Source: an uncultured Methanosarcinales archaeon
GTDB taxonomy: Archaea > Nanobdellota > Nanobdellia > Woesearchaeales > CAYMBN01
Assembly: GCA_964388715.1 (NCBI GenBank)
Contig: CAYMBN010000001.1
Span: 138,962-202,961 of the forward strand
Reading direction: 5' to 3'
Length of the DNA stretch: 64,000 nt
Made by a program: the position numbers and the translations under genes
Part shown: in pieces, positions 1 through 64,000 of the stretch
How the letters are laid out: each line of letters starts with the position of its first letter
How positions within the stretch are numbered: position 1 is the stretch's first letter
The notes under the pieces: generated by a model
What the model was told of the DNA's origin: nothing
Seen by the model: the letters and a program-made list of their open reading frames with translations, nothing else
The model's database searches: none

Positions 1-104
1 TAATAGTCGTTTCATTTTAAGGAATTAATGATTTTATTGTTTAAATAGTTTTCGGGTCATTTAAAATAGTAGAATTTATAAAGTTGTATGACTAAATTAA
101 TGAT

Positions 105-542
105 ATGATTTACAAACATACTCAAACCGGAAATTTAATGATATACACTATACTTGCTCTTGTTGTATATTTTGGATTTATTTTAACATGGACTGGTTCT
201 GACCCTGTTCTTATTATTGTTCTGGCGCTTGTTATATTACTTGTTGCTTCTTTTGCTACACTTAATGTAGTAATTGACGAAAAATATTTACGAATTAAGT
301 TTGGTTATGGTATATATAGGAAACGTTTTGTACTTAAGGAAATAACATCAGTAAGAACTGTAAAAAATCGTTGGTATTATGGATGGGGGATTAGGTTTTG
401 GTGGAATCCTCGTATGTGGATCTATAATGTTTCTGGTTTTGATGCAGTTGAAATAAAGATGGTAAATGGTAAGATATATAGGATTGGTACTGATGAACCT
501 GTGAATTTGGAACAGGCAATTAAGCAGGCTGTGAGATTGTAA
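105..542 (+). CDS. Membrane protein, two TM helices plus bacterial PH-like domain
   Basis: Two N-terminal hydrophobic helices followed by a YGWGIR...YRIGTDEP soluble domain. Confidence 0.6.
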   Translation: MIYKHTQTGNLMIYTILALVVYFGFILTWTGSDPVLIIVLALVILLVASFATLNVVIDEKYLRIKFGYGIYRKRFVLKEITSVRTVKNRWYYGWGIRFWWNPRMWIYNVSGFDAVEIKMVNGKIYRIGTDEPVNLEQAIKQAVRL

Positions 543-545
543 AGA

Positions 546-749
546 ATGGCAAGTAGAATTCCAATAAGGATACATAAGTTTTGGCAAAGGATAGCAGTAG
601 TAGGTGGAGTTTATTTCTTGTTAGATGGTGTTTTGAGCATAATCTTTTACAGGGAGCAAGCTTTGATTAACCATATCCCAAGAATAATAAGAGCAGGAAT
701 TGGATTACTTACTATATTTGTGGATTATTGGTTTTTGAAGAATATTTAA
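546..749 (+). CDS. Small membrane protein
   Basis: 67 aa, two hydrophobic segments, starts 3 nt after the upstream stop. Confidence 0.5.
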   Translation: MASRIPIRIHKFWQRIAVVGGVYFLLDGVLSIIFYREQALINHIPRIIRAGIGLLTIFVDYWFLKNI

Positions 750-1606
750 TTAATCATATATTTAGCATTCTGTTCAATAAAGTGGCATGCTATTGGGTAG
801 CAGTCCATAATTTTATTTAACATTTGAGAATATCTTTTTTCTAGTTGATCCTCAGGGATTTCTTCTTTTTGTCTTGATTCTAAAAGTTTTATATAATTTC
901 TTGCTATTTTTCTTAACTTTGTTACATCTGCCATAAGATCATCTGTAACAAAATCTAATCCAGAGTAAATTCTTATTATTTCTTCTTTTGTATCATGAAA
1001 TGCCTCCTTTCCTTCGGGTGCAACTGTTCCAAGTGCATATTGAACAGCAACTCTCATTGCGTGAAAAGGTTTTCCCATAATGTCTTGAAGAAAATCAACA
1101 TATGCTTCCTCTGATGTTGGGAAAGAAGTATAACCATTGTTTAATTTCATTAAATAAATTGCCATGGATTTTTTTAATGATTGTTTAAGAGGAACATTGT
1201 TTTCAGCTAAGATTTCAAGTGGATTTTTTCCTTTATGACTATATTGAGCAACAGTGAGTTCTAAATGTTCTCTAAATGATTTATCTAAACCGTGAAATCC
1301 TGCTTCAGCATGTTCTTGGTTAATTACTCTTGTTTGAATATAAACATTTTTTTCTTTATAAGCTTTTTCAGTAGCATCTCTGATTGTTTTTTTATGTTTT
1401 CCATCTGAAATCACAATAAAATAATCAACATCACTTGCTACATTACAATCATCTCTGTTTACAGAACCATATGCAAAGCTTCCGACAACTTCTTGTCCAA
1501 GAAAAGGAATAATACAATCTTGTTCAAACTGTTCTAAAGCTAGTTTGAAATCTTCTATCTTTGGAATTCTTCCTTCAATGAAATCTCTTGTTGTTATTAT
1601 TCTCAT
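746..1606 (-). CDS. Pol-beta-type (minimal) nucleotidyltransferase domain protein with helical C-terminal domain
   Basis: YGSVNRDDCNVASDVDY matches the GS...DxD nucleotidyltransferase motif. Confidence 0.7.
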   Translation of the reverse strand: MRIITTRDFIEGRIPKIEDFKLALEQFEQDCIIPFLGQEVVGSFAYGSVNRDDCNVASDVDYFIVISDGKHKKTIRDATEKAYKEKNVYIQTRVINQEHAEAGFHGLDKSFREHLELTVAQYSHKGKNPLEILAENNVPLKQSLKKSMAIYLMKLNNGYTSFPTSEEAYVDFLQDIMGKPFHAMRVAVQYALGTVAPEGKEAFHDTKEEIIRIYSGLDFVTDDLMADVTKLRKIARNYIKLLESRQKEEIPEDQLEKRYSQMLNKIMDCYPIACHFIEQNAKYMIN

Positions 1607-1720
1607 GTTTAGAAAAAATTAGAGTTTATTTTTAAAGTTTGTTATTCTCTCTTATACACTTTGATTCTTATCTAAAATATAGAAACTTTAATAAAGAAAA
1701 ACATCATTTTTTAGTGTGAG

Positions 1721-3394
1721 ATGGATTTTAAGCAGAAGATAGAAAAGGTATTGAAGAAAGAACTTAAATTAAAGACTGTTGTTCTAGAAGTGCCTCCTGA
1801 TAGTAAGTTAGGAGATTATGCTTTTCCGTGTTTTTTTTTGGCTAAAAAACTTAAGAAGAGTCCTGTTGAGATTGCAAAGGATCTTGCTAATAAGATAAAT
1901 GTCAAGGATGTTAAGATTATTAATAATAATGCTTATGTTAATTTTTTTGTTGATAAGGAAAAGGTTGCTGGGGATGTTGTTAATAGGATTTTGAAGGAAA
2001 AAGGTAAGTTTGGAGTGCAAAGTAAAAAGGATTTTACTGTTATGATTGAGTCACCTGCGCCTAATACAAATAAACCATTGCATTTAGGGCATGTTAGAAA
2101 TATGGTGCTAGCAAATGCTTTAGTAAATTTGTTTACTGTTGTTGGAAATAAAACTATAAGAGTTGATGTTGTTAATGATCGTGGTATTCATATTTGTCAA
2201 TCAATGATAGCATATCAGAAATGGGGTAAAAATAAGTTACCTAATAAAAAACCTGATCATTTTGTTGGTGATTTTTATGTTATGTATAACAAAAAGTTGA
2301 AAGAACATCCTGAGCTTGAGATTGAAATCAAGGAAATGTTAAAGAAATGGGAAGAGAATGATATTAAAGTGCGTACTCTATGGAAAAAGATGAATTCTTG
2401 GGCACTTGATGGTATTAAGGAAACTTACAAAAGGTATGGAGTTAAGATGGATAAGCCTTATTATGAAAGTGATCATTTTACTAAAGGTAGAAAGATTGTA
2501 AAAGATGGTTTGAAACAAGGTATTTTTGAAAAAGATGAAGATGACAATATTATTATTGACCTTGAAAAAGAGAAGTTAGGCAAAAAAGTTTTGTTAAGGG
2601 CAGATGGTACTTCTATTTATATTACGCAAGATCTTGCATTAGGGAAATTAAGGTATAAAGATTATAAAATGAATCAATTGATTTATGTTGTTGCTAATGA
2701 ACAAACATATCATTTTAAGGTTTTGTTTGAGATTTTCAAACAGTTGAAGTTTCCTTTAAAATGTTATCATCTTGCTTATGGAATGGTTTATCTTCCTGAA
2801 GGTAAGATGAAGTCTAGGGAAGGGACTGTTGTTGATGCTGATGAACTTGCTGATAGTATGAAAGAGATTGCTAAGAAAGAGATTGTTAAAAGGCATAAAG
2901 ATCTTGAGAAGAAGGAATTAGAGAAAAGAGCTGAACAAATTGGTATGGGTGCGATTAAATTTTTTATGTTGAAGTTTGATCCTATGAGAGATTTTACTTA
3001 TAATCCTAAGGAAGCAATTGCATTTGAGGGTGAGACAGGTCCTTATGTTCAGTATGCATATGCTAGGATATGTTCTATACTAAGGAAGTTTGGGGAGAAG
3101 GTTGGAAAAGCTGATTTGTCTGTGTTGAATAATGAGCATGAACAAAAGTTAATCATGATGTTAGGTAATTATGAAAATGTTATTAAGAATGCTGTTGAAC
3201 ATTATAAACCAAGTTTAGTGTGCAGATATTTACTTGATCTTGCGCAATTGTTTAATGAATATTATCATGCTTGTGTAATTCTAAAAGAGAAAAAGAAAAT
3301 AAGAGATGGTAGATTAGTATTAATCACTGTGATTAAACAAGTAATTAAGAATGGTTTAGGTTTGCTTGGTATTGAAGCGCCTGAGCAGATGTAA
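1721..3394 (+). CDS. argS: Arginine--tRNA ligase
   Basis: [11 protein letters not shown] (HIGH), GKMKSREG (KMSKS-like), [11 protein letters not shown]-terminal GIEAPEQM. Confidence 0.97.
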
Positions 3395-3395
3395 A

Positions 3396-4778
3396 ATGTT
3401 GAAAGAAAAATTTGTTATGCATCGAAAACGTGCAGATGTAGGGTATTTTACAGCGCATTATAATGGGTATGCTCTCTTACAGAAAAGGTTTACTAGAAAG
3501 TATGGGTGTAAAATAAACAAGTTAGTTTATTCTGTTTATAAAAATAAGGTTGGAGTATTTTACACTGAAAAGAATTTTAAGAAATATTCTAATTTTATTA
3601 AAAAGAAAGCTTTGAAAACTAGAAATTTTGTTCTTAAGCAAAGGAAAGAGATTGATAAAAGAGGAAAAAGGTTGATTAAATTTTGTGATAGGAATCATAA
3701 TTTAAGTAAATTGTCAAACAAAAAGTTAATTAAGGTTCATTTTGGTTATATTAAACATTATACTGATATGTGTTTTATTGGTTCACCTTTACAATGGACT
3801 AATATTGGTGCTGCGATTGAAAAAATATTAAGTAAAAAGATTAAAGATTATAAAACATTGGCGTTTCTTTCACTTCCAACTGAACCTTCTTGGTTGCAGA
3901 GAGAAAAGATTGATTTGTTAAGAGTTAAATTAGGTAAGAAATCTCTAAAAGATCATATTAAAGAGTATGGTTCATTTCCTTTTGGTTATATTGGGCCTAA
4001 ATTGTGGGATAGAAAGTATTTTTTGAAAAAGTTGAAAAAGATTAAAGAGCCGGAAAAGGATTTACAAAAAGAATTGGGTTATTTTAAAGATTTGGAAAGA
4101 AAACAAAAGAAGATTGTTTCTAAAAGATCATATAAGTTTTGTAAGGATTTGCAGATGGCTTTTATGATGCAGGACAAGAAAAAAGAGTATCAGACAAGAG
4201 CTCATCCTTTTTTTCAATTGAGATTGTTAAAAGAAGAAAGTAAAAGAACAGGTATTCCAGTTAATTATCTTAGATATATGTGTGAATATGAAGTAAGAGA
4301 TGCTTTGCTTGGAAGAAAGTTTGATCTTAAAGAATTGAAAAAAAGGTCTGAGAAAAGTGTTATGATTGCTGAAGATGGAAAATATACTTTTTTAACTGAA
4401 GAAAGTGCTGAACCTTATGTACAGGAGTTTTATCTTAAGAAAATAAATAAAAAAGAGTTGAAAGGAGTTTGTGCTTCAAGAGGAAAAGTAAAAGGCAAGG
4501 CAAGAGTTTTCAAAAGTGCAAATGATAGGAAAAAATTTAACAAAGGTGATATTTTAATTGCACCAATGACTACTCCTGATTATGTTCCTTACATGAAGAA
4601 AGCTGGGGCAATTGTAACAGACGAAGGCGGAATAACATGTCATGCTGCAATTGTTTCACGCGAATTAAGAATTCCATGTGTGATTGGAACAGAAGTTGCA
4701 ACTAAAGTTCTAAAAGATGGAGATGTTATTGAAGTGGATGCTGATAATGGTCTTGTTAAGAAGTTAGATCATTCCTAG
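3396..4778 (+). CDS. PEP-utilizer mobile (His swivel) domain protein
   Basis: C-terminal [11 protein letters not shown]...[19 protein letters not shown]. No ATP-grasp or TIM-barrel motifs recognised. ATG 3396 follows the argS stop. Confidence 0.85.
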
Positions 4779-5891
4779 TTTTAGTGCAATTAACATTCCT
4801 ATACCAAGTAGAAGGATTATTATTCCTGCGATTAAGTGGAGTATCTTTAGTTTTCTTTGTCTCCATTCTTCTGCTTTTTCTGTTGTTATAAGACCAAAAT
4901 AAATTGCTGCTGTTATGATTAACATTGGCAAGATGAAAATAAAGTTGTAAAGTAGTAAGAGAAGTAATGCATATTGTCTAGTTGCTACTTTTGCAAGTAA
5001 GCCAAGGATTACTATGTATGGGCCTGATGTGCATGGTAAAAGGAAAAGGCTTACAACAAAACCTATTAAGAATGCGCCTGGAACAGAGGTAATGCCTTTA
5101 ATTACTGCTTTCATTCTAGGACGCCAGCTTAAAGGTACTTCCATGATAAACCATCTTCCATACCAAAGATAATCTTTTAAGTTGAAGAGACCGATTATGA
5201 TTGCTAAGATTGCAACAACTGTGTAAAAGATGTGTGATACACCTGAAAATTGTATTGCAGAGTAAGCTCCAATACCCATTAGGAAGTAAGATATGAAAAT
5301 TGATAAGCTAAATGCTAGTCCTGCAAAAAGTGCTTTTTTTCTGATTCCTGAAGCAAGTATTGTGGTTAATAAAATAATGAGTACTGCAAATGCACATGGA
5401 TTAATTGCGTCAACTGCAGCTGCTCCAATAACAGCTGGGATTGTTAATTGTAATTTATTATCTCGCGGAAAGATTGTTCCTGGTGCTATTGTTGTTGTGG
5501 AATCATCAACATGATCAGGTAAAACACCGCAAACTTCTGCAATGCATTGGCTTGCATAACTTTCAATTGTTCTTCCAATTTCATCATTAAAACCAGAAAA
5601 AACTCTTTTATGAATAAATGTGATTGGAACACTAACTGAGTTACCTAATTCAAGATCATATTTTTCAGCATATTCAAAGAAAAGTTCAATATTATCTTTT
5701 AATTCGTATCTTTCAATATTTAGGTGTTCATATTTTGGTTCTATTTCATCAAGAAAGATCTTCATGCTTTCACAATGCGGACAACCTGTGCTGTAAAAGA
5801 AGATTAAATCTACTTTTTCACCATCATGTGAAAGAGAGAATGGAGTAACAAGTAGAAGCATTGTGATTAAAAGTAATAATAGTTTTCGCAT
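4764..5891 (-). CDS. Glutaredoxin/thioredoxin domain fused to CcdA/DsbD-type membrane domain
   Basis: Signal peptide, [12 protein letters not shown] and LPCTSGPY motifs, multiple TM helices. Confidence 0.85.
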
Positions 5892-5942
5892 TGTGTCCCC
5901 CTTTTGAAATATTGACTTATTTTCCTTTAAATAGTTTTCTGT

Positions 5943-6581
5943 TTAAATTTCTATTGTTTGGCCAATTTCAAGAATTTGTACTTCAGATTCAACAAGTTGT
6001 TTAAATTCTTCTGCATCTTGTTTTGTGCCAACAATGCCAGAACCATAATGTATTGGGATAGCTAGTTTTGGTTTTATTGTATTAATTGCTTGTGCTGCTT
6101 CTTTAAAATTCATTGTGTATGTACCACCAATAGGGATTAATGCAATGTCTGCCTTGATCTGGGACATTTCTGGAATAAAGTCTGTGTCACCTGCAAAATA
6201 AATAGTATGTTGGTCAACTTTAATCAAAAAACCGAGGCCAAAATCCTTTGGATGAAATTCTACACCAGGGCTTCTGAACTTGTTTGTGTTGTAAGCTGGC
6301 ACAGCTATCACTCTTATTCCTTTATGTGTTTGTTCATCACCTGGTTTCATTGGAATTCCGTTTATGTTAGGAGCGTTTTCTTCTGAAGTTAAGATTTTTG
6401 TTTCATCTGCAAGAAGTTGTTTGATTTTTTCCATGCTTGAATGATCAAAATGAGAATGTGTTGATAAGATTAAGTCTGCTTTGTCATTATATTCTTCTCC
6501 AAAGTAAGGATCAATGTATATTGTATGGTTTTCATTTGTTATGATTTTGATACTTGCATGGCCTAACCAGGTTAGTTTCAT
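5943..6581 (-). CDS. Metallo-beta-lactamase-fold hydrolase (UlaG-like)
   Basis: WLGHAS, THSHFDH, AGDT, PIHY motifs. Confidence 0.9.
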   Translation of the reverse strand: MKLTWLGHASIKIITNENHTIYIDPYFGEEYNDKADLILSTHSHFDHSSMEKIKQLLADETKILTSEENAPNINGIPMKPGDEQTHKGIRVIAVPAYNTNKFRSPGVEFHPKDFGLGFLIKVDQHTIYFAGDTDFIPEMSQIKADIALIPIGGTYTMNFKEAAQAINTIKPKLAIPIHYGSGIVGTKQDAEEFKQLVESEVQILEIGQTIEI

Positions 6582-6625
6582 AAGATCACCTTTAAGAATT
6601 ATTACTTTGGTTTTTAAAAAGTTTG

Positions 6626-6763
6626 TTATTCAAACTGTTTTCCGCCGCAGTTCTGGCAGAGATATGTTTTTGTTTTTTTGGTTTTGAGTAGGATTCGTTT
6701 TACTTTCTTTTTACAATTGATGCAAGTTAGTTCGCGTTCTTCGTATTGTGATTGAGATGTCAT
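6626..6763 (-). CDS. Small Zn-ribbon protein (45 aa)
   Basis: CINC...CQNC. ATG at 6763. Confidence 0.55.
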   Translation of the reverse strand: MTSQSQYEERELTCINCKKKVKRILLKTKKTKTYLCQNCGGKQFE

Positions 6764-6803
6764 TTTGAGAAATATATAAAAAAAGTAAATAAAAAAAATT
6801 GAT

Positions 6804-7259
6804 TTAAGGTACGCTTCCTGAGACAGATCCTGTTGTCTTTTTAGCGAATCCACCTGCTGAGTAAGCTACAACCAAGTCACCTTTGACTTTAGTTGACAAT
6901 ACTGGATCACATGCTAGAGTAACTACTCCTTCTGTGTCTGCTGCAACATCTACTCCTGCTGCGTTAGTACAACTACCTGTTCCTCCACCAGTATTGGTTA
7001 GTGTGACAGTTACGTTTGTTACACCATCACTTAATATGTTTTTAACATTTAGTCTTACTGTTGAAGAACTGTCTATGCTAAAATCGTCACAGAACAAACC
7101 AGAACCTGTTGAGATTGTACATTTCTCTGTTAGGTATTTTTCTGGACTTAGAACTCCAAAGTAAGCAAGTGCTCCGATTGCAACTAATACAACCAAAATT
7201 GCCCAGCCATATGTCATTAAGAATTCCATGGCTGCTTGCCCTTTTTTCATATACATCAC
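6804..7259 (-). CDS. Archaeal type IV pilin (probable major pilin)
   Basis: Class III signal peptide KKG/QAAMEFLMTYGWAILVVLV. Confidence 0.9.
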   Translation of the reverse strand: MMYMKKGQAAMEFLMTYGWAILVVLVAIGALAYFGVLSPEKYLTEKCTISTGSGLFCDDFSIDSSSTVRLNVKNILSDGVTNVTVTLTNTGGGTGSCTNAAGVDVAADTEGVVTLACDPVLSTKVKGDLVVAYSAGGFAKKTTGSVSGSVP

Positions 7260-7421
7260 CTTTTTTTATTTTTATTGTGGAATATGAAACACCACAAGAA
7301 AGTTATGACTTTACTAGTATTTAAATTTAACCCTAATTAGTTTATAATTGAAATAGGATTTATTACTACTTTAAAAAGAATAATAAAATATATATAATCA
7401 ATTACGTGGTTTATAAGTGTA

Positions 7422-8978
7422 GTGAGATATATCTCAAAAAGAGGGCAATTATCATCAGAGTATGTGATAATTCTAGGTATGGTTTTTGTAGTTTTGACTC
7501 CAATACTTTATTATGCTTTGATTGAATCTAATACTAGCATTAAACTGAATCAGATAGATGATTCAATTAATACACTTGTAAGGGCTGTTGATACAGTGTA
7601 TTCAATTGGGCCTGGAACTAAAAAATATGTTTGGATTAATACACCTACTAACATTATAAATTATTCTTTGGAAAATAAAACAATATCTCTTAAATTGCTT
7701 ATGTATGGAAAGGTTAGTGATGTATTTGGAAAAACAAAAGCAGACTTGGCAGGAGAGATTCCTTTGTTAAAAGGGCAGCATAGAGTTGTTGTTGAGATGT
7801 TAGAATCTGGATATGTGCAATTTGGAGAAGCTAATGATACTGTTGCTCCAAGTGTGATATGGACTTCACCTAAAGGAACAATCAATTATAATGGGATTGT
7901 GTTAAGAGCAACAACAGATGAATATTCTGTTTGTAAATATGATGAAAGTAATGTTGATTATTCATCAATGGAAAATGTTTTTGTAGGATCTGCTTTAACT
8001 CATGAAAGAGATATAGGTGTGTTAGATAATGGAACTTATGTTTATTATGCAAGGTGTCAGGATCCAAGTGGTAATATAATGCAAGAGTCTGCTATAATTA
8101 ATTTTACTATTGTACCTACTTCAGAACATGGAGTAAGTAATGGAAGTTTGCCAGGAACTAATGAAACATATGAACCTTATTCTCCAACAATAGAATTGAT
8201 TTATCCTGAAAATAATTATACTGATCAGGATGGTTTAATGTTGTTTCAATATAATGTGACTGATGTTTCTTTAATTTGGTATTGTATCTTAGCTGTTGAT
8301 AATATGACAGAAGCTACTAGTTTTTGGGTTACAAGAGATATTGTACAGAACTTTACTGTTGGTGGGATTGAATTTGGGAATCATAGTTGGAATATTAGTT
8401 GTTCTGATGTACATGGAAATACAAATACAAGTGAGACAAGGAAATTTACTATGAATTTTACGCAGGACAATGATGTTCCTGTTGTTAATCTGGTTGGTCC
8501 TCCTGACAATAGTACAAGAGGTTATTGGTTAACTACATTTAGTTATAATGTGAGTGATGTCACATCAGGGATTGATTATTGTGAATTAAATATTAATGGT
8601 TTGATTGGAGAGAATAGTTCTGTTGGTTGGACAATTAAAGATACTCCTGTACAAGAGGATACAACTGAAGAAATAACTTTACCTTTGTTTAAAGCTAATT
8701 ATACATGGAATGTTAGTTGTGTTGACAATAGTCATAATGCAAATCAAGGTAATTCAGATACTTGGTATTTGGTTCTTAATATATCTGCAGGTGAAGAAGC
8801 TTTTATAGATAGTTGTGCTGGTTATTGTGGTTATAATGGATATGTTGATGGAATCTGTAGACAAAATTCTCAGAAATGCAGAGAGTATACAGGTGGGACT
8901 TGGGAAAGTGGTGGAGATAAATATTGTCCTACTCAAACAGGAGATTTCTGTTGTTGTACTCAACAGCAAATAAGTTAG
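7422..8978 (+). CDS. Large minor pilin/adhesin with Ig-like repeats and Cys-rich C-terminus
   Basis: KRG/QLSSEY plus hydrophobic helix, repeated WNxSCxD beta-sandwich motifs, many NxS/T sites, 8-Cys tail. Confidence 0.8.
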   Translation: MRYISKRGQLSSEYVIILGMVFVVLTPILYYALIESNTSIKLNQIDDSINTLVRAVDTVYSIGPGTKKYVWINTPTNIINYSLENKTISLKLLMYGKVSDVFGKTKADLAGEIPLLKGQHRVVVEMLESGYVQFGEANDTVAPSVIWTSPKGTINYNGIVLRATTDEYSVCKYDESNVDYSSMENVFVGSALTHERDIGVLDNGTYVYYARCQDPSGNIMQESAIINFTIVPTSEHGVSNGSLPGTNETYEPYSPTIELIYPENNYTDQDGLMLFQYNVTDVSLIWYCILAVDNMTEATSFWVTRDIVQNFTVGGIEFGNHSWNISCSDVHGNTNTSETRKFTMNFTQDNDVPVVNLVGPPDNSTRGYWLTTFSYNVSDVTSGIDYCELNINGLIGENSSVGWTIKDTPVQEDTTEEITLPLFKANYTWNVSCVDNSHNANQGNSDTWYLVLNISAGEEAFIDSCAGYCGYNGYVDGICRQNSQKCREYTGGTWESGGDKYCPTQTGDFCCCTQQQIS

Positions 8979-8986
8979 GTGTTTTA

Positions 8987-9370
8987 ATGAAAAAGGGTCA
9001 AGTTGGGGTGGAATTTATTTTTACTATTGGGATTATTATTCTGATATTTTTGGTTATGTATGCTTTTACAATTAATAGGAATACTGAGCTAGAAAGGTCA
9101 AGAGTTGAACTAAACAAAGAAAATACTTGTTTGTTAGTATCTAGCTTAATAACATCTGCATTTGTAAATGGAGAAAATATAATGATTGATGTTGATGTGG
9201 ATAATAATTTTACAATAAACTTGACTCATCTGGATAAGGATTACAAGAATCTTAATGTTGAAGATGTGAAATGTTTGTTAGGAGTTAATAATGTGGAGAG
9301 TGTTAGTATAAAGTCTGGATTGATTAGGATACAAAGTCAAAATAATACTATTAGTGTGGAAAATGTTTAA
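8987..9370 (+). CDS. Minor type IV pilin
   Basis: MKKG/QVGVEFIFTIG class III signal peptide. Start moved to ATG 8987. Confidence 0.8.
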   Translation: MKKGQVGVEFIFTIGIIILIFLVMYAFTINRNTELERSRVELNKENTCLLVSSLITSAFVNGENIMIDVDVDNNFTINLTHLDKDYKNLNVEDVKCLLGVNNVESVSIKSGLIRIQSQNNTISVENV

Positions 9371-9845
9371 GAATAAAAAATCTCAACTTGCTGTAACTGA
9401 TTTATTAATAGCTTCAGTTGTGTTGATTATATTAATTTTACTTCTTATTTTTTGGTGGAACAGGTATACAGAAGTTTTGAGTGAAGAATCAGCTTATCAA
9501 AAAAAACAGATAATACTCTTTCAAACAGCAGATTTATTAATAAAGTCTCAAGGTTTACCTCAAAATTGGGAAGAAAATCCTAATGAAGTAAAAGTAATTG
9601 GTTTAGCATCTTCTGACAGGGATATTTCAGAAGATAAAGTAATAGCTTTTGTTAATTTATCTTATAATGTGACTTCAAAATCTCTTGGATTAGATTTGTA
9701 TGATTTTTATTTTCAATTAAAAAGTGTGAATGGTACAAAGTTGTTTGAACACGGAAAAGATCCAACAGATGAGGTAATAAACATACAAAGAATAGTTTTA
9801 TATAAAAATGAAAAAGCAATTATTGAATTGTCAATCTGGGAATAA
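9363..9845 (+). CDS. Minor type IV pilin-like protein
   Basis: KKS/QLAVTDLLIAS, plus GLPQNWE...VIGLA. Confidence 0.8.
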   Translation: MFKNKKSQLAVTDLLIASVVLIILILLLIFWWNRYTEVLSEESAYQKKQIILFQTADLLIKSQGLPQNWEENPNEVKVIGLASSDRDISEDKVIAFVNLSYNVTSKSLGLDLYDFYFQLKSVNGTKLFEHGKDPTDEVINIQRIVLYKNEKAIIELSIWE

Positions 9846-10236
9846 GAAAGGATTTGTGTTTTCACTAGACATTATAGTAGGTATAATTATAGTTGCGATT
9901 ATTTTGGTTTTTTCAACGTTTTACGTGACAAAAGCTGGAGATGAATCTGTTTCCAAATTACATACAGTAAGAGTTGGGTCTGATATCTTGGCATTGTTAG
10001 ATAATAATGGTGCATTTGATAGTTTGTCTGCGGAAAGTATTGCAATTGAACTTAATAGTGTATTACCTATTAATTATCATATAAGGATTAGAGTGCAATG
10101 TGATGGCGAGGAGCCAATTATAGTTGAAACAACAGATATATTTCCAAATGATAGGTTTATTGGCACTGGAAAAAGAGTATTTATAACCAATGCTGACGAA
10201 TATTGTGTAGCAGGTTTTAGTATTTGGCTAAAATGA
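9808..10236 (+). CDS. Minor type IV pilin-like protein
   Basis: KKG/FVFSLDIIVG. Exact start uncertain. Confidence 0.75.
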   Translation: MKKQLLNCQSGNKKGFVFSLDIIVGIIIVAIILVFSTFYVTKAGDESVSKLHTVRVGSDILALLDNNGAFDSLSAESIAIELNSVLPINYHIRIRVQCDGEEPIIVETTDIFPNDRFIGTGKRVFITNADEYCVAGFSIWLK

Positions 10237-11060
10237 TGGGATTAAAAAATAGTAGGAAGGGTATTTTGTTTACATTAGGTTTAACTTTTTTAGGATTAGT
10301 GATTATGGCGTTAGCTGTTTTAATTTTTCATAATGCTCAGAAATCAGAGGGAATAGTTTCTAAATTAGTTGTGCTTGATAGGGTTTATGATTTAGATAGT
10401 TCAATTGAGAAAAGTTTAGTAGAGATATTTAATCAAAAGTCAGGAATTACAGTGAGTGTAGATGGTAATGTCTCTTTTCAAGAGAGCTTTCCTAATCTTA
10501 ATGTAGCTGAGTTTACTAATTCTATGAATGATTTTAAAACATTTATTGAATCTAATTTTTCAAATATAAATATTTCAGTGAGTGAGATTGTTAGTGAGGT
10601 TCCAATTGTAATAATGCCGTATAATATTACTTATAAGCATGTTAATTATGGTGGAAAACAAATTGAGGTTGTGCCACAACAAATTAATTTTGAAGGTTAT
10701 TCTGTTTCTGTAAGTATTGATGAGAATGTTAGTTCTTGTGATTCTGAAGTTGATGAAGGTGATTTTAATTTATTGATTAATGTAACTGGTTTAGGAGGAA
10801 GTAGTTGTTCTGTATCTGAGCTAATAGATGCATTAGGAGAGAATGAAATTGAAATTAATGATGAAACAGTAGAAATTGAGATTGAAGATGGAGTTCTTAC
10901 TATCACAATTGATGAAGAAAGCGATGTAAGTGCTGAATTGGATGTGAAAGTGTTAACAAGTGAAGATGAAATAGTGTATCTTGAGTATAAGCCAGTGGTT
11001 ATTGATATTGATTTTAGTGAATTTGGCATCTACAAAAGCGGAAAAGTAAGAATTGTGTAA
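10233..11060 (+). CDS. Minor type IV pilin-like protein (acidic)
   Basis: RKG/ILFTLGL plus hydrophobic helix. Confidence 0.7.
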   Translation: MMGLKNSRKGILFTLGLTFLGLVIMALAVLIFHNAQKSEGIVSKLVVLDRVYDLDSSIEKSLVEIFNQKSGITVSVDGNVSFQESFPNLNVAEFTNSMNDFKTFIESNFSNINISVSEIVSEVPIVIMPYNITYKHVNYGGKQIEVVPQQINFEGYSVSVSIDENVSSCDSEVDEGDFNLLINVTGLGGSSCSVSELIDALGENEIEINDETVEIEIEDGVLTITIDEESDVSAELDVKVLTSEDEIVYLEYKPVVIDIDFSEFGIYKSGKVRIV

Positions 11061-11150
11061 GTTACTATTCTTAAATTAACACATATATTTAAAAACTGAA
11101 TTAGCAACTATAGTAAAATAAGTAGTGATAGATATAAAAAAGGGGTTGTA

Positions 11151-11849
11151 ATGCTTAGAAAAGCGATTAAAAGAAGAGGTTTGGAGAGTATATTCCATAG
11201 ATTAGTTCTTAAATTAATGATTATTACAGCAATATTTTATGTTTTATTTACAATTGATAGGTTTTTGGTTGATGAGTTTGCAAAGACTTTTGTTACTTTT
11301 CTTGTGATTATTTTACTACTTTTAGGGATTATTTTTCTTTTGCAAACAGCTTTTTTATGTATTTTAAGATCATGGAAGAAGAGGAAAAAGAAAAGAAAGA
11401 AAAAATGGAATTGGAAAAAGTTTGGAATTAAGAAGAAAAGCAAGAGAAGAATAAAGAGAAAGAAGAAAAAGAAGAGATCACGTAAGAGAAGAAAAAAAAG
11501 TAAAAGTAGTAGAATAATAAAGTTAAGAAATGATATAAAAAAGTTTTTTAAAGGAAAATTCAAAAGAAAGAGGAAAAAGAGAAGAAAGAAAGCAAAAAAA
11601 AGAAAAAAGTATGTTATTCAAAAACAAATTATTGTTAAAAAAATTAAATTAAAGGGAAATGAAACAGAACTTGATGTTTTATATAAAAAAGTTAAGAAGA
11701 AAGGTAAAATCAAATTCTCTGATGCTGCAAAATATCTTGGTGTTGATAAGAAGAAGATTGAAGAGTGGGCAGGGATTTTAGAAGAACATAGTTTGATACA
11801 AGTTCATTACCCTGCAATTGGTGAACCAGAGCTTAAAAAATGGAAGTAA
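11151..11849 (+). CDS. Membrane protein with polybasic linker and C-terminal winged helix
   Basis: Two TM helices, about 80 aa K/R tract, ETELD...IEEWAGILEEHSLI HTH-like end. Overlaps the ATPase start. Confidence 0.7.
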   Translation: MLRKAIKRRGLESIFHRLVLKLMIITAIFYVLFTIDRFLVDEFAKTFVTFLVIILLLLGIIFLLQTAFLCILRSWKKRKKKRKKKWNWKKFGIKKKSKRRIKRKKKKKRSRKRRKKSKSSRIIKLRNDIKKFFKGKFKRKRKKRRKKAKKRKKYVIQKQIIVKKIKLKGNETELDVLYKKVKKKGKIKFSDAAKYLGVDKKKIEEWAGILEEHSLIQVHYPAIGEPELKKWK

Positions 11850-13354
11850 TAGAAAAATATGTGGTAACTGTTGATGAGGTTAAGGTAAATGTAAAGATTG
11901 TTGGTAGTACAGGAGGAACAAAATTGTATAAATTGTATGTTCCTAGGATAAGTATTGCTACTATGGCTTTAATTGATGATGTAAGGCATCAGCTTGTTAC
12001 AGATGTTGAAGTTAACACAACTGATATTCTAGATCCAAAAGTAATTGAAACATTAAAGAATAAGTTTAAACAGAGAGCTAATGATTTGATATGGGAAAAA
12101 TTGCCTAGTATAAAAGAGGAAACTAGAAAACTTTTAGTTGGGATTCTTATTAATGAAACACTTGGATTAGGTAAGATTGAGTTTTTGTTGAATGATGGTG
12201 AGTTATAGGAGATTGTTTTAAATTCTGCTGAAGAACCTGTAAGGGTTTATCATAAAAAATATGGTTGGTTAGAAACTAATGTAAAAGTCGGGTCAGAAAA
12301 TCAAATTCAAAATTTTGCAAACATGATTGCAAGAAGGGTTGGTAAACAAATAACTGTTTTAAATCCTTTGTTAGATGCTCATCTTATTACTGGAGACAGA
12401 GCAAATGCTGTTTTTTATCCAATATCAAATAAAGGAAATACCATTACAATAAGAAAATTCGCTAGAGATCCTTGGACTGTGACTGATTTTATTACAAACA
12501 AAACATCAAGTGCTGATATTTTTGCTTTAATATGGATGGCAATACAATATGAAATGAATGTGTTGATAAGTGGAGGAACAGCTTCTGGAAAAACTAGTTT
12601 TTTAAATGTTTGTATGCCATTTATTCCACCTAATCATAGACTTATCAGTATTGAAGATACTCGTGAATTGCAACTTCCAAAGTTTTTGTATTGGTGTCCA
12701 CTTACAACTAGACAACCAAATCCTGAAGGTAAAGGAAAAGTTACAATGCTTGATTTACTTGTGAATTCTTTAAGAATGAGACCTGATAGGATTATCTTAG
12801 GAGAAATGAGAAGGAAAAGGGAAGCAGAAGTATTGTTTGAAGCAATGCATACTGGTCATTCTGTATATGCGACTGTTCACGCTGATTCAATCAATGAAAC
12901 AATTCAAAGGTTAGTTAATCCGCCAATAGAAGTCCCAACTAATTTGTTGGAAGCTGTTAATCTTAATGTTGTTATGTTTAGAGATAGGAGGAAAGGTATA
13001 AGAAGGACTTTTCAAGTGGGTGAGTTTATTGCCTCGGAAGAAAGTGGTCAAATTAGAGTTAAACCAAATATTTTATACAGGTGGAAACCAACTAATGATA
13101 CAATTGTACCACATTCAAAATCATTAAGATTTTTTGAAAATTTAAGTAGGCATACTGGATTAAGTCAATTAGACATTAATAAAGATCTTGCAACTAAAAA
13201 GAAAATACTAAATTATCTTGTTAAACATAATATTAGAAGTTTAAATGATGTAGGTTTAATAATGAAACAATATTATCTTAATCCAGATTTTGTTGTGAAA
13301 ATGGTTAACAAGAATTCAAAGCCAGATAAATTATTGAAATTAAATGTTAAGTGA
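11840..13354 (+). pseudogene. VirB11/TadA(CpaF)-type pilus assembly ATPase interrupted by one in-frame TAG (12206-12208)
   Basis: Both ORFs share a frame and the intervening 38 codons read EIVLNSAEEPVRVYHKKYGWLETN. Walker A GGTASGKT, IEDTRE, RMRPDRIILGE, HTGH present. May be a sequence error. Confidence 0.85.
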
Positions 13355-13359
13355 TTGTT

Positions 13360-14250
13360 ATGTTTAAACTACCTTATTCGCTATTACCTGTAAAAGTTTT
13401 AAGAAGGATTTCTTCAATTTTTATGGGGTTGGGAGAGTTTTTACAAAATCTTTTCCCTTCTTTAGAACTAGATTTGAAACAAGCAGAGGTTGATTTGCCT
13501 CCTAAAGAATATTTGAGTATATGTATTATGGCAAGTTTAATCTTTTTTTGTTTTATTGGATTAGTGTTAATCTCTGTATTAATTGTAATTGGTATTGAGA
13601 AAGGCTTTTTGTTTGGAATTCTGACATGTATGTTTTTAACTTTTTTTGTTTTTTTACAACAGATATCTTATCCAAAAATATATGTGCATAAAAAGATCAG
13701 AAATATTGAAAGAAATTTGTTACCTGCATTACAAAATATAATGATCCAGCTTAATTCAGGTGTGCCTTTGTTTAGTATCCTGGTAAATATATCTAAAGGA
13801 GATTATGGGAAGATTTCTAAAGAATTTTCAAGGGCTGTTAAAGAGATTAATGCTGGTGCATCTCAAACAGAAGCATTGGAGAAGATTGCAGCAGTAAATC
13901 CCTCATTGTTTTTTAGAAGAGCTATTTGGCAACTGATAAATGGAATGAAATCAGGTGCAAATATGTCAAGTATAATCCAGGAAACTATTAATCTGTTATC
14001 AGAAGAACAAGTGTTACAAATTCAAAGGTATGGAAGCCAGCTTAATCCTTTGGCAATGTTTTACATGTTATTTGTGATTATAGGACCTTCATTGGGAACT
14101 ACTTTTCTTATTATGTTATCTTCTTTTTTTTCATTTTCAGATACTGTTACTAAAATGATATTTTGGAGTTTGTTTGGAATTGTAGTCTTTTTCCAGATCA
14201 TGTTCCTAGGTATAATAAAAAATAGGAGGCCAAACTTACTGGGGAATTAA
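13360..14250 (+). CDS. TadB/TadC (T2SS-F family) pilus platform protein
   Basis: IERNLLPALQ...LNSGVPL...DYGKISKEF, TM helices, follows the ATPase. Confidence 0.9.
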   Translation: MFKLPYSLLPVKVLRRISSIFMGLGEFLQNLFPSLELDLKQAEVDLPPKEYLSICIMASLIFFCFIGLVLISVLIVIGIEKGFLFGILTCMFLTFFVFLQQISYPKIYVHKKIRNIERNLLPALQNIMIQLNSGVPLFSILVNISKGDYGKISKEFSRAVKEINAGASQTEALEKIAAVNPSLFFRRAIWQLINGMKSGANMSSIIQETINLLSEEQVLQIQRYGSQLNPLAMFYMLFVIIGPSLGTTFLIMLSSFFSFSDTVTKMIFWSLFGIVVFFQIMFLGIIKNRRPNLLGN

Positions 14251-14251
14251 G

Positions 14252-15223
14252 ATGTACAGATTTTTATCCAATTTTTATCCAAAGAAATTGAAAGAAAATT
14301 ATGTTAATTTGTTAAGGTACTCTGGAATTAAGTTAAATGCAAAGAAGTTTATCGGTTTTACAATTGTTTTTAGCTTTCTTCTTTCACTAGCTGTAGCATT
14401 TTATTTATCTCTGTTTGTAAATTTTCCTTTTTTGGTATCAATTGTAGGATTCTTCTTACTGTTTCAACTCTTTTTTTATTTGTGGTTGGTGTTAAAGACT
14501 GATACTAAAGCAAAATTTGTTGAAAAAACTTTACCAGATGCTTTGCAGTTAATGGCTTCTAATTTGAGAGCTGGTTTAACCACTGACAAGGCTTTATTAC
14601 TCTCAGCAAGACCAGAGTTTGGACCTTTACAAGAAGAGATTAATTATGTTGGAAAAGAGATTACTATGGGAAAGAATATTGGTAATTCTTTACTTGATAT
14701 GACAAAACACATTAAATCTGAGAAATTAAGTAAGACAATACAATTGATTGTTTCTGGTCTAAAAACAGGAGGAGAACTAGCTTCATTGTTGGAGCAAACA
14801 TCAAAAAATCTTAGACAAGAAGAAATAATTGATAGTAGAATACGAGCTAATGTAATGATGTATGTTATTTTTATTTTTGTTGCTATTTGTTTAGGTGCAC
14901 CATTGTTATTTGGTTTAAGTTCTTTTTTAGTTGGTATTTTAAAAGATAATTTGGGGATGGTTGAAATACCTCGGGCTGCAATGGTTTCTTTACCAGTTAG
15001 TTTTGGTGGCATGACAATTGATACTGGGTTCATATTAATGTTTATAGTGGTATTCTTAGTAACTACAGGTATTTTAGGATCATTAATTCTTGGCTTAATC
15101 TCAAAAGGAAGAGAAAGAGAAGGAATAAAATATATGCCTTTCTTAATAACAATAAGTTTAGCAGTGTTCTTCTTAGTTAGATTTGTTATAGAACATTCAT
15201 TAGGTGGATTATTTACACCTTAG
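14252..15223 (+). CDS. TadC (T2SS-F family) pilus platform protein
   Basis: VEKTLPDALQLMASNLRAGL...RPEFGPL, TM helices. Confidence 0.9.
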   Translation: MYRFLSNFYPKKLKENYVNLLRYSGIKLNAKKFIGFTIVFSFLLSLAVAFYLSLFVNFPFLVSIVGFFLLFQLFFYLWLVLKTDTKAKFVEKTLPDALQLMASNLRAGLTTDKALLLSARPEFGPLQEEINYVGKEITMGKNIGNSLLDMTKHIKSEKLSKTIQLIVSGLKTGGELASLLEQTSKNLRQEEIIDSRIRANVMMYVIFIFVAICLGAPLLFGLSSFLVGILKDNLGMVEIPRAAMVSLPVSFGGMTIDTGFILMFIVVFLVTTGILGSLILGLISKGREREGIKYMPFLITISLAVFFLVRFVIEHSLGGLFTP

Positions 15224-15654
15224 CTTTTTTTCTTTTGCATTACTTTCTTAATCTTTTTTGCCTGTGTTTTAAATCCAAATTCTTGACCCATTGCACGGAT
15301 TTGGTATGCTGTTACTACAAAGATTACGAATGTTAAAGCAAGAAATAAGTAACCAGGATATAACATGGCTTGGTTAATTGTTTGTCTCCATCCAAATAAT
15401 TTTGAAATCACATGCCAGATTGAAAATGCTAGGATAAATATCAAGCAAAGTAGAAAATTAGTAGTATGTTTTCTTAATGCAGAACCTTTTGATAATGAAA
15501 TTACTGCCATGGAAGTCCAGATGATTGCTAGTATTCCGAGCGAGAATGTTATAAATCCAATTGCAAGTTCCATGTCAAGTGTAAATTTGAAAATACTAAA
15601 CAAACCAATAAGAATTGCAATCAATCCAAATAAAAAACCTAATCCTTTTTTCAT
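15220..15654 (-). CDS. Four-TM membrane protein, putative KaiC-module sensor
   Basis: Hydrophobic, RBS AGGTGA before ATG 15654, co-oriented with the inactive KaiC-like gene. Confidence 0.6.
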   Translation of the reverse strand: MKKGLGFLFGLIAILIGLFSIFKFTLDMELAIGFITFSLGILAIIWTSMAVISLSKGSALRKHTTNFLLCLIFILAFSIWHVISKLFGWRQTINQAMLYPGYLFLALTFVIFVVTAYQIRAMGQEFGFKTQAKKIKKVMQKKKS

Positions 15655-15706
15655 GTGAATCACCTTCTTTTTTGAATGTTTGTACAATGCTATGTACATT
15701 CTTTTT

Positions 15707-16267
15707 TTAAAGACTTAATGTAACGTCACAAAATTGTGTTAACTCATCTATTAATTCTTGATCTTTTTGTTTTCTTAATGAAACAATGATACCTTTAACA
15801 CCCCAAGTTCTCATTTTTCCAGCTAAAAAATGAATAAATTTTGCTACTGTTGTAATATTGTTGTATAATAATAAAGTGGAAAGTGAATCAAAGAAAACAA
15901 ACTTTTCTTTTGATGGTAATGCTCTAACTGCCTGGTCCATTGAAACAGATATATCGCTTAGATTGTCTGGTGAACCAATAAATAGACATTCATTAGTCTT
16001 TTTAACTTTTCCACCTGTTGTTTTAGTTACAGCATCAATAAAAATTATCATTCTTGTATCAATTTTCTTTTTTTTGAGAGTTTCTTTCATAGTTTCAAAT
16101 GGTTTGTTAAGAGTAACGTAGACTCCTGGAACATTTTCCTTGTCTATTAAGTGTTTTATAATTTCTAGATTTGTTTTGTGGTAATTTTTAGCATCAATAG
16201 TAGCTAGAATAACATATTTTTTTAAGTCTTTTACCTTTTTTTTGAATTCTTGCTCTATGTTTGCCAT
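15707..16267 (-). CDS. Inactivated KaiC/RecA-like domain protein (DUF835/DUF7504-like)
   Basis: GVYVTLNKP, FIDAVT, FFDSLSTLLLYN. No Walker A. Confidence 0.75.
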   Translation of the reverse strand: MANIEQEFKKKVKDLKKYVILATIDAKNYHKTNLEIIKHLIDKENVPGVYVTLNKPFETMKETLKKKKIDTRMIIFIDAVTKTTGGKVKKTNECLFIGSPDNLSDISVSMDQAVRALPSKEKFVFFDSLSTLLLYNNITTVAKFIHFLAGKMRTWGVKGIIVSLRKQKDQELIDELTQFCDVTLSL

Positions 16268-16400
16268 TTTAAGAAATGTTTTTATCTATCACCATATTAA
16301 TCTTATTTTTTATTATATATAAATCTATTGAAAATAAGAGTAGGTTTTCAAAAGTTTTATATATTAGTTTTAAGATATTTATAATAAAAAAGGGATTTTG

Positions 16401-17120
16401 ATGATTAAGAGAATAAAAACAGGAATTCCAGGAATGGATGAACTGTTAAAAGGAGGATTAAGAGAAAAGACTTCTATTCTTATTGGAGGACCTCCTGGAA
16501 CAGGAAAAACTATATTTGCTATTCAATTTATTATTGAAGGTGCTAAAAGAAAGGAGCCAGGAATTTATATCACTTGTGAAGAAACTGTTGAAGATATAAG
16601 GGAATGTGCAGATTCTCTTGGATTGCCTTTAAGAAAGTATGAAAAGAAAGGTTTGATAACTTTAATACAACAATCTATTCTTCCAAAAAAGTTGATGACA
16701 ATATCAGTTCCACTAAACCAAATTAAAAAGAAAAAAGTAAAAAGAGTTGTTCTTGATTCTATAACATTGTTTGAATATGGGCAGACCTCTGGAATAGTGG
16801 ATTATAGAAAAGAGGTTCTAAACTTTGTTTTGCGTATGAAAGAGTTGGATGTGAATTTATTAGCTATAGCTGAAAAACCAGTTATTGATATAGATAATAT
16901 TCAATATAAACCAGAAGATTTTTTATTTGAAGGTGTAATAATTCTAACAAAAATAAGGCAAAGTTCTTCTTTTGAACATTGTATAACAATACCTAAAATA
17001 AGAGGACAAGACCATTCAGTTGATGTTCATCCTTATAAAATCAGCAAAGGTGGAATAACCATATTCCCAACAGAGATTCCTTTCTCATTAATAGGAAAAG
17101 ATGCTGAGAAAGGTAAATAA
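16401..17120 (+). CDS. Single-domain KaiC-family ATPase
   Basis: RIKTGIPGMDELLKGG, GPPGTGKT, VLDSIT, KIRG. Confidence 0.9.
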   Translation: MIKRIKTGIPGMDELLKGGLREKTSILIGGPPGTGKTIFAIQFIIEGAKRKEPGIYITCEETVEDIRECADSLGLPLRKYEKKGLITLIQQSILPKKLMTISVPLNQIKKKKVKRVVLDSITLFEYGQTSGIVDYRKEVLNFVLRMKELDVNLLAIAEKPVIDIDNIQYKPEDFLFEGVIILTKIRQSSSFEHCITIPKIRGQDHSVDVHPYKISKGGITIFPTEIPFSLIGKDAEKGK

Positions 17121-17132
17121 ATGTGATTTAAT

Positions 17133-17828
17133 ATGGCAATAAAAAGAGTTCCAACTGGTATTCCAAAACTTAATTCTTTAGTAAGTGGTGGTTTTAAAAA
17201 AGAAAGTGTTAATCTGGTAACTGGTGGTCCTGGTTCTGGAAAAACTATATTTGCAACACAGTTTATAATGGAAGGTCTTAAAAAAGGTGAGACTGGAATT
17301 TATATTACGTTTGAAGAAAAAAAGAAAAAGTTTTATGAAGATATGCTTGTGTTTGGTTGGGACTTAGAAAAATATGAAAAGAAAAAGAAATTTGCTTTTT
17401 TAGAATATACACCTGAACAAGTTAAAAAAATTTTAACTGAAGGCGGTGGTATTGTGGAAACAGTTATTGAAAAACTTAAAGCTAAACGTTTGGTTATAGA
17501 TTCTATTACTTCTTTTTCATTGTTATATGAAGATGAATTAACAAGAAAAGAGGCTGCTTTGGCTTTGTTTGAGCTTATTGATAAATGGGGTTGTACAGCA
17601 GTGCTTACTTCCCAAGACAGATCTCCAAACGATCATATTATTTCTGCTGCACTTGAGTTTGAAACAGATGCTATTGTTTTGTTGTATCATGTAAAGAAAA
17701 AAGGTGTTAGAACAAGAGCTTTAGAAGTTTTGAAGATGAGAGGGACAAAGACCCCTGAGAAAACCTTTGATTTTAAGATTACTAAGAAAGGAATAATCGT
17801 AAACCCAAGAAAGATTTCTAAATTTTAA
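17133..17828 (+). CDS. Single-domain KaiC-family ATPase
   Basis: RVPTGIP, GGPGSGKT, ITFEE, IDSIT, VLKMRGT. Confidence 0.92.
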   Translation: MAIKRVPTGIPKLNSLVSGGFKKESVNLVTGGPGSGKTIFATQFIMEGLKKGETGIYITFEEKKKKFYEDMLVFGWDLEKYEKKKKFAFLEYTPEQVKKILTEGGGIVETVIEKLKAKRLVIDSITSFSLLYEDELTRKEAALALFELIDKWGCTAVLTSQDRSPNDHIISAALEFETDAIVLLYHVKKKGVRTRALEVLKMRGTKTPEKTFDFKITKKGIIVNPRKISKF

Positions 17829-18550
17829 ACTAAGTACATAATTGCTATTCCAACTAGAAATGTTATAAAGATTAATGAAAACTTTTTCATGTTAAGTTCT
17901 TTTCGTAGTTCTGGTACTAAGTCTGAAGCTGATATGTAAAGAAAACCTCCTGCTGCAAATGGAAGTAAGAACATCATGAATGATTCTGCATAACTGGAAA
18001 GATAAAAACCAATTAATCCACCTAATACAGCTGTAATTGCTGTGAGAAAGTTCATTAAAAGTGCTTTTGATCGTTTAAAACCAGCATAAACTAATACACC
18101 AAAATCGCCAATTTCTTGCGGAAGTTCGTGCAGTGCAACTGCTAATGTGGTTGTTATTCCAAGCGGAATACTTGCAACAAAACTTGCTGCAATGATAAGG
18201 CCGTCTATGAAATTGTGAACTGAATCTCCAAAAAGATTAATGTAAGCAAATGAATGAATTTGACAATGTTCTTCATGGCAATGTCGCCAATGTAAAATCT
18301 TTTCTATAAGAAAAAAAAGAATGAAACCGAGTATCACAAATAAAAAGGTTGATTCAAGTGAGAATTTTTCAATTGCTTCTGGAATTAAATGTAGGAAAGC
18401 GCCACCCATTAATGCACCTGCTGAGAGTGCAACAAGAATGATAATTATTTTATCAAGAAGCTTTTGTTTAAATGATAATGTTAAGATTCCAATAAGAGCG
18501 AGAATGCTTATCAAAGATGTTGCTGCGAGTATGTAGAGTAATGTTGACAT
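17825..18550 (-). CDS. ZIP-family metal transporter
   Basis: HNFIDG, HELPQEIGDF, His-rich loop. Confidence 0.93.
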   Translation of the reverse strand: MSTLLYILAATSLISILALIGILTLSFKQKLLDKIIIILVALSAGALMGGAFLHLIPEAIEKFSLESTFLFVILGFILFFLIEKILHWRHCHEEHCQIHSFAYINLFGDSVHNFIDGLIIAASFVASIPLGITTTLAVALHELPQEIGDFGVLVYAGFKRSKALLMNFLTAITAVLGGLIGFYLSSYAESFMMFLLPFAAGGFLYISASDLVPELRKELNMKKFSLIFITFLVGIAIMYLV

Positions 18551-18562
18551 TTTAATGAGTTA

Positions 18563-19036
18563 TTATTTCTTTAGTTTATATAACTTTTCCTTAACTTCCT
18601 TTGGAACAAACCTACTAATATCTCCACCAAGTGATGCTATTTCTTTTACACCTGAAGAACTTAGGAAAGAATATTTTTGATCTGTCATGATGAAAACTGT
18701 CTCAATGTCTGTGTGTAATGTTCTGTTTGCTGAAGATAACTGAAATTCGTAGTCAAAGTCTGAGATGACTCTTAATCCTCTTAGGATTATGTTGCATTGT
18801 TTTTGTTTCATATAATTTACTAATAGTCCTGTGAATGATTCAACTTCAACATTGTTTGTAGTGCATTGTTTTATCATTTCAACTCTTTCTTGGGTGGGAA
18901 AAGTTGTTTTTTTGTTTGGATTGTTTGTAACTGCAACTATTACTTTGTCAAATATCTTTAATGCTCGTTCTATTATGTCCAAGTGACCTAAAGTTATTGG
19001 GTCAAATGTTCCTGCATATACACAAGTTTTTGCCAT
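18563..19036 (-). CDS. coaD: Phosphopantetheine adenylyltransferase (bacterial type)
   Basis: YAGTFDPITLGHLDII, RGLR..SDFDYE, LSSSGVKEIASLGGD. Confidence 0.95.
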   Translation of the reverse strand: MAKTCVYAGTFDPITLGHLDIIERALKIFDKVIVAVTNNPNKKTTFPTQERVEMIKQCTTNNVEVESFTGLLVNYMKQKQCNIILRGLRVISDFDYEFQLSSANRTLHTDIETVFIMTDQKYSFLSSSGVKEIASLGGDISRFVPKEVKEKLYKLKK

Positions 19037-19518
19037 AGTTCTGTTATTTGTTGTTTTGTTTTATTAAGATTGTTGTTTTGTATAATATAATCAGGGTTTT
19101 TTGGCATTTTTTGAGTTGAGATTATTTTTTTTATTTTTTCTGGTTTTAAGTCAGATCTTGGGGTTTCAGATTTTACTAAGATTATTTTGTCACAGATTTC
19201 TTTTAGGTCTAATTGGATTAAAACAGCTGCATCAATTATGTTGATTTTATGCTTTTGGATTTTTTGTTGGATTTTTTGTTTTATTTTTGAATGAGTTAAG
19301 TTGTTTAATTGTTCGAGTCTTTTTATGTCATCAAAGACAATGTCTGATATCTGTTGTTTATCAGTTGTTAGGAATAGTTCTTGGATTAATTTATGGTTTT
19401 CTGCGAAAACAATATGTCCAATCTTGTCTGCGTCAATTATGTTTGCACCTAAGTCTCTGAAAAGGTTTGCTATGGTTGTTTTACCTGAACCAAGATATCC
19501 TGTGAGACCAATTATCAT
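18994..19518 (-). CDS. coaE: Dephospho-CoA kinase (bacterial type)
   Basis: MIIGLTGYLGSGKTT, IIDADKIGH, LNNLTH. Start at ATG 19518. Confidence 0.85.
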   Translation of the reverse strand: MIIGLTGYLGSGKTTIANLFRDLGANIIDADKIGHIVFAENHKLIQELFLTTDKQQISDIVFDDIKRLEQLNNLTHSKIKQKIQQKIQKHKINIIDAAVLIQLDLKEICDKIILVKSETPRSDLKPEKIKKIISTQKMPKNPDYIIQNNNLNKTKQQITELWQKLVYMQEHLTQ

Positions 19519-19574
19519 TTTAAGTAATAGAATTGGGTTGTGTTTATATTTTTTGTTGAAACTCTTAAAATTAT

Positions 19575-19620
19575 CAAGAAATAGGTCAAGAAGAGGCACA
19601 TCGCCTCCTCTTGTTTCTTG
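19575..19620. terminator. Imperfect hairpin downstream of the 82-aa ORF, possible terminator
   Basis: CAAGAAA/TTTCTTG, CAAGA/TCTTG and GAGGC/GCCTC nested stems. Confidence 0.4.
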
Positions 19621-19638
19621 TTTGACGGGAAATGAAAA

Positions 19639-19887
19639 TTATAAAAAGATACTGATTATATTTGCGAAAAGTCCGTTCTCATGAGCCTGAGGACTGATGA
19701 GTGCAACTTCTTCTCTATTGGAACTTAGTTCAGAATACTTATCAAGAGTTCTTAAGAAAAGCTTTATTTCATTCATTGCTCCAACTAATTCATAACGTTT
19801 TTTCCCGCTAACTTCTTTGTCTTTCAAGACTTTACTGATTTTGATGTGCCTGCTTTCAAATATCCGAATTAGATCACTTGCGTACAA
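19639..19887 (-). CDS. Hypothetical protein
   Basis: 82 aa, RBS GAGGTGA and TATA upstream. Confidence 0.6.
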   Translation of the reverse strand: MYASDLIRIFESRHIKISKVLKDKEVSGKKRYELVGAMNEIKLFLRTLDKYSELSSNREEVALISPQAHENGLFANIISIFL

Positions 19888-20017
19888 GTTATCACCTCTT
19901 TTTATAATATTTAAACTGTACTAGTATATAAATCTTTCGATTGATATACATATTTGTATACTAGAATACCCCTTAGTTTCCTTTGGAAACAGGACAGAAA
20001 GGTAGAATTTAAAGGTT

Positions 20018-21358
20018 TTAGAGCTTTTTGATGGTTCCTATGTTTGCATTTACTTCAAGCAAATCATTGTCTTTGAAAGCTTTTGTTGCTAGTCTTGTGC
20101 CTATGATACAAGGAATGTTCAATTCTCTGCTTATTATGGCTGCGTGGCATGTAATGCCTCCTTCATCTGTGATTATTGCAGAAACCTTTGATAAATAAGG
20201 TACAAAGTTTGTTGTTGTCATGTGTGTAATCAAGATATGGCCATCTTGGATATTTTCAATGTCTTGCATTGTTTTTACAATGATTGCTTTTCCTGTTACT
20301 TGACCCTTACAAGCAGGAAAACCTTTGATACCAGAAGGAAGAGTTTGTTCTGATTCTTTGATTAAATGAATGTTTTCATGATTATAGTATGTTGGTTTTT
20401 GGTTTATGTAAGTAAAACCCCATGATTTTTGTCGTTTTTTACTTTCTTTGATTTGATTATTTGTAAAGATTTGTTTTAGTTCTTCATTGCTTAAGTGAAG
20501 TAGATTATTGTATTCCGTGTTAAGTCTTTTTGCGATTTCTTTAAGAAATTTTAGTGTTGGTCTCATTCCAATTGAAGTCATATCTTTAATGTAAGTTCTT
20601 AAGTGAATCCATTCTCTAAATTGTTTTAGTAAGAGTTCTTCCTTTTCTGTAAAGTTGAGGTTTGGGATTGTTTGTTTTGTTTTTTTTAATGGTTTAACTT
20701 TTTTTAATTGTTTTTTATAATGTTCAATTGTGTAAGGAAGTCCTGTAAACATTACGCAACCCATCCAAGAGAATTTTTCTGCGTGTTGTTTTAATAATTG
20801 TTCTTGATTAGAACTTTGTGCAATTCGAATTATGCTATTTTGTTCTTGGAACATTAAAGAATCTTGGATTGGCATTGAGAATTGTAGAAAAAGATTATCT
20901 TGTTGGTCTTTATCTTGAGTTTTTTTTGATAAAAGTGTTCTGAATTTTTTTTCAAGGATTTGGCTGATTTGAACAGTACCTTTAAAACTCATGAAAGCAG
21001 TGAGTTCTGCTATTACTTGATATGCTTTGAAAAAGTTTGTGATTAATTCTGTATTTGAAAGTGTTTTGGGGCTGATTTGTCTTAATTTCTCGACGGTATT
21101 TTGAAGTTTTTTTACTGTAAAATCTATTTTTTGTTTTATTTTGTCTGGAAAAAAAGGATCATTGTTGATTTTTTGTTTTATGTGTTTATACAAGTTGTCT
21201 AAGCATTGTTTACAAAAATAAATATCACCATCAACGTGTTTTATGTGCAGATTTCCTTTGTAATCTAAATTTTTCTTCATTAGTGGTATAGAGATTACAT
21301 GAAGTCCTTGTGCTAATGGTACTTGCGGTTTTTTCATTGCCCATTGCCAGTTATTCAT
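20018..21358 (-). CDS. PEP-utilizer mobile (His swivel) domain protein
   Basis: ILITHMTT...[19 protein letters not shown] at the C-terminus. Paralog of 3396..4778. Confidence 0.85.
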   Translation of the reverse strand: MNNWQWAMKKPQVPLAQGLHVISIPLMKKNLDYKGNLHIKHVDGDIYFCKQCLDNLYKHIKQKINNDPFFPDKIKQKIDFTVKKLQNTVEKLRQISPKTLSNTELITNFFKAYQVIAELTAFMSFKGTVQISQILEKKFRTLLSKKTQDKDQQDNLFLQFSMPIQDSLMFQEQNSIIRIAQSSNQEQLLKQHAEKFSWMGCVMFTGLPYTIEHYKKQLKKVKPLKKTKQTIPNLNFTEKEELLLKQFREWIHLRTYIKDMTSIGMRPTLKFLKEIAKRLNTEYNNLLHLSNEELKQIFTNNQIKESKKRQKSWGFTYINQKPTYYNHENIHLIKESEQTLPSGIKGFPACKGQVTGKAIIVKTMQDIENIQDGHILITHMTTTNFVPYLSKVSAIITDEGGITCHAAIISRELNIPCIIGTRLATKAFKDNDLLEVNANIGTIKKL

Positions 21359-21947
21359 CTTCTAGTTCCTCAATTATTTCATCAAAATCAGTTTCATTTG
21401 TAACATGAATTACTTTTTTGACTCCTGCTTTTTGTGCGCCTTTAACATGTTCTTGTTTGTCATCAAGGTAGATTGTGTTTTCCAGATTGATGTTTTCTTC
21501 TTCTGCAATTGTTTTATAGGCAGTGCCATCTTCCTTGCTTCCAACTTCTGAAGTAACATAGTAAGAGTCAATATATTGATCAAGACCAACTGATTCCATA
21601 GAAGCTTTTGTTGTTTCTGCCTTTGACATTGCAACAAGGATTACTTTTCCTTTGATATTTTGGAGAAGTTTTTCAGTTTCTGGCTTGATTATGTCTTCTA
21701 AGGAAAGTTCTCCTTTTTTGTATCCTTGTTCACATACAATATCTCTTTTGTGGACTATTTCTAATTTGTAATCTGGATTGTCTTTTTTTGAAAGGTAATC
21801 TTGAAATTCTTTATTTGCTCTTTCTATGTTATAACCTAAATCTTTGTAAACACGTAAGGCATTATCTTCATAGTATTTAGATTCCATAGCAATATGTTTA
21901 TCAAAATAAGTTAATGTTCCCTTTACATCTGAAATTAGGTGTTTCAT
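21351..21947 (-). CDS. HAD-superfamily hydrolase-like protein
   Basis: LISDVKGTL (motif I variant), GSKED, YLDDKQEHVKGAQKAG. Confidence 0.75.
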   Translation of the reverse strand: MKHLISDVKGTLTYFDKHIAMESKYYEDNALRVYKDLGYNIERANKEFQDYLSKKDNPDYKLEIVHKRDIVCEQGYKKGELSLEDIIKPETEKLLQNIKGKVILVAMSKAETTKASMESVGLDQYIDSYYVTSEVGSKEDGTAYKTIAEEENINLENTIYLDDKQEHVKGAQKAGVKKVIHVTNETDFDEIIEELEDE

Positions 21948-21986
21948 TTTAATTAGTGGTAACAATTTATAGTATTTAATTACTAA

Positions 21987-22004
21987 CTCTCCAAATGTGG
22001 AGAG
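21987..22004. promoter_or_regulatory. Candidate operator CTCTCCA-N4-TGGAGAG between divergent promoters
   Basis: Perfect 7-bp inverted repeat between the HAD operon and the TrmB-like regulator. Confidence 0.55.
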
Positions 22005-22047
22005 CTTAATAGAAAGATTTATATATGTGAAAAGTGTTTGTGTTGTT

Positions 22048-22767
22048 ATGGAACTTGAGATATTGCAGGATTTAGGATTTACACAAGCAGAAGCAAAGGT
22101 TTATCTTACTTTGTTGAAATTAGGAGCTGTTAAAGTAGGTAGTATTATTGAAAAGTCTGGGTTGCAAAGTTCTACAATACATAACACATTGCATTCTTTG
22201 ATTGATAAGGGATATGTTAATTATGTTTTGAAAGGAAAAATTAAGATTTATCAAGTTACTGATCCTAAATTGATTCTTAAAGTTTATAGAGAAAGAGAAA
22301 AAAGGTTTAGTGAGATTATACCAAAACTTAAGATACAGCAGAAGTTTGCTGCTGAGAAACAACAAGTTGAAATGTATGAAGGAATGAAAGGAATAATTAA
22401 TATGTTGAATGAGTTTATTGAAGATACTAAGCCAGGAGATCATTTTTGTTTTTTTTCTGTTGATGTTCCTGGAATCAATGAAGAGATACAAAAGTTTTTT
22501 GAGCGTTATGATACAAAAAGGAAAGCGAAAAGATTAGTTGTGAGAGGTTTGGCTAGAGAAAAGTTAAGGCCTTATTATAAAAATAGGAAACTTTTGAAAG
22601 TAAGGTATGTTTCTCATCCTATCCCTGCTAATTTTAGTTTTTGTAATGATAAAATGGTTTTGATTAATTGGGGTGAAAGGCCAACTGGAATAATGATTAA
22701 GTCTAAACAGGTTATTGAAAGTCAAAAAATGTTTTTTGATGAATTGTGGAAGAGGGGTAAGAAATGA
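22048..22767 (+). CDS. TrmB-family transcriptional regulator
   Basis: LQDLGFTQAEAKVYLTLL...LIDKGYV wHTH, YEGMKGI, FDELWK. Confidence 0.9.
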   Translation: MELEILQDLGFTQAEAKVYLTLLKLGAVKVGSIIEKSGLQSSTIHNTLHSLIDKGYVNYVLKGKIKIYQVTDPKLILKVYREREKRFSEIIPKLKIQQKFAAEKQQVEMYEGMKGIINMLNEFIEDTKPGDHFCFFSVDVPGINEEIQKFFERYDTKRKAKRLVVRGLAREKLRPYYKNRKLLKVRYVSHPIPANFSFCNDKMVLINWGERPTGIMIKSKQVIESQKMFFDELWKRGKK

Positions 22768-23348
22768 AGAAAAAACATAAAGTACTAATTGTTGATCATG
22801 GTTCTAAGTATATTAAAAAGCTTGAAAAGATGTATGTTGATCATCCTGATATCAAGTATGATGTTGATGTTATTAAGAGTGATGATGTTCTTGGGATGAA
22901 ACTTAAAGGGTATAATATAATTCATCTTTCTGGCAGTAGAGTTAAAAAGAATTTTCATGATCAAGTTAATCAGTATGTTTTGGATAATGCTCATCCTGAT
23001 ACACATGTGATTGGAACTTGTTATGGTGCAGAAGGTATTGCTGCTCATCATGGTGCTGAGGTTAAAAGATTAAAAAAATATCAGAAAGGTAAGCAAGAAA
23101 TTAAGTATAAAGGTAAAAAAGCACATATGCATAAGTCACATAGATGGGGGATTCCTGTAAAAGGTTCTAAATTAGAAGCAATTGCTACAAGTGAGCAAGT
23201 GTTTGATGATGGTAGCAAAGGAATGATCCATGAAATGTTTAAAGTAAAAGGTAAGAAACATTATGGTGTGCAAGGACATGGTGAAGCAGGAGCAGGTAAG
23301 AAAATAATGTATGAATTGTTAAGTGAGATTGGTGGGTATAAGAAATAA
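22764..23348 (+). CDS. Stand-alone class I glutamine amidotransferase-like protein
   Basis: IVDHGS, IGTCYG, GVQGHGE (Cys-His-Glu triad). Confidence 0.75.
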   Translation: MKKKHKVLIVDHGSKYIKKLEKMYVDHPDIKYDVDVIKSDDVLGMKLKGYNIIHLSGSRVKKNFHDQVNQYVLDNAHPDTHVIGTCYGAEGIAAHHGAEVKRLKKYQKGKQEIKYKGKKAHMHKSHRWGIPVKGSKLEAIATSEQVFDDGSKGMIHEMFKVKGKKHYGVQGHGEAGAGKKIMYELLSEIGGYKK

Positions 23349-23392
23349 CTAGAATGCGAACATTTTTAAAAACCTAAAGCTGTTAATTGATT

Positions 23393-24139
23393 ATGACTAA
23401 GAAAAATAAAAGAGGTATAGTGTTTTATATTATAGGGACGATATTGATAATTATTATACTAACATTTGTTCTAGCTATAATGTTTAAAGATGAAGATGCT
23501 AAATTTGTTACTACAAGTTTTATTAATTTTGAACAGATAGAAAGTATTTCAAAATTTAGAAGTTGTTCTGGACATAATTCAGGTAGAATATTCAACAAAG
23601 CAGAACCAATAAGTTCTCTGAAACATTACATACAACCTAAAAATGAATATTTTGGTACGGAAGATCAGGTAAAGGTATTGGCTCCTTTTGATGGTAAAAT
23701 TGTTTTAATAAGTTCCAAATTTAATAATGAGCGTGGTCAGTCCATGCTTTTAAGACCTTACAATGAATTATGGACTTTGGGGCTGACTCATGTTAATCCA
23801 TTGCCTGAACTTAAAAGAGGGGATAAATTTTCTGCTGGTGATCTACTGGCATATGCTAGTACAGGTAAAGATCATCCACCTTATCCAGCAAGTTTTGATG
23901 TTGGTGTTAATTACTTTTGGCAATTGGATCTTGGTGTAGATAGTGTGTTTAATCATATGACTGATGAAGCTCTTATGGAATTTGCAAAATACAATGTGAC
24001 AATAGAAAATATAATTGTATCACTAGAAGAACGATTATCTAAGCCTTGCGATTGTTATGAACGTGGAGATACAGAATGTGGATTTAGAACATCTGTAGAA
24101 GATCCTGAACATGTAGTAAAGCTTAGGAAAGTGGAATAG
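23393..24139 (+). CDS. Membrane-anchored exported protein, M23-like fold possible
   Basis: N-terminal TM, SKFRSCSGH, VLAPFDGKI...GDLLAY. Confidence 0.55.
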   Translation: MTKKNKRGIVFYIIGTILIIIILTFVLAIMFKDEDAKFVTTSFINFEQIESISKFRSCSGHNSGRIFNKAEPISSLKHYIQPKNEYFGTEDQVKVLAPFDGKIVLISSKFNNERGQSMLLRPYNELWTLGLTHVNPLPELKRGDKFSAGDLLAYASTGKDHPPYPASFDVGVNYFWQLDLGVDSVFNHMTDEALMEFAKYNVTIENIIVSLEERLSKPCDCYERGDTECGFRTSVEDPEHVVKLRKVE

Positions 24140-24190
24140 TTTTCAACAAAATATAAAAACATCAAGATTTTCTGAGTTCTTTGGGGGAAA

Positions 24191-25906
24191 ATGGCTAATA
24201 TAAAATTACTTGATCAAAGTCTTATTAATAAGATTGCTGCTGGAGAGGTAATTGAAAGACCTGCTTCTGTTGTGAAAGAGTTAATTGAGAATGCGATTGA
24301 CGCAGATGCTTCTCAAATTACTGTTGAAGTTAAAGAAGGTGGTAAGTCTTTTATTAAAGTAAGTGATAATGGTAATGGGATGGGGAAAGAGGATTTGAAA
24401 ATTTCAATTGAAAGGCATTCTACTTCTAAAATCAAGGATGTTAATGATTTGTTTAATATAAACACATTAGGTTTTAGAGGAGAAGCTTTGGCTAGTATTG
24501 GAGCAGTATCTCAGTTAAGTATTATCTCAAAAACAATTGATAAAGATGCGCATCAGATTAGTGTTGAGAATGGAAAAATAATTGAAGAAAAAACAGTTGG
24601 AGCACCTCAAGGAACTATTGTAGAAGTTAATAATTTGTTTTTCAATACTCCTGCACGAAAAAAGTATCTTAAAACAATTCAACAAGAACTTAGTCATATT
24701 ACTGATATTGTTACAAGATATGCTTTGATTAATTATAAGATTTTTTTTAAGTTAATACATAATGGAAATGTGTTAATTAATTCTGCTGCAACAGATAGTT
24801 TATTGAATAATATTGTTGAGATTTATGGAAAAGATGTTGCAAAAGATCTTATTGAGATTGATTATAAAGTAAAAAATATGCATGTTAAAGGTTATGTTGC
24901 AAAACCTTCAACAACAAGGTCTGACAAAAATCATATTTCTGTTTATGTTAATGGAAGATACATTTACAATAAAACAATTACAAATGCTTTAATGGATGCG
25001 TTTCATACATTGTTAAATGTGAACAGGTATCCTGTTGCTGTTATTAATATTGAGATTGATGCTGGTTTGATTGATGTTAATGTACATCCTACAAAAAAAG
25101 AGATTAGGTTAAGTATTGAGAATCAAATCTATGAGAATGTGTTTACTGCAATAAGGAATACTCTGACAAAGGCTGAGTTGATTCCTGATATTCGGGAGGA
25201 AGAGATGACTCAAAAGGTTCTTGTTGAGACAATTACTGCAGTGCAAAAACAAAAACCAAAAGCTAATTTTGTTAAACAAGAAAGTCAGGTCACATTGCAA
25301 ACAACTGATTCTATTATTGATGATGAGAAATTGCCTATCAGGATTCTTGGTATTGTGCATAATTGTTATATTATTGGAGAAGACAAGGAAGGTTTTGTTG
25401 TTATTGATCAACATGCTGCGCATGAAAGAGTACTTTATGAAAAGTTTATGATGCAATTGTTTGATAAGAATGTTAAGACGCAGCAACTTATTAGTCCAAT
25501 TCATGTTGAGTTAAGTCCAAGTGATAGTTTGGTTTTGAAAGGGAATTTAGAGATAGTGAAGAAACTTGGTTTTAATGTTGAAGAGTTTGGTAATAATTCT
25601 TTTATTATAAGAACAGTGCCTATTGTAATGTCAAGACAGCAGGATAAGAATGTTTTACTTGATGTGATTGATGAATTACATAGTACAAAAGTAAAGACAT
25701 TTGATGAAGTAAAGGAGAAGATCATTACAAGAATGGCTTGTAGAGCTGCTGTCAAACAAGGAGATGAGATTGGTCTGGCTGAGGTAAAGAATATAATTAA
25801 GCAGTTGTACAAATGTAATATTGCGTTTACTTGTCCACATGGTCGTCCTGTGATTGTGCGGATGACTATTTCTGAGCTGGAGAAGAAGTTTCGGCGACGG
25901 GTTTAA
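24191..25906 (+). CDS. mutL: DNA mismatch repair protein MutL
   Basis: IAAGEVIERPASVVKELIEN, GFRGEAL, DQHAAHER, ACR, CPHGRP. Confidence 0.98.
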   Translation: MANIKLLDQSLINKIAAGEVIERPASVVKELIENAIDADASQITVEVKEGGKSFIKVSDNGNGMGKEDLKISIERHSTSKIKDVNDLFNINTLGFRGEALASIGAVSQLSIISKTIDKDAHQISVENGKIIEEKTVGAPQGTIVEVNNLFFNTPARKKYLKTIQQELSHITDIVTRYALINYKIFFKLIHNGNVLINSAATDSLLNNIVEIYGKDVAKDLIEIDYKVKNMHVKGYVAKPSTTRSDKNHISVYVNGRYIYNKTITNALMDAFHTLLNVNRYPVAVINIEIDAGLIDVNVHPTKKEIRLSIENQIYENVFTAIRNTLTKAELIPDIREEEMTQKVLVETITAVQKQKPKANFVKQESQVTLQTTDSIIDDEKLPIRILGIVHNCYIIGEDKEGFVVIDQHAAHERVLYEKFMMQLFDKNVKTQQLISPIHVELSPSDSLVLKGNLEIVKKLGFNVEEFGNNSFIIRTVPIVMSRQQDKNVLLDVIDELHSTKVKTFDEVKEKIITRMACRAAVKQGDEIGLAEVKNIIKQLYKCNIAFTCPHGRPVIVRMTISELEKKFRRRV

Positions 25907-27260
25907 TAAAATACTCAACTTTATCACCAATACGAGGAATCTTCTTAGCAAAATACATCTCTTGTTTAAGATCCATCTGACCTAATCCGTAGTAAAAGAC
26001 TTTATTGAAATTACCGTAAAAACTCGGAACAGGGGTAAGCTTATATGATTTTTCATCATGTTCTGTTACAACTATAGCTGATTCATTAACTTGGACAAAT
26101 ATAGGTGATCTTGATTCATTTTGTACTTTTTCTAATAATTCAACAAAATTCTCACCATAATCTTCTCTTAGTTTTTCCCCATGGGCCCAGATATCAACTG
26201 GTAGGATTGGTTCATCTTTGAACATATCTTTTAATGCAAGAACAACTTCAAGATCTTTAAGATGAGCAGAATAGCTATATTTTTCTGGATTTTTTATATA
26301 ATCATTCATAAATTCAGGGTCATTTAAAACCTGAGCTTCTCTATATGTCGCAATATGATGTTTACCAATCACAACTTCACCTGCACTGTAACCAGCATAT
26401 AATTTAATGAACTTTTCAATCAAATCCCAGTGAGTTTCTAAGTCTTCACCAGGATCACAAATATAATGAAGTGCTTCAAATAATTCTTCTGGTGAACCAC
26501 CACCAACATAAAGCAGGTGTGTGTTTTGAAGTATCTCTTTATTAATTTCAAAGTCTTCTTTAACTCTTCCTCTTTCTATTTCAATTTGATTATTTAAATA
26601 TTCTTTAACATAATCAAGAGCATCTTTACCTTTCTCAGTTAATTCTTTCCATATATGTCCAATAAGGTTTTCTTTGAACTTATTTGTTCCATCAAATTTG
26701 TAATCTCTTAAATCTTCATTGATTTCTTTTAGTTTTTCTTTGTAAGTTAGATCTTCCCTTTTTTCATCAAAATCAAGTATAGCTTCTCTACTACCACTAT
26801 CTTGTCCAAAGATTCTTGCAAAAACTTTGAATAAGTGTCTTGACCATTCTTTTTTGCCTTTTGATTTTTCAAGATAATTAACTTGGTCTTTTATTTTCAT
26901 AAGTTCTTTCATGTAAAAATAAGAATCAAATCTTAGTGGAGTAACATTTATACCTAAGCTTTTATAATAATTAATGAATTTTTCTTGATTACCATTCTGG
27001 TTTTGAGGATAATAACTTGCCCATGGAACAAAAGTAACATTAAATTCCTGTGGCTTTTTTATACCAAATGTTTGTTGTGCTAACCTAAAAAGAAGATAGT
27101 CAAGATCAGGTGCATTACCAATATCAACTTCTGACCCACAAAGTAAAACTTTAACTTTATCAGAACTAGGAGGACCATTTAATGTAAGTATTTCATGTAA
27201 TTTTCCATCAATATAACCCATTTCCTTATCAGTTAATTCTTTCTTCTCCATAAGAAACAA
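25866..27260 (-). CDS. Peptidase S51/cyanophycinase-like protein with large helical insertion
   Basis: FVPWAS, LYVGGGS, YAGYSAG nucleophile elbow, WAH. Confidence 0.6.
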   Translation of the reverse strand: MFLMEKKELTDKEMGYIDGKLHEILTLNGPPSSDKVKVLLCGSEVDIGNAPDLDYLLFRLAQQTFGIKKPQEFNVTFVPWASYYPQNQNGNQEKFINYYKSLGINVTPLRFDSYFYMKELMKIKDQVNYLEKSKGKKEWSRHLFKVFARIFGQDSGSREAILDFDEKREDLTYKEKLKEINEDLRDYKFDGTNKFKENLIGHIWKELTEKGKDALDYVKEYLNNQIEIERGRVKEDFEINKEILQNTHLLYVGGGSPEELFEALHYICDPGEDLETHWDLIEKFIKLYAGYSAGEVVIGKHHIATYREAQVLNDPEFMNDYIKNPEKYSYSAHLKDLEVVLALKDMFKDEPILPVDIWAHGEKLREDYGENFVELLEKVQNESRSPIFVQVNESAIVVTEHDEKSYKLTPVPSFYGNFNKVFYYGLGQMDLKQEMYFAKKIPRIGDKVEYFIKPVAETSSPAQK

Positions 27261-27301
27261 GAATAAATACTGTTTTTATATATTTTACTATTTTAGAATG
27301 G

Positions 27302-28360
27302 TTACTGGTAGAGGCTTTTTATTCCTTCTTCGGTTGCAGGAATGATTCCTTTTTCTGTGATTATGCCTTTGATGTATTTTGCTGGTGTTACGTCAAATGC
27401 TGGATTACCTGCTTTGCTTTCTTTAGGAGCTATCTTTACTCTTGAGAATTTGCCATCATCACTCCAACCAAACATGTGAGTTACTTCTTCATCATGTCGT
27501 TCTTCAATTGGAATGTGTTTTCCAGAAGGACAGTTTCTGTCAATTGTTGTTGAAGGTGCTGCAATGTAAAATGGAATTCCAAGTTCTTTTGCAAGAACAG
27601 CTTTCATGTAAGTGCCTATCTTGTTTGCTGTGTCGCCATTTGCAGCAATACGATCTGCACCTGTTATGATTAAACCAACATTATCATTTCTTAAGTAATG
27701 GCCTGATGAGTTGTCTGCAATTACTTTGTGAGGAATGTTTTCATTAACAAGTTCCCATGCTGTTAATCTTGAACCTTGACATCTTGGACGTGTTTCACTT
27801 GCATAAACAAAAACTTTCTTGTTGTTTCTGACTGCATGGAAAATAGGTGAAAGTGCAGTGCCCCAATCAACAAATGCAAGCCAACCTGCATTGCAATGTG
27901 TCATTACTTTCATGCCATCTGTGATTAGATGTTCTCCATGTGCACCAAGTTTGTGACAAAAGTCTGCATCTTCATCTGCAACTGCTTGAGCTGTTTCAAT
28001 TGCTTTTGTTTTTGCTTGTTCTTGAGTAAGTCCTTTTATTGAATTCAATACTTTATCAACTGCGTAGAAAAGGTTTTGTGCTGTTGGTCTTGAATTTCTC
28101 AGTAAGTTAGCTGCTTTTTCAATATCTTCCTGAAAATGATCTGGTCGTGCTTGAAGAACACCTTGTGCCATGCCGTAACCTGCTGCTCCTCCTATTGCAC
28201 CAGCACCTCTAATAATCATTGTTTTAATTGCATTAGCTGTTTTTTCATATGTGTCTGAATCATAGATTTCAAAAGAATGAGGTATTAAAGGTTGGTTAAT
28301 CATTTTTACAATATGATTTTCCATCCATACTGTTCTGTAATGTTTGTTGTTAACTAAAAT
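27302..28360 (-). CDS. mtnA: S-methyl-5-thioribose-1-phosphate isomerase
   Basis: MIIRGAGAIG, RPTAQNL, THCNAGWLA, ETRP, GADRIAANGD, NPAFDVTP. Start is ATT 28360 or ATG 28324. Confidence 0.92.
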   Translation of the reverse strand: MLVNNKHYRTVWMENHIVKMINQPLIPHSFEIYDSDTYEKTANAIKTMIIRGAGAIGGAAGYGMAQGVLQARPDHFQEDIEKAANLLRNSRPTAQNLFYAVDKVLNSIKGLTQEQAKTKAIETAQAVADEDADFCHKLGAHGEHLITDGMKVMTHCNAGWLAFVDWGTALSPIFHAVRNNKKVFVYASETRPRCQGSRLTAWELVNENIPHKVIADNSSGHYLRNDNVGLIITGADRIAANGDTANKIGTYMKAVLAKELGIPFYIAAPSTTIDRNCPSGKHIPIEERHDEEVTHMFGWSDDGKFSRVKIAPKESKAGNPAFDVTPAKYIKGIITEKGIIPATEEGIKSLYQ

Positions 28361-28361
28361 T

Positions 28362-28895
28362 TTATTCCCCTTCGAATTCAACCATTGTGAAAACTTTGTA
28401 ACCTTGATCTTGTAATAGTTTTTTTCCACCTAAGTCAGGAAGGTCAACTACACATGCACATTCAACTATTTCTCCACCTAGTTTTTTAATTAATTCACAT
28501 GCAGCAATAAAGGATCCTCCTGTTGCGATTAAATCGTCGATTAATAAAACTTTATCTCCTGGTTTAATTGCATCTTTGTGAATCTCCATGGTATCGGGAC
28601 CATATTCTTTTTCATATTCATGTGAAACTGTTTCTGCTGGTAATTTACCTTTTTTTCTGATTGGAACAAAACCTTTACCAAGTTGGTGTGCGATTGCTCC
28701 GCCAAAGATAAATCCACGAGCTTCAATGCCAGCAATAATGTCAAAATCTTGTTCTGTGTAACGTTGTACAAATAAGTCTATGACACGTCTCATTCCTTTT
28801 TTATCTTTAAGAAGTGTTGTAATATCTCTAAACATGATGCCTTGTTTTGGCCAGTGTGGAATAGTTCTGATTTTTTTCTTAAGTTCTTCAGGCAT
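28362..28895 (-). CDS. apt: Adenine phosphoribosyltransferase
   Basis: [36 protein letters not shown]. Confidence 0.96.
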
Positions 28896-29082
28896 TTTTA
28901 GCAACTAGTCTTAATTTGTTTTTTTTAGAATGTTCACCTTTAAGGTTAAGAATATCATAGTTTGTTATTTTGTTCTTTTCTGCATATGCTTTTAAAGCTG
29001 CTTCTGTCTTGAATGTTTTTGGTCTTTTCTTTCTACTTCTTCCGCCTTTGATTACACGATCACGTTTATGACTTATACCCAT
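28888..29082 (-). CDS. Small basic protein (64 aa)
   Basis: ATG 29082 below a TATA box, RPKTFKTE motif, overlaps the apt start. Confidence 0.6.
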
Positions 29083-29172
29083 TGTAATAGCTAGGATTAG
29101 CTGGGTATTTATATAATTTATGGAATTAAAAGCAAAAGCTATATAAATGAAATATTTTTTTAATGTGTATAT

Positions 29173-29346
29173 GGCTCTGTGGCTCAGTCTGGTTAGAGCG
29201 CTCGAGTCCCTTTTGGGGCAGCGAAACTGATATCCTTTTTGGATGCCGGAGATTGTATTTCCGCGCAACTAGGCTAGAGATCGAGTGAAGAGTACTAGTA
29301 ATTCTAGGCTCTCTCGAAGTCCCGTGTTCAAATCACGGCAGAGCCA
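29173..29346 (+). tRNA. tRNA-Ile(GAT) with three introns: 30/31 (29205-29225), 37/38 (29233-29279), 45/46 (29288-29318)
   Basis: Removing the three segments gives GGCTCTG TG GCTC AGTCTGGTTA GAGC G CTCGA CT GAT AA TCGAG TGGTC CCGTG TTCAAAT CACGG CAGAGCC A, a perfect cloverleaf. BHB-type motifs at the junctions. Confidence 0.9.
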
Positions 29347-30177
29347 TTATTTTTCTTTTTTTTCTTCATATTTTAATTCATTAAAAGTATATTTAGAATT
29401 TAGCTTTTTTAGTAATGAATCAAAGAGATTGAGTAGTTTAATGCTCTCTTTTTTATTTAATCTTACCATATGAAGATCTTTCCATTGATATTTGGACCTG
29501 TCATGAATATAACAACTAGGGTTAAATCCCCATTCTTTTAGAATATTTAATACATTATCTGCTAAACCATTGGAAGTAACATTAAAATAGAATTTATCTT
29601 TAAGATATCCATCTGTAAGTGTTAATCCTAGGATAAAACTCTCTAAAAATTCTTTAGAAAACCCATGAAGTTCATCTTTTAAACAAACTGTATGAGTCTT
29701 CATTCTACCAAATTGTACATAATTGTTCACAAAATTGTAAATGAATTTTGATTTGAATCTTATTAAAGATCTATGTCTTTTTTCATGTACCACTTGAACA
29801 ACTGTTTTTCCAAACAATTCAGCTAAAACAAACTTGAAAAATTTAATCATCTTTTTATTATCACTATGACAACAGATCTTTATTCTATATCCTTTATCAA
29901 TATACTGAGTTCCATCACCACACCATATTCCAATATAAAGGCCGATTAGACTTTCATTATTTGATTTAAGACTATAAACAAGATTTCTTCTTTTTGTTAA
30001 ATTTGAAGACATTTTTAAATCACCAAACTTTTTTTGTTAATACTATGTAAATGATTTTTCTTTATATAATTTCGCCATGTTTGTCTAGTGGGGAGTGAGG
30101 AAAATCATAATTTAATAGTTTTAACTGATTTTTGGGTGATTTGGAAATGATATGATGAAAATCACAGCAGAGCCATT
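29330..30177. mobile_element. Minimal tRNA-integrated cassette bounded by an 18/19-nt direct repeat of the tRNA-Ile 3' end
   Basis: AAATCACGGCAGAGCCATT (29330-29348) vs AAATCACAGCAGAGCCATT (30159-30177). Encloses only the LAGLIDADG gene and its promoter. Confidence 0.7.
29347..30012 (-). CDS. Free-standing two-motif LAGLIDADG endonuclease-like protein
   Basis: YIGIWCGDG and FILGLTLTDG motifs about 100 aa apart. Confidence 0.85.
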   Translation of the reverse strand: MSSNLTKRRNLVYSLKSNNESLIGLYIGIWCGDGTQYIDKGYRIKICCHSDNKKMIKFFKFVLAELFGKTVVQVVHEKRHRSLIRFKSKFIYNFVNNYVQFGRMKTHTVCLKDELHGFSKEFLESFILGLTLTDGYLKDKFYFNVTSNGLADNVLNILKEWGFNPSCYIHDRSKYQWKDLHMVRLNKKESIKLLNLFDSLLKKLNSKYTFNELKYEEKKEK

Positions 30178-30247
30178 TATCTTTTCTAGTGTAATAATAT
30201 TTAAAAAGAGTTGGTGGTTATTAGAGGTTATTTAGGGGGTAATTAAG

Positions 30248-30907
30248 ATGGTTGCTAATCCAGAAAAAACTGATTTAGATCATTTTGTTGAGAGGTATTC
30301 TAAAATTTATAGAGTTATAACATTAGCTGAAAAGTTTAAGGAGACTACAAAATTTCCTGATCCAGAGGAAGCTGCTGTACTAATGGAAAAAATGGATGTA
30401 ATTCAAAGAGGACTTGCTATTGCAATGAATTTTTCTGAATTAAGGAGTGTTATGGATAGTATTAAAACTTTTAATTACACTATTGAAAGAGAGCTTGAGG
30501 GTACTTGTTTATCAATAGAGGCTGTTTTGGATGAAAATCCTATTGGGTATTTTAGTATTGATTTTAGAAGTGCAAGGTATGGTGAAGGTCTTAATGAGAT
30601 TAAGAAAGCATATGTTGAAGAGTTATGTGATAGTATTATGGCAGATGAACAATTGTCTGAATATTTTATGACAGTGCTTAGTGATGTAAGAACACTTACA
30701 AATGAAGGCAGTGGTTCAAGTGTTGTGGATAGGGAAAATCTTATGACTCATTTTGAAAAATGTGGTGAATTAATAAGTCTCGGATTATTTGAGGGAAATG
30801 ATTCTGAACACGCAGGATGTTATGTTTTAAGTGATTTAATGGATACGGCATTAGATTATTTACAAACAAAAGGTTATTTTAATAAAGCAATAGAAGGTGA
30901 GAAGTAA
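30248..30907 (+). CDS. Hypothetical protein, C-terminal winged-helix-like
   Basis: 219 aa, RBS GGGGGT, similar to the next ORF. Confidence 0.65.
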   Translation: MVANPEKTDLDHFVERYSKIYRVITLAEKFKETTKFPDPEEAAVLMEKMDVIQRGLAIAMNFSELRSVMDSIKTFNYTIERELEGTCLSIEAVLDENPIGYFSIDFRSARYGEGLNEIKKAYVEELCDSIMADEQLSEYFMTVLSDVRTLTNEGSGSSVVDRENLMTHFEKCGELISLGLFEGNDSEHAGCYVLSDLMDTALDYLQTKGYFNKAIEGEK

Positions 30908-30908
30908 A

Positions 30909-31559
30909 ATGCTAAGAGATGAAGTACAGCGGTTCCTTAAGAAGTATACACACATATATAATGTTATAAAAGAAATGGATGACCTAACTAAGAATTTGGA
31001 GATACCTACTCCTGAAAATACTTTTGAAAGATCAAAACATACAGGGCTTGAAGCTGTTACTGAAGGATATTCTTCATTAGGAAGAGCTTTCAAAAGAGTA
31101 GAAGATATTAATGACTCAATCCGAGAATTAAATAATGATTATCAAAGTGATTTAGAGGTACGTCCTGGAAGAGCACTTACTTTTGCAATAAGAGCTTGTT
31201 TAAAAGAGAAATCTGACGGCCATTATGAATTCAAGTGGAGTTATGAAGTTAATACTTTTAAGAAAGATGTTGTTGAATGGATGAACGAGGAACTTAATAC
31301 AAATCAAATGTTAAAAGCTCGTTATCATAAACCATTAATGGAGATTTTAGGACAAATAAGACAAGGTGGGTCTGAGTATGTTGCTAAAGGATACACTCCA
31401 GAGTGCAGAGATCTAGCACAGATTGGATTACTTAATGAAACTAAAAAAGGAAGGTTTACCTTTACAGATATGGCAATGATCTTAGCTAGTACTTGTTATG
31501 GAATATATGGTGATTCTAAAGGGAAAGGAGGAGGAATTACAAACATTCAACAGTTTTGA
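30909..31559 (+). CDS. Hypothetical protein, probable paralog of 30248..30907
   Basis: Shared F..xY..IY.VI...P.PE N-terminus and C..L...GL C-terminus. Confidence 0.65.
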   Translation: MLRDEVQRFLKKYTHIYNVIKEMDDLTKNLEIPTPENTFERSKHTGLEAVTEGYSSLGRAFKRVEDINDSIRELNNDYQSDLEVRPGRALTFAIRACLKEKSDGHYEFKWSYEVNTFKKDVVEWMNEELNTNQMLKARYHKPLMEILGQIRQGGSEYVAKGYTPECRDLAQIGLLNETKKGRFTFTDMAMILASTCYGIYGDSKGKGGGITNIQQF

Positions 31560-31629
31560 CTTTTTTGTCCCACTTTCATCTTTTTCTTTTTGATTTTGTT
31601 TATATAGATTGAAATCTTAATAGTATTGT

Positions 31630-32031
31630 ATGAACTATTCTGGGACAGCTGATGATTATGTTAAAGAGAATTATATTTCTGGTATTGATGAAATTAAGAA
31701 AGCTATTCAGAATGTTTGTGAACCAATTTATCAAAGAACTTCTTCTTATCTTGAGAAATTAAAAGAATTAAAAAAAGATTTTACAGGTATTGCTGATAAA
31801 CATATGGAAAAAAAGTTTTTGCCAGATGGTTTGTTTGGTTATACATGGTTGAATGATGTCAAAATGGTTATTAATGAAAGTATTTCTTCTTATCAAAGTT
31901 TTAAAACTCAAGTGCATGAAGCAATTCATACTGAGTGGGAATATCAAACAAGAGTTTTAACAGAGTGGATGGTTAGTATTAAACAAGAAGTTAAGAAGTA
32001 TTTTAAGCAGAAGAAAGAGTATTTTAAGTAA
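31630..32031 (+). CDS. Hypothetical protein
   Basis: 133-aa ORF with upstream TATA. Confidence 0.6.
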   Translation: MNYSGTADDYVKENYISGIDEIKKAIQNVCEPIYQRTSSYLEKLKELKKDFTGIADKHMEKKFLPDGLFGYTWLNDVKMVINESISSYQSFKTQVHEAIHTEWEYQTRVLTEWMVSIKQEVKKYFKQKKEYFK

Positions 32032-32064
32032 GATTTTTAAAGAAAAAAGTGTTTTTCTGTGTTT

Positions 32065-32400
32065 ATGAGAATAAAAAAGTCTGGTAATAAGTATAAAGTT
32101 GAAAGTAGTAAGAAAGGTAAGTTCTATGATGTTGATCCTGATAAACCAAGTTGTACTTGTTTACATTATAAAATGAGGATGGCTAAGATTGGTGGAGCAT
32201 GTAAACATATTAAAGCTGTTCGGGAAAAGGTTGGGAAAAAACAGATGAAGAAAGGTAAAGGTATTGTTGAGTTTGTTCAAAAGAATAAAGAAGTTGATTC
32301 TGTTAAATTAATTGAAAAATTTGGAGAGAAAGTTGTTGATGACATGATACAAAATGGTGAATTAATTGAGTTTAAAGGAAAGATTAGGTTGATGGTATAA
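32065..32400 (+). CDS. SWIM zinc-finger protein
   Basis: YKVESS...CTC...ACKHI. Confidence 0.8.
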   Translation: MRIKKSGNKYKVESSKKGKFYDVDPDKPSCTCLHYKMRMAKIGGACKHIKAVREKVGKKQMKKGKGIVEFVQKNKEVDSVKLIEKFGEKVVDDMIQNGELIEFKGKIRLMV

Positions 32401-32595
32401 TTACTCATTATGTACCTTAATAAAATTCTCAAAACTTCTATCGTAAGTTGCTTCTGCGTCTTTTGGAAAACAACATGCAGGAAGTTCTTTTCTTTTTAGA
32501 TGAGAACGAAGACATTCGCAACAGATACCTTTTTTTGGGCAACCTTTGTATGTGCAATTGCAATGTTTTAGATTGTTTTGTTTTTGACAATTCAT
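32401..32595 (-). CDS. Small Cys-rich protein (DUF6485-like)
   Basis: CNCTY.GCPKKGICCECLRSH...LPACCF...TYDRS. Confidence 0.75.
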   Translation of the reverse strand: MNCQKQNNLKHCNCTYKGCPKKGICCECLRSHLKRKELPACCFPKDAEATYDRSFENFIKVHNE

Positions 32596-33497
32596 TTTAA
32601 ATTTGCAACACACTTTTCATAATCTGCTTTGACTTCTTTGAAATAATCGTAAGCTTCTACTGCTTCTGGTGAGTTACCTAAACCTTGATTAATTTTCTCT
32701 GTGTATTTATTATAAACATCAACATATTCTTGGTAAAGTTTTTGACAATCTGTTTTTGCTGTTGTTGTGGTTGTTGTGATTTGTTTTTGAGGTTGTTCTT
32801 TGTTAAGAGGTTTGAATGATTGTACTATATTGTTGATGGTTTTAAGATGTATGTAATAAGTTTTTTCTAATGCAGTGTAAGTTATGATATAAGCAAAATC
32901 TCCCTCAATCATATAATATTGTGCTTGTTTTAATTGTTGTCCACCTTGGTTTGATGTAAATTCTAAGACTTTGTATTTAAGGTCTCCTGAAGAAAATCCT
33001 CCTGTAGTTACAAGATGGTAATTTGGAATTACTTCAGCAAGTTGTTCTTCACTTAGTTCAACATATTCTTCAAGAGTGATTGGTTGTTCTAGTTTTTGTG
33101 AAGCAATATTAAAGTTTTCAATGAATTCATCTTGTTCAGGACTTATGAAAGCAATTACTACACCCATGCCAGGATTTTCTTTATAATCCCAGTCATAAGG
33201 ATATTCTATTGAGAATTGATATTCAAAATTTTCATAATAACCATTTTTGCTTTTGTAAGGTTGTTGTTTCATATTTATTGTATTTTGACTCGTATTATAA
33301 CCAATTATTCCAATTAAGATGAAGAGAAAAAATATAACTCCAATAACAATGAAAAAGTTTCTTATGAAATGGTGTTTTTTCTTTGCACGAACCCAAACTG
33401 TATCTTGTTTTTTGGTTTTGCTTACTTTTTTACCACAATCAGGACAGAATCCGTCATCAGCTTTGATCTTTGCACCGCAATCATCACAATATGCCAT
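32592..33497 (-). CDS. Zinc-ribbon + TM + PsbP/DcrB-like exported domain protein
   Basis: CDDCG...FCPDCG, TM helix, FSIEYPYDW, AYIITYTA. Confidence 0.75.
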   Translation of the reverse strand: MAYCDDCGAKIKADDGFCPDCGKKVSKTKKQDTVWVRAKKKHHFIRNFFIVIGVIFFLFILIGIIGYNTSQNTINMKQQPYKSKNGYYENFEYQFSIEYPYDWDYKENPGMGVVIAFISPEQDEFIENFNIASQKLEQPITLEEYVELSEEQLAEVIPNYHLVTTGGFSSGDLKYKVLEFTSNQGGQQLKQAQYYMIEGDFAYIITYTALEKTYYIHLKTINNIVQSFKPLNKEQPQKQITTTTTTAKTDCQKLYQEYVDVYNKYTEKINQGLGNSPEAVEAYDYFKEVKADYEKCVANLK

Positions 33498-33560
33498 TAT
33501 ATCAACCTCTTTTATAGGTATGTTTATTGAATTAAAGTATATAAAGGTTACTATTAAGAA

Positions 33561-34070
33561 TTATTTCTTTGTTACTTTTTCAAATTCTTTTTCAACTGCA
33601 TCCTCAGAAGTAGGTTTTTCAACTGGTTTTGGTTGTTCAACCTTTTTTTCTGTTGGTTTTTCTTCTGTTTTCTTTTCTTCCTTGGTTTCAGCTTTCTCTT
33701 CTTTCTTAGGCTTATCTTTAACACCAAGCTTTTCTTTTGCTTTTTCTATTGCTGTTTTTTCTTTTTTCTCTTCTTTTTTAACATCAACATATTTGTGACC
33801 AAATAATTCTACTTTAACAACACCATCATCATCTTTAGTAACATTAATTTTAACATGATGTGGTGGATTCTTAATACCATGTTTCCATAAGTGTAAATTA
33901 AGCTGTTTACCTATTTTAAATTTATATTTGCCATCTTTATCTAGTCCTGGTTTCATGTGTTTGATTAAGAATTGTCTTAGAGCTGTGACTGCTTTCTTTG
34001 CTCTTTTATACTTTGGAGCTTTAAGCCATTCTCTTCTTAGTGGGACATTGTATGTTCTTTCTAACATCAT
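33561..34070 (-). CDS. rpl31e: 50S ribosomal protein L31e with K/E-rich C-terminal extension
   Basis: ERTYNVPLRR...KRAKKAV...LWKHGIKNPP. Confidence 0.95.
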   Translation of the reverse strand: MMLERTYNVPLRREWLKAPKYKRAKKAVTALRQFLIKHMKPGLDKDGKYKFKIGKQLNLHLWKHGIKNPPHHVKINVTKDDDGVVKVELFGHKYVDVKKEEKKEKTAIEKAKEKLGVKDKPKKEEKAETKEEKKTEEKPTEKKVEQPKPVEKPTSEDAVEKEFEKVTKK

Positions 34071-34072
34071 AA

Positions 34073-34246
34073 TCACGCTTTTGTTTTGGTTCTACGCCAA
34101 CTCCTTTTTTTAGTAGTATGTCTACCAGGATGAACTCTTCTGCCTGTGCCGTATATCTTTGGCACTGTCCAGAAAGGCGCCCATCTAGTTTGTTTATTTT
34201 TTTTTGCTAATCTTAATTTTCTTGACTTATGTTTGTATCGTGCCAT
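34073..34246 (-). CDS. rpl39e: 50S ribosomal protein L39e (57 aa, not in ORF track)
   Basis: Manual translation MARYKHKSRKLRLAKKNKQTRWAPFW...KRSWRRTKTKA. Lies between S19e and L31e. Confidence 0.92.
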   Translation of the reverse strand: MARYKHKSRKLRLAKKNKQTRWAPFWTVPKIYGTGRRVHPGRHTTKKRSWRRTKTKA

Positions 34247-34248
34247 TT

Positions 34249-34947
34249 TTATTCTGTCTTTTTAGGTTCTTCTTTTACTTGCTTTTTTACTTCAGGGCTT
34301 TGAGGTTTTGTCTCTAATCCCTTAGAAGCTTTTGGCTTCTGAGATTTAGGTTCAACCTTTTTTTCTTCTTTTGGTTTCTCTACTGGTTTTTCTTCTACCT
34401 TAGGTTTTTCCTGTTTAACTTCTGCTTTCTTTTCTTCTTTTGGTTTTTCTTCTACGCTTTGAGGTTTTGTCTCTAATCCCTCAGAAACCTTTGGTTTCTG
34501 AGATTTAGGTTCTTCCTTCTTAGGTTGATGTTTTAATATTAATTTTGCAGCATTATCAAGTAATTCTTTACCTTGTTTAGTTATGATACGACCTTTGTGA
34601 ACTCCAATTGTGGTCTGTTTAACTAAAGTACTTTTTTCTAATTGTTGAAGAATTGTTCTTAGAATTTTTCCACCTGCTCTTCTTGTTGCATCAGGTTTAT
34701 GTCCTCTGTTTTTTCTTCCACCATACTTTGTTCTTAGTTTTGATACTCCAATTGGACCTAATTTTAGAACTGTTCTTAAAACAGATGCAGCTCTGATATA
34801 CCACCAATCATCTCTAAGAGGTTGTCTTTCTCTGTGAGTGCCTGTTTTAACAAAAATAGACCATTCTGGAGCTTTGATTATCTTTTTAAGGTCTTCAGCT
34901 GTCTGTTCTATTAAGTCATTTGCTGGAACATCATATATGTTTCTCAT
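34249..34947 (-). CDS. rps19e: 30S ribosomal protein S19e with repeat-containing K/E/P-rich tail
   Basis: PEWSIFVKTG.HRER.P...WWYIRAASVLR...YGGRKNRG. Confidence 0.97.
   Translation of the reverse strand: MRNIYDVPANDLIEQTAEDLKKIIKAPEWSIFVKTGTHRERQPLRDDWWYIRAASVLRTVLKLGPIGVSKLRTKYGGRKNRGHKPDATRRAGGKILRTILQQLEKSTLVKQTTIGVHKGRIITKQGKELLDNAAKLILKHQPKKEEPKSQKPKVSEGLETKPQSVEEKPKEEKKAEVKQEKPKVEEKPVEKPKEEKKVEPKSQKPKASKGLETKPQSPEVKKQVKEEPKKTE
34297..34353. repeat. 57-bp palindrome-containing repeat, copy A, in frame within rps19e
   Basis: 53/57 identical to 34456-34512. Hairpin CTTAGAAGCT-TTT-GGCTTCTGAG. Confidence 0.9.
34456..34512. repeat. 57-bp palindrome-containing repeat, copy B, in frame within rps19e
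   Basis: Perfect hairpin CTCAGAAACC-TTT-GGTTTCTGAG. Confidence 0.9.
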
Positions 34948-35053
34948 GTTTAATCCCTCTGAAATGTTTCATGCTTTGCAGCACTAGAACCTCTATTCAC
35001 ACATAGTGCTTTAGAGTGTTTTAAGCTAAATAATTAGGGGTTATTTATAAAGT

Positions 35054-35100
35054 TTTCGGCGAAGCCGAAACCGTTTAGAAATTTCAAAAAGGTTGTGGTT
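35054..35100. repeat. Intergenic palindromic repeat element
   Basis: TTTCGGC-GAA-GCCGAAA. Reverse complement shares AACCACAAC and ATTTCTAAACGGTTT with 42709-42747. Confidence 0.8.
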
Positions 35101-36387
35101 TCAACTATGTGGATGGCCATTATTACTTGAAGCAACATCAGGACCTTCTACTTTTGATTTAATTGCAGGAGATTGTTCAAGGAAATCTGTGTCTTTGTCA
35201 TAGATCTGTTTCATGAAATTAGCTAGTCCTGTGAAACCAGATGATTCTATTGCTTTCATTCCATGTATTGAATAGTTTCCTGAAGCAAAACAATTACTTG
35301 CGATTCTTAAGTATTCAATTGGTGTTAGTGGTTCAAGGACTCCATCACTAACTAACTTTTCAATACGAACAAGTTTACCATCTCTGATGTATGCTTTTTT
35401 TAATTCTTCAATTTCATCATCAGCTAAATTACGATCATCTAAAGAAGCCGCCTTTTTAACAATCTCATATCTATCTCCTTCAATATTTTCATCATTTGTA
35501 GCCCTTTGTATTATGTAAGATAATGAAAATAATTCTATAACTGTTAAATCAAAACTATCTTCTGTCTTTGATTTTGATTTGTAGATATTAATTACTCTTT
35601 CAAAAGTATCAAGAGCTTGCATTAGATCACCTTGGTCCATGTACATTAAACCAACATCAACAAGTCCTTTCGCGATTTTACTTTTTTCATAAATATCTTT
35701 TGCTTTCACTAAGTTAGGCTTACTTTCATTCATGTAAGAATCTGCTATCTCTTTAAGTTTAGTTATTATAAAATCCATATTTAACCCATATAACTCAGTT
35801 CTTTGATTTCTCTCTTCTTTTAATTCATCATTTTCATCAATAGTAATTATTCTTATTGGACTTGCATTAACAATCTCTAAAAATGTTTCTAATGCTTTAT
35901 AATATGTTTGAGTAGCTTTTTCTAGATCACCTTTCTCATGAGATGCAACTGCAATATTAAGATAATCTTCTGGAGGTAATGTGTTTCCTTGCTTTAGATG
36001 TTCCCATGCTTGTTCTGCAAGTTTTAAATCACCAGATTCAACTATTTTTTTGTAAAGTGTAAGAAGTTTTGGAAAAGACTCTTGGTTTACACTATAACAA
36101 TTCATTGCTCTTCTTAAATCTCCTCGTTCTTCCCAATCATCACCAAGGTTTTCGTAATCTATTGGGTTAAGAGTTTCCCAACCTACTTTTGGAGTTATTT
36201 GTTCAACTTTATCATACCATCCCTCTCCAGCACAAACAAAAAGTACTTCTTTAATTAGCGCGCTAACTTGATTATCAATAAGACCAAAATCTAAACCATC
36301 AAATGTAGCTCTTTTTGAAATATAATAAGCAATACCTTCTAAATCTTGTTGTTTAATTGGATCTAATATTTTAACCATAAATCTCAA
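35101..36387 (-). CDS. TPR-like alpha-helical repeat protein
   Basis: Repeated GD..kA...Y patterns. Confidence 0.65.
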   Translation of the reverse strand: MRFMVKILDPIKQQDLEGIAYYISKRATFDGLDFGLIDNQVSALIKEVLFVCAGEGWYDKVEQITPKVGWETLNPIDYENLGDDWEERGDLRRAMNCYSVNQESFPKLLTLYKKIVESGDLKLAEQAWEHLKQGNTLPPEDYLNIAVASHEKGDLEKATQTYYKALETFLEIVNASPIRIITIDENDELKEERNQRTELYGLNMDFIITKLKEIADSYMNESKPNLVKAKDIYEKSKIAKGLVDVGLMYMDQGDLMQALDTFERVINIYKSKSKTEDSFDLTVIELFSLSYIIQRATNDENIEGDRYEIVKKAASLDDRNLADDEIEELKKAYIRDGKLVRIEKLVSDGVLEPLTPIEYLRIASNCFASGNYSIHGMKAIESSGFTGLANFMKQIYDKDTDFLEQSPAIKSKVEGPDVASSNNGHPHS

Positions 36388-36520
36388 CCCCCACTTTAAC
36401 GGGAATAATTAAGGATTATTTATAAATATTTATCTACTGTAGGCTCTGAAACATAAAAATTTATAAAGGATAACTTAAACCCTTTTTGTAATATAATTAA
36501 TAAAAATGGAGGGGTTTAAT

Positions 36521-37696
36521 ATGACAAGAAAAATTATTCTATCATCAGAATCTGTGACTGAAGGACATCCAGATAAGATGTGTGATCTAATATCAGATGC
36601 AATTCTAGATGATGCTTTAAGACAAGATCCAATGAGCAGAGTGGCTATTGAATGTGGTGCAAAGAACGGTGGTGTGATGGTATTTGGAGAGATGACTACA
36701 AAAGGTTATGTGGATGTGCCTGCTATTACAAGAAGTACAATTAAAAATATTGGATACACAAAATCTGAATATGGAATTGAATATGAAACATGTTCTGTTT
36801 GGACACAGATAACAGAGCAAAGTCCAAATATTGCACAAGGCGTTTCTGAAGGGGAAGGTTTGCATAAAGAACAAGGTGCTGGAGATCAAGGTATGATGTT
36901 TGGTTATGCATGTAATGAAACTCCAGAGTTTATGCCATTGCCAATCATGATGGCTCACAAACTTACAATGAGATTAGCAGAAGCAAGAAAAAAAGGAGAA
37001 ATTCTATGGTTAAGGCCTGATGGAAAAAGCCAGGTTAGTGTTGAATATGATCAAGAAGGTAAACCATTAAGAATTTCTGCAGTTGTTATCTCAACACAGC
37101 ATGAAGGAGATATTAAACATGATCAAATAAAGCAAGAGATTACTGAGAAAGTTATTAAACCTGTTTGTAAGGAATGGCTTGATGAAAATACTGTGTTGCA
37201 TGTTAACCCAACTGGTTCATTTGTACGTGGTGGACCTTATGCTGATGCAGGTTTGACAGGAAGAAAGATTATTGTAGATACTTATGGTGGATTAGGAAGA
37301 CACGGTGGTGGATGTTTTAGTGGAAAAGATCCTACTAAAGTTGATAGAAGTGCTGCTTATGCTTCAAGATATGCTGCTAAGAACGTTGTTGCAGCTGGTC
37401 TTGCAAGTAAATGTGAAATTCAATTAGCATATGCTATTGGTGTTGCTGAACCTGTTTCAGTTAATGTTAATTGTTTTGGAACTAATAATATACCTGAAGA
37501 AAAAATTTCAGAATTAGTTAGACAACATTTCCCTTTAAAACCTGCAGCTATTCTAGATAAATTAAAATTGAGAAGACCTATCTATAAAAAGACTGCTAGT
37601 TATGGACATTTTGGTAGGAATGATCCTGACTTTACATGGGAAAAAGTAGATATGGTAGATGTTCTGAGAAAAGAAGCTGGTCTTGGAGATCAGTAA
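36521..37696 (+). CDS. metK: S-adenosylmethionine synthetase (bacterial/eukaryal type)
   Basis: [49 protein letters not shown]. Confidence 0.98.
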
Positions 37697-37761
37697 TTTT
37701 TTACTTTTTCTTTTTTATTTTCCAAAAGCTTTATAAATTAAAATAAAATTCTAAACAACAT

Positions 37762-37924
37762 GCCTCCATAGCTTAGTGGTTCGAGCGTGCGGCTGTTACT
37801 TCAGCTTCGCTGAAGATCTACAAAAGCGAAGCTTTTGAAGAAACCGCAAGGTCACCAGTTCAAATATCAAACTGTGTTTGATGCATTCAAAAAGCGCAGT
37901 TTTTTGAAAGTCTGGTTGGAGGCG
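37762..37924 (+). tRNA. tRNA-Asn(GTT) with two introns: 37/38 (37799-37842) and 59/60 (37865-37910)
   Basis: Spliced: GCCTCCA TA GCTT AGTGGTTC GAGC G TGCGG CT GTT AA CCGCA AGGTC ACCAG TTCAAAT CTGGT TGGAGGC G. T-loop intron has a TTCA/TGAA central helix with 3-nt bulges. Confidence 0.92.
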
Positions 37925-37970
37925 TTTTTTCTTCATAAGATTTATATATGAATATATTTTTATTTATTGT

Positions 37971-38465
37971 ATGAATGTTGCATTATTGATAACGTGGTTA
38001 AGGATTGTTTTGACACCTTTTGTTTTTGTATTTGTTATTTTGGAGAATTATATTTTAGCTGTTGTATTTTTTATAATTGCTGCACTGACTGATATGGTTG
38101 ATGGTTATTTTGCAAGAAGATTAAAGCAGGAAACTAAGTTAGGAAAAATTCTTGATCCTGTTGCAGATAAGGTTCTTATTGCATTTACAGTGGTTGCGCT
38201 AACTGTTAAATTTAGAGAGTTGTTGCCTCTTACAATATTGATAGTAGGAAAAGAGATTGTTATGTTATTATGTATGGTATTTTCTAAGTGGAATGTTAAA
38301 TTTAAATTTCCTACAATATTATCAAAAGTTAATACAGTTGTGCAGATTATTTTTATTGTGTCAGTAATATTAGGATATTATAACACAATATTTTTGTGGA
38401 TTGTTTTTTGTTTAACATTAATAACTGCTATTGATTATTTGATTAAGCTTATGAGGAATAAATAA
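37971..38465 (+). CDS. CDP-alcohol phosphatidyltransferase (PgsA-like)
   Basis: DMVDGYFARR...GKILDPVADK. Confidence 0.92.
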   Translation: MNVALLITWLRIVLTPFVFVFVILENYILAVVFFIIAALTDMVDGYFARRLKQETKLGKILDPVADKVLIAFTVVALTVKFRELLPLTILIVGKEIVMLLCMVFSKWNVKFKFPTILSKVNTVVQIIFIVSVILGYYNTIFLWIVFCLTLITAIDYLIKLMRNK

Positions 38466-38466
38466 A

Positions 38467-39012
38467 ATGTGGTATTTTATACTTCAATGCGTGTATTTAA
38501 TTTTACCAGGTATATTTGCCAATTTAATGCCTGTCTTGGTTATGCCTTATTTTAAAAGACTTGCAATACCTGTTGATCTTGGGAAAAAGGTTTTTGGAAA
38601 AAGAGTCTTTGGTGATAACAAAACTTATAGAGGTTTTGTGTTTGGTGTTTTAATTTCAATCATAGTGGTATATGGACAGGGTTATTTGTATAATTATGAT
38701 TTGTTTATAAATCTTAGTTTTATTGACTATTCAAATATTAATTTGTTATTGTTAGGATTTTTGATTGGATTTGGTGTTTTATTTGGTGATCTGATTGAAA
38801 GTTTTTTCAAGAGGCAGTTGAATATTAAACCAGGAGAATCATTTTTTCCTTTTGACCAATTAGATTGTTTAGTTGGTGGTTTGGTTTTTGTTTTGTTTGT
38901 TTATGTTCCAAGTTGGAAGATTATTGTAACACTGTTTGTTTTGGTTTTAGTCATACATGTTCTGATTAAACACATACTGTATTACTTAGGGTTAACAAAT
39001 AAGAAGTGGTAA
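38467..39012 (+). CDS. carS: CDP-archaeol synthase
   Basis: ANLMPV, PVDLG, GDNKTYRG, GDLIESFFKRQ, DQLD. Confidence 0.88.
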   Translation: MWYFILQCVYLILPGIFANLMPVLVMPYFKRLAIPVDLGKKVFGKRVFGDNKTYRGFVFGVLISIIVVYGQGYLYNYDLFINLSFIDYSNINLLLLGFLIGFGVLFGDLIESFFKRQLNIKPGESFFPFDQLDCLVGGLVFVLFVYVPSWKIIVTLFVLVLVIHVLIKHILYYLGLTNKKW

Positions 39013-39795
39013 TTATTTCTTATATAGAATACTGATTGTTTCATTATGAGCTGCTTTCCATAATGTTGTAACAGTTGTAATCATGATTGGAATTAGTTCG
39101 TGGTGAACTCTTGCTCTTACACGTTTCCAACCATATTTAATATAATCATCATATATTCCTAATTCAAAAACTTTTTTAGCTTGTTTTTCTAAATATTCTT
39201 TTACTTTGTCTGTGTGAAACTTTTTTATTTTGGGAGAAATAAAACGTTTGTCAACATGGCCAGAGTGCATTTTTCTGAATAAGTAGTATAAGAAAACTCT
39301 TGTTTCAAATAATCCGTGGTTTCGTGTGATATTTCTTATAGGGTGAATCTCTTCTAACCAGTAAGGATCAAACCAATCTTCAAAGTCACTTACTCTAAAT
39401 TTCTTTTTTTTGTATCGGCCTGTTTGATGTGCTGGATTTAATGCATCAACTGCAAAATGTGACATAAATGCTGCATAACGTGCTGCTTTGCCAAATTTTG
39501 TTCTTTGTTTTGTAAGTTCTTTTACAAGAAGGTTGTAGTATTTTTGTGTTATAATACATGCTTTTCCAAGTTTGTTTTCTGGATTGTAACAGTGCCAAGA
39601 ATATTTACTTTTTTGTTTAAAAGATATTGCATCAGGGCCAACTGTTCCAGAATACATGTTAATCTTAAAGTAATTTGGAAATAGTTTGTTTTTTGTTAAA
39701 TGACGAAAAATTAGTTTGTAGGCTTTTTTGTTGATTTTCTGATGAGTACCATAAACATTGAAATCCAGGTTTTTTATTTTTAGGTAGCTGAACAT
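39013..39795 (-). CDS. Zinc-dependent phospholipase C/S1-P1 nuclease superfamily protein
   Basis: THQKI, GPD, H, SHFAVDALNPAH, HGLFE metal ligands. Confidence 0.7.
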   Translation of the reverse strand: MFSYLKIKNLDFNVYGTHQKINKKAYKLIFRHLTKNKLFPNYFKINMYSGTVGPDAISFKQKSKYSWHCYNPENKLGKACIITQKYYNLLVKELTKQRTKFGKAARYAAFMSHFAVDALNPAHQTGRYKKKKFRVSDFEDWFDPYWLEEIHPIRNITRNHGLFETRVFLYYLFRKMHSGHVDKRFISPKIKKFHTDKVKEYLEKQAKKVFELGIYDDYIKYGWKRVRARVHHELIPIMITTVTTLWKAAHNETISILYKK

Positions 39796-39796
39796 T

Positions 39797-40249
39797 TTAT
39801 ATCAAAAATAATATTATTGCGATAATGATGTACCAAACATATTTGATTACAGTTTTAATTGGATTCTTATTTTGGTAGCAGAGTAATGTGCCAAAAGGTA
39901 GGCCTAGTAAAAAGATTAGTGAAGAGATAATTAGGAAGTAATTTAATTGTTTTGAGCTGAGGTAAAAAATGATTCCTAATAGGATCCAGGTTATAATGTC
40001 ATTATATTGTTTTATTAATCTGAGTGATATGGTTAGAATAATGATTATTGTTAGAAAGATGTAATTTTTGGTTAGGAAAAGATGGTAAAGGATGATTAGT
40101 ATGATAGAAACGAGTAATATTCTGTAAAAAAAGACAATATACTTTTTTCCTGGCTTAAGTTCTTCAGGAGATATCTTTGCAAGAGCAATACCTATGAAGA
40201 TACTTAAGAAAGTTATGATGAGAGTGGATATGTAGTTGATTATGTTCAT
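39797..40249 (-). CDS. Membrane protein
   Basis: Highly hydrophobic, PEELKPGKKY loop. Confidence 0.65.
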   Translation of the reverse strand: MNIINYISTLIITFLSIFIGIALAKISPEELKPGKKYIVFFYRILLVSIILIILYHLFLTKNYIFLTIIIILTISLRLIKQYNDIITWILLGIIFYLSSKQLNYFLIISSLIFLLGLPFGTLLCYQNKNPIKTVIKYVWYIIIAIILFLI

Positions 40250-40341
40250 GTGAGAAGAGAAGAGTTTGGAGTATAAAAAGGTTTTGGGATATATGTTCTA
40301 GACTATAAAAATATAAAAAAGGGATAGGATTCTAATGAAGT

Positions 40342-40743
40342 ATGAAAAGAGTGTTTTACTTATTATTGTTTGTGTTTACTTTTGCATTATTGTACTATAT
40401 TTTTCTAAATGATCCACATATTAGTATGGAAAAATTTAAAGCTGATCCTTTAAAATATGAGGGAGAAATATTTCAGGTTACTGGGAAAGTTGGAGTGGTT
40501 GTTGATGGTAAGTTTTATTTTGATGATAAACATTTGATTATTGGAAGTGATGTTGAGGCTGCAAAAGGTGGTGTGACAAAGTTAAAATTGTTGGTTAAAG
40601 ATAGTAAGTTGTATTTGTTGGATTATCATAATCATGATTATTTGAATTTTGAGATTGGATTATCTGTTTTTGCTCTTTTGATTGCGCTGGTTTACTTTTT
40701 TAGAGAGTGGAAAGTCACATTAAGAGGTTTTGAATATGCCTGA
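40342..40743 (+). CDS. Membrane protein with OB-fold-like loop
   Basis: TM helices at both ends, DPLKYEG...VTGKV. Confidence 0.55.
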   Translation: MKRVFYLLLFVFTFALLYYIFLNDPHISMEKFKADPLKYEGEIFQVTGKVGVVVDGKFYFDDKHLIIGSDVEAAKGGVTKLKLLVKDSKLYLLDYHNHDYLNFEIGLSVFALLIALVYFFREWKVTLRGFEYA

Positions 40744-41197
40744 TTTGTTAAGTCATTTACTAGTTGGATTGATATTGTGCGAATTTTTGAAGGTTAAGAG
40801 AAAGTCACTTCTTCTTATAGGTTCATTACTACCAGATTTGTTAGGTAAGTTGTATGTGATTGGCTTTGTAACTAAAATCCCTTATAATTTATCTGATATT
40901 ACATATTATTTTCATACTCCTTTGATGTGTACTTTGGCAATATTGTTGATTATACCATTGTTTAAAGGGAAAAATGTGTTTTTTTCATTTTTTATAGGAG
41001 CGATGATGCATTTTGGGTTTGATATTTTTCAACAACATTTTATTGGAGGTACATTGTTAGGAGTGCCTTTCTTTTATAGATTGTACAGGTTTAATCTTAT
41101 ATGGCCTGGAGAATATTATTACTTTTTGATACCACTGTTTATTATTTATATTATTATTAAAACAGCTTCTTTAAAGTGTCCACACAAAACAACATGA
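40736..41197 (+). CDS. Membrane-bound metal-dependent hydrolase (YdjM-like)
   Basis: MPDLLSH, GSLLPDL, FHTP, HFGFD. Confidence 0.8.
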   Translation: MPDLLSHLLVGLILCEFLKVKRKSLLLIGSLLPDLLGKLYVIGFVTKIPYNLSDITYYFHTPLMCTLAILLIIPLFKGKNVFFSFFIGAMMHFGFDIFQQHFIGGTLLGVPFFYRLYRFNLIWPGEYYYFLIPLFIIYIIIKTASLKCPHKTT

Positions 41198-41876
41198 TTG
41201 CTTGGGTTTGTTGTCTTGAAGGAAGAAATGTTGTTTGTTTTTTATGAACAGAATTAATTCTAATATTGTTAATAAGATGGATTTGTTCTGTGACGCCTGG
41301 ATCAAATTTAACACTGAGTTCTTTAAGTTTTGCAATAAGTTTGCCTGCGCCAAGGTTTGGACTTGTTTCCAAAAGGTCTTTTTTTGTTAGTTCATAGTAT
41401 TTTCTATGTAAAGCTGTTTCAAGTATCCTGCCGCATAAGATAAGAGCTGAACGGTAACATTGGTTATCAAAACATTTTTGTGCTTCTTTAATGTCAAGTT
41501 GGATTTCGTCTTTAATTGAAGTAGGAAGGTTAGGTAGTTTGAGTTGTAATGATTTGTTTTTTGGTAAAAGGTGTTGGATTTCTTCAATTATGTCAAGTTT
41601 TTCTGTGTTAGAAATGTCTTGTGTTAATAAGCTAAGTTTTTCAAAGTCAAGTTTTTTAAGATTTTCAAGGTCATTCTGTAAATGAGACAATATTGATTTT
41701 ACTTCGTCAAATGATTTGTGAAAGTTTTTCTTATAAAGTTCAAGTTTTCTTGATTTAAAGTCATAAAGTTCTGGATTGACATTACTGCTAAGCTCTACTT
41801 TTTGAAAAGATGCGCTTGTTAGAATCTTTTTTAGTTCTCCTAGTTTCTGGTAGAGTTTTTCTAATGAGTTTTGCAT
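41157..41876 (-). CDS. DUF4145/HEPN-domain protein
   Basis: EAQKCF...YRSALILCGRILE, RINSVH (Rx4H). Confidence 0.8.
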   Translation of the reverse strand: MQNSLEKLYQKLGELKKILTSASFQKVELSSNVNPELYDFKSRKLELYKKNFHKSFDEVKSILSHLQNDLENLKKLDFEKLSLLTQDISNTEKLDIIEEIQHLLPKNKSLQLKLPNLPTSIKDEIQLDIKEAQKCFDNQCYRSALILCGRILETALHRKYYELTKKDLLETSPNLGAGKLIAKLKELSVKFDPGVTEQIHLINNIRINSVHKKQTTFLPSRQQTQAIMLFCVDTLKKLF

Positions 41877-41909
41877 ATCATGTTTGGGAGATTTAGATGT
41901 TTAAATGTT

Positions 41910-42010
41910 TTTCGGCAGAGCCGAAACTCTTTGAAATTTGTTTCAAATTTCTAAGATGCTCAGAAACGCTTTGCGTTTCTGACACGTTTAGAAAAAGAAT
42001 TTTTTCTAAA
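41910..42010. repeat. Composite array of four short hairpins (palindromic repeat family)
   Basis: TTTCGGC-AGA-GCCGAAA, TTTGAAA-TTTG-TTTCAAA, TCAGAAACGC-TTT-GCGTTTCTGA, TTTAGAAAAA-GAAT-TTTTTCTAAA. Confidence 0.9.
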
Positions 42011-42064
42011 AGTTTTCTATATTTGCTAAATATTTATAAAGTTATGTGGATTTTGGAATTTAAA

Positions 42065-42466
42065 ATGGAACCTTGGGAAGAATATATAGAGAAACTAGAA
42101 GATATTTATGTAAATAATCGAGTTTTTGGATCTCAGTTAGAGAATGCTATTAAGAGCATGTTGAAGTTTGCATTAAGAAAGGGTGATCCTTGTCAAGTGA
42201 ATTCAAAGTTAGCAACACTTTTTGATCCTGTGGTCAATGCGTTAGTGTATGTTGATCTTGCTATTGCAAGATATAAAGTAAAACCTCCTGAAGAAGGAAC
42301 TATTGTTTATGATTTTGTTGTTGGTGATAAACATTTTGAGGTTGAAGTGTATCATAAGGATCTGGAGGCGCATAGAGAAGCTCTTATAGATTATATCAAC
42401 AGTTCTTTAGAAATAGGTAAAGCAATATTAAATGATTATAATGACCAAGAGATTAGTAGACCTTAA
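42065..42466 (+). CDS. Hypothetical protein
   Basis: ATG 42065 lies about 25 nt below TTTATAAA. The longer upstream extension runs through the repeat. Confidence 0.6.
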   Translation: MEPWEEYIEKLEDIYVNNRVFGSQLENAIKSMLKFALRKGDPCQVNSKLATLFDPVVNALVYVDLAIARYKVKPPEEGTIVYDFVVGDKHFEVEVYHKDLEAHREALIDYINSSLEIGKAILNDYNDQEISRP

Positions 42467-42665
42467 CACCCTTTTCTTCAAGTTTATGTTTGAGAATTTG
42501 ATCTTTGCGCCATTTTTCAATGAAGTCCTGGATTATTTTAACGCAGAGTTTTGCTCTTGATCCGTATATGCCCTCTTTTTTGACAATCTTGTCTAGTTCA
42601 TCACATAATGGTTGTGGTAGGTTGATTGCCTTGTAACGGCCGAGTCTTTTGTGTTTTGATGGCAT
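42453..42665 (-). CDS. Ribbon-helix-helix (CopG/NikR-like) protein
   Basis: YKAINLPQPLCDELDKIVK...YGSRA. Confidence 0.65.
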   Translation of the reverse strand: MPSKHKRLGRYKAINLPQPLCDELDKIVKKEGIYGSRAKLCVKIIQDFIEKWRKDQILKHKLEEKGVKVY

Positions 42666-42708
42666 TTTGATAGAGTATGGATTTTTTAGTATATATAATT
42701 TATGTTTT

Positions 42709-42770
42709 AACCACAACTTTTAGAAATCAGAGATTTCTAAACGGTTTGAAAATTCCTAAAAATTTCCAAA
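42709..42770. repeat. Intergenic palindromic repeat element upstream of cdc6
   Basis: TTTAGAAATC-AGA-GATTTCTAAA plus imperfect TTTGAAAATT...AATTTCCAAA. Confidence 0.8.
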
Positions 42771-42804
42771 ACTTTTAAAAATAAGTTGAATATTAAGAAG
42801 AGAT

Positions 42805-43875
42805 ATGGGGATGTTTAAAGATATGTTACATAGTGATGAATCACTTTTTACTAATGTTCTTTCTCTTGAGTATGATTTTGTTCCTAAATTAATACCTTAC
42901 AGAGAAAAACAACAAAAACATATTGCAATGTGTATTAAACCATTGTTTAATAACAGAAATGGAAGGAATCTTTTGTTGCATGGTTTGCCTGGAATAGGTA
43001 AAACAGTAGCGTGTAAACATTTGTTTAATGAGCTTGAAGATGAGACAGAGGAAATTGTTCCAATGTACATCAATTGTTGGAAACATAATTCTTCGTATAA
43101 GATTGCAACTGTGATTTGTGAGTTGCTTGGGTATAAAATGACTATGAACAAAAAAACCGATGAGTTGTTTGATATTGCAACAAAAATTTTAAATAAAAAG
43201 TCTGCTGTTTTTTGTTTTGATGAGATTGATAAGTTAGAGGATTTTGATTTTCTTTATCATATCCTGGAAAATATTTACAGGAAAACTATTATCTTGATTT
43301 CTAATTATAAAGAATGGTTTGCTAAGATTGATGAACGGATTAAGTCAAGACTTACTGCTGAATTATTAGAGTTTAAGCCGTATAATAAAGTGGAAACAGA
43401 TGGGATTCTTAAGGAAAGGATTAAGTATGGTTTTGTACCTGGTGTTTGGGAAGAGAATGCATTATCAATTATTGTTGATAAAGCGTTTGAGTTAAAAGAT
43501 GTTAGAAGTGGATTGTATTTGTTAAAAGAAAGTGGAACAATTGCAGAAGATCATTCATCAAGAAAAATAAATATTTCACATGTTAAAAAAGCAATTGAAA
43601 AACTTGATGAGTTTACAATTAATGATCCTGAACAATTGAAGGATGAGCAAAAATTGATTTTTGAGATTGTGAAAGATAATTCTGGGAATAAGATTGGTGA
43701 TTTGTTTAAGGTTTACACTACAAAAGGTGGAAAACGTTCATATAAATCATTTCATAGAATGATTAAGAAACTTGAAAAAGATAGGTTTGTTAGTTTAACA
43801 AAGGTAACTGGCAAAGAAGGTAATACAACAATTGTAAAATATTCTGGCGAAGATAAGAAGTTGACTGAGTTTTAA
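42805..43875 (+). CDS. cdc6: Orc1/Cdc6 family AAA+ replication initiator
   Basis: DFVPKLIPYREKQ, GLPGIGKT, YINCW, FDEID, RIKSRL, FKPY, C-terminal wHTH. Confidence 0.9.
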   Translation: MGMFKDMLHSDESLFTNVLSLEYDFVPKLIPYREKQQKHIAMCIKPLFNNRNGRNLLLHGLPGIGKTVACKHLFNELEDETEEIVPMYINCWKHNSSYKIATVICELLGYKMTMNKKTDELFDIATKILNKKSAVFCFDEIDKLEDFDFLYHILENIYRKTIILISNYKEWFAKIDERIKSRLTAELLEFKPYNKVETDGILKERIKYGFVPGVWEENALSIIVDKAFELKDVRSGLYLLKESGTIAEDHSSRKINISHVKKAIEKLDEFTINDPEQLKDEQKLIFEIVKDNSGNKIGDLFKVYTTKGGKRSYKSFHRMIKKLEKDRFVSLTKVTGKEGNTTIVKYSGEDKKLTEF

Positions 43876-44678
43876 TTTTTTTGTTTAAATAAATAGGACA
43901 CATTACCTTGTTCTTTTCTTTTGCTTGTCCTTTTTGTACTTCCTCCTTTTAAACTATCTGCTTCATCTAGTAAGCTAGTTACAAAATCAATTTCATTTCT
44001 TGGACATTTAACTAATACATTTGCTGTGTCCTGGTCTAAATAAAAATGGAAAAAGTAATCAGCATTATTTATTGTTATTTGAACTTTACCTTCAGTAGGG
44101 ATAATGGTGTTATCACTCCCAACTTTAATTCCAGGAAGATCAGATGGAGTTTCTCCAACTAAAAATACTCTACCGCCCATGGATCTTAATTTTTGATATA
44201 ATTTTCCAAGATCTTTGGATTTGGAATATTCTTTTTCGATTTGTACGTAATCTAGTTGTGCACTTTCTAATAAATTATCTATAAATCCTATTTTTCTTGG
44301 GTCATTTTCAACAGAAACAGTAACTTTAAGTCCATCATCATTAAGTGGTTCAAAAGAAACTTTATAAACAGAGTTATTCACTAATGCATCAAATTCTCCT
44401 TTAATTAAATATAAAGAATCTGAAGGTCCTTCCATAATAGGATCTCCATAAATATCATCTCTATAATCACGACTTATACCATATTCAATACGTTTGCTAA
44501 TACATACAAAATAATCCCATATTGTTTTTGCTGCATGATCTGCAGACCAATATTTTTGAACACGCACAATTCTATCAGAAGTTGATGGATAAACATTAGA
44601 ACCATACATATGCTCACGAAGAATTTTATTGATACATGATCTTAAACTATTATCTTTTGAGCCACTACCCTTAACCAT
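43872..44678 (-). CDS. Hypothetical protein
   Basis: 268-aa ORF with RBS GAGGT. Confidence 0.65.
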   Translation of the reverse strand: MVKGSGSKDNSLRSCINKILREHMYGSNVYPSTSDRIVRVQKYWSADHAAKTIWDYFVCISKRIEYGISRDYRDDIYGDPIMEGPSDSLYLIKGEFDALVNNSVYKVSFEPLNDDGLKVTVSVENDPRKIGFIDNLLESAQLDYVQIEKEYSKSKDLGKLYQKLRSMGGRVFLVGETPSDLPGIKVGSDNTIIPTEGKVQITINNADYFFHFYLDQDTANVLVKCPRNEIDFVTSLLDEADSLKGGSTKRTSKRKEQGNVSYLFKQKN

Positions 44679-44744
44679 TCTTTATACCTCTCTTCAAGAA
44701 TAATTAGGTAGAGTGAACTATTTAAATTTTTTTATTCTGTAGAC

Positions 44745-44869
44745 ATGCATAGTGCCATGCCTGTAAAAAATACAAAAACTTGTTGTTGAATTTGTAAGTG
44801 TTTTTGACACTATTGTTTTACAATACGAATAACTATTTTTTACAAAAAGATGGCACAGACACTATGCAT
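44745..44869. repeat. 125-bp element with nested inverted repeats (MITE-like or structured ncRNA)
   Basis: ATGCATAGTG/CACTATGCAT, GTGCCAT/ATGGCAC, TGTAAAAAATA/TATTTTTTACA plus two inner hairpins. Confidence 0.7.
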
Positions 44870-44886
44870 ATTTTATTTTTGAGAAG

Positions 44887-46830
44887 TTAAATGTTTTTGA
44901 AGAATTCAATTATTTCACTTAAGAAAATGTAAATTTTTTGGAAAAATGTTAAATTGACAAGTTTTATTTTTACTTGTTCGCTTGTTAAGTGATTATTACC
45001 ATATTTGTCTGTGTATTTTATTGTTACATTGTATATGTTTTCATTAAAACCAAGTTCTTTACCAATCATTTTAACTTTAATGTCTTTGTTTTTAGAAAGT
45101 TGGTCAACTAATAAAACTTCCTCTTTATTAAAAAGTATAGTTAAATTATAAGGGTTTGATAATGATTGTTTTTCAACTCTAAAGTTAACATCAAATTCTT
45201 GATTAAATTCAACTTCAGTAGGAAAATCTAAGTTATTTATTTCAATAAGAGGTTCGTCTAAAACAAAGTATTCAACATAAGATGCTTTTGAGACATCTTT
45301 ATTTTTTATTGTTATTTTAAATTGATCTTTGCCTGTTTTATTGAATGAAATAGGAAATGAATGTTCTTTTGTCTGGCCAATTGTTAAGTTAAGTTTTTCA
45401 CAATGTTTAAAACAAAGATTAAGATTCTTTAATTCAACATTGCCTTTGTTTGCTATGTTACAAGTCATAAAATGTGTTTCATATATGTAAAATTCTGTTG
45501 GTGAAACAGTGCAATCAAGTTCAATATCTTTTGAAAATTGTTTTGTTTCTTCTTCGTATTTTTGTGAGATGATTCCTGAAATATCTTCCCTGGTAAGCAT
45601 TATTTCTCCGTGTTGTGAAGTAAAATTAACTGTTGAATTGATATGAGCAGAGTAAACTTGTACAGGGAATGTGTAAATAAAACCTTTACTTAATTCATCA
45701 CTTACTTTTATTATCCAGTAAAAGGATTTTTCTTGACCTGGTTTTAGTAAAATATGTTTTCTATTTTCACCTTCAATTGTTAATTGGTCTGTGTTTGCTA
45801 CATTAATTGTGATAGGAAGGTAATAGTTTTCTTTGTTAACTATTCTTGCTTCAAGAAGATTATAGGATCCAAGGCCAACTGTTTCTTTGTTTGTGTAAAG
45901 TTCAAATTTAAAAGGTGTTGGAACAATGTTACCTTTTTGAATTTCATTAACTGTGATGTTTAATTCTTTTGTTTTTATGTCTACATTGTAAGCTTTCCAT
46001 TCATAATTTGTTGTAGATTCGTCTGAGTCAATTGATTCTTTTAATTTAATATGTGAAACATCAATAAAACCAAATTGGTTATAAGTAACATCAAATGGAA
46101 TCCAAGCGTTGTCTATGTAAACTTCTGCCCATGCGTGTGGGCCCCACTTATCATTAATATTTGTGTAAGCCATACCACTAATGTATTTTGCTGGAATGTT
46201 TAATGATCTTAATAGTGCAATGAAAAGGTTTGTTAGTTCATCACAAACACCATATCTTTTTTCTAAGACCCAGGATGCCTTCTGTACAACTTTTTCTGTT
46301 GAAGTTGTAAGATCATATTTGATATTTTCTTCAACCCATTTTGCAATCTCAAAAACAACTGAGTAAAGATCTGAATCACCTGCTGCAAGTGCATTTGCAA
46401 GTTTAATTACCTCTTTGTGATTTGAGTCAATGTAAGTAGAAGGTTTAGTGTATTTCTGATGTTGTTGTGATTCAACTGGGAATTTAATTTTTTTTGTTAT
46501 TTTTGGTGTTTTATCAGTTACCTTGACAATTGAATGTAGGTTATAAGAAAGGTTATTTTCTTCAGGAGAATCCCATTTAAAATAAATATAACTATCTTCT
46601 CTAGTTGAGGAAGGATTTGTTGTAAGTGTAATTATGTTTTGGGTTAATGTTGATCTTGGAAAAAAAGTTAAGTTAGCTGCCATATAATTGATTGAAGCAC
46701 CAGGTTCCCGAATAAGTGTAAAGTCAGAACCAATGTTAATGTCCATCCTTAAAGAGTCTCTGTTAGAATAGTCAGTTGCAATAGCCATAGGTACAAGAAG
46801 TAATAATATCAGTATCATCTCTTTTTTCAT
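44887..46830 (-). CDS. Secreted transglutaminase-like domain protein
   Basis: Signal peptide, GVCDELTNLFIALLRSLNIPA, HAWAEVY, WIPFDVT. Confidence 0.9.
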   Translation of the reverse strand: MKKEMILILLLLVPMAIATDYSNRDSLRMDINIGSDFTLIREPGASINYMAANLTFFPRSTLTQNIITLTTNPSSTREDSYIYFKWDSPEENNLSYNLHSIVKVTDKTPKITKKIKFPVESQQHQKYTKPSTYIDSNHKEVIKLANALAAGDSDLYSVVFEIAKWVEENIKYDLTTSTEKVVQKASWVLEKRYGVCDELTNLFIALLRSLNIPAKYISGMAYTNINDKWGPHAWAEVYIDNAWIPFDVTYNQFGFIDVSHIKLKESIDSDESTTNYEWKAYNVDIKTKELNITVNEIQKGNIVPTPFKFELYTNKETVGLGSYNLLEARIVNKENYYLPITINVANTDQLTIEGENRKHILLKPGQEKSFYWIIKVSDELSKGFIYTFPVQVYSAHINSTVNFTSQHGEIMLTREDISGIISQKYEEETKQFSKDIELDCTVSPTEFYIYETHFMTCNIANKGNVELKNLNLCFKHCEKLNLTIGQTKEHSFPISFNKTGKDQFKITIKNKDVSKASYVEYFVLDEPLIEINNLDFPTEVEFNQEFDVNFRVEKQSLSNPYNLTILFNKEEVLLVDQLSKNKDIKVKMIGKELGFNENIYNVTIKYTDKYGNNHLTSEQVKIKLVNLTFFQKIYIFLSEIIEFFKNI

Positions 46831-46926
46831 GGAAAAGGTTAATATAAAGGAATATTTAAGTGTTTTGAAAAAATTTATAAATAAATTAAGATTTTAGGAT
46901 AAAAGGTGTTTGGATTTCTGTAGAAA

Positions 46927-47922
46927 ATGACAATTAAAGATATATTGGATGAAGGAATTTATTTTAATGAGAAGTTGGCTGAAGAATTTGGGAAACAGAA
47001 AAGTGAGCTTTTAGATTTTCTAGTTTATGATCTTACTTGGACAGGACTTCCTAAAGAAGAGGGTTCAACAGAAGAAAGATTAGGAGTTACTTTTAGTGAG
47101 ATTGAAGCAAGAAATTATATATTAAGATGTGAAAGAGATGGATGGAAGTGGCAACAGAAAGATAAGGATGCAGCCTTATTCAGGATTTATGATCTTTTAA
47201 AACATTTTGGATTACCACAAAGTAAAGTACCATTTGAGGATTATCTTAAAGTTGGAAGGTTAATTATAAGAGAGTTAGGTTTTCCTCATATACAAATCCC
47301 TACAGAAAAAATTAGAGCTTATATGAATATTAGTGAAGATCAAACAAAGACTTTTGATGTTGACCCATATGGTCTTGCATTAGGTAATATTGCTGAAAGA
47401 GCTATGCAAGAGATACTAAGACAGAATAATAAAGAGTTTATTGCTAGATCTTTCTTAGTGCGTAACACATTTAGAGATCAGGAAGAAAAAGATATTACTG
47501 TTTATGATAGAGAAAATCAAGAAATGTCATTAGGTGTAAGGTGTCAGAGAGAGTTTACAGGAGTTTATTTGTATTCAAAATATAGAGTAAAAAATCCAAC
47601 TACTAGCAGAAAAATTGCTAATTATATTGTGTTTTTTAATCATTTTGCACATCATATATTTTATATTACTGGTATTGTTGAAAAAGATTTTTTGTTAATG
47701 GGAAGGGATCATGATTTTTTTGATGAATTTTCAAGAAGTCCTATGATGGAATTTTATTTTCCTGAATTTAATTATGGAATTGTTAAGTCACGTTATATGA
47801 AACATTATGGACCTGAGGAACCTCCAGAAGAAAAGAAAAAACTTCTGAATGATTGGTTTGGTAAAAGATTAAGTTTTAAACAATTATTAGATGTTCTGCA
47901 GAGTTATCCTAGAGGGTTATAA
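46927..47922 (+). CDS. Hypothetical protein, possible degenerate PD-(D/E)XK fold
   Basis: GNIAERA...KDITV...LGVR pattern (weak). Confidence 0.6.
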   Translation: MTIKDILDEGIYFNEKLAEEFGKQKSELLDFLVYDLTWTGLPKEEGSTEERLGVTFSEIEARNYILRCERDGWKWQQKDKDAALFRIYDLLKHFGLPQSKVPFEDYLKVGRLIIRELGFPHIQIPTEKIRAYMNISEDQTKTFDVDPYGLALGNIAERAMQEILRQNNKEFIARSFLVRNTFRDQEEKDITVYDRENQEMSLGVRCQREFTGVYLYSKYRVKNPTTSRKIANYIVFFNHFAHHIFYITGIVEKDFLLMGRDHDFFDEFSRSPMMEFYFPEFNYGIVKSRYMKHYGPEEPPEEKKKLLNDWFGKRLSFKQLLDVLQSYPRGL

Positions 47923-47927
47923 CAAGA

Positions 47928-49031
47928 ATGAAAGAAAGAGCACTTGAAATATCTGATTTGTTTACAGAACAGGAAGCTGAGATAGTTGAGAATCCGTATA
48001 GGTTTCTTGGGGTTGAAAGAGATGCATCAGTGAGAGATTCAAGAAAAGCTTATATTGAGTTAGCAAGAAAATATCACCCTAATTTAATGAATCCTAGTTT
48101 GTGTAGAAGTCCTGGTAAGCTAGAAAAATTATTTACTCAAAAAGATTTAGACGAAATACATCCTGGTCATTCATTTGATGAATTAGTAAGAATAGTAGAA
48201 AATGGAGATCCTGAATTAAACAAAGTTAAAAGAGAATTGAGAATAGTAAGGGATTTAGCTCACAGGAAGATGATTGTATTTAATAGAGCTTATGAAGAGA
48301 TAAAATCAAGAGCTAGTCCACAAGAATGGAATACTATTGCTGGTTATGATTTTAAGAATGTTTTTGATGAAAACAGAAGAAATTATATTCAAAAGGTTTT
48401 GTTAGAAGGAAGAGGAGAAGTAAGAATATTTTACCATGGAAAATATAGTTTAACAGCAGGACCTTATCTTTTTTTTGATTTTGGACCAAATATGCACAGA
48501 GTCCAAGATGGAGATCATTATAGACACTGGCTTAATATTAAACATTTTTTTGCACACCTTGAATTAAAAGAGGGTAGAGAAGTTAGTATGGTTCTGTTAA
48601 AACCACTTATAGATCATTTAAATCTTAGTGAAAGTGTGGGATTGTATATGCGAGAGTTATTGTCCAAAGGAATGAAAACTGAAGATATATTAGGTGAAAT
48701 TAAGAAAAGGGAAAAAATAGAACCAAAACCTTGGGCAAAAGGGATACAAATTGTTATAAGACCTGAGTCTAGAGATGAAACAATTAGACAAAATCTTAAT
48801 GAAATTATTTATTTGAATCGTGATCCAAGTTTAACCACCCATAGTGGAATGATTGATCCATTTTTATTTGGGATGAGTGCACTTGGTTTGGATAGGGGAA
48901 TTTATCAATTTGAGCATAAGTTTGATAGAAAGAAATTAACATTAACTGATCATACAACAACTACATTTACTGAAGCTGATCATTATTTATTTTTAACATT
49001 AGCTTATGGGCCTATGTTGACTCAAGGATAA
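47928..49031 (+). CDS. J-domain (DnaJ-like) protein
   Basis: NPYRFLGV...AYIELARKYHPN...FNRAYEEI. Confidence 0.75.
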   Translation: MKERALEISDLFTEQEAEIVENPYRFLGVERDASVRDSRKAYIELARKYHPNLMNPSLCRSPGKLEKLFTQKDLDEIHPGHSFDELVRIVENGDPELNKVKRELRIVRDLAHRKMIVFNRAYEEIKSRASPQEWNTIAGYDFKNVFDENRRNYIQKVLLEGRGEVRIFYHGKYSLTAGPYLFFDFGPNMHRVQDGDHYRHWLNIKHFFAHLELKEGREVSMVLLKPLIDHLNLSESVGLYMRELLSKGMKTEDILGEIKKREKIEPKPWAKGIQIVIRPESRDETIRQNLNEIIYLNRDPSLTTHSGMIDPFLFGMSALGLDRGIYQFEHKFDRKKLTLTDHTTTTFTEADHYLFLTLAYGPMLTQG

Positions 49032-49074
49032 ATAAATTTTTAAATCATTGATTATTTGTTCTAGATGGGGGAAT

Positions 49075-51564
49075 ATGATAAAGCTAACGCCTGGTATGCA
49101 GCAGTATATGGAAATTAAAAAACAACATCCTGATTGTATTGTTTTGTTTAGAATGGGAGATTTCTACGAAACATTCTATGAAGATGCAAAGACAGCTGCT
49201 AGAGAATTGGAGATTACGTTAACTGCGCGTGGGAAAGGTGAATCAAGAGCACCTTTGGCAGGGATTCCATATCATGCAATTGATTCTTATTTACCAAAAC
49301 TTGTTAATAAAGGGTATAAAGTTGCAATATGTGAACAATTAGAGGATCCGAAAAAGGCAAAAGGTATTGTGAAAAGAGGTGTGGTACGTATTGTAAGTCC
49401 TGGAACAATTGTTGAGAATAATATGCTTGATTCGAAATCTAATAATTATATAATGTCATTGTTTGTTAAATTGAATAAGTTTGGTGTTGCATTGATTGAT
49501 TTGTCAACTGGAGAGTTTTTAGTGAGTGAGTTAAGTGAAAATAAGTTAGTGAATGAAATTACTAGGTTTAAGCCAAGTGAAGTTATTATTCCAGAGAGTT
49601 TAAAAGTTAATCAAGAGCTTGTTAAACAGATCAATTCTTTTGTTAATGAGTATAGTGACCATTATTTTTCACAGAACAATGCTTTGGAAATGTTAAAAAA
49701 ACATTTTAATGTTCTTGGAGTAGAAGGTTTTGGGATTAAAAATGACAGTTTGATTGTTAATGCAGCTGGGGCATTATTGAGTTATCTTAATGAAACACAA
49801 AAAACTAATTTGAGTTATATTAATAGAATCAGAAAGTATAGTGTGAAAGATTATATGGTGATTGATTCAAGTACATTAAGAAATTTGGAAATAATTGAAA
49901 ATGTTTTTGATAATAAAGGTACTTTGTTAGGTGTTTTGGATAAAACAGTTACATCAATGGGTGCAAGAATGTTGAAAAAGTTTGTTTTGCAACCATTGTT
50001 GAAAAAAGAACAGATTGAAAAAAGACTTGATTGTGTTGATGAGTTAACACGAAGTCCTATGTTAAGAGAGGAACTAAGAAGTTTGTTAAAACAATTTGCT
50101 GATATTGAACGGTTGATTAGCAGAATCAATTTTGGGAATGGAAATGCGCGTGACTTAATTGGATTAAAGAATTCTTTGAAACTGATTCCATTGATTAAGA
50201 AAGAATTGAGTAAAGCAGGAAGTGAATTGTTAAAAGAGATTGATGAGATGAGTGAGTTAAATGATGTTAAGGATTTGGTTGAGAGTGCGATTAAAAATGA
50301 GCCTAATTTAAGTGTGAGAGAAGGTAATATGATCAAGAAAGGTTATAATAAAGAGTTAGACGAATTAAGAGAGATGTGTTTTGATAATAAAAGTTGGATT
50401 GCTAAGTTAGAATTACAGGAAAAGGAAAGAACAGGGATTGGTTCATTGAAAGTTGGGTTTAATAAAGTGTTTGGATATTATATTACTGTTAGTAAAGCTA
50501 ATTTGCATTTAGTTCCACAGAATTATATTAGAAAACAGACATTAGTTAATGCTGAACGGTTTATAACGCCTGAGTTAAAGGAAAAAGAAGCTTTGATTCT
50601 TAATGCAGAAGAAAAAATTAATGAGCTTGAGTATGAGTTGTTTGTTGTGATTTGTAAAAGAATTGCTGAGAAAACAAGTGTTATACAGGACGTTGCTAAT
50701 AAGATTGCATTGCTTGATGTTATGATTTGTTTTGCTGTTGTTGCTTCTGGAAATAATTATGTTAGGCCTGAGTTGAATAATGATGGAAAGATTGAGTTAG
50801 TTGAGAGTAGGCATCCTGTATTGGAGCAAGTTGAAGAGGTTTATGTTCCTAATGATTGTAAAATGGATAAAGATGGTTTTAAGATTATAACTGGGCCTAA
50901 CATGGCTGGGAAAAGTGTTTACATGAAACAAGTTGCATTAATTCAATTGATGGCACAGATTGGTTGTTTTGTTCCTTGTCAAAAAGCTAGTGTGGGTTTG
51001 GTTGATAGGATATTTACTCGAGTTGGTGCGTATGATGATCTTGTGCATGGACAGTCTACTTTTATGGTTGAGATGAATGAGACTGCTAATATTTTGAATA
51101 ATGCAACTGAGAATTCTTTGGTTATTCTTGACGAGATTGGTCGTGGTACAAGTACGTTTGATGGAATAAGTATTGCATGGTCTGTTGCTGAATATATTCA
51201 TAAGAATATTAAAGCAAAAACATTGTTTGCAACGCATTATCATCAGTTGAATAAATTAGCTGAGAAGTTTCCGTCTGTTAGGAATTATAATATTTCTGTT
51301 AAAGAAAAAGAAGATGAGATTGTTTTCTTAAGAAAGATAATTGAAGGTGGAACAGATAAAAGTTATGGAATACAAGTTGCAAAGTTAGCTGGACTGCCTG
51401 AGGAAGTTATTGAACGAAGTAAAGTGATCATGAATCGGCTAGAGATGGAAGATGAGATTGCTGAAAGGATTCATGCAACATTCAAGGATAAGAGTAAGAA
51501 AGAACGAGAAGAAATGATTGAGAAAGAAGTGAAGAGTAGACAGTTAAGTTTGTTTGATGTTTAA
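49075..51564 (+). CDS. mutS: DNA mismatch repair protein MutS (MutS1)
   Basis: TPGMQQY, FRMGDFYE, TGPNMAGKS, STFMVEM, DEIGRGTST, ATHYH, SYGIQVAKLAG. Confidence 0.98.
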   Translation: MIKLTPGMQQYMEIKKQHPDCIVLFRMGDFYETFYEDAKTAARELEITLTARGKGESRAPLAGIPYHAIDSYLPKLVNKGYKVAICEQLEDPKKAKGIVKRGVVRIVSPGTIVENNMLDSKSNNYIMSLFVKLNKFGVALIDLSTGEFLVSELSENKLVNEITRFKPSEVIIPESLKVNQELVKQINSFVNEYSDHYFSQNNALEMLKKHFNVLGVEGFGIKNDSLIVNAAGALLSYLNETQKTNLSYINRIRKYSVKDYMVIDSSTLRNLEIIENVFDNKGTLLGVLDKTVTSMGARMLKKFVLQPLLKKEQIEKRLDCVDELTRSPMLREELRSLLKQFADIERLISRINFGNGNARDLIGLKNSLKLIPLIKKELSKAGSELLKEIDEMSELNDVKDLVESAIKNEPNLSVREGNMIKKGYNKELDELREMCFDNKSWIAKLELQEKERTGIGSLKVGFNKVFGYYITVSKANLHLVPQNYIRKQTLVNAERFITPELKEKEALILNAEEKINELEYELFVVICKRIAEKTSVIQDVANKIALLDVMICFAVVASGNNYVRPELNNDGKIELVESRHPVLEQVEEVYVPNDCKMDKDGFKIITGPNMAGKSVYMKQVALIQLMAQIGCFVPCQKASVGLVDRIFTRVGAYDDLVHGQSTFMVEMNETANILNNATENSLVILDEIGRGTSTFDGISIAWSVAEYIHKNIKAKTLFATHYHQLNKLAEKFPSVRNYNISVKEKEDEIVFLRKIIEGGTDKSYGIQVAKLAGLPEEVIERSKVIMNRLEMEDEIAERIHATFKDKSKKEREEMIEKEVKSRQLSLFDV

Positions 51565-51920
51565 GTTTTTTTAAGATAAAATTCAACTTTTTCAAGAATT
51601 TTGCTAATTGGTCTTGAACCACCCTTTATAACATAATTATCCATGTAATAAGGAAGTGGTGTTGGATCAATCCCCGATAGACATACAACAGGAACATTAG
51701 GATTTTGCATTTTTGAAGCTTGCATGACATCTGCACCGCTGTCACGTGACATAGATAGATCAATAAGAGCAAGTTTATATTCAAGCTCGCCTTTAATCTC
51801 ACGAATTGCTTTATATGCACTATAAAAAGTCATAACTGAATATCCTTTTTTGTTTAGAAATAAACCTAGTTTTTCTAATAAACTGATGTTGTTATCTACT
51901 AATAAAATATCATACCTCAT
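51561..51920 (-). CDS. Stand-alone response-regulator receiver domain
   Basis: ILLVDNN, ALIDLSM, VCLSG, YVIKG. Confidence 0.8.
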   Translation of the reverse strand: MRYDILLVDNNISLLEKLGLFLNKKGYSVMTFYSAYKAIREIKGELEYKLALIDLSMSRDSGADVMQASKMQNPNVPVVCLSGIDPTPLPYYMDNYVIKGGSRPISKILEKVEFYLKKT

Positions 51921-51979
51921 TTTAAGGAGGATATAACTGTCTTTTTATAAAATTTCTTATTTAGAAGTTTGTTTGATGT

Positions 51980-52555
51980 TTAATCATATGCTAATAATAC
52001 TTGTTCTCCTGGTTCTATTTGTTCTCTAGGTTTATGTTCTATTTCTCTAATAAGTGCATTTACTCTTTCTAAATATGAATCTATCTTTGATTGAATTCGA
52101 TCTAAAAGTTCTTTATGAAGAGCTACTGCATAAGAACATTTGAAAAAACCAGTTTCATAACGTTTTTCGTGTGTGTTAAAGTTTCTGTTTGGACCTTCGC
52201 CACTCTTGTCAACAGCAAATTGAATAACTCCTAAGTCTTTACCAAATTCTTTTGCTAGTTTAATGTTTCCAAGGGCTTTGTATGTCATGTGATTGTAATT
52301 TAATCTTAATACTGCTTCACTAACACCACCATCAAGATCAGGTTCATAACCTATACGAGCAACTGTACTATTGTTTACACAATCACTTGCATGAAAAGAA
52401 ACATTATATTTTCCCCATCTAGCTTCAATAAGAACAGGAGTTTCATCCTCTTTTCTTGCTTTTACTTTTATTTCAGAGAATACATCGTCAATTGTTTTAG
52501 TAGTAATTTCAACTGGACAAACTGATGTTTCTGTTTCACTTTCTTGAACTCTCAT
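51980..52555 (-). CDS. Hypothetical protein
   Basis: ATG 52555 preceded by GGGGGGT RBS. Confidence 0.6.
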   Translation of the reverse strand: MRVQESETETSVCPVEITTKTIDDVFSEIKVKARKEDETPVLIEARWGKYNVSFHASDCVNNSTVARIGYEPDLDGGVSEAVLRLNYNHMTYKALGNIKLAKEFGKDLGVIQFAVDKSGEGPNRNFNTHEKRYETGFFKCSYAVALHKELLDRIQSKIDSYLERVNALIREIEHKPREQIEPGEQVLLAYD

Positions 52556-52595
52556 CAAAAACCCCCCTTGAATAAAATTAGGAATAGAAGGTAAT

Positions 52596-53585
52596 TTATA
52601 TATTTTTTGAAATTCTTGGATAAACCTCAGGATCAATAAATACTTTTTCTGTTTTTACTGCGAGACCTTTATCTTTTTTCATTATTTTTTCTGAGGTAAG
52701 TTGTGCTTTGCCTAGTGCAATGAGTTCGTGTTTTAATGTCATAACTGCAACTTGTTGGTCTGGTTCAATTCTTGAATGTAGTTTTGCAATGCCTGGTATG
52801 TTTAAGTTTGCTCCGTGTGATAAAGAGTGCACTGTTGTATCAAAAACCCAGATCTTTGGAAGATGTTGGATTGCAAATTCAGCTGGATAAATTATTTTTC
52901 TTAAGAATTTGTCATTGTTTTCATTTTTGTAGTAGTGGAATGCGTCTGTTAAGTCTTGAAGTGTTGTTAAGGTTGATTCATCAAAATGAGCTGTACGTGT
53001 TCTACGAAGTTCGGCCATGTGTGCTCCACAACCAACTGATTTGCCAAAGTCGTGGCAGAGTTTTCTAATATATGTTCCTGCTTGACATCCTACTTGGAAT
53101 AAAACATCTTTTCCATCAATTTCTAGAATGTTGAAGTAGTAAATGTCTCTGAAACGGTATTGACGTTTAACAGAACTTTTTATTGGTGGAAGTTGTTTTA
53201 TTCTGCCTGTAAATTTTTTTGCTGTTTGTTGAAGAGTTTTTTCGTCAACTTCTTTATGAAGGTGCATTATGCAAATGTATTCTTTGCCTGCTTTAAGAAG
53301 AGTTTGAACTAGACGTGTTGCTTTTTCAAATGCAATTGGTAGAACACCTGTTACTTGTGGGTCAAGTGTACCAGAATGTCCTGATTTGTTTATGTGAAGT
53401 ATTTTTTGTATAAAGTCAGATACTTGATGTGAGGTTGGTCCTTTTGGTTTGTCAATGTTAACACAACCATATTGAAGAAGTTGTTCTGTGGAACGTTGTT
53501 CTGGAGAAGTTCCATAATCAGGATTTGTATCTGCATCTGCTTTAATCAAGACTTCACGTTTAATTTCATATGGTAATTTGTTCAT
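52596..53585 (-). CDS. cbf5: H/ACA pseudouridine synthase Cbf5 (archaeal TruB)
   Basis: IDKPKGPTSHQV, GHSGTLDP, QLPPIKSSVKR, AGTYIRKLCHD, PUA domain. Confidence 0.96.
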   Translation of the reverse strand: MNKLPYEIKREVLIKADADTNPDYGTSPEQRSTEQLLQYGCVNIDKPKGPTSHQVSDFIQKILHINKSGHSGTLDPQVTGVLPIAFEKATRLVQTLLKAGKEYICIMHLHKEVDEKTLQQTAKKFTGRIKQLPPIKSSVKRQYRFRDIYYFNILEIDGKDVLFQVGCQAGTYIRKLCHDFGKSVGCGAHMAELRRTRTAHFDESTLTTLQDLTDAFHYYKNENNDKFLRKIIYPAEFAIQHLPKIWVFDTTVHSLSHGANLNIPGIAKLHSRIEPDQQVAVMTLKHELIALGKAQLTSEKIMKKDKGLAVKTEKVFIDPEVYPRISKNI

Positions 53586-53667
53586 AAGATAGAAGATTGG
53601 TGGATTGTTTTTAAAGATTGTGGAAAAAAGAGCAAGATTTTTATAGTTGAAAAACATAGTAATAAAT

Positions 53668-53766
53668 ATGAGAAAAAAAGGCCAGTTGAATATTCTGCTT
53701 TGGGTGATGTTTATTGTATTAATAGTTTTAGTTATTTGGTTTATAATGAAACGAATGAGGGGTTAA
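53668..53766 (+). CDS. 32-aa class III signal-peptide (mini-pilin) peptide, not in ORF track
   Basis: MRKKG/QLNILLWVMFIVLIVLVIWFIMKRMRG. TATA TTTTTATA about 25 nt upstream. Confidence 0.55.
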   Translation: MRKKGQLNILLWVMFIVLIVLVIWFIMKRMRG

Positions 53767-54041
53767 AAATTACTAAAAATGGTTTAATTAATGGGACTGT
53801 AGAGAAAATAGTTGAAGGAGTCATGGTTATTTTTGGGTTGTATCTATTATTTCAGGTTTTAAGAAAAGTTTTTGGAGGTTCATGGAGCACAGAAGACCTT
53901 ATTCTTGGTTTATTAATTTTTAATCTGGGTTGTACTTTTACAATTGGTTTAATGGTAACACAAATAAAATCGGATCAAAGTCATTTAAAAGGACAATTTA
54001 AAAGTCTTGCAGGAGATTTTAAAAGGCATGTTAAAAAGTGA
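53700..54041 (+). CDS. Small membrane protein with coiled-coil tail (start uncertain, probably downstream)
   Basis: Two TM helices, FGGSWSTED, QFKSLAGDF. Confidence 0.5.
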   Translation: MGDVYCINSFSYLVYNETNEGLKITKNGLINGTVEKIVEGVMVIFGLYLLFQVLRKVFGGSWSTEDLILGLLIFNLGCTFTIGLMVTQIKSDQSHLKGQFKSLAGDFKRHVKK

Positions 54042-54092
54042 AATCCAAATGAGATGGGTGCATGTATTCTAAAGAAGTCTGTGATTATTTAT

Positions 54093-54557
54093 TTAATTTA
54101 ATAGTTCAATTAGTTCTGGTTTGCTCATAAATCGTTCCCGAGCAATGTCATCTATTATGTAAAATGTTTGTTGTTGTATTATGTCAAACTTTTCTTCAAA
54201 TAGATCCATAAATTTTTCTAAGTCTTTGATGTGTCTGAATATTCCTTCTATTAGGAAATCAAACCCATTGTTGATTTTATACACTGAATTCACATTTTGG
54301 TGTGTTATCAGGTATTGTTTTACTTGTTCTTTTTGTTCTTTTTTGACTTTAATTGCTATGCTTGCTTTGGTATTGTAACCTAACATGCTAAAGTCTACTA
54401 AAGATACGTGTCTTCTTATTAAAGTATCTTCCTGTACTTTTAATCTGTCAAATATTGTTGATACTGGTATTCTAGTTTCTCTACTCATTTTTGTTAAGGA
54501 CATTCTTGCATTGTTCCTTAACTGAGAGACTATTAAAAGATCTTTTTTGTTCATCAC
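54093..54557 (-). CDS. Lrp/AsnC-family transcriptional regulator
   Basis: LRNNARMSLTKMSRETRIPVSTIFDRL, VDFSMLGY, YKINNGFDF. Confidence 0.9.
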   Translation of the reverse strand: MMNKKDLLIVSQLRNNARMSLTKMSRETRIPVSTIFDRLKVQEDTLIRRHVSLVDFSMLGYNTKASIAIKVKKEQKEQVKQYLITHQNVNSVYKINNGFDFLIEGIFRHIKDLEKFMDLFEEKFDIIQQQTFYIIDDIARERFMSKPELIELLN

Positions 54558-54574
54558 CTCACCCCCAATTAGTT

Positions 54575-54703
54575 TTACATTGCAATACTATTGCCATTAC
54601 ATTTATCAGGAAACTTTCTTCTAAACTTATTACCTATTTTTAGGATATCCTTCCTAATAAGATGTGTTCCTTTGAATTTTATTGTGTTTATAATGAAAAC
54701 CAT
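54575..54703 (-). CDS. Possible 42-aa small ORF upstream of the Lrp gene
   Basis: ATG directly after AGGGG and below a TATA box. No recognisable family. Confidence 0.3.
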   Translation of the reverse strand: MVFIINTIKFKGTHLIRKDILKIGNKFRRKFPDKCNGNSIAM

Positions 54704-54772
54704 CCCCTATTAGATTATAATTTATATAATTAATATACACACGTTACTTGTTTATATATATGTTAGGTTTAG

Positions 54773-54800
54773 TAAAAATCAACTAAATGGTTGATTTTTA
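54773..54800. promoter_or_regulatory. Candidate operator TAAAAATCAAC-N6-GTTGATTTTTA
   Basis: Perfect 11-bp inverted repeat between divergent TATA boxes. Confidence 0.6.
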
Positions 54801-54839
54801 GAAAAATTTAAATATTAATACCACCATTATGGACTTAAA

Positions 54840-56456
54840 ATGACATTCCCAATGATAAGATCTAAGAATAAGTCTATCAAAGAGTTAATTGTAGATATAT
54901 TAACTAGCGAGTTTCCTTTAACAGCTAAAGTAATTTATAATAAAATAAGGAAATTAGGTGTGTCATGCACTTATCAAGCAGTGCATAAGGCAATTCATGA
55001 ATTATTAAATGAAAATATACTTTCATTAAAAGGAAAGGAATACCAAATAAATAAATATTGGATTGATGAGTTACATGAATTTGTTGACAGATTAAAAACT
55101 AATTATTATCTTGGTAAAATGAGTAATATTTTGGCTTTAAAACAAATTAAAGCTAAAGGTATGCAGATACTAACCTTTGATTCTTATCTTGAAGCAGATA
55201 ACTATAGAGCAAAGCTTCAGGAAAAATATTTGTTAAATGATGAAAAAAGTGTTCCACCATATTGTAGTCATATTCATCATTTTAAAAGTGCATTAGTTTA
55301 TTCAACTAAACTTAAAGGTATTACAAACTTCCCTACTAAGAGTCTTATCAAGCTATATACTGTTTTAGAAGGTGATACTTTTATTGACCAATGGTGTGGG
55401 GAGTTTTACAAAAAAATATTTAATTTTGAATATAAACGAGGAGTAAAGTGTATAAATAACTTTGAATTTTTTGTTATGGATGATTTAGTTTTAGAACTAC
55501 ATGCTCCAAGTGAATTATGGAAGAAACTTGAAAAAATATACAAAGGTGCAAAACACATTTCACGGATAGACATAATTAAGTTTTACAAAGAGGTATTTCT
55601 TAAAAAAAGAAAAATACAGATGGTGGTGTATAATAATAAGGATATTGCTGAACAGATAAGAAAACAAATAATGCAACATTTTAAAGTAAAAAAGATAAAG
55701 AAACTGATTAAAATGGTGGTGTTTGATGTGAATGGCGTGTTAACACCAGATAATACTATAATTGAAATGACAAATAATAATTCTAATTATAAAAGGATTA
55801 AAGAAACTATAACTGGTCAAGCATTAGGTAAAATGTCTATAGAAAAAGCGTTTACAAGAGTAGGAAATTTAGCAAAAGGATTATCACTTAAGGAAATTAT
55901 TGATTATGGTAAAAAGGCACCTTTAGTCCGAGGATTAAAACAAACTTTGCTTAAATTTAAGGGTAAGGGAATTAAGTTAATAATTATGAGTACTGGATTT
56001 AGACCAGTAATGAATTTAATTAATAAGAGAATTGGAAATTTGTTTGATAAAGTAATTTGTAATGACTTAGTCTTTGTTAATAAGAATGGAAAAGTATTAA
56101 CCAAAAAGCAAGTTGATGAAGCAATAAAAAGAAATGATCCAAATGAGCTAAAAGAGATTGTTTTTAATGGAGAGATTGATTTTGTAATCAATGACCCAGA
56201 TAAAAAAACAGAATATATTGAGAAAACTATTTCAAAATATAACTTTGAGATTAAGAATTGTGTTAGTGTGGGAGATTCAATAGCTGATTCTGATATGATT
56301 AAGATGTGTGCTTTAGGTGGTGGTTTAGGAATTGCTTTTAATCCAAATAATTCTTTGATTGAATATGTACAGTTATTAAAAGAAAGAAAAGGTAATGTTG
56401 AAATTGTTGAAAAGAAAGATCTTAGAAAGATAATTCCATTAGTTCTTAGGAAATAA
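54840..56456 (+). CDS. Winged-helix regulator fused to SerB-like HAD-IB phosphatase
   Basis: N-terminal PLTAKVIYN...TYQAVHKAI wHTH. C-terminal VFDVNGVL, IMSTGF, K, VGDSIADSDM, GIAFNP. Confidence 0.8.
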   Translation: MTFPMIRSKNKSIKELIVDILTSEFPLTAKVIYNKIRKLGVSCTYQAVHKAIHELLNENILSLKGKEYQINKYWIDELHEFVDRLKTNYYLGKMSNILALKQIKAKGMQILTFDSYLEADNYRAKLQEKYLLNDEKSVPPYCSHIHHFKSALVYSTKLKGITNFPTKSLIKLYTVLEGDTFIDQWCGEFYKKIFNFEYKRGVKCINNFEFFVMDDLVLELHAPSELWKKLEKIYKGAKHISRIDIIKFYKEVFLKKRKIQMVVYNNKDIAEQIRKQIMQHFKVKKIKKLIKMVVFDVNGVLTPDNTIIEMTNNNSNYKRIKETITGQALGKMSIEKAFTRVGNLAKGLSLKEIIDYGKKAPLVRGLKQTLLKFKGKGIKLIIMSTGFRPVMNLINKRIGNLFDKVICNDLVFVNKNGKVLTKKQVDEAIKRNDPNELKEIVFNGEIDFVINDPDKKTEYIEKTISKYNFEIKNCVSVGDSIADSDMIKMCALGGGLGIAFNPNNSLIEYVQLLKERKGNVEIVEKKDLRKIIPLVLRK

Positions 56457-56560
56457 TTTTCCCTCCACAACTAGTAGTAAAAAGTTACTATTTTTGAATA
56501 CTAAAAAACAAAATATATAAATATCAGCAATATATTTTAGTTTTATAAGGGGGTTTAACA

Positions 56561-58705
56561 GTGAAAAAGATAATAGGTGTTTTATTGTTCTTGGTCATGA
56601 TTACTAGTGTTATTGCTCAACTTGAGTTTTATGAAGGAGAATTGGTGAAGGTAACTCCTGCTTCTGATAATCCAGATGTAATTTATAGTTTTTCTGAACC
56701 ATTGAATGAAAATGGTGAGTGGCAAACCCAAATAGGAGATAAAGGAGAATATAAAATTGTTGTGAATGCTACTTATAATAATAAGACAACAACCAGAGAA
56801 TTAACTTTGGTTATTAATGAAAAGGAAGTTATTGAAACAAAAGAAGTTGCAAAAAAAATTGTTAGGGAAGGTGAGTTAGTTAAATTAGATCTTAAAGCAA
56901 CTGACGAAGACGGTGATGAACTTACTTACACTTTTACAGAACCGTTAAGTGAAAAAGGTGAATGGCAAACTAAGGAAGGAGATAAAGGTGAGTATACAAC
57001 TGAGATTACTGTAAGTGATGGTAAGTCTGAGATAACAAAAAAATTGTTGATTGTTGTAAAAGAAGTTAATAATGAGCCTGTTGTAGAATCTTTTTCACCT
57101 AATAATAGAACAATTGTGTCATCAGAAAGAGAACCAATTACTTTTACAATAAAAGCTAGTGATCCTGATGGTGATGAATTAGAATATCAATGGATTTATG
57201 ATGAGGAAGTTGTTGGAGAAGGTACTGAATTTAATTTTACTCCACAGTTTGGTGATGCTGGAATACATATTGTTGATGTTAATATTAAAGATAAAGGAAG
57301 TATTGTAACACATGAATGGAACCTTTTTATAAAAAGAACAAACAGGGCTCCTGAGTTGTATGAAATTAAAGATATTTTTGTTAAAGAAGGTGATTTGATT
57401 AACTTAAATCCTCGAGCAAATGATCCTGATAAAGATAAATTAATTATTTCTGTTTCAGGATGGATAAATGATACAAAGTATCAAACTTCTTTTGGAGATG
57501 CTGGTGTGTACCAAGTTATGGTTAAGGTGACCGACGGTAAACTTGAGCATTCACAAAATATCACTATTACTGTGAGTAATAAAGATAGAAGTCCTGTTAT
57601 TGAAGATATACCTGATGTAGTGATTAAAGAAGGTAGTGATGTTAGTTTTGTTGTTAAGGCAAGTGACCCTGATGGTGATACTGTTGGATTGATTGCTGAT
57701 AATGTTCCTGAAGGTGCTGCGTTTATTAATGGTGAGTTTAGTTGGTCTGTTGATTATGATGCTGTGCAAGGTAGAAAGAGTTGGTTTAGGAATTTTTTAA
57801 GAAAAATTAGATTGTTAAAAAATGAAAAAACGTATCCTATTATGTTAATTGCAAAAAGTAATAATCTTGAAACTAGAAAAGCTATTTATATTACTGTTTT
57901 AGATGTTAATAGGAAACCTAGCATTGAGCTAGATCCTGTTATAACTATTGATGAAGGTGAAACAATTGTTTTCCCAAAAACAGGTTCTGATCCTGACGGA
58001 GATGCATTGAGATATTATTATGTGGGTGCAATAGAATCAGACACTTTTGAAACTGATTTTGATAGTGCAGGAGAATATGAAACTGTTGTTGGTGTGACTG
58101 ATGGTGAGTTTAGCGACGAGAGAAAGATTAAAATTGAAATTATGGATATAAATAGAGAACCTTTTATTGAAGAAATAAAAGAACAATATGTTGCTGAGAA
58201 TTCTACAATTGAGTTTGATGTTGTTGCAAGTGATCCTGATAGTGATAATGTAACTGTTGAAGTTGTTGATTTACCAGAAGGTGCAAGTTTTAATAATAGT
58301 AAATTTACATGGACACCTGGGTTTGGTGTTGTAAAAGAAAATTATGAAGAGTTTGTTGTTAAGTTTGTTGCTTCTGATGAAGATACAAGTTTTACCAGAA
58401 ATATGAGTATCTTTGTGCAGGATGTTAATAGAAAACCTAAGATAAGTTATAGTCCAAAAACATACATAACTGTGAAAAAAGGTAAACCAATCATATTTGA
58501 GATTAATGCGACAGATTCTGATGGTGATGATTTAGATTACATATGGCAGTTTAGTCTTTTCAATAAGTATAATGCAACAAGAAAGATGAAGAGAACATTC
58601 ACAAAGACTGGAATTAAGAATGTTAAAGTGACTGTAACAGACGGTAAGGATGAAATAGTGAAGAAGTGGAAGGTTAAGGTTGTGAATAAGATTTCTAAAA
58701 AATGA
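56561..58705 (+). CDS. Secreted surface protein with tandem Ig/cadherin-like (DPDGD) and PKD-like repeats
   Basis: Signal peptide, repeated NRxP...ASDPDGD...VTDG units. Confidence 0.85.
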   Translation: MKKIIGVLLFLVMITSVIAQLEFYEGELVKVTPASDNPDVIYSFSEPLNENGEWQTQIGDKGEYKIVVNATYNNKTTTRELTLVINEKEVIETKEVAKKIVREGELVKLDLKATDEDGDELTYTFTEPLSEKGEWQTKEGDKGEYTTEITVSDGKSEITKKLLIVVKEVNNEPVVESFSPNNRTIVSSEREPITFTIKASDPDGDELEYQWIYDEEVVGEGTEFNFTPQFGDAGIHIVDVNIKDKGSIVTHEWNLFIKRTNRAPELYEIKDIFVKEGDLINLNPRANDPDKDKLIISVSGWINDTKYQTSFGDAGVYQVMVKVTDGKLEHSQNITITVSNKDRSPVIEDIPDVVIKEGSDVSFVVKASDPDGDTVGLIADNVPEGAAFINGEFSWSVDYDAVQGRKSWFRNFLRKIRLLKNEKTYPIMLIAKSNNLETRKAIYITVLDVNRKPSIELDPVITIDEGETIVFPKTGSDPDGDALRYYYVGAIESDTFETDFDSAGEYETVVGVTDGEFSDERKIKIEIMDINREPFIEEIKEQYVAENSTIEFDVVASDPDSDNVTVEVVDLPEGASFNNSKFTWTPGFGVVKENYEEFVVKFVASDEDTSFTRNMSIFVQDVNRKPKISYSPKTYITVKKGKPIIFEINATDSDGDDLDYIWQFSLFNKYNATRKMKRTFTKTGIKNVKVTVTDGKDEIVKKWKVKVVNKISKK

Positions 58706-58737
58706 GTTTGGAAAGCATAAGAGTTATTATAAATATT

Positions 58738-59154
58738 TTAAGAAAGTTGAGTAAGATATTCTTCTATTATTGAGATTATTTTTGTTATTTCTCTGTCTGT
58801 TATTATCCTTTTTTGTTCAGCAGTGAGATTTCTTGGATCAAAAGGTTCTATCCTCAGTGCATACTTAACATTTAATTCTGTTTCATGAGGGCAAACATAA
58901 TATTCTTTGAACATCCTGACTAAAATATCTGACCAGTCTGGTGCTGTTTGAGATAGAATTATTTGTGCTAGATTTTCAAATTTAGGTTCTGAATTTTCTT
59001 TGATCTCAAATTGTACTTGAGCGTATTGATTAGCTTCATTATCAATATTAGAAGGTGTATCATAATGTCCTTCACAACTTGAAAAGGTTTGAATGTAAGG
59101 AACTTTATTTAAAGCATCTACTAAAGGTTTTATTTTTTCTTCTATATGTTTCAT
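58738..59154 (-). CDS. Hypothetical protein with TYW3-like SSCEGH motif
   Basis: IKPLVDALN...TFSSCEGH. Confidence 0.65.
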   Translation of the reverse strand: MKHIEEKIKPLVDALNKVPYIQTFSSCEGHYDTPSNIDNEANQYAQVQFEIKENSEPKFENLAQIILSQTAPDWSDILVRMFKEYYVCPHETELNVKYALRIEPFDPRNLTAEQKRIITDREITKIISIIEEYLTQLS

Positions 59155-59178
59155 TTTTAAAAATACTAGAACCTCTTT

Positions 59179-60615
59179 TTAATATGCTTTAGCAAAGTAA
59201 ATTTTATACTTAGCTTTTTCTGCGCAACGTACACATTTGCAATCTGGTTTGTCTGTTTCGTCTGGGATTACTCTTGTTGATGCTCCGCCTGTTTTTTCCT
59301 TGATCCAGTCTTCACATTCTGCACTTCCACAATGTGGTGCAAGTGTCATTTTCTTGTTTTTTATTGCATCGATTAAGTCTTGCATTGAGGAAACTTCTGT
59401 GATATTTTCTTCAAAGAATTTTTTTGATTTTTGATAGAGTGATTCGTGGATGTCATCAAGTGTTTTGTGTACTTCTTTGTTGATTTCTTTGATTTTTACT
59501 GAACGTTTTTCACCATTATCACGTCTAACAATAACACATTCATCTTTCATAACATCTTTTGGACCGATTTCAATTCTAATTGGGATTCCTTTTAGTTCCC
59601 AGTGATTGTATTTGAAACCTGCAGTGTATTCTTCTCTTGCGTCAACTTCTGTTCTGAAGTCTAGTAAAGAGTTTTGGATTTCTTTTGTTTTATCAAGAAC
59701 TTTTTCTTTTGAAGTGTCAAATATGATTGGTACAATAACTACTTGGATTGGAGCTAGTTTTGGTGGAAGTACTAATCCTTTATCATCACCATGTACTGCA
59801 ACCATGACACCAATCATTCTTGTTGTGATTGCCCATGTGTTTTGCCAAGCAAATTCTTGTTTTTCGTTCTTGTCTAAGAATTTGATGTTGAATGCTTTTG
59901 CAAAGTTTTGGCCGTCGTGGTGGAAGTCAGGTCCTTGGATTCCTTTTCCACTTGGAAGAAAATATTCAATTGAGTAAGTGTAAAGAGCTCCTGCAAACTT
60001 TTCTTTTTCTGATTTTCTTCCTGTTATACCATGCAGAGCCATGTAATCTTTTGTGACTTCTTGGTAAATTCCTAGGATTGGTTCTTTTTCAGCTTCTGCT
60101 TCTGCTTGTGTTGCGAAAACAGTGTGTCCTTCATTCCATAAAAATTCACGGGTTCTTAATAATGCAACAGGATGTTTAAATTCCCATCTTACTACATTGT
60201 TCCATTGATTGATTTTTAATGGTAAGTCACGATGTGAACGAATCCATTTTGCATAAGAATCATACATAATTGTTTCTGATGTTGGACGGACTGCTAAACG
60301 TTCGTCAAGTTTTGTTTTTCCTGAGTGAGTTACCCATGCAACTTCAGGTGCAAAACCTTCAACATGTTCTTGTTCTTTTACTAAAAGTGATTCTGGAATG
60401 AATAAAGGAAAGTAAGCGTTTTTTATTCCGAGTTTTTTGAAGCGTTTATCTGTTTCACTAACAATCATTTCCCAGATAGAGTAAAGATAAGGTCGAAAGA
60501 TCATACACCCAGAAACTTTTGAATAATCAGCAAGTTCTGATTTCAAAACTACTTGTTGATACCATTCAGAAAAGTTCTCTGATTTTTTTACTGTGATTCC
60601 TATTGTTTTTTCCAT
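59179..60615 (-). CDS. proS: Proline--tRNA ligase (archaeal/eukaryal type)
   Basis: FSEWY, RPTSET, QWNNVVRWE, RTREFLW, HGDDKGLVLPP, C-terminal AKAY. Confidence 0.98.
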   Translation of the reverse strand: MEKTIGITVKKSENFSEWYQQVVLKSELADYSKVSGCMIFRPYLYSIWEMIVSETDKRFKKLGIKNAYFPLFIPESLLVKEQEHVEGFAPEVAWVTHSGKTKLDERLAVRPTSETIMYDSYAKWIRSHRDLPLKINQWNNVVRWEFKHPVALLRTREFLWNEGHTVFATQAEAEAEKEPILGIYQEVTKDYMALHGITGRKSEKEKFAGALYTYSIEYFLPSGKGIQGPDFHHDGQNFAKAFNIKFLDKNEKQEFAWQNTWAITTRMIGVMVAVHGDDKGLVLPPKLAPIQVVIVPIIFDTSKEKVLDKTKEIQNSLLDFRTEVDAREEYTAGFKYNHWELKGIPIRIEIGPKDVMKDECVIVRRDNGEKRSVKIKEINKEVHKTLDDIHESLYQKSKKFFEENITEVSSMQDLIDAIKNKKMTLAPHCGSAECEDWIKEKTGGASTRVIPDETDKPDCKCVRCAEKAKYKIYFAKAY

Positions 60616-60658
60616 ACGTGGAAAGAAATAAAAGTTATTTATAAATGTAATGGTTTAT

Positions 60659-61600
60659 TTAATATTTCTCATCTAATCTTTCTAAAATCTTTACAGCAAC
60701 GTCTTGCATTGTTTCATTGCCTGGGTTTTGTTTGTGTACTTTGATCTCTTCGTAAAAATCATGTATGTAGATGAATCCATTTTCATTTTTTTCTCTATCG
60801 AGTTCTTTCTGAGCATTTGTGTAAGGTCTAAATGGTGGAGAGATAAAACCATTGTCCATTACTCTAACTAAATGTTCTTCAAAACAGGTTTGCCAACTAT
60901 TATAATACTTTATAGGATATTTTGGATGTTCTTTAACAAGATCAAATAAATGTTTTGTTTTGTCAATTTTATCTTTGATTACTTCAATGATTCTTTGTGC
61001 GTATGGATGAGAAGCTTCGTGTGCAGCAAATGAACCAAATTTTTCTAATTGAATATCACTTAAACCTGAACGATATCCAAGTAAAGGATATGAAGTACCA
61101 TCAATAGCAGGTCCAAAACCTTCTCTTGTTAGTGGAATATAAATGATGTCTGTATCAAAAGGATCATCTGTCTCCCATGCTTCCTCAACAGCTTGTTCAA
61201 TTTTTATTTTGTTAAGGTATTCTTGTAAAGGTTTACATTCTTCTTGGTATTCTGGTAATATTTTTTGATAGAATTCTTCAAAATCTGTGTTTTGAAGGAA
61301 ATGTTTTAATTGGGCTAAAACAACTCTTCCAATGTTTACATTTTCTCTTATTCTAGAGTTCATTTCTAAACCTTGTTTTTCAGAAAGATCTGGATTTAAA
61401 GTTAAGACATAACAGTAAGGATTCACATTATATTCAAAGGATTCTTTTTTTAATCCAAGTCCTTGATAGTCTTTGAAGTGTTCAACTGTTTTTTCCCAGA
61501 GTGTTCCTGCAGGAGGTTTTCTATCGACCATACCTAATGCATTAAGCATTGAAAATAGTAAGAATTGATTCTTGTCTGGGCGAACTGTTATTTTTGTCAT
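60659..61600 (-). CDS. DUF4932-like HExxH protein
   Basis: TDFEEFY, AHEASHPY, YYNSWQTCFEEHLVR, GFIYI. Confidence 0.7.
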   Translation of the reverse strand: MTKITVRPDKNQFLLFSMLNALGMVDRKPPAGTLWEKTVEHFKDYQGLGLKKESFEYNVNPYCYVLTLNPDLSEKQGLEMNSRIRENVNIGRVVLAQLKHFLQNTDFEEFYQKILPEYQEECKPLQEYLNKIKIEQAVEEAWETDDPFDTDIIYIPLTREGFGPAIDGTSYPLLGYRSGLSDIQLEKFGSFAAHEASHPYAQRIIEVIKDKIDKTKHLFDLVKEHPKYPIKYYNSWQTCFEEHLVRVMDNGFISPPFRPYTNAQKELDREKNENGFIYIHDFYEEIKVHKQNPGNETMQDVAVKILERLDEKY

Positions 61601-61743
61601 TTTTCTATAGGTTTTTCTAACTGATATTTAAATACCTGATTCACTTATATTTAAATCTTTCTCTTTTTTACTACTTATTGGTGATTAATTGCGAAAGATT
61701 TATATACTTAATATGTTTAATATATATTAGAGGTTGATAAAAA

Positions 61744-61866
61744 ATGGCTTACTTTAATCCTGACTTAGAAAAATCACAAAACAGTGTTGAGTATATAACA
61801 ATGATGAAGAACAGAAATAATTTTTCTGGAACTATTGGAAACTCAGCTGGAACAGTTACATTATAA
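61744..61866 (+). CDS. 40-aa small protein, not in ORF track
   Basis: BRE/TATA GCGAAAGATTTATATA, RBS GAGGTTGA, MAYFNPDLEKSQ...GTVTL. Confidence 0.55.
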   Translation: MAYFNPDLEKSQNSVEYITMMKNRNNFSGTIGNSAGTVTL

Positions 61867-61879
61867 TTATGTTAAAACA

Positions 61880-61938
61880 GCCCAAGAGGTGATTTAATTC
61901 TTTAAGCCCCTCACAAACCCCTAAACACTTTCTTGGGC
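61880..61938 (+). terminator. Long-loop hairpin followed by T-tract
   Basis: GCCCAAGA/TCTTGGGC, GGTG/CACT, TTTA/TAAA, then TTTTCTTTTT. Confidence 0.5.
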
Positions 61939-61955
61939 GTTTTCTTTTCTAAAAA

Positions 61956-63041
61956 TTAATCATTAGTTAATATCAAAACAGGAACTTCTTTACAAAGAAT
62001 GTATTCTTTTGGTGGTTTTCCAGGAATGTGTTTGTATCTTATTTCTAATGTTTGTATTGGTCTAACTTCTTTTGCTGTGAATAAATCCAAAGGTGAACCT
62101 GGGATGAATGCTCTTTGTGTTGCTTGATTAACATCTGCTGTTGTGTCTTGATATTGAGGATATCTTCTGCTTAATACAGGTTCAGGGAAGACCCTAAGAG
62201 TTTCTATAGGACCTAAAATTCGTTGTTGAAGGTTTTGTAGTCGCATACGTCTTATTTGTTTTGTAGTTAAACCATAAGGAATAAGGAACCCCCAAAAAAG
62301 ATTTGTTTTTTTAGGGTGTTGGTAAGTGATTAAAACAGAACTAAGACCATCTTTATTATATAGAGGAGAATCCTTTGCATCAAGATAATTTCTAAGGAAA
62401 ATTACTTGTCCACTTGGGAGTTTAACAAAAGGTTTTTCATCTGGGTCAACATCAGTGCGTATGTTAACTTCTTCATTAAGATAAAGATTAACAACAGAAT
62501 TAATTCCTCTTACATAAACAGAGGTGTTATAGAGGATTAAATCGTCTATGGTTAATGTTAATGTTTTTGATTCACCAATAAATACGCCTGTTAAATTATT
62601 ACCTTCTTGGATAATTCTTAATTTGTATTTTTTGTTTGGGTCATAGCTTTCAAAACGTTTTCTACGTAGAACTCCGTTTCTACAAAAAGCTTTGAAATAT
62701 TTTCCCCTTTTCTCGAGGTAAACTTCAACATCTTGGCCAACTTTAAGACGGACAGAACGATTATGTCTTCCTCTTTCTACTGCTTGTTGATATTTAGGAT
62801 CACGTAATTGTTCGATTTGTTTGTTTGTAAGATCATGTATGTTTTTTACAATTGCACAGTTTTTTTCAATTTTTGTAATGATAGCTGTTAGAGTTTTTTG
62901 TCTTTCTCCAAGTGGTTTTTTTTGGCTAATCACCCTTACAAAAGTACCTTTTCCGTCGAGAATATTACCAGTAGCTTCTCTACCATAATTTCTACGAATT
63001 CTAACGTTACATTGTTGTCCTAATTGATATTGTTGCTGCAT
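61956..63041 (-). CDS. Basic hypothetical protein, possible OB/TRAM-like repeats
   Basis: 361 aa, repeated YQLGQ/LKVGQ beta-rich segments. Confidence 0.6.
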   Translation of the reverse strand: MQQQYQLGQQCNVRIRRNYGREATGNILDGKGTFVRVISQKKPLGERQKTLTAIITKIEKNCAIVKNIHDLTNKQIEQLRDPKYQQAVERGRHNRSVRLKVGQDVEVYLEKRGKYFKAFCRNGVLRRKRFESYDPNKKYKLRIIQEGNNLTGVFIGESKTLTLTIDDLILYNTSVYVRGINSVVNLYLNEEVNIRTDVDPDEKPFVKLPSGQVIFLRNYLDAKDSPLYNKDGLSSVLITYQHPKKTNLFWGFLIPYGLTTKQIRRMRLQNLQQRILGPIETLRVFPEPVLSRRYPQYQDTTADVNQATQRAFIPGSPLDLFTAKEVRPIQTLEIRYKHIPGKPPKEYILCKEVPVLILTND

Positions 63042-63146
63042 AATTAGCTGTAGTTTTGATGTATTATATAAAATTTTTCATCAACTCTTTTTCTCGACGG
63101 TAAAATAACCGAAAAGTATATAAACTACATAGTGCCTAATAGAGTT

Positions 63147-63629
63147 ATGGCGTTTGTTAGAATCAAAAAGATACAAGGAAAAGAGTATGCATATAAGGTA
63201 TGGAATGTTTGGAGAAAGAGAAAACAGTCTTCTCGACAAAAACAGACAAAATACCTTGGGAAGCTCTATAAACCCAAAATTATAGGGAATCAGACGTTTC
63301 AGGAGTATGTTAAAGATGTTGAAGAGTATTTTGAGACTCACTTTTTCAAGGAAATTATTTATGATATGATAAAGGCTGAATTGAAGAATTTAGACGTTCC
63401 AGAGGCTGTAACCATAGATTTCCAAAGACACAAAGTGCACATTAAGGAGAGGAATGTGGTGTTGAAGATGAATGAAGGCTTCTTTTGTACTCTCACTTTT
63501 AGAGAATTGATTAATTTTAAGGGTTCTGGAATTGATAGACAAGTTGGTGAACAACTTGCAAAGAAACTTTTGGAAGTTGGATTAAAGGTTGAACCTGAGA
63601 TTTTTGTTCAATTATTCCAGAAAATATAG
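63147..63629 (+). CDS. Protein with N-terminus resembling IS1634-type transposase N-termini, no DDE domain
   Basis: MAFVRIKKIQGKEYAY...RQKQTKYLGK, only 160 aa. Confidence 0.65.
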   Translation: MAFVRIKKIQGKEYAYKVWNVWRKRKQSSRQKQTKYLGKLYKPKIIGNQTFQEYVKDVEEYFETHFFKEIIYDMIKAELKNLDVPEAVTIDFQRHKVHIKERNVVLKMNEGFFCTLTFRELINFKGSGIDRQVGEQLAKKLLEVGLKVEPEIFVQLFQKI

Positions 63630-63655
63630 TGTAATGCTTTAAAACACGCATTACA
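63630..63655 (+). terminator. Hairpin directly after stop codon
   Basis: TGTAATGC-N10-GCATTACA. Confidence 0.4.
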
Positions 63656-64000
63656 GCCTTTCTAGTGCAAGAATTGATGTTTTTTGTGGTTTTTTTGATA
63701 CTTTTCCTTCTAACTCTGCTCTTTTTTGTTATTTTCCTCTAGATATCACTTTAACTCTCACTTTTTACACGTAAATACCCTATAAACAATTTTTTTCAAT
63801 ACTGCAAATATATTGTAGAATATATCTATTAAAACATATATTTACAAAAAAATATTTTCTAGAATTGGATAAAACTTTTAATCAATGATTATAATCAATT
63901 TTCTTGAAAGTAACTGAAAAAGCTTAAAATATTTAGTTTGTAGTTGGGCAAAATGCCTTACTATTATGGCACAAAACCGAAAGATTTATATAACAGCTTG

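Follow-up and report, generated by a model that had tools for sequence, protein, structure and literature searches.

The window, a 64,000-nt stretch of DNA, belongs to a tiny DPANN (Woesearchaeota-type) archaeon whose short, hairpin-forming DNA repeats make up a genuine family. The promoter of rps19e contains the hairpin TTTCGGC-GAA-GCCGAAA (35054..35070; DNA fold, -6.4 kcal/mol), one of 12 such sites, whose minus-strand 3' arm, GCCGAAAA, reads as the rps19e BRE and adjoins the TATA box (35041..35051, minus-strand CTTTATAAATAA). Upstream of the hairpin is a remnant module (35071..35100, AACCACAAC-CTTTTTGAAATTTCTAAACGG on the minus strand), a collapsed TTTAGAAA-type unit tied by a family linker to the BRE hairpin. 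AACCACAAC, which occurs in reverse complement at 35092-35100 and directly at 42709-42717, immediately precedes the TATA box at three other promoters.

A 112-nt composite of four hairpins (41907..42018; z = -6.6 for its DNA fold) lies next to a DUF4145 gene (41157-41876), the ATG of which is 50 nt from the start of the BRE hairpin TTTCGGC-AGA-GCCGAAA (41910..41926, minus strand). This hairpin adjoins a TATA-like box, minus-strand CATTTAAACA, and the composite continues with H2, TCTTTGAAATTTG-TTT-CAAATTTCTAAGA (41928..41956; composite alignment and DNA fold), H3, TCAGAAACGC-TTT-GCGTTTCTGA (41960..41982; DNA fold, -10 kcal/mol), and H4, TTTAGAAAAA-GAAT-TTTTTCTAAA (41987..42010). H2 and H3 together make up the order-wide two-hairpin core. 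The alignment showed the composite to be common to C3:52952 and C3:98911, and it stands upstream of three unrelated genes (DUF4145, DUF1385, and iPGM), with similarity ending at the composite edges.

Upstream of the Cdc6-lid AAA+ gene (42805-43875), the AACCACAAC motif (42709..42717, plus strand) takes the BRE position ahead of a TTTTAGAAA arm. The hairpin TTTAGAAATC-AGA-GATTTCTAAA (42719..42741; DNA fold, -6.3 kcal/mol, z = -5.7) and the imperfect hairpin TTTGAAAATT-CCTAAA-AATTTCCAAA (42745..42770) complete the array, the end of which adjoins a TATA-like CTTTTAAAAATA and is 35 nt from the ATG. ATTTCTAAACGGTTT, quoted in the initial annotation, is present at 42733-42747, and all other sequences quoted there were likewise found where they had been placed.

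Copies of a two-hairpin unit also lie in frame in the C-terminal tail of rps19e. Copy 2 (34457..34513, minus strand; peptide PKSQKPKVSEGLETKPQS) contains the hairpin CTCAGAAACC-TTT-GGTTTCTGAG (34480-34502; DNA fold, -9.2 kcal/mol), which includes the previously quoted TCAGAAACC-TTT-GGTTTCTGA (34481-34501). Copy 1 (34297..34353, minus strand; peptide PKSQKPKASKGLETKPQS) is 93% identical to copy 2 over 57 nt; in its degenerate hairpin one position is mismatched, and G:C replaces an A:T pair of copy 2. Outside the window, a third in-frame copy forms a 15-residue insert in the domain linker of desulfoferrodoxin, and 33 nt are common to this linker and the rps19e tail at 91% identity (E 1.8e-5). 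The claim that the palindromes occur in frame inside genes was thus borne out by three copies of 45-57 nt in two genes of this genome, all sitting in disordered Lys/Glu-rich tails or a domain linker. Their scores against the intergenic covariance model were weak, with rough E-values of 0.0096 (CM R1, rps19e copy 2) and 0.25. Of the 120 listed desulfoferrodoxin homologues, 108 are 126-129 aa long. Besides the present protein, the insert motif was found in only 1 of the other 119, a 99%-identical variant of 143 aa. In addition, the palindrome CTCAGAAR...YTTCTGAG was found in 20 of 400 other genomes, vs. 2 for the reversed control, and its translation, SQK..VSE, falls in the tail or linker of L22, S3Ae, a ThiM-like kinase, and a wHTH-like protein (names by eye); the kinase copy has both hairpins. 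Formal covariation of the TCAGAAA hairpin was not significant, as its only 2 two-sided pair changes were matched by 104-149 of 500 shuffles.

The dispersed, modular palindromes recognized initially are indeed a family, with genome-wide counts far exceeding those of shuffled sequence. Intergenic palindromes with at least 10 matched pairs number 125 (29.2±6.0 expected from 20 shuffles), and perfect hairpins with stems of at least 10 bp number 70 genome-wide (19.1±3.8 in 10 dinucleotide shuffles). The family units, found lineage-wide, are nearly perfect DNA palindromes that are AT-rich and only 17-31 bp long, and the arms conform to the pattern (C/T)T(C/T)(A/T/C)G(A/G)AA...TT(C/T)C...AG/AA, the types seen being TTTAGAAA, TTTGGAAA, CTCAGAAA, and TTTCGRC. 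The pattern TTTCGRC-N3-GYCGAAA accounts for the 12 sites mentioned above, vs. none for the reversed control pattern, and was absent from 40 same-order genomes scanned. The GCGAAGC mini-hairpin, mentioned in the initial annotation, proved not to be a family feature, because the loops vary across these 12 copies (GAA twice, TTT three times, TAT twice, and AGA, AAA, TAA, CCT, and TCC once each). Pairs of TTTRRRAA...TTYYYAAA with perfect outer octamers occur 40 times, with 16 different interior stems; at least two further nested pairs are found in 32 of them, vs. about 4.4 expected, and none of 2000 shuffles reached 32.

The palindrome arrays are docked at promoters in register on BRE/TATA. Their units run head to tail with linkers of 1-4 nt, often cGG, and lead directly into the promoter; the last arm occupies the BRE position as GYCGAAAA or TTTCYAAAAC, the TATA box lies 0-3 nt beyond, and the start codon follows about 31-36 nt downstream. 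Of 39 strong arrays, 27 have a TATA-like octamer 0-3 nt from one of their ends, while random placement in intergenic DNA gave 3.9±1.8 (none of 1000 trials reached 27); in 13 of the 39, a gene start lies 31-36 nt from an array end, vs. 2.4±1.5 (0 of 1000 trials). The initial annotation was right about intergenic and in-frame copies, but it overlooked this docking, and the copies are not randomly scattered. The archaeal core promoter consists of a BRE and a TATA box, recognized by TFB and TBP. In this genome, CGAAA followed after 1-5 nt by a TATA box occurs at 67 sites, including the layout CGAAA-nn-TTTATAAA, and both sequence and spacing are matched by the final hairpin's 3' arm. Judging from its sequence, the right arm of TTTCGRC-N3-GYCGAAA is the predicted BRE, and it adjoins a TATA box in 11 of the 12 hairpins (TTTTAGAAA follows the twelfth instead). 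It differs from the described promoter, however, in that the BRE doubles as an arm of a perfect palindrome with more palindromes upstream, an arrangement for which our literature search found no report. The genes downstream of arrays are mostly core housekeeping genes, among them S19e, L34e, L10e, S6e, SRP54, two aminoacyl-tRNA synthetases, a Nop-domain protein, and at least three tRNAs.

Both this architecture and the two-hairpin core are found throughout the order, which had escaped the initial annotation. In the covariance-model scan that it had proposed, CM R1 of the core gave matches at E<=0.01 in 87 of the 149 other order members searched; as many as 33 were counted in one genome, scoring being capped at 34 candidates. 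The relative G020 has at least 13 copies (92-100% identity) of a repeat built around this core, and several of these lie at the ends of contigs. On three metagenome contigs, the H2-H3 core is 88-93% identical in nucleotides to the copies of this genome, while the flanking genes match on two of the three at 51-57% protein identity, in loci that are not orthologous. One of these metagenome arrays precedes an AMP/thymidine-phosphorylase-like gene (by eye), whose orthologue here has a 16-nt spacer without an array. Conservation of the core greatly exceeds that of the neighboring proteins, and an identity of 88-93% over 70 nt across lineages at about 55% protein identity could indicate strong purifying selection instead of transfer. 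Strict conservation of the hairpins at orthologous positions, which would have spoken against a dispersed element, was not observed: none of the 27 same-order relatives examined has a family hairpin at the orthologous rps19e promoter, although such "empty" sites could also reflect old divergence, since all comparator genomes are from other families. Presence/absence polymorphism was not seen, the sole other runs with this DNA having yielded low-depth contigs identical to the window.

The resemblance of the palindromes to REP/BIME elements and Rickettsia palindromic elements (RPEs), proposed from the outset, is upheld by the mosaic arrays of short palindromes and the in-frame copies. REP/BIME elements of Enterobacteria and Pseudomonas are intergenic palindromes of 20-35 nt, which form mosaic arrays of 2-4 units and number tens of copies per genome; they are non-autonomous and keep stem pairing while sequences vary. 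The present repeats are alike in all these respects, but their units are AT-rich, the host is archaeal and has no RAYT (Y1 HUH) gene, and the arrays are locked onto BRE/TATA instead of being located after genes. RPEs measure about 100-150 nt. Like them, the present repeat is found both between genes and in frame in unrelated genes, where it adds a hydrophilic peptide and leaves the protein unbroken, but its unit is shorter, its in-frame copies are few, and it resides in disordered tails and a linker. In the IS200/IS605 family, subterminal hairpins are recognized by Y1 TnpA, so that hairpin DNA is likewise the recognized unit. The suggested RAYT/HUH link nevertheless found no support in this genome: neither Y1/HUH nor TnpB, DDE (DDE_Tnp_1), or Mutator transposases were found in the whole 95.75%-complete assembly, which extends the earlier statement that no mobilizing enzyme is visible in the window. 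In the relative G139, a CM-positive double hairpin lies within ~40 nt of two of the four Y1 genes examined, whereas 10 Y1 loci from 10 other genomes gave no strong match (>=24 bits) except one (24 bits, ~220 nt downstream), and the high-copy G020 has no Y1 gene. Y1 is present in 6 of 16 relatives with at least 15 CM matches, the same share as in the order overall. Prokaryotic MITEs (the Correia elements of Neisseria are one example) are also non-coding, hairpin-rich repeats near promoters, and in relatives the two-hairpin core is embedded in repeats whose ends are inverted; in this genome, one copy of 178 nt carries inverted ends of 14 bp. In contrast to MITEs, the window arrays are modular strings of separate small palindromes, and neither terminal inverted repeats nor target-site duplications could be defined for the arrays or the in-frame unit. 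Archaeal MITEs have been counted in bulk, and that survey lists one Woesearchaea genome at 105 cMITEs/Mb (PMC11602168); the term RPE appears in a MITE review (PMC10969869).

We give an even chance to the reading that the family is a non-autonomous REP/BIME/RPE-like palindrome repeat, docked at promoters and supplying the BRE. Its units would be repeat DNA of the REP/BIME/MITE kind, spreading by copy-and-insert or recombination and persisting mostly at sites where a unit falls on or restores the BRE side of a promoter, which may be a preferred target or a place where a BRE-bearing palindrome is harmless or useful. Occasionally they may persist in frame in disordered Lys/Glu-rich protein segments, like the Rickettsia RPEs. 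The fixed TATA register, the BRE content, and the downstream housekeeping genes fit a selected regulatory element equally well. We regard it as possible, but rather doubtful, that the arrays are lineage-specific cis-regulatory DNA, i.e., operators or upstream-activating arrays that tune strong housekeeping promoters, bind a dimeric or cruciform-binding factor or TBP/TFB, and were copied by promoter duplication or gene conversion and not by transposition, the in-frame copies being accidents of the same recombination. Besides the strict register, the housekeeping genes, and the conservation of the H2-H3 core, this is favored by the layout of two hairpins, TATA, ~25 nt, and ATG, which 4 of 150 other genomes, belonging to three other families, repeat with sequences of their own (one of the four, G131, is unpublished). 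Moreover, the other strand of each TTTCTAAA-cgG-TTTCGAC junction reads as a BRE plus a TATA-like TTTAGAAA, and AACCACAAC stands ahead of both true TATA boxes and TTTTAGAAA. On the other hand, the half-site spacing ranges from 5 to 13 nt and the 16 kinds of interior are variable but complementary, as would be expected of a hairpin more than of a rigid binding site for a protein; relatives' orthologous genes lack arrays, and copies occur within coding sequence, between convergent genes, and inside the high-copy repeats of relatives.

It is unlikely that the arrays are bidirectional transcription terminators or insulators, RNA or DNA hairpins with T-runs on both strands packed, in a compact genome, into the gap from a stop codon to the following promoter. 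T3-T6 runs do occur on both strands of every unit, at least 12 arrays in tandem or convergent spacers start 2-18 nt past the stop codon of the upstream gene, and one array fills the 61-nt convergent-gene spacer at C1:137389; however, 15 of the 39 strong arrays (count from the array table) lie between divergent starts, where no gene ends, the BRE hairpins and their 0-3-nt abutment to TATA are left unexplained, and the in-frame copies would terminate their own genes. Slightly less probable still is a mutational by-product, without function or mobility, of template switching (snap-back replication) that makes and perfects inverted repeats at AT-rich promoter DNA. This would account for perfect stems with arbitrary interiors and for arms resembling local promoter words (BRE and TATA-like boxes), but not for blocks of 55-112 nt, loops and linkers included, that reappear with 85-95% identity in other lineages as well as at unrelated loci, nor for one ~50-nt unit in two unrelated genes; the uniqueness of arrays outside their arms is contradicted for the H2-H3 core. 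It appears very improbable that the core encodes a small RNA or an RNA motif, the DNA repeats being copies of such a gene. The 66 nt of the core hold two stable hairpins, kept in sequence across the order, and the window copy has a BRE and a TATA-like word upstream, but no Rfam family reached its gathering score (best, 23.5 bits vs. 45), covariation is not significant, the orientation to the nearest promoter differs among copies, and the core matches both strands because it is palindromic.

The window also contains a tRNA with a GTT anticodon region and two introns (37762..37925, plus strand), which ARAGORN called only once a T-loop segment of 44-48 nt was removed in silico. The hairpin CTTCAGC-TTC-GCTGAAG (37799-37815) in its anticodon-loop intron had been counted as a family member, making tRNA introns a third niche, but we rejected it: the covariance model of the family core failed to match the tRNA at E<=1, and the likeness is within chance. 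Its stem differs from TTTCGGC at 2 of 7 positions, and among 266 loop-3 hairpins, 6 lie at distance 3 and 30 at distance 4, so that about one such neighbor is expected by chance. The "four compensatory changes" noted for it follow automatically from comparing two perfect palindromes. Read by eye, the 3' end of the T-loop intron is complementary to the T-loop exon, probably as an ordinary BHB splice helix.

Archaeal promoters carry a purine-rich BRE directly upstream of the TATA box, ~25-30 nt before the start. In the genome under study (1.30 Mb, 31 contigs, 31% G+C), the standard promoter reads aaaa(C/G)CGAAA, then 1-5 nt, then TTTATAAA, which we take to be the textbook BRE plus TATA box; at 23 of the 67 such sites (about one third), an ATG lies ~37-40 nt past the C of CGAAA. 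The hairpin TTTCGRC-N3-GYCGAAA occurs at 12 sites, two of which, at the end of contig C15 and the start of contig C27, read alike and are probably one locus; the reversed control pattern gave no site, and the hairpin was found at none in 40 genomes of the same order. The right arm GYCGAAA(A) is in the BRE position, with a TATA box at once after it, in 11 of the 12 hairpins, which thus appear, judging from sequence layout, to have the archaeal BRE/TATA arrangement; the twelfth has TTTTAGAAA after the right arm in place of the TATA box. Therefore, the hairpins at 35054-35070 and 41910-41926, which are part of the rps19e promoter and of the promoter of a DUF4145 gene, respectively (both minus strand), are palindromised BREs. 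Of the 11 protein genes downstream, 9 have their ATG 49-67 nt from the start of the hairpin, the exceptions being rps19e (123 nt) and C10:9767 (107 nt).

Upstream of the BRE hairpins lie 1-3 palindromes of the TTTAGAAA, TTTGGAAA, or TCAGAAA type, with short linkers between them, cGG for example, and the opposite strand at each junction reads BRE plus TTTAGAAA, the latter predicted to be a pseudo-box resembling TATA. The word AACCACAAC, already remarked in the initial annotation, stands directly before true TATA boxes at three other promoters and directly before TTTTAGAAA at both window loci. Judging from the junction words and the placement of AACCACAAC, the units look like inverted pairs of promoter words. 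This docking on BRE/TATA, in which the palindrome contains the BRE, is the main feature that the initial annotation missed, its interpretation of a REP/BIME/RPE-like family with no enzyme in sight being retained.

Strong arrays were defined as those with at least two units, or one unit with at least 10 pairs, or a TTTCGRC unit (n = 39), and were compared with equal-length segments placed randomly in intergenic DNA (1000 trials). A TATA-like octamer begins 0-3 nt from an array end in 27 of the 39 arrays, against 3.9 ± 1.8 for random placement, and no trial attained 27. Gene starts lie 31-36 nt from an array end in 13 (2.4 ± 1.5 random) and 31-64 nt from it in 25 (10.1 ± 2.8 random), these distances being approximate because the genes were called with a crude ORF caller (ATG starts, at least 70 aa, greedy). 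One array of the window, at 42709-42770, is located between gene 42805-43875 (plus strand), encoding a 356-aa Orc1/Cdc6-like protein with AAA+ and Cdc6-lid domains, and gene 42453-42665 (minus strand), encoding a 70-aa protein with no Pfam match, ribbon-helix-helix-like by eye. There is also a second promoter class, in which the palindrome (T)CACT-N4-7-AGTG lies ~5 nt upstream of aaaaCCGAAA-TATA; it occurs at ~61692 in the window (C1:200653) and at about 12 other sites, often far from a called ORF.

The sequences quoted in the initial annotation are all present where it placed them, and its observation holds with strong statistical backing, the tRNA link excepted. That palindromes exceed chance was borne out by shuffle comparisons. 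Perfect hairpins with a stem of at least 10 bp number 70 genome-wide against 19.1 ± 3.8 in 10 dinucleotide shuffles of the genome, and intergenic palindromes (at least 10 matched pairs, at most one mismatch) number 125 against 29.2 ± 6.0 in 20 shuffles of the intergenic regions. Among 40 TTTRRRAA...TTYYYAAA pairs with perfectly palindromic outer octamers, 32 have at least two extra nested pairs (~4.4 expected; 0 of 2000 shuffles attained 32), with 16 different interior stems. Loosely defined arrays number 59, of which 18 have two units, 3 have three, and 3 have four, with linkers of 1-4 nt.

Two further copies of the 112-nt four-hairpin block at 41907-42018 lie at C3:52952 and C3:98911, their identity being high (invariant columns of the alignment), and the likeness among the three copies ends at the block edges; the genes downstream are DUF4145, DUF1385, and iPGM. 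A two-hairpin unit is also found inside coding sequences. Within the rps19e tail, a 57-nt unit is present twice (copy 1, 34297-34353; copy 2, 34457-34513); the copies are 93% identical to each other, one A:T pair of copy 2 being G:C in copy 1 at the price of a Val-to-Ala change. A desulfoferrodoxin gene 98 kb away has 33 nt in common with the unit (91% identity, E = 1.8e-5), and all three in-frame copies encode the peptide KSQK..VSEGLETK.QS. In desulfoferrodoxin, it forms a 15-residue insert in the linker between the two domains, which is missing from 9 of 9 homologues aligned; 108 of the 120 listed homologues are 126-129 aa long, and the insert motif occurs in one of the 119 others listed, a 99%-identical variant of 143 aa. 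On the plus strand of the window, the in-frame unit reads TTTGAG..GTCTCTAA-tcc-CTCAGAAACC-ttt-GGTTTCTGAG-a-TTTAG, with the same order and flanks as the H2-H3 core of the intergenic block, its two-hairpin part at 41928-41982 (TCTAA-3nt-CTCAGAAAC...). A covariance model built from six intergenic copies of the 66-nt core gave rough E-values of 0.0096 for copy 2 of rps19e and 0.25 for the copy in desulfoferrodoxin, and had 32 matches in the genome at E ≤ 1. Covariation in the TCAGAAA hairpin (ten copies from six genomes) was not significant.

The AAATCTCA/AAGTCTCA repeat flanking the desulfoferrodoxin insert was considered as a target-site duplication and rejected, as on reading it is part of two hairpin arms. 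An mRNA BHB intron was likewise rejected for the in-frame unit: no 4-bp helix with flanking 3-nt bulges was seen by eye, and the in-frame copies, all multiples of three in length and sited in tails, count against it. A further two-hairpin unit, at an operon junction (C3:71037-71104), reads in the frame of a membrane-protein ORF over its first 23 codons; the true start of this ORF is probably the ATG that follows. The gene next to rps19e (33561-34076, minus strand; L31e by eye) encodes a long Lys/Glu-rich C-terminal tail with no family hairpin, and the 119 rps19e homologues vary from 143 to 274 aa in total length, tails included.

By protein matches, the genome, of which the window covers C1:138962-202961, was placed among the Woesearchaeota/Nanoarchaeota-type DPANN archaea (names as given by the sources); in the genome collection, it is the sole member of its family and genus, and all comparators come from other families within the same order. 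The pattern TTTAGAAA-N5-11-TTTCTAAA-N1-4-GTTT has 23 strand matches in this genome and 1-3 in each of 4 of 150 others, one of them (G131) unpublished, where the layout is likewise two hairpins, TATA, ~25 nt, and ATG. The H2-H3 core was also found in three metagenome contigs (88-93% nucleotide identity over 70 nt), and only in two of these do the flanking genes match those of the genome under study (51-57% protein identity). In one contig, a six-hairpin array precedes a gene that is AMP/thymidine-phosphorylase-like by eye; its orthologue in the genome under study lies 16 nt after its upstream gene, with no array. No family hairpin is next to the TATA box of the orthologous rps19e promoter in 27 of 27 relatives. 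The rps19e leader is ~90 nt long (34948-35040, minus strand), and in many of the 27 relatives rps19e is preceded by a GGTTTAGAGGTTCTAaTGCCGCAAGGCAtG-type motif with a GCAA-loop hairpin; the motif has no Rfam match and looks like an undescribed ribosomal-protein leader.

The covariance model had matches at E ≤ 0.01 in 87 of 149 other genomes of the order, with up to 33 per genome (34 candidates scored per genome). In G020, the core lies within a repeat of at least 13 copies with 92-100% identity, several at contig ends, and in G071 and G074 it is inside longer repeats, the G074 copy having flanking inverted ends. CTCAGAAR...YTTCTGAG was found in 20 of 400 other genomes against 2 for a reversed control, which was not codon-usage-matched; in Lys/Glu-rich tails its reading is always SQK..VSE, and 3 of 119 rps19e homologues have the same peptide. 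A contig search with TTTCTGAGGGNTTAGRRAC gave 38 loci, nearly all bacterial by title and taken as chance; three were examined, and one locus, of a Nanoarchaeia MAG, has the same ThiM-like tail unit as comparator genome G347. DNA of the window is present in eight DNA sequencing runs, with no RNA run listed, and contigs of four runs over 30001-50000 are low-depth pieces identical to the window, with no joint coincident with a hairpin. The variants seen at 41980 and 42000 agree with the paralogous copy on C3 and were dismissed as cross-mapping.

The initial annotation saw no mobilising enzyme in the window, and this extends to the whole genome for four families: no match to Y1/HUH (PF01797), TnpB zinc-ribbon (PF07282), DDE_Tnp_1 (PF01609), or Mutator (PF00872) was found, with positive controls detected. 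A tblastn search with the Y1 protein of a relative gave nothing below E = 1; the absence of Y1 is that from a 95.75%-complete assembly. Y1 genes are present in 56 of 149 other genomes of the order. The covariance model was positive in 40 of the 56 Y1-positive genomes vs 47 of the 93 Y1-negative ones (Fisher p = 0.016, uncorrected for relatedness), and only 6 of the 16 genomes with at least 15 matches have Y1, which is the base rate. Hairpins flanking a Y1 gene were seen in G139, where a model-positive double hairpin lies within ~40 nt of 2 of the 4 Y1 genes examined. Because the likeness between the G139 copies reaches beyond the hairpins on the upstream side, these may just be located at the tnpA promoter. 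None of ten Y1 loci from ten other genomes has a match of at least 24 bits within 100 nt. The Y1 association is weak overall and absent among high-copy genomes, and the HUH idea, although still a candidate, is as yet unsupported.

Like REP/BIME elements, the units are short intergenic palindromes in many copies beyond chance that are combined into mosaic arrays; unlike for REP/BIME elements, no cognate RAYT (Y1 HUH transposase) flanked by units was found in this genome. As with RPE, the same palindromic repeat is in frame in unrelated genes (rps19e and desulfoferrodoxin) and missing from desulfoferrodoxin homologues. We put at about even the chance that the arrays are non-autonomous repeat DNA docking at promoters. 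A purely regulatory array is conceivable but distinctly less probable. The ribosomal-protein genes served by arrays are those for S19e, L34e, L10e, and S6e, and other genes served encode two aminoacyl-tRNA synthetases, SRP54, a Nop-domain protein, SAH hydrolase, iPGM, ScpA, and an AAA ATPase. Arrays also serve no fewer than three tRNA genes, recognised by eye or with ARAGORN. Terminator, mutational, and RNA readings jointly share the probability that remains. By hand count, the 39 strong arrays comprise 15 flanked by two divergent gene starts, 19 with a gene end on one side and a gene start on the other, 2 flanked by convergent gene ends, and 3 at contig ends. As ssDNA, single units fold at -6.2 to -10 kcal/mol, and a 101-nt part of the composite (41905-42005) folds at -26.1 kcal/mol (z = -6.6); no Rfam family reached the gathering score in the window, and at E ≤ 1 the three regions yielded nothing but sub-threshold matches attributed to chance.

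Extending the repeat-DNA reading to the order, we tentatively propose, as a scenario that is rather unlikely to hold in full, a hairpin-based mobile DNA of the Woesearchaeales with BRE/TATA-mimicking ends and in-frame units in tails, mobilised in trans by Y1 or another enzyme. Its ends would imitate the archaeal BRE and TATA box, and therefore each insertion would dock on, or build, a promoter, acting as a portable BRE. Floppy tails of ribosomal and other proteins would receive these same units as in-frame insertions. An IS200-type Y1 enzyme would act in trans in some lineages, and an enzyme not yet recognised in others, including the genome under study. What the window contributes is the identification of one unit type with the BRE, a two-hairpin core that is order-wide, and a connection between intergenic and in-frame units. 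If the repeat-DNA reading holds, small-genome DPANN archaea reshape promoters and core-protein tails with one tiny palindromic repeat family, and part of the hypervariable Lys/Glu-rich ribosomal-protein tails in this group would be explained. It would also offer a concrete system for how archaeal repeats choose promoters, in which one could test whether a palindromic BRE alters TFB/TBP loading or promoter direction, and would warn annotators that these hairpins are neither terminators nor RNA genes.

For DPANN archaea, neither promoter-docked palindrome arrays nor hairpin repeats in frame within genes turned up in a literature search, which had most subscription journals outside its reach. One MITE census gives 105 MITEs per Mb for one Woesearchaea genome (PMC11602168). 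No terminal inverted repeats or target-site duplication could be defined for the window arrays or the in-frame unit. A separate MITE-like element of 178 nt at C8:13611-13788 has 14-bp inverted ends (GTGTGYATAGTGCC) and contains the canonical double-hairpin core; it stops 14 nt short of the TATA box of an S15P/S13e gene (by eye). A second member is located at C2:149161-149287, and single ends of this family at C2:54873, C2:53025, C13:30055, and C8:40549.

The hairpins at 37799-37815 and nearby, which the initial annotation counted in the palindrome family, lie within tRNA introns (ARAGORN) and are better filed under these. CTTCAGC-TTC-GCTGAAG is the nearest non-promoter neighbour of TTTCGGC (Hamming distance 2); with 6 and 30 of 266 loop-3 hairpins at distances 3 and 4, one at distance 2 is expected by chance, and the covariance model had no match in C1:176700-176900 at E ≤ 1. 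The region 37762-37925 is a tRNA with two introns, one in the anticodon loop and one in the T-loop. ARAGORN recognises it only once a 44-48-nt T-loop segment has been taken out in silico, then with a 44-nt anticodon-loop intron, and its assignment to Tyr/GTA in place of Asn/GTT depends on intron placement. By default, ARAGORN found no tRNA in the window, and with introns allowed only 23 in the 1.3-Mb genome, of which several are doubtful; tRNAs with more than one intron are therefore probably common in this genome. The 3' ends of T-loop introns (tttgaaag) are complementary to the T-loop exon (gttcaaat), by eye a probable ordinary splice-site helix. Two-intron tRNA genes with one intron in the T-loop are located at 37762-37925, C1:249176-249387, C8:40986-41660, and C10:42072-42215.

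Follow-up and report, generated by a model that had tools for sequence, protein, structure and literature searches.

A two-intron tRNA-Asn(GUU) gene in a Woesearchaeota-type archaeon and a bistable twin-hairpin intron family with signs of mobility

Results and Discussion

The tRNA-Asn(GUU) locus

The window analysed here is a 64,000-nt stretch of contig CAYMBN010000001.1, and all positions given below refer to its forward strand. A tRNA-Asn(GUU) gene with two introns was located at 37762..37924. Exon 1 (37762..37798, tRNA positions 1-37) is followed by a 44-nt intron 1 at the canonical position 37/38 (37799..37842), by exon 2 (37843..37864, positions 38-59), by a 46-nt intron 2 in the T-loop at position 59/60 (37865..37910) and by exon 3 (37911..37924, positions 60-73). 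The exons were defined by ARAGORN-checked splicing, for exons 1 and 2 in combination with a tRNA solver built by the authors. The introns were delimited with the same solver and by folding, together with orthologues for intron 1 and a family alignment for intron 2, a member of a twin-hairpin family. Removal of both inserts by script restored a canonical cloverleaf, which ARAGORN recognised as a clean 73-nt tRNA-Asn(GTT). From the sequence, a TTTATAAA box can be read about 25 nt upstream of the gene and a T-run on its 3' side.

Neither ARAGORN with default settings nor Rfam at the gathering score called a tRNA in the window. With introns allowed, ARAGORN reported 20 tRNA genes in the whole genome, the tRNA-Asn of the window not being among them, and the Rfam tRNA model marked 20 places at E-values up to 1, with 14 above the cut-off. 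The tRNA solver, run on a filtered candidate list, resolved 36 tRNA genes, of which 14 carry an intron at 59/60; intron positions obtained in this way are partly circular because the solver itself applies the bulge-helix-bulge (BHB) rule. Since 36 genes were resolved where the standard tools find 20, the tRNA annotation of such genomes is badly incomplete. Among these 36 genes the one described here is the sole GTT tRNA of the assembly, and both introns must therefore be removed. Both enzymes of the splicing pathway are encoded by the host: one gene for the endonuclease EndA (C2:54172-54432, PF01974 match of 101 bits in a 178-aa open frame) and two for the ligase RtcB (PF01139 matches) were identified.

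Folding of the introns and the splice motifs

The preliminary description of this DNA had claimed that each intron consists of two hairpins which can refold into one long stem. All four hairpins were found. In intron 1 they span 37799-37815 and 37821-37837, each with 7 bp and a loop of 3. In intron 2, hairpin 1 (37866-37882) also has 7 bp and a loop of 3, extended to 8 bp by a U.G pair from 37865 (37865-37883), and hairpin 2 (37886-37908) has 8 perfect bp, or 10 if one G.T is accepted. A scan of the 1,300,152 bases of the genome gave 765 perfect hairpins of at least 7 bp with loops of 3-5 nt, from which our own arithmetic expects about 0.05 in 90 nt, against the four seen. Hairpins of 7 bp are not enriched genome-wide (476 observed, 463 in shuffles), so that a lone 7-bp hairpin carries no meaning.

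Fold predictions support the view of the introns as twin-hairpin units with two alternative folds. In isolation both introns fold as twin hairpins, intron 1 at -17.2 kcal/mol (z -3.6) and intron 2 at -12.2 kcal/mol (z -2.2). Once the flanking exon stems are included, the minimum-energy fold contains the long stem that had been proposed, formed by 37803-37811 with 37825-37833 in intron 1 and by 37869-37879 with 37892-37902 in intron 2. The two states of intron 2 are predicted to be isoenergetic (-15.7 and -15.6). On the whole, what had been observed in these introns is thus partly confirmed, the exception being a sequence likeness treated further below.

The splice motif of intron 2 is regular. 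Its core pairs 37859-37862 (UUCA, from the T-loop) with 37905-37908 (UGAA) over the span 37859..37908, with 4/4 pairs; this 4-bp helix is flanked by two 3-nt bulges, AA|U (37863-37865) and AG|U (37909-37911), and the 5-bp T stem serves as outer helix. In intron 1 the central helix is imperfect: 37793-37796 (CUGU) faces 37837-37840 (GAAG) over the span 37793..37840 as C:G, U:A, G.A and U.G, which amounts to 3/4 pairs with a G.A opposite G34, the bulges being UA|C and AA|A and the outer helix the anticodon stem. The BHB state of intron 1 was calculated at -16.2 kcal/mol, compared with -19.9 for the twin hairpins, which are thus 3.7 kcal/mol more stable, and with -22.4 for the predicted minimum-energy fold, which is not the BHB. 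A purine-rich 3' end (GAAGAA or similar) recurs in the tRNA-Asn introns of relatives. From this motif geometry, which would also set the cleavage sites, both inserts are taken to be putative protein-spliced BHB introns, intron 1 more tentatively than intron 2.

The two folds of intron 2 were compared in an alignment of 12 family sequences. In the twin-hairpin fold 92.9% of the cells are paired; hairpin 1 reaches 99%, and three of its pairs changed on both sides. In the fold made of BHB and long stem 96.4% are paired, with 97.2% in the long stem and 100% in the central helix, which is formed in 12/12 members; here also three pairs of the long-stem fold show changes on both sides, the loop-to-loop pair 21:45 among them. 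Pairing in slid controls amounted to only 33-55%, and the observed covariation score was reached by 0/500 shuffles. RNAalifold, run unaided on the alignment, predicted the T stem and the long stem. Compensating changes therefore back both folds of the intron 2 unit, and two exclusive folds with covariation offer an experimental handle on EndA cleavage. Not every element of the unit is equally constant: a T-loop-like TTCAAA arm is present in 6/12 members only, and in 7/10 members having letters at both columns the outer pair of hairpin 2 (36:55) is not formed. Strong covariation is also seen between columns 12-15 and 27-30, the outer pairs of hairpin 1, even though these lie outside the splice-competent fold.

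Distribution of the intron 2 family

Relatives of intron 2 were searched with a 60-nt BLAST query in 401 genomes of the order, and with an intron-derived covariance model (R1). The BLAST query detected the family in 11/401 genomes, this one included, and T-loop introns at 59/60 account for 11 of its 13 non-self places. Model R1 added two T-loop copies in genome G238 and five more in a 151-genome sample. In total, 19 T-loop copies (the one of this genome and 18 more) were found in 12 genomes of the same order; these copy counts are lower bounds, with 40-150 candidates scored per genome. The host tRNAs cover 12 anticodons (GTT, TGA, TCC, CAT, GAG, GGA, GCT, GCA, GAT, GAC, TAT and CCC), a tally of solved hosts; the solver failed for three family hosts, its solution for a fourth is doubtful, and one copy, in genome G071, is unplaced.

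Identity to intron 2 ranges from 77 to 93% among the family copies, and the value of 93% is reached in Ser(TGA) and Gly(TCC) genes of two other families. Genome G129 carries three copies in three tRNAs, about 90% alike as judged by eye. Similar introns thus occur across isoacceptors, as in a transposed intron family; within this genome just a module-level likeness to the tRNA-Arg(CCT) intron is seen. Model R1 finds the family in a single copy here, which gives no sign of movement inside this genome, and the other 59/60 introns of the genome are unrelated in sequence to intron 2. At 24 tRNA-Asn loci of relatives, intron 2 is absent.

Two weaker BLAST places, in genomes G113 and G365, match the first half of the unit only (12 and 22.4 bits) inside long ORFs and were not counted. 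Separately, a pattern scan of genome contigs gave 118 loci among the matches listed, of which two are true family members, both T-loop introns.

Copies outside tRNA genes

Among 24 confident copies, 19 are T-loop introns, one is an anticodon-loop copy (judged by eye) and four lie outside tRNA genes. One of the four (36.5 bits) is a 51-nt in-frame insert of 17 aa in trpE of genome G377, on the opposite strand to the gene, and it is absent from 11/15 close homologues with 67-85% identity. Two others (35.1 bits) are located in genome G138 inside a 103-nt intergenic repeat whose copies are 90% identical. The last (31.8 bits) lies between two genes of genome G049. When read from the sequence, these non-tRNA copies retain the intron ends (TAT... 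and ...GAAAC or GTATG).

Taken together, the copies outside tRNA genes and the many tRNA hosts suggest that the intron 2 unit behaves as a small mobile element, whose movement would take place at the DNA level. Since the relatives all belong to other families, no sister allele with an empty site is at hand. The preliminary description had regarded the introns as insertions of a palindromic element, and this interpretation is partly supported: intron 2 as a copy of a moving unit agrees with the 59/60 copies in 12 anticodons and 12 genomes and with the four non-tRNA copies.

Relations of intron 1

Orthologues of intron 1 were recognised in the tRNA-Asn introns of one other genus (g112); the alignment to the G370 orthologue scores 33, reached by 0/1000 shuffles, and the claim rests partly on G370 and G111, genomes flagged as unpublished. 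The 24 tRNA-Asn loci of relatives comprise 11 genomes without intron, seven with a 37/38 intron alone, two with introns of both kinds (their T-loop introns being unrelated), three uncertain cases and one unsolved. Within this genome, both hairpin modules of intron 1 are shared with the tRNA-Arg(CCT) intron, to which intron 1 aligns with a score of 30 (reached by 3/1000 shuffles) and intron 2 with a score of 34 (0/1000). Intron 1 and intron 2 align to each other with a score of 21 (24/1000). Homology between the two introns is weak because model R1 gave no match where the g112 orthologues (L045, L046 and L048) have intron 1; on the tRNA-Asn intron of genome G034 it scored 15.8 bits.

No intron-less allele of this organism was seen in the contigs of four DNA runs. 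In one 173-nt contig, which comes from another organism (four differences in 39 nt), the 41 letters at the intron-1 site are replaced by 10 others. A variant intron 1 is present in contigs from three runs, and the sequence of these contigs departs from that of the window at 37861, inside the T-loop.

Proposed origin and alternative explanations

The reading preferred here, with a probability of roughly 0.55, is that this single tRNA-Asn(GUU) gene holds two BHB introns: intron 2 would belong to a bistable mobile family, and intron 1, at 37/38, would be an older relative of like modular build that has since diverged. The family would take the same T-loop site in many tRNAs of the order and would occasionally settle outside tRNA genes. 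In a first state the unit would form two local hairpins. In a second state both hairpins would open and pair mutually as an 11-bp stem, and the 3' tail UGAA would pair with T-loop bases 54-57 (UUCA). This would build the 4-bp helix with two 3-nt bulges that EndA could cut, after which RtcB would join the exons. Half of the family members repeat the T-loop sequence in the 5' arm of hairpin 2, and the T-loop of the exon could therefore displace this arm by strand exchange. Such an exchange would make insertions at 59/60 spliceable, so that they could be kept.

A tentative extension of this reading, which we regard as possible rather than probable, takes the unit for a non-autonomous mobile DNA element with a T-loop-mimic hairpin 2. 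Landing at 59/60, combined with strand exchange, would then produce a ready-made BHB and hence a spliceable intron in one step, and landings elsewhere would survive where they are harmless, namely in intergenic DNA or in frame in a protein surface loop. If true, this would be a concrete and testable route of archaeal tRNA intron gain.

Transfer may have gone from element to intron or from intron to element. It is rather unlikely, though worth serious consideration, that the family began as a tRNA intron and that the trpE and intergenic copies are secondary, produced by recombination or by copying back of excised or circular intron RNA. The predominance of T-loop introns among the confident copies (19/24) and the intron ends kept by the non-tRNA copies fit this order of events. 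Against it, the copies of genome G138 are embedded in a longer repeat, as would fit an independent element.

The source proposed in the preliminary description was a different one: each intron would stem from a paired insertion of the genome's own intergenic palindromes, that is, of the TTTAGAAA-type arrays and of a four-hairpin composite element at 41910..42012. This genome is indeed rich in such repeats, with 43 perfect copies of at least 8 bp and 97 adjacent hairpin pairs (46 expected). Its intergenic TTT...AAA hairpin arrays resemble the introns in being short and AT-rich, with 3-5-nt loops and often in adjacent pairs, and the intron-derived model gives weak cross-matches to them; they differ in their conserved arms and flanks of the AAACCG / AGTTTT type. 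The composite element, found by genome search in three long copies and one short copy, had been compared with the introns on account of a GATGC..TCA.AAA likeness to 41955-41966. This likeness is within chance and no relation emerged: the local alignment of intron 2 with the four composite copies scores 22, which is matched by 120/500 shuffles and by 50/500 random intergenic 46-mers, and 226/500 shuffles reach the score of intron 1.

A model built from intergenic copies only had been put forward by the preliminary description itself as the means of refuting the proposal, and the introns fail it. The full profile of arms and flanks was derived from the 43 perfect intergenic hairpins of at least 8 bp outside tRNA genes, with a family median of 31.3. 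Intron 1 scores -17.6, matched or beaten by 201/300 shuffles, and intron 2 scores -1.7, only marginally better than shuffles (reached by 36/300); in conserved arms and flanks, neither intron fits the TTTAGAAA-type hairpins of this genome. With blastn-short, both introns and their halves gave no non-self match in the genome better than E 0.24 among the matches listed. No free-standing AAAGC..GCTTT core exists in the intergenic DNA of the genome, the 12 such cores being distributed over tRNA introns (3) and crude coding calls (9). Moreover, the unit of about 46 nt is kept whole, as one piece, in every copy of the family, which argues against two separate insertions.

Some results do point the other way. 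The arms-only profile favours intron 2, with 7.5 against a median of 21.1 and 6/300 shuffles reaching its score, and for six of the 12 family members at most 12/300 shuffles do so; the matched letters are mostly A- and T-runs, which the need to pair with the T-loop would impose anyway. In some relatives and in the trpE copy, hairpin 2 nearly reads as an intergenic hairpin. Directly after the intron, model R1, the E-values of which are rough, ranks intergenic hairpins at C11:26069-26119 (28 bits, E 0.0024), at 41957-42012 of the window (21.9 bits, E 0.088 genome-wide) and at C11:4662-4704 (E 0.11). Because of the arms-only result and of this ranking, a distant link between the introns and the intergenic twin hairpins may be envisaged. 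An origin of each intron by paired insertion of these palindromes is nevertheless improbable.

About equally improbable, and compatible with the preferred reading, is the idea that the excised intron acts in trans as a stable and perhaps circular RNA, with the twin hairpins as its working form. A function of this kind would explain the conservation, and in particular the strong covariation of the outer hairpin-1 pairs that are not part of the splice-competent fold. It is at odds with the trpE copy, which is antisense inside the gene, and a C/D-box guide RNA was dropped as a candidate, a C/D-box-like UGAUGA being visible by eye in 2/12 members only. Finally, that these are ordinary vertical BHB introns made alike by convergence is very unlikely: the T-loop and its complement constrain all such introns alike and 59/60 introns are common in this genome, yet the 93% identity runs through loops and linker, the other 59/60 introns here and the tRNA-Asn genes of the 24 relatives lack this sequence, and the copies outside tRNA genes contradict it.

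The preferred reading, with intron 2 as a copy of a bistable mobile family, bears on the question of how archaeal tRNA introns arrive, and the distribution of the unit hints at spread.

Comparison with known systems

In the literature searched, subscription journals aside, no description was found of the intron 2 family or of any connection of tRNA introns with palindromic repeats for DPANN or Woesearchaeota. A close precedent is known from Thermoproteales, where BHB tRNA introns form transposed families (Fujishima et al., 2010, as presented in the accessible part of PMC4090602), for which movement was inferred at the DNA level; benchmark figures for these introns are found in the accessible part of bioRxiv 10.64898/2026.10.13.758758. 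The mechanism of intron transposition was called unknown in the 2014 review (PMC4090602, in the text available from it). As far as these sources go, the present family differs from the Thermoproteales cases in several respects. Its host is a DPANN archaeon of a Woesearchaeota-type order, it is bound nearly wholly to the T-loop site 59/60, and its closest copies (93%) are found across genomes of different families and not within one genome. In addition, the unit is a bistable twin hairpin, each fold of which is backed by covariation, and it has copies outside tRNA genes, which are not reported for Thermoproteales in the accessible text of PMC4090602.

Non-canonical 59/60 introns, many disrupted tRNA genes and EndA variants have been described for DPANN archaea (Kaneta et al., 2018, PMC5829648; Fujishima et al., 2011, PMC3239211). 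The genome studied here is similar, as far as the accessible parts of these papers allow a comparison, in its many intron-bearing tRNA genes missed by standard finders and in the known position 59/60, and it has one EndA gene. Both papers, in the same parts, count and classify introns and enzymes; sequence families of DPANN introns are not described there.

A further parallel is offered by the REP doublets (REPINs) of bacteria (Bertels and Rainey, 2011, PMC3116915, in its accessible part), compared with which the copy number here is low: one to four copies per genome were seen, most of them tRNA introns, and in place of many dispersed non-genic copies per genome there is one copy in this genome and at least two non-tRNA copies in the best one (G138). 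A Y1 transposase (RAYT or IS200-type) gave 0 matches to PF01797 in this genome, which is 95.75% complete. As in REPINs, a pair of inverted palindromic units can fold as two hairpins or join into a single long one, and copies are dispersed. The unit is also present as an in-frame insert in a protein-coding gene, in the one case of trpE in genome G377. Rickettsia palindromic elements insert in frame into genes, and the trpE insert likens the unit to them. One 46-nt unit is thus met in three settings, at one site in a dozen tRNA types, as an in-frame insert in a protein gene and in an intergenic repeat, and these settings link tRNA introns to small palindromic mobile DNA through a sequence that can be traced across genomes.

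An interrupted tRNA-Asn gene

The stretch 37762-37924 has the appearance of an archaeal gene for tRNA-Asn(GUU) that is broken by two inserts. Excision by script of 37799-37842 (intron 1, 44 nt, site 37/38) and 37865-37910 (intron 2, 46 nt, T-loop site 59/60) left 73 nt that ARAGORN recognised as a regular tRNA-Asn(GTT); over the whole window, neither default ARAGORN nor Rfam at the gathering score reported any tRNA. The genome of the window (G000, Woesearchaeales assembly GCA_964388715.1) comprises 1.3 Mb in 31 contigs with 31% G+C. ARAGORN with introns allowed found 20 tRNA genes in it, and the Rfam tRNA model 20 places at E up to 1, 14 of them over the model cut-off. A custom SPLITS-like finder (acceptor-stem seeds, enumeration of bulge-helix-bulge (BHB) splice motif candidates, removal of at most three, cloverleaf check) resolved 36 credible tRNA genes, which together carry about 45 introns; the intron positions are partly circular because the splice motif itself was used for placement. 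A T-loop 59/60 intron was placed in 14 of the 36 genes, most of these introns terminating in (T/C)GAAAG before T60, and a single resolved gene carried the anticodon GTT. One gene for EndA (178-aa frame), the endonuclease acting on BHB motifs, and two for RtcB, which joins the exons, were identified in the genome. The tRNA-Asn gene encodes an ordinary, essential tRNA and contains two introns predicted to be spliced by proteins.

A second heavily interrupted tRNA gene is located at 29173-29346 (contig C1, 168134-168307). It was read by ARAGORN as Ser(GCT) with a 99-nt intron, and the custom solver scored two solutions equally, Gly(CCC) carrying a single 94-nt intron and Ile(GAT) carrying three introns; Ile(GAT) is otherwise absent from the tRNA inventory. 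Internal copies of the T arm were observed in the 59/60 introns of Ser(GCT) (C1:214769-214884, GGTTCAAACC), Glu(TTC) (C3:122495-122601, GGTTCAATCC) and Lys(CTT) (C11:12350-12470, GGTTCAAAGC). They could pair with the 3' end of the intron and rival the real T-loop, a decoy logic as in intron 2 of tRNA-Asn.

Distribution of the intron-2 unit

By comparison across the order, intron 2 is recognised as one copy of a defined, bistable unit of about 46 nt, which appears to have colonised one site in many types of tRNA. The top two matches of the first search among relatives were T-loop introns of non-Asn genes from other families, Gly(UCC) with 93% and a Pro(UGG)-like gene with 84-85% identity. A 60-nt query matched 11 of 401 genomes of the order, including G000, and 11 of its 13 non-self places were 59/60 introns. 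The other two, partial matches within long ORFs, were not counted. A covariance model of 12 introns of this type (R1) detected two further T-loop copies in one genome (G238) and, in a 151-genome sample, five further T-loop copies and three copies outside tRNA genes; all copy numbers are lower bounds, since scoring was limited to 2 (BLAST) or 40-150 (model) candidates in each genome. Well-scored solutions gave 12 host anticodons (GTT, TGA, TCC, CAT, GAG, GGA, GCT, GCA, GAT, GAC, TAT and CCC), three further hosts being unsolved and one doubtful. Hosts vary in their T stems, so movement of the unit together with a T arm is excluded. In one genome (G129), three tRNAs hold a copy each, and by eye these are about 90% alike; in G000 the family is single-copy.

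Splice motifs and two conserved folds

The preliminary description had assigned to each intron two hairpins able to refold into one long stem, and all four hairpins and both long stems were found letter for letter. With RNAfold, each intron alone formed two hairpins (intron 1, -17.2 kcal/mol, z -3.6; intron 2, -12.2 kcal/mol, z -2.2), and each formed the long stem when the flanking exon stem was included. In intron 2, UUCA (T-loop 54-57, 37859-37862) pairs with UGAA (37905-37908) as the central helix of a textbook BHB motif, with bulges AA|U and AG|U, the T stem as outer helix and the 11-bp long stem as inner helix. The computed energies of its splice-competent and twin-hairpin states are equal (-15.7 and -15.6 kcal/mol). 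The motif of intron 1 is weaker: its central helix CUGU/GAAG contains a G.A mismatch opposite G34, and the computed energy of the BHB state (-16.2) is less favourable than those of the twin hairpins (-19.9) and of a non-BHB long stem (-22.4). Similar purine-rich 3' ends (GAAGAA, AAAGAA, GGAGAA before A38) recur when the tRNA-Asn introns of relatives are compared, which makes the mismatch look like a retained trait.

Conservation of both folds was measured on an alignment of 12 family members including the T arm. The twin-hairpin fold was paired in 92.9% of the cells and the splice-competent fold in 96.4%, with 100% in the central helix. Hairpin 1 (99% paired) and the long stem (97.2%) each showed three pairs with both sides changed, and pair 15:27 occurred with four pair types. 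Evidence for hairpin 1 alone comes from pairs 12-15 with 27-30, which are not part of the long stem; pairs 20:46, 21:45 and 22:44 connect the loops of both hairpins and are thus evidence for the long stem alone. When partners were slid by 1-3 columns as a control, pairing was 33-55%, and the observed covariation score was attained by 0 of 500 shuffles. RNAalifold, unaided, returned the T stem and the long stem. Hairpin 2 is the weakest element (88% paired), with the outer T-loop-like arm TTCAAA in six of the 12 sequences.

Copies outside tRNA genes

At least four apparent landings of the unit lie elsewhere than in tRNA genes. In G377, a match of 36.5 bits lies on the strand opposite to a 550-aa ORF (L061, 902-2554) identified as anthranilate synthase component I (E 2.4e-90 to solved structures). 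Exactly at the twin-hairpin unit, whose antisense strand serves here as coding sequence, the protein (P0001) has 17 extra residues, about 335-351. Among 15 aligned homologues, 11 (67-85% identity, 533 or 536 aa) lack the insert and one represents this protein itself with an extended start. Two others carry inserts of a different kind in this loop, 15 aa in P0003 and about 16 aa in P0028; the loop may therefore be a hotspot or hold older, decayed copies. In G138, two identical 41-nt copies (35.1 bits) are embedded in a repeat of about 103 nt, 90% identical between its loci (L193, 1474-1575; L197, 1473-1575); according to the ORF calls of this analysis, the repeat is free of ORFs of at least 60 aa at one locus and overlaps a 103-aa ORF at the other. 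The copy of G049 (31.8 bits) lies between two genes. No T-loop or acceptor remnants were found beside the copies of these three genomes.

Relation to intergenic hairpins

An origin of the introns by paired insertion of palindromic repeats had been proposed in the preliminary description. G000 does contain a family of AT-rich hairpins, with arms starting with TTT and finishing with AAA (TTTAGAAA / TTTAAAAA / TTTGGAAA ... TTTCTAAA), AAACCG/AGTTTT-type flanking junctions and compensatory variation in the inner stems; they often occur as adjacent pairs or arrays, formed by CCG/CGG/ACT/AGT linkers. In the window, members of this family are located at 41910-42012 and 42719-42741. Outside tRNA genes, 43 perfect copies of at least 8 bp were counted, mostly intergenic. 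A four-hairpin composite of about 100 nt has three long copies (C1:180865-180985, C3:98905-99025, C3:52946-53060) and a short one (C8:13700-13775), one being that at 41910-42012 of the window. Look-alikes in G377 and G009, from other families, indicate that the hairpin family is order-wide; it could represent a terminator, a promoter-linked site or a MITE.

Over the whole of G000, perfect 7-bp hairpins show no enrichment (476 versus 463 in shuffles), and stems of at least 10 bp are enriched (76 versus about 14). G000 has 765 hairpins in its 1.3 Mb, a density at which 90 nt should contain about 0.05; the tRNA-Asn introns hold four. Against a profile of the 43 copies, arms and flanks (family median 31.3), intron 1 scored -17.6, a value reached by 201 of 300 shuffles, and intron 2 scored -1.7, reached by 36 of 300 shuffles and 3.9% of random intergenic 62-mers. 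Local alignment of both introns to the composite copies was within chance. The intron-type core AAAGC..GCTTT occurs at 12 places in G000, namely three tRNA introns, nine crude coding calls and no other intergenic DNA. With an arms-only profile, intron 2 scored 7.5 (reached by 6 of 300 shuffles) and six of the 12 family members had scores reached by at most 12 of 300, the matched letters being largely A- or T-runs imposed anyway by T-loop pairing, and the shuffles not preserving inverted-repeat structure. The next-best R1 matches in G000 were intergenic twin hairpins (E 0.0024, 0.06, 0.088 and 0.11). Together this gives a weak hint, not a demonstration, of a relation between introns and intergenic hairpins. 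The findings on the intron-2 unit support the general proposal that mobile palindromic units can serve as tRNA introns; paired insertion and descent from the repeats of G000 itself are not supported.

Intron 1 and tRNA-Asn in relatives

Intron presence was compared in the 60 nearest genomes, all of the same order and every one of another family. Sister genomes had been suggested for this check; the 24 loci with a tRNA-Asn match comprised 11 intron-less genes, seven with a 37/38 intron only (11-41 nt), two with 37/38 and 59/60 introns (T-loop inserts unrelated), three other or uncertain cases and one unsolved. Full-length homologues of intron 1 were found order-wide in tRNA-Asn of G370, G399 and G111, from one genus (82, 77 and 75% over 60 nt), an orthology resting partly on G370 and G111, both flagged as unpublished. 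The T arm is intact in all three genes. Hairpin 1 is retained in this genus, with a G:C to A:U change in G111.

A two-hairpin intron of 49 nt also occurs at 37/38 of Arg(CCT) on contig C10 of G000. Its alignment with intron 1 (43 columns) scored 30, reached by 3 of 1000 shuffles, and with hairpin 2 of intron 2 scored 34, reached by none of 1000; intron 1 against intron 2 scored 21 (24 of 1000). An R1 match of 33.3 bits in G071 (L194, C9:57438-57482) falls, as judged by eye, within the anticodon loop of a tRNA resembling Val(GAC), a position that the solver did not confirm. This copy resembles tRNA-Asn intron 1 of the genus with the homologues, with AACTGTGTTGAA and CGCAG in common, and could be a bridge between the 37/38 and 59/60 families.

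Contigs of the runs X1, X3 and X5, matching the window at 37760-37861, contain tRNA-Asn of related organisms from similar samples with an insert of roughly 10 nt at 37/38; another related organism has a shorter variant of intron 1, and the contigs of this one diverge from the window from 37861 onward, inside the T-loop. This suggests fast intron turnover among close relatives.

Comparison with known intron families

Splicing, the direction of transfer and a mobilising enzyme are what we infer for these units. A search of the literature other than subscription journals returned no description of such intron families in DPANN. The nearest published parallel comes from Thermoproteales, for which transposition of introns has been inferred (PMC4090602). 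The unusual part here is the unit of intron 2, present in many tRNA types at one site and with landings outside tRNA genes.
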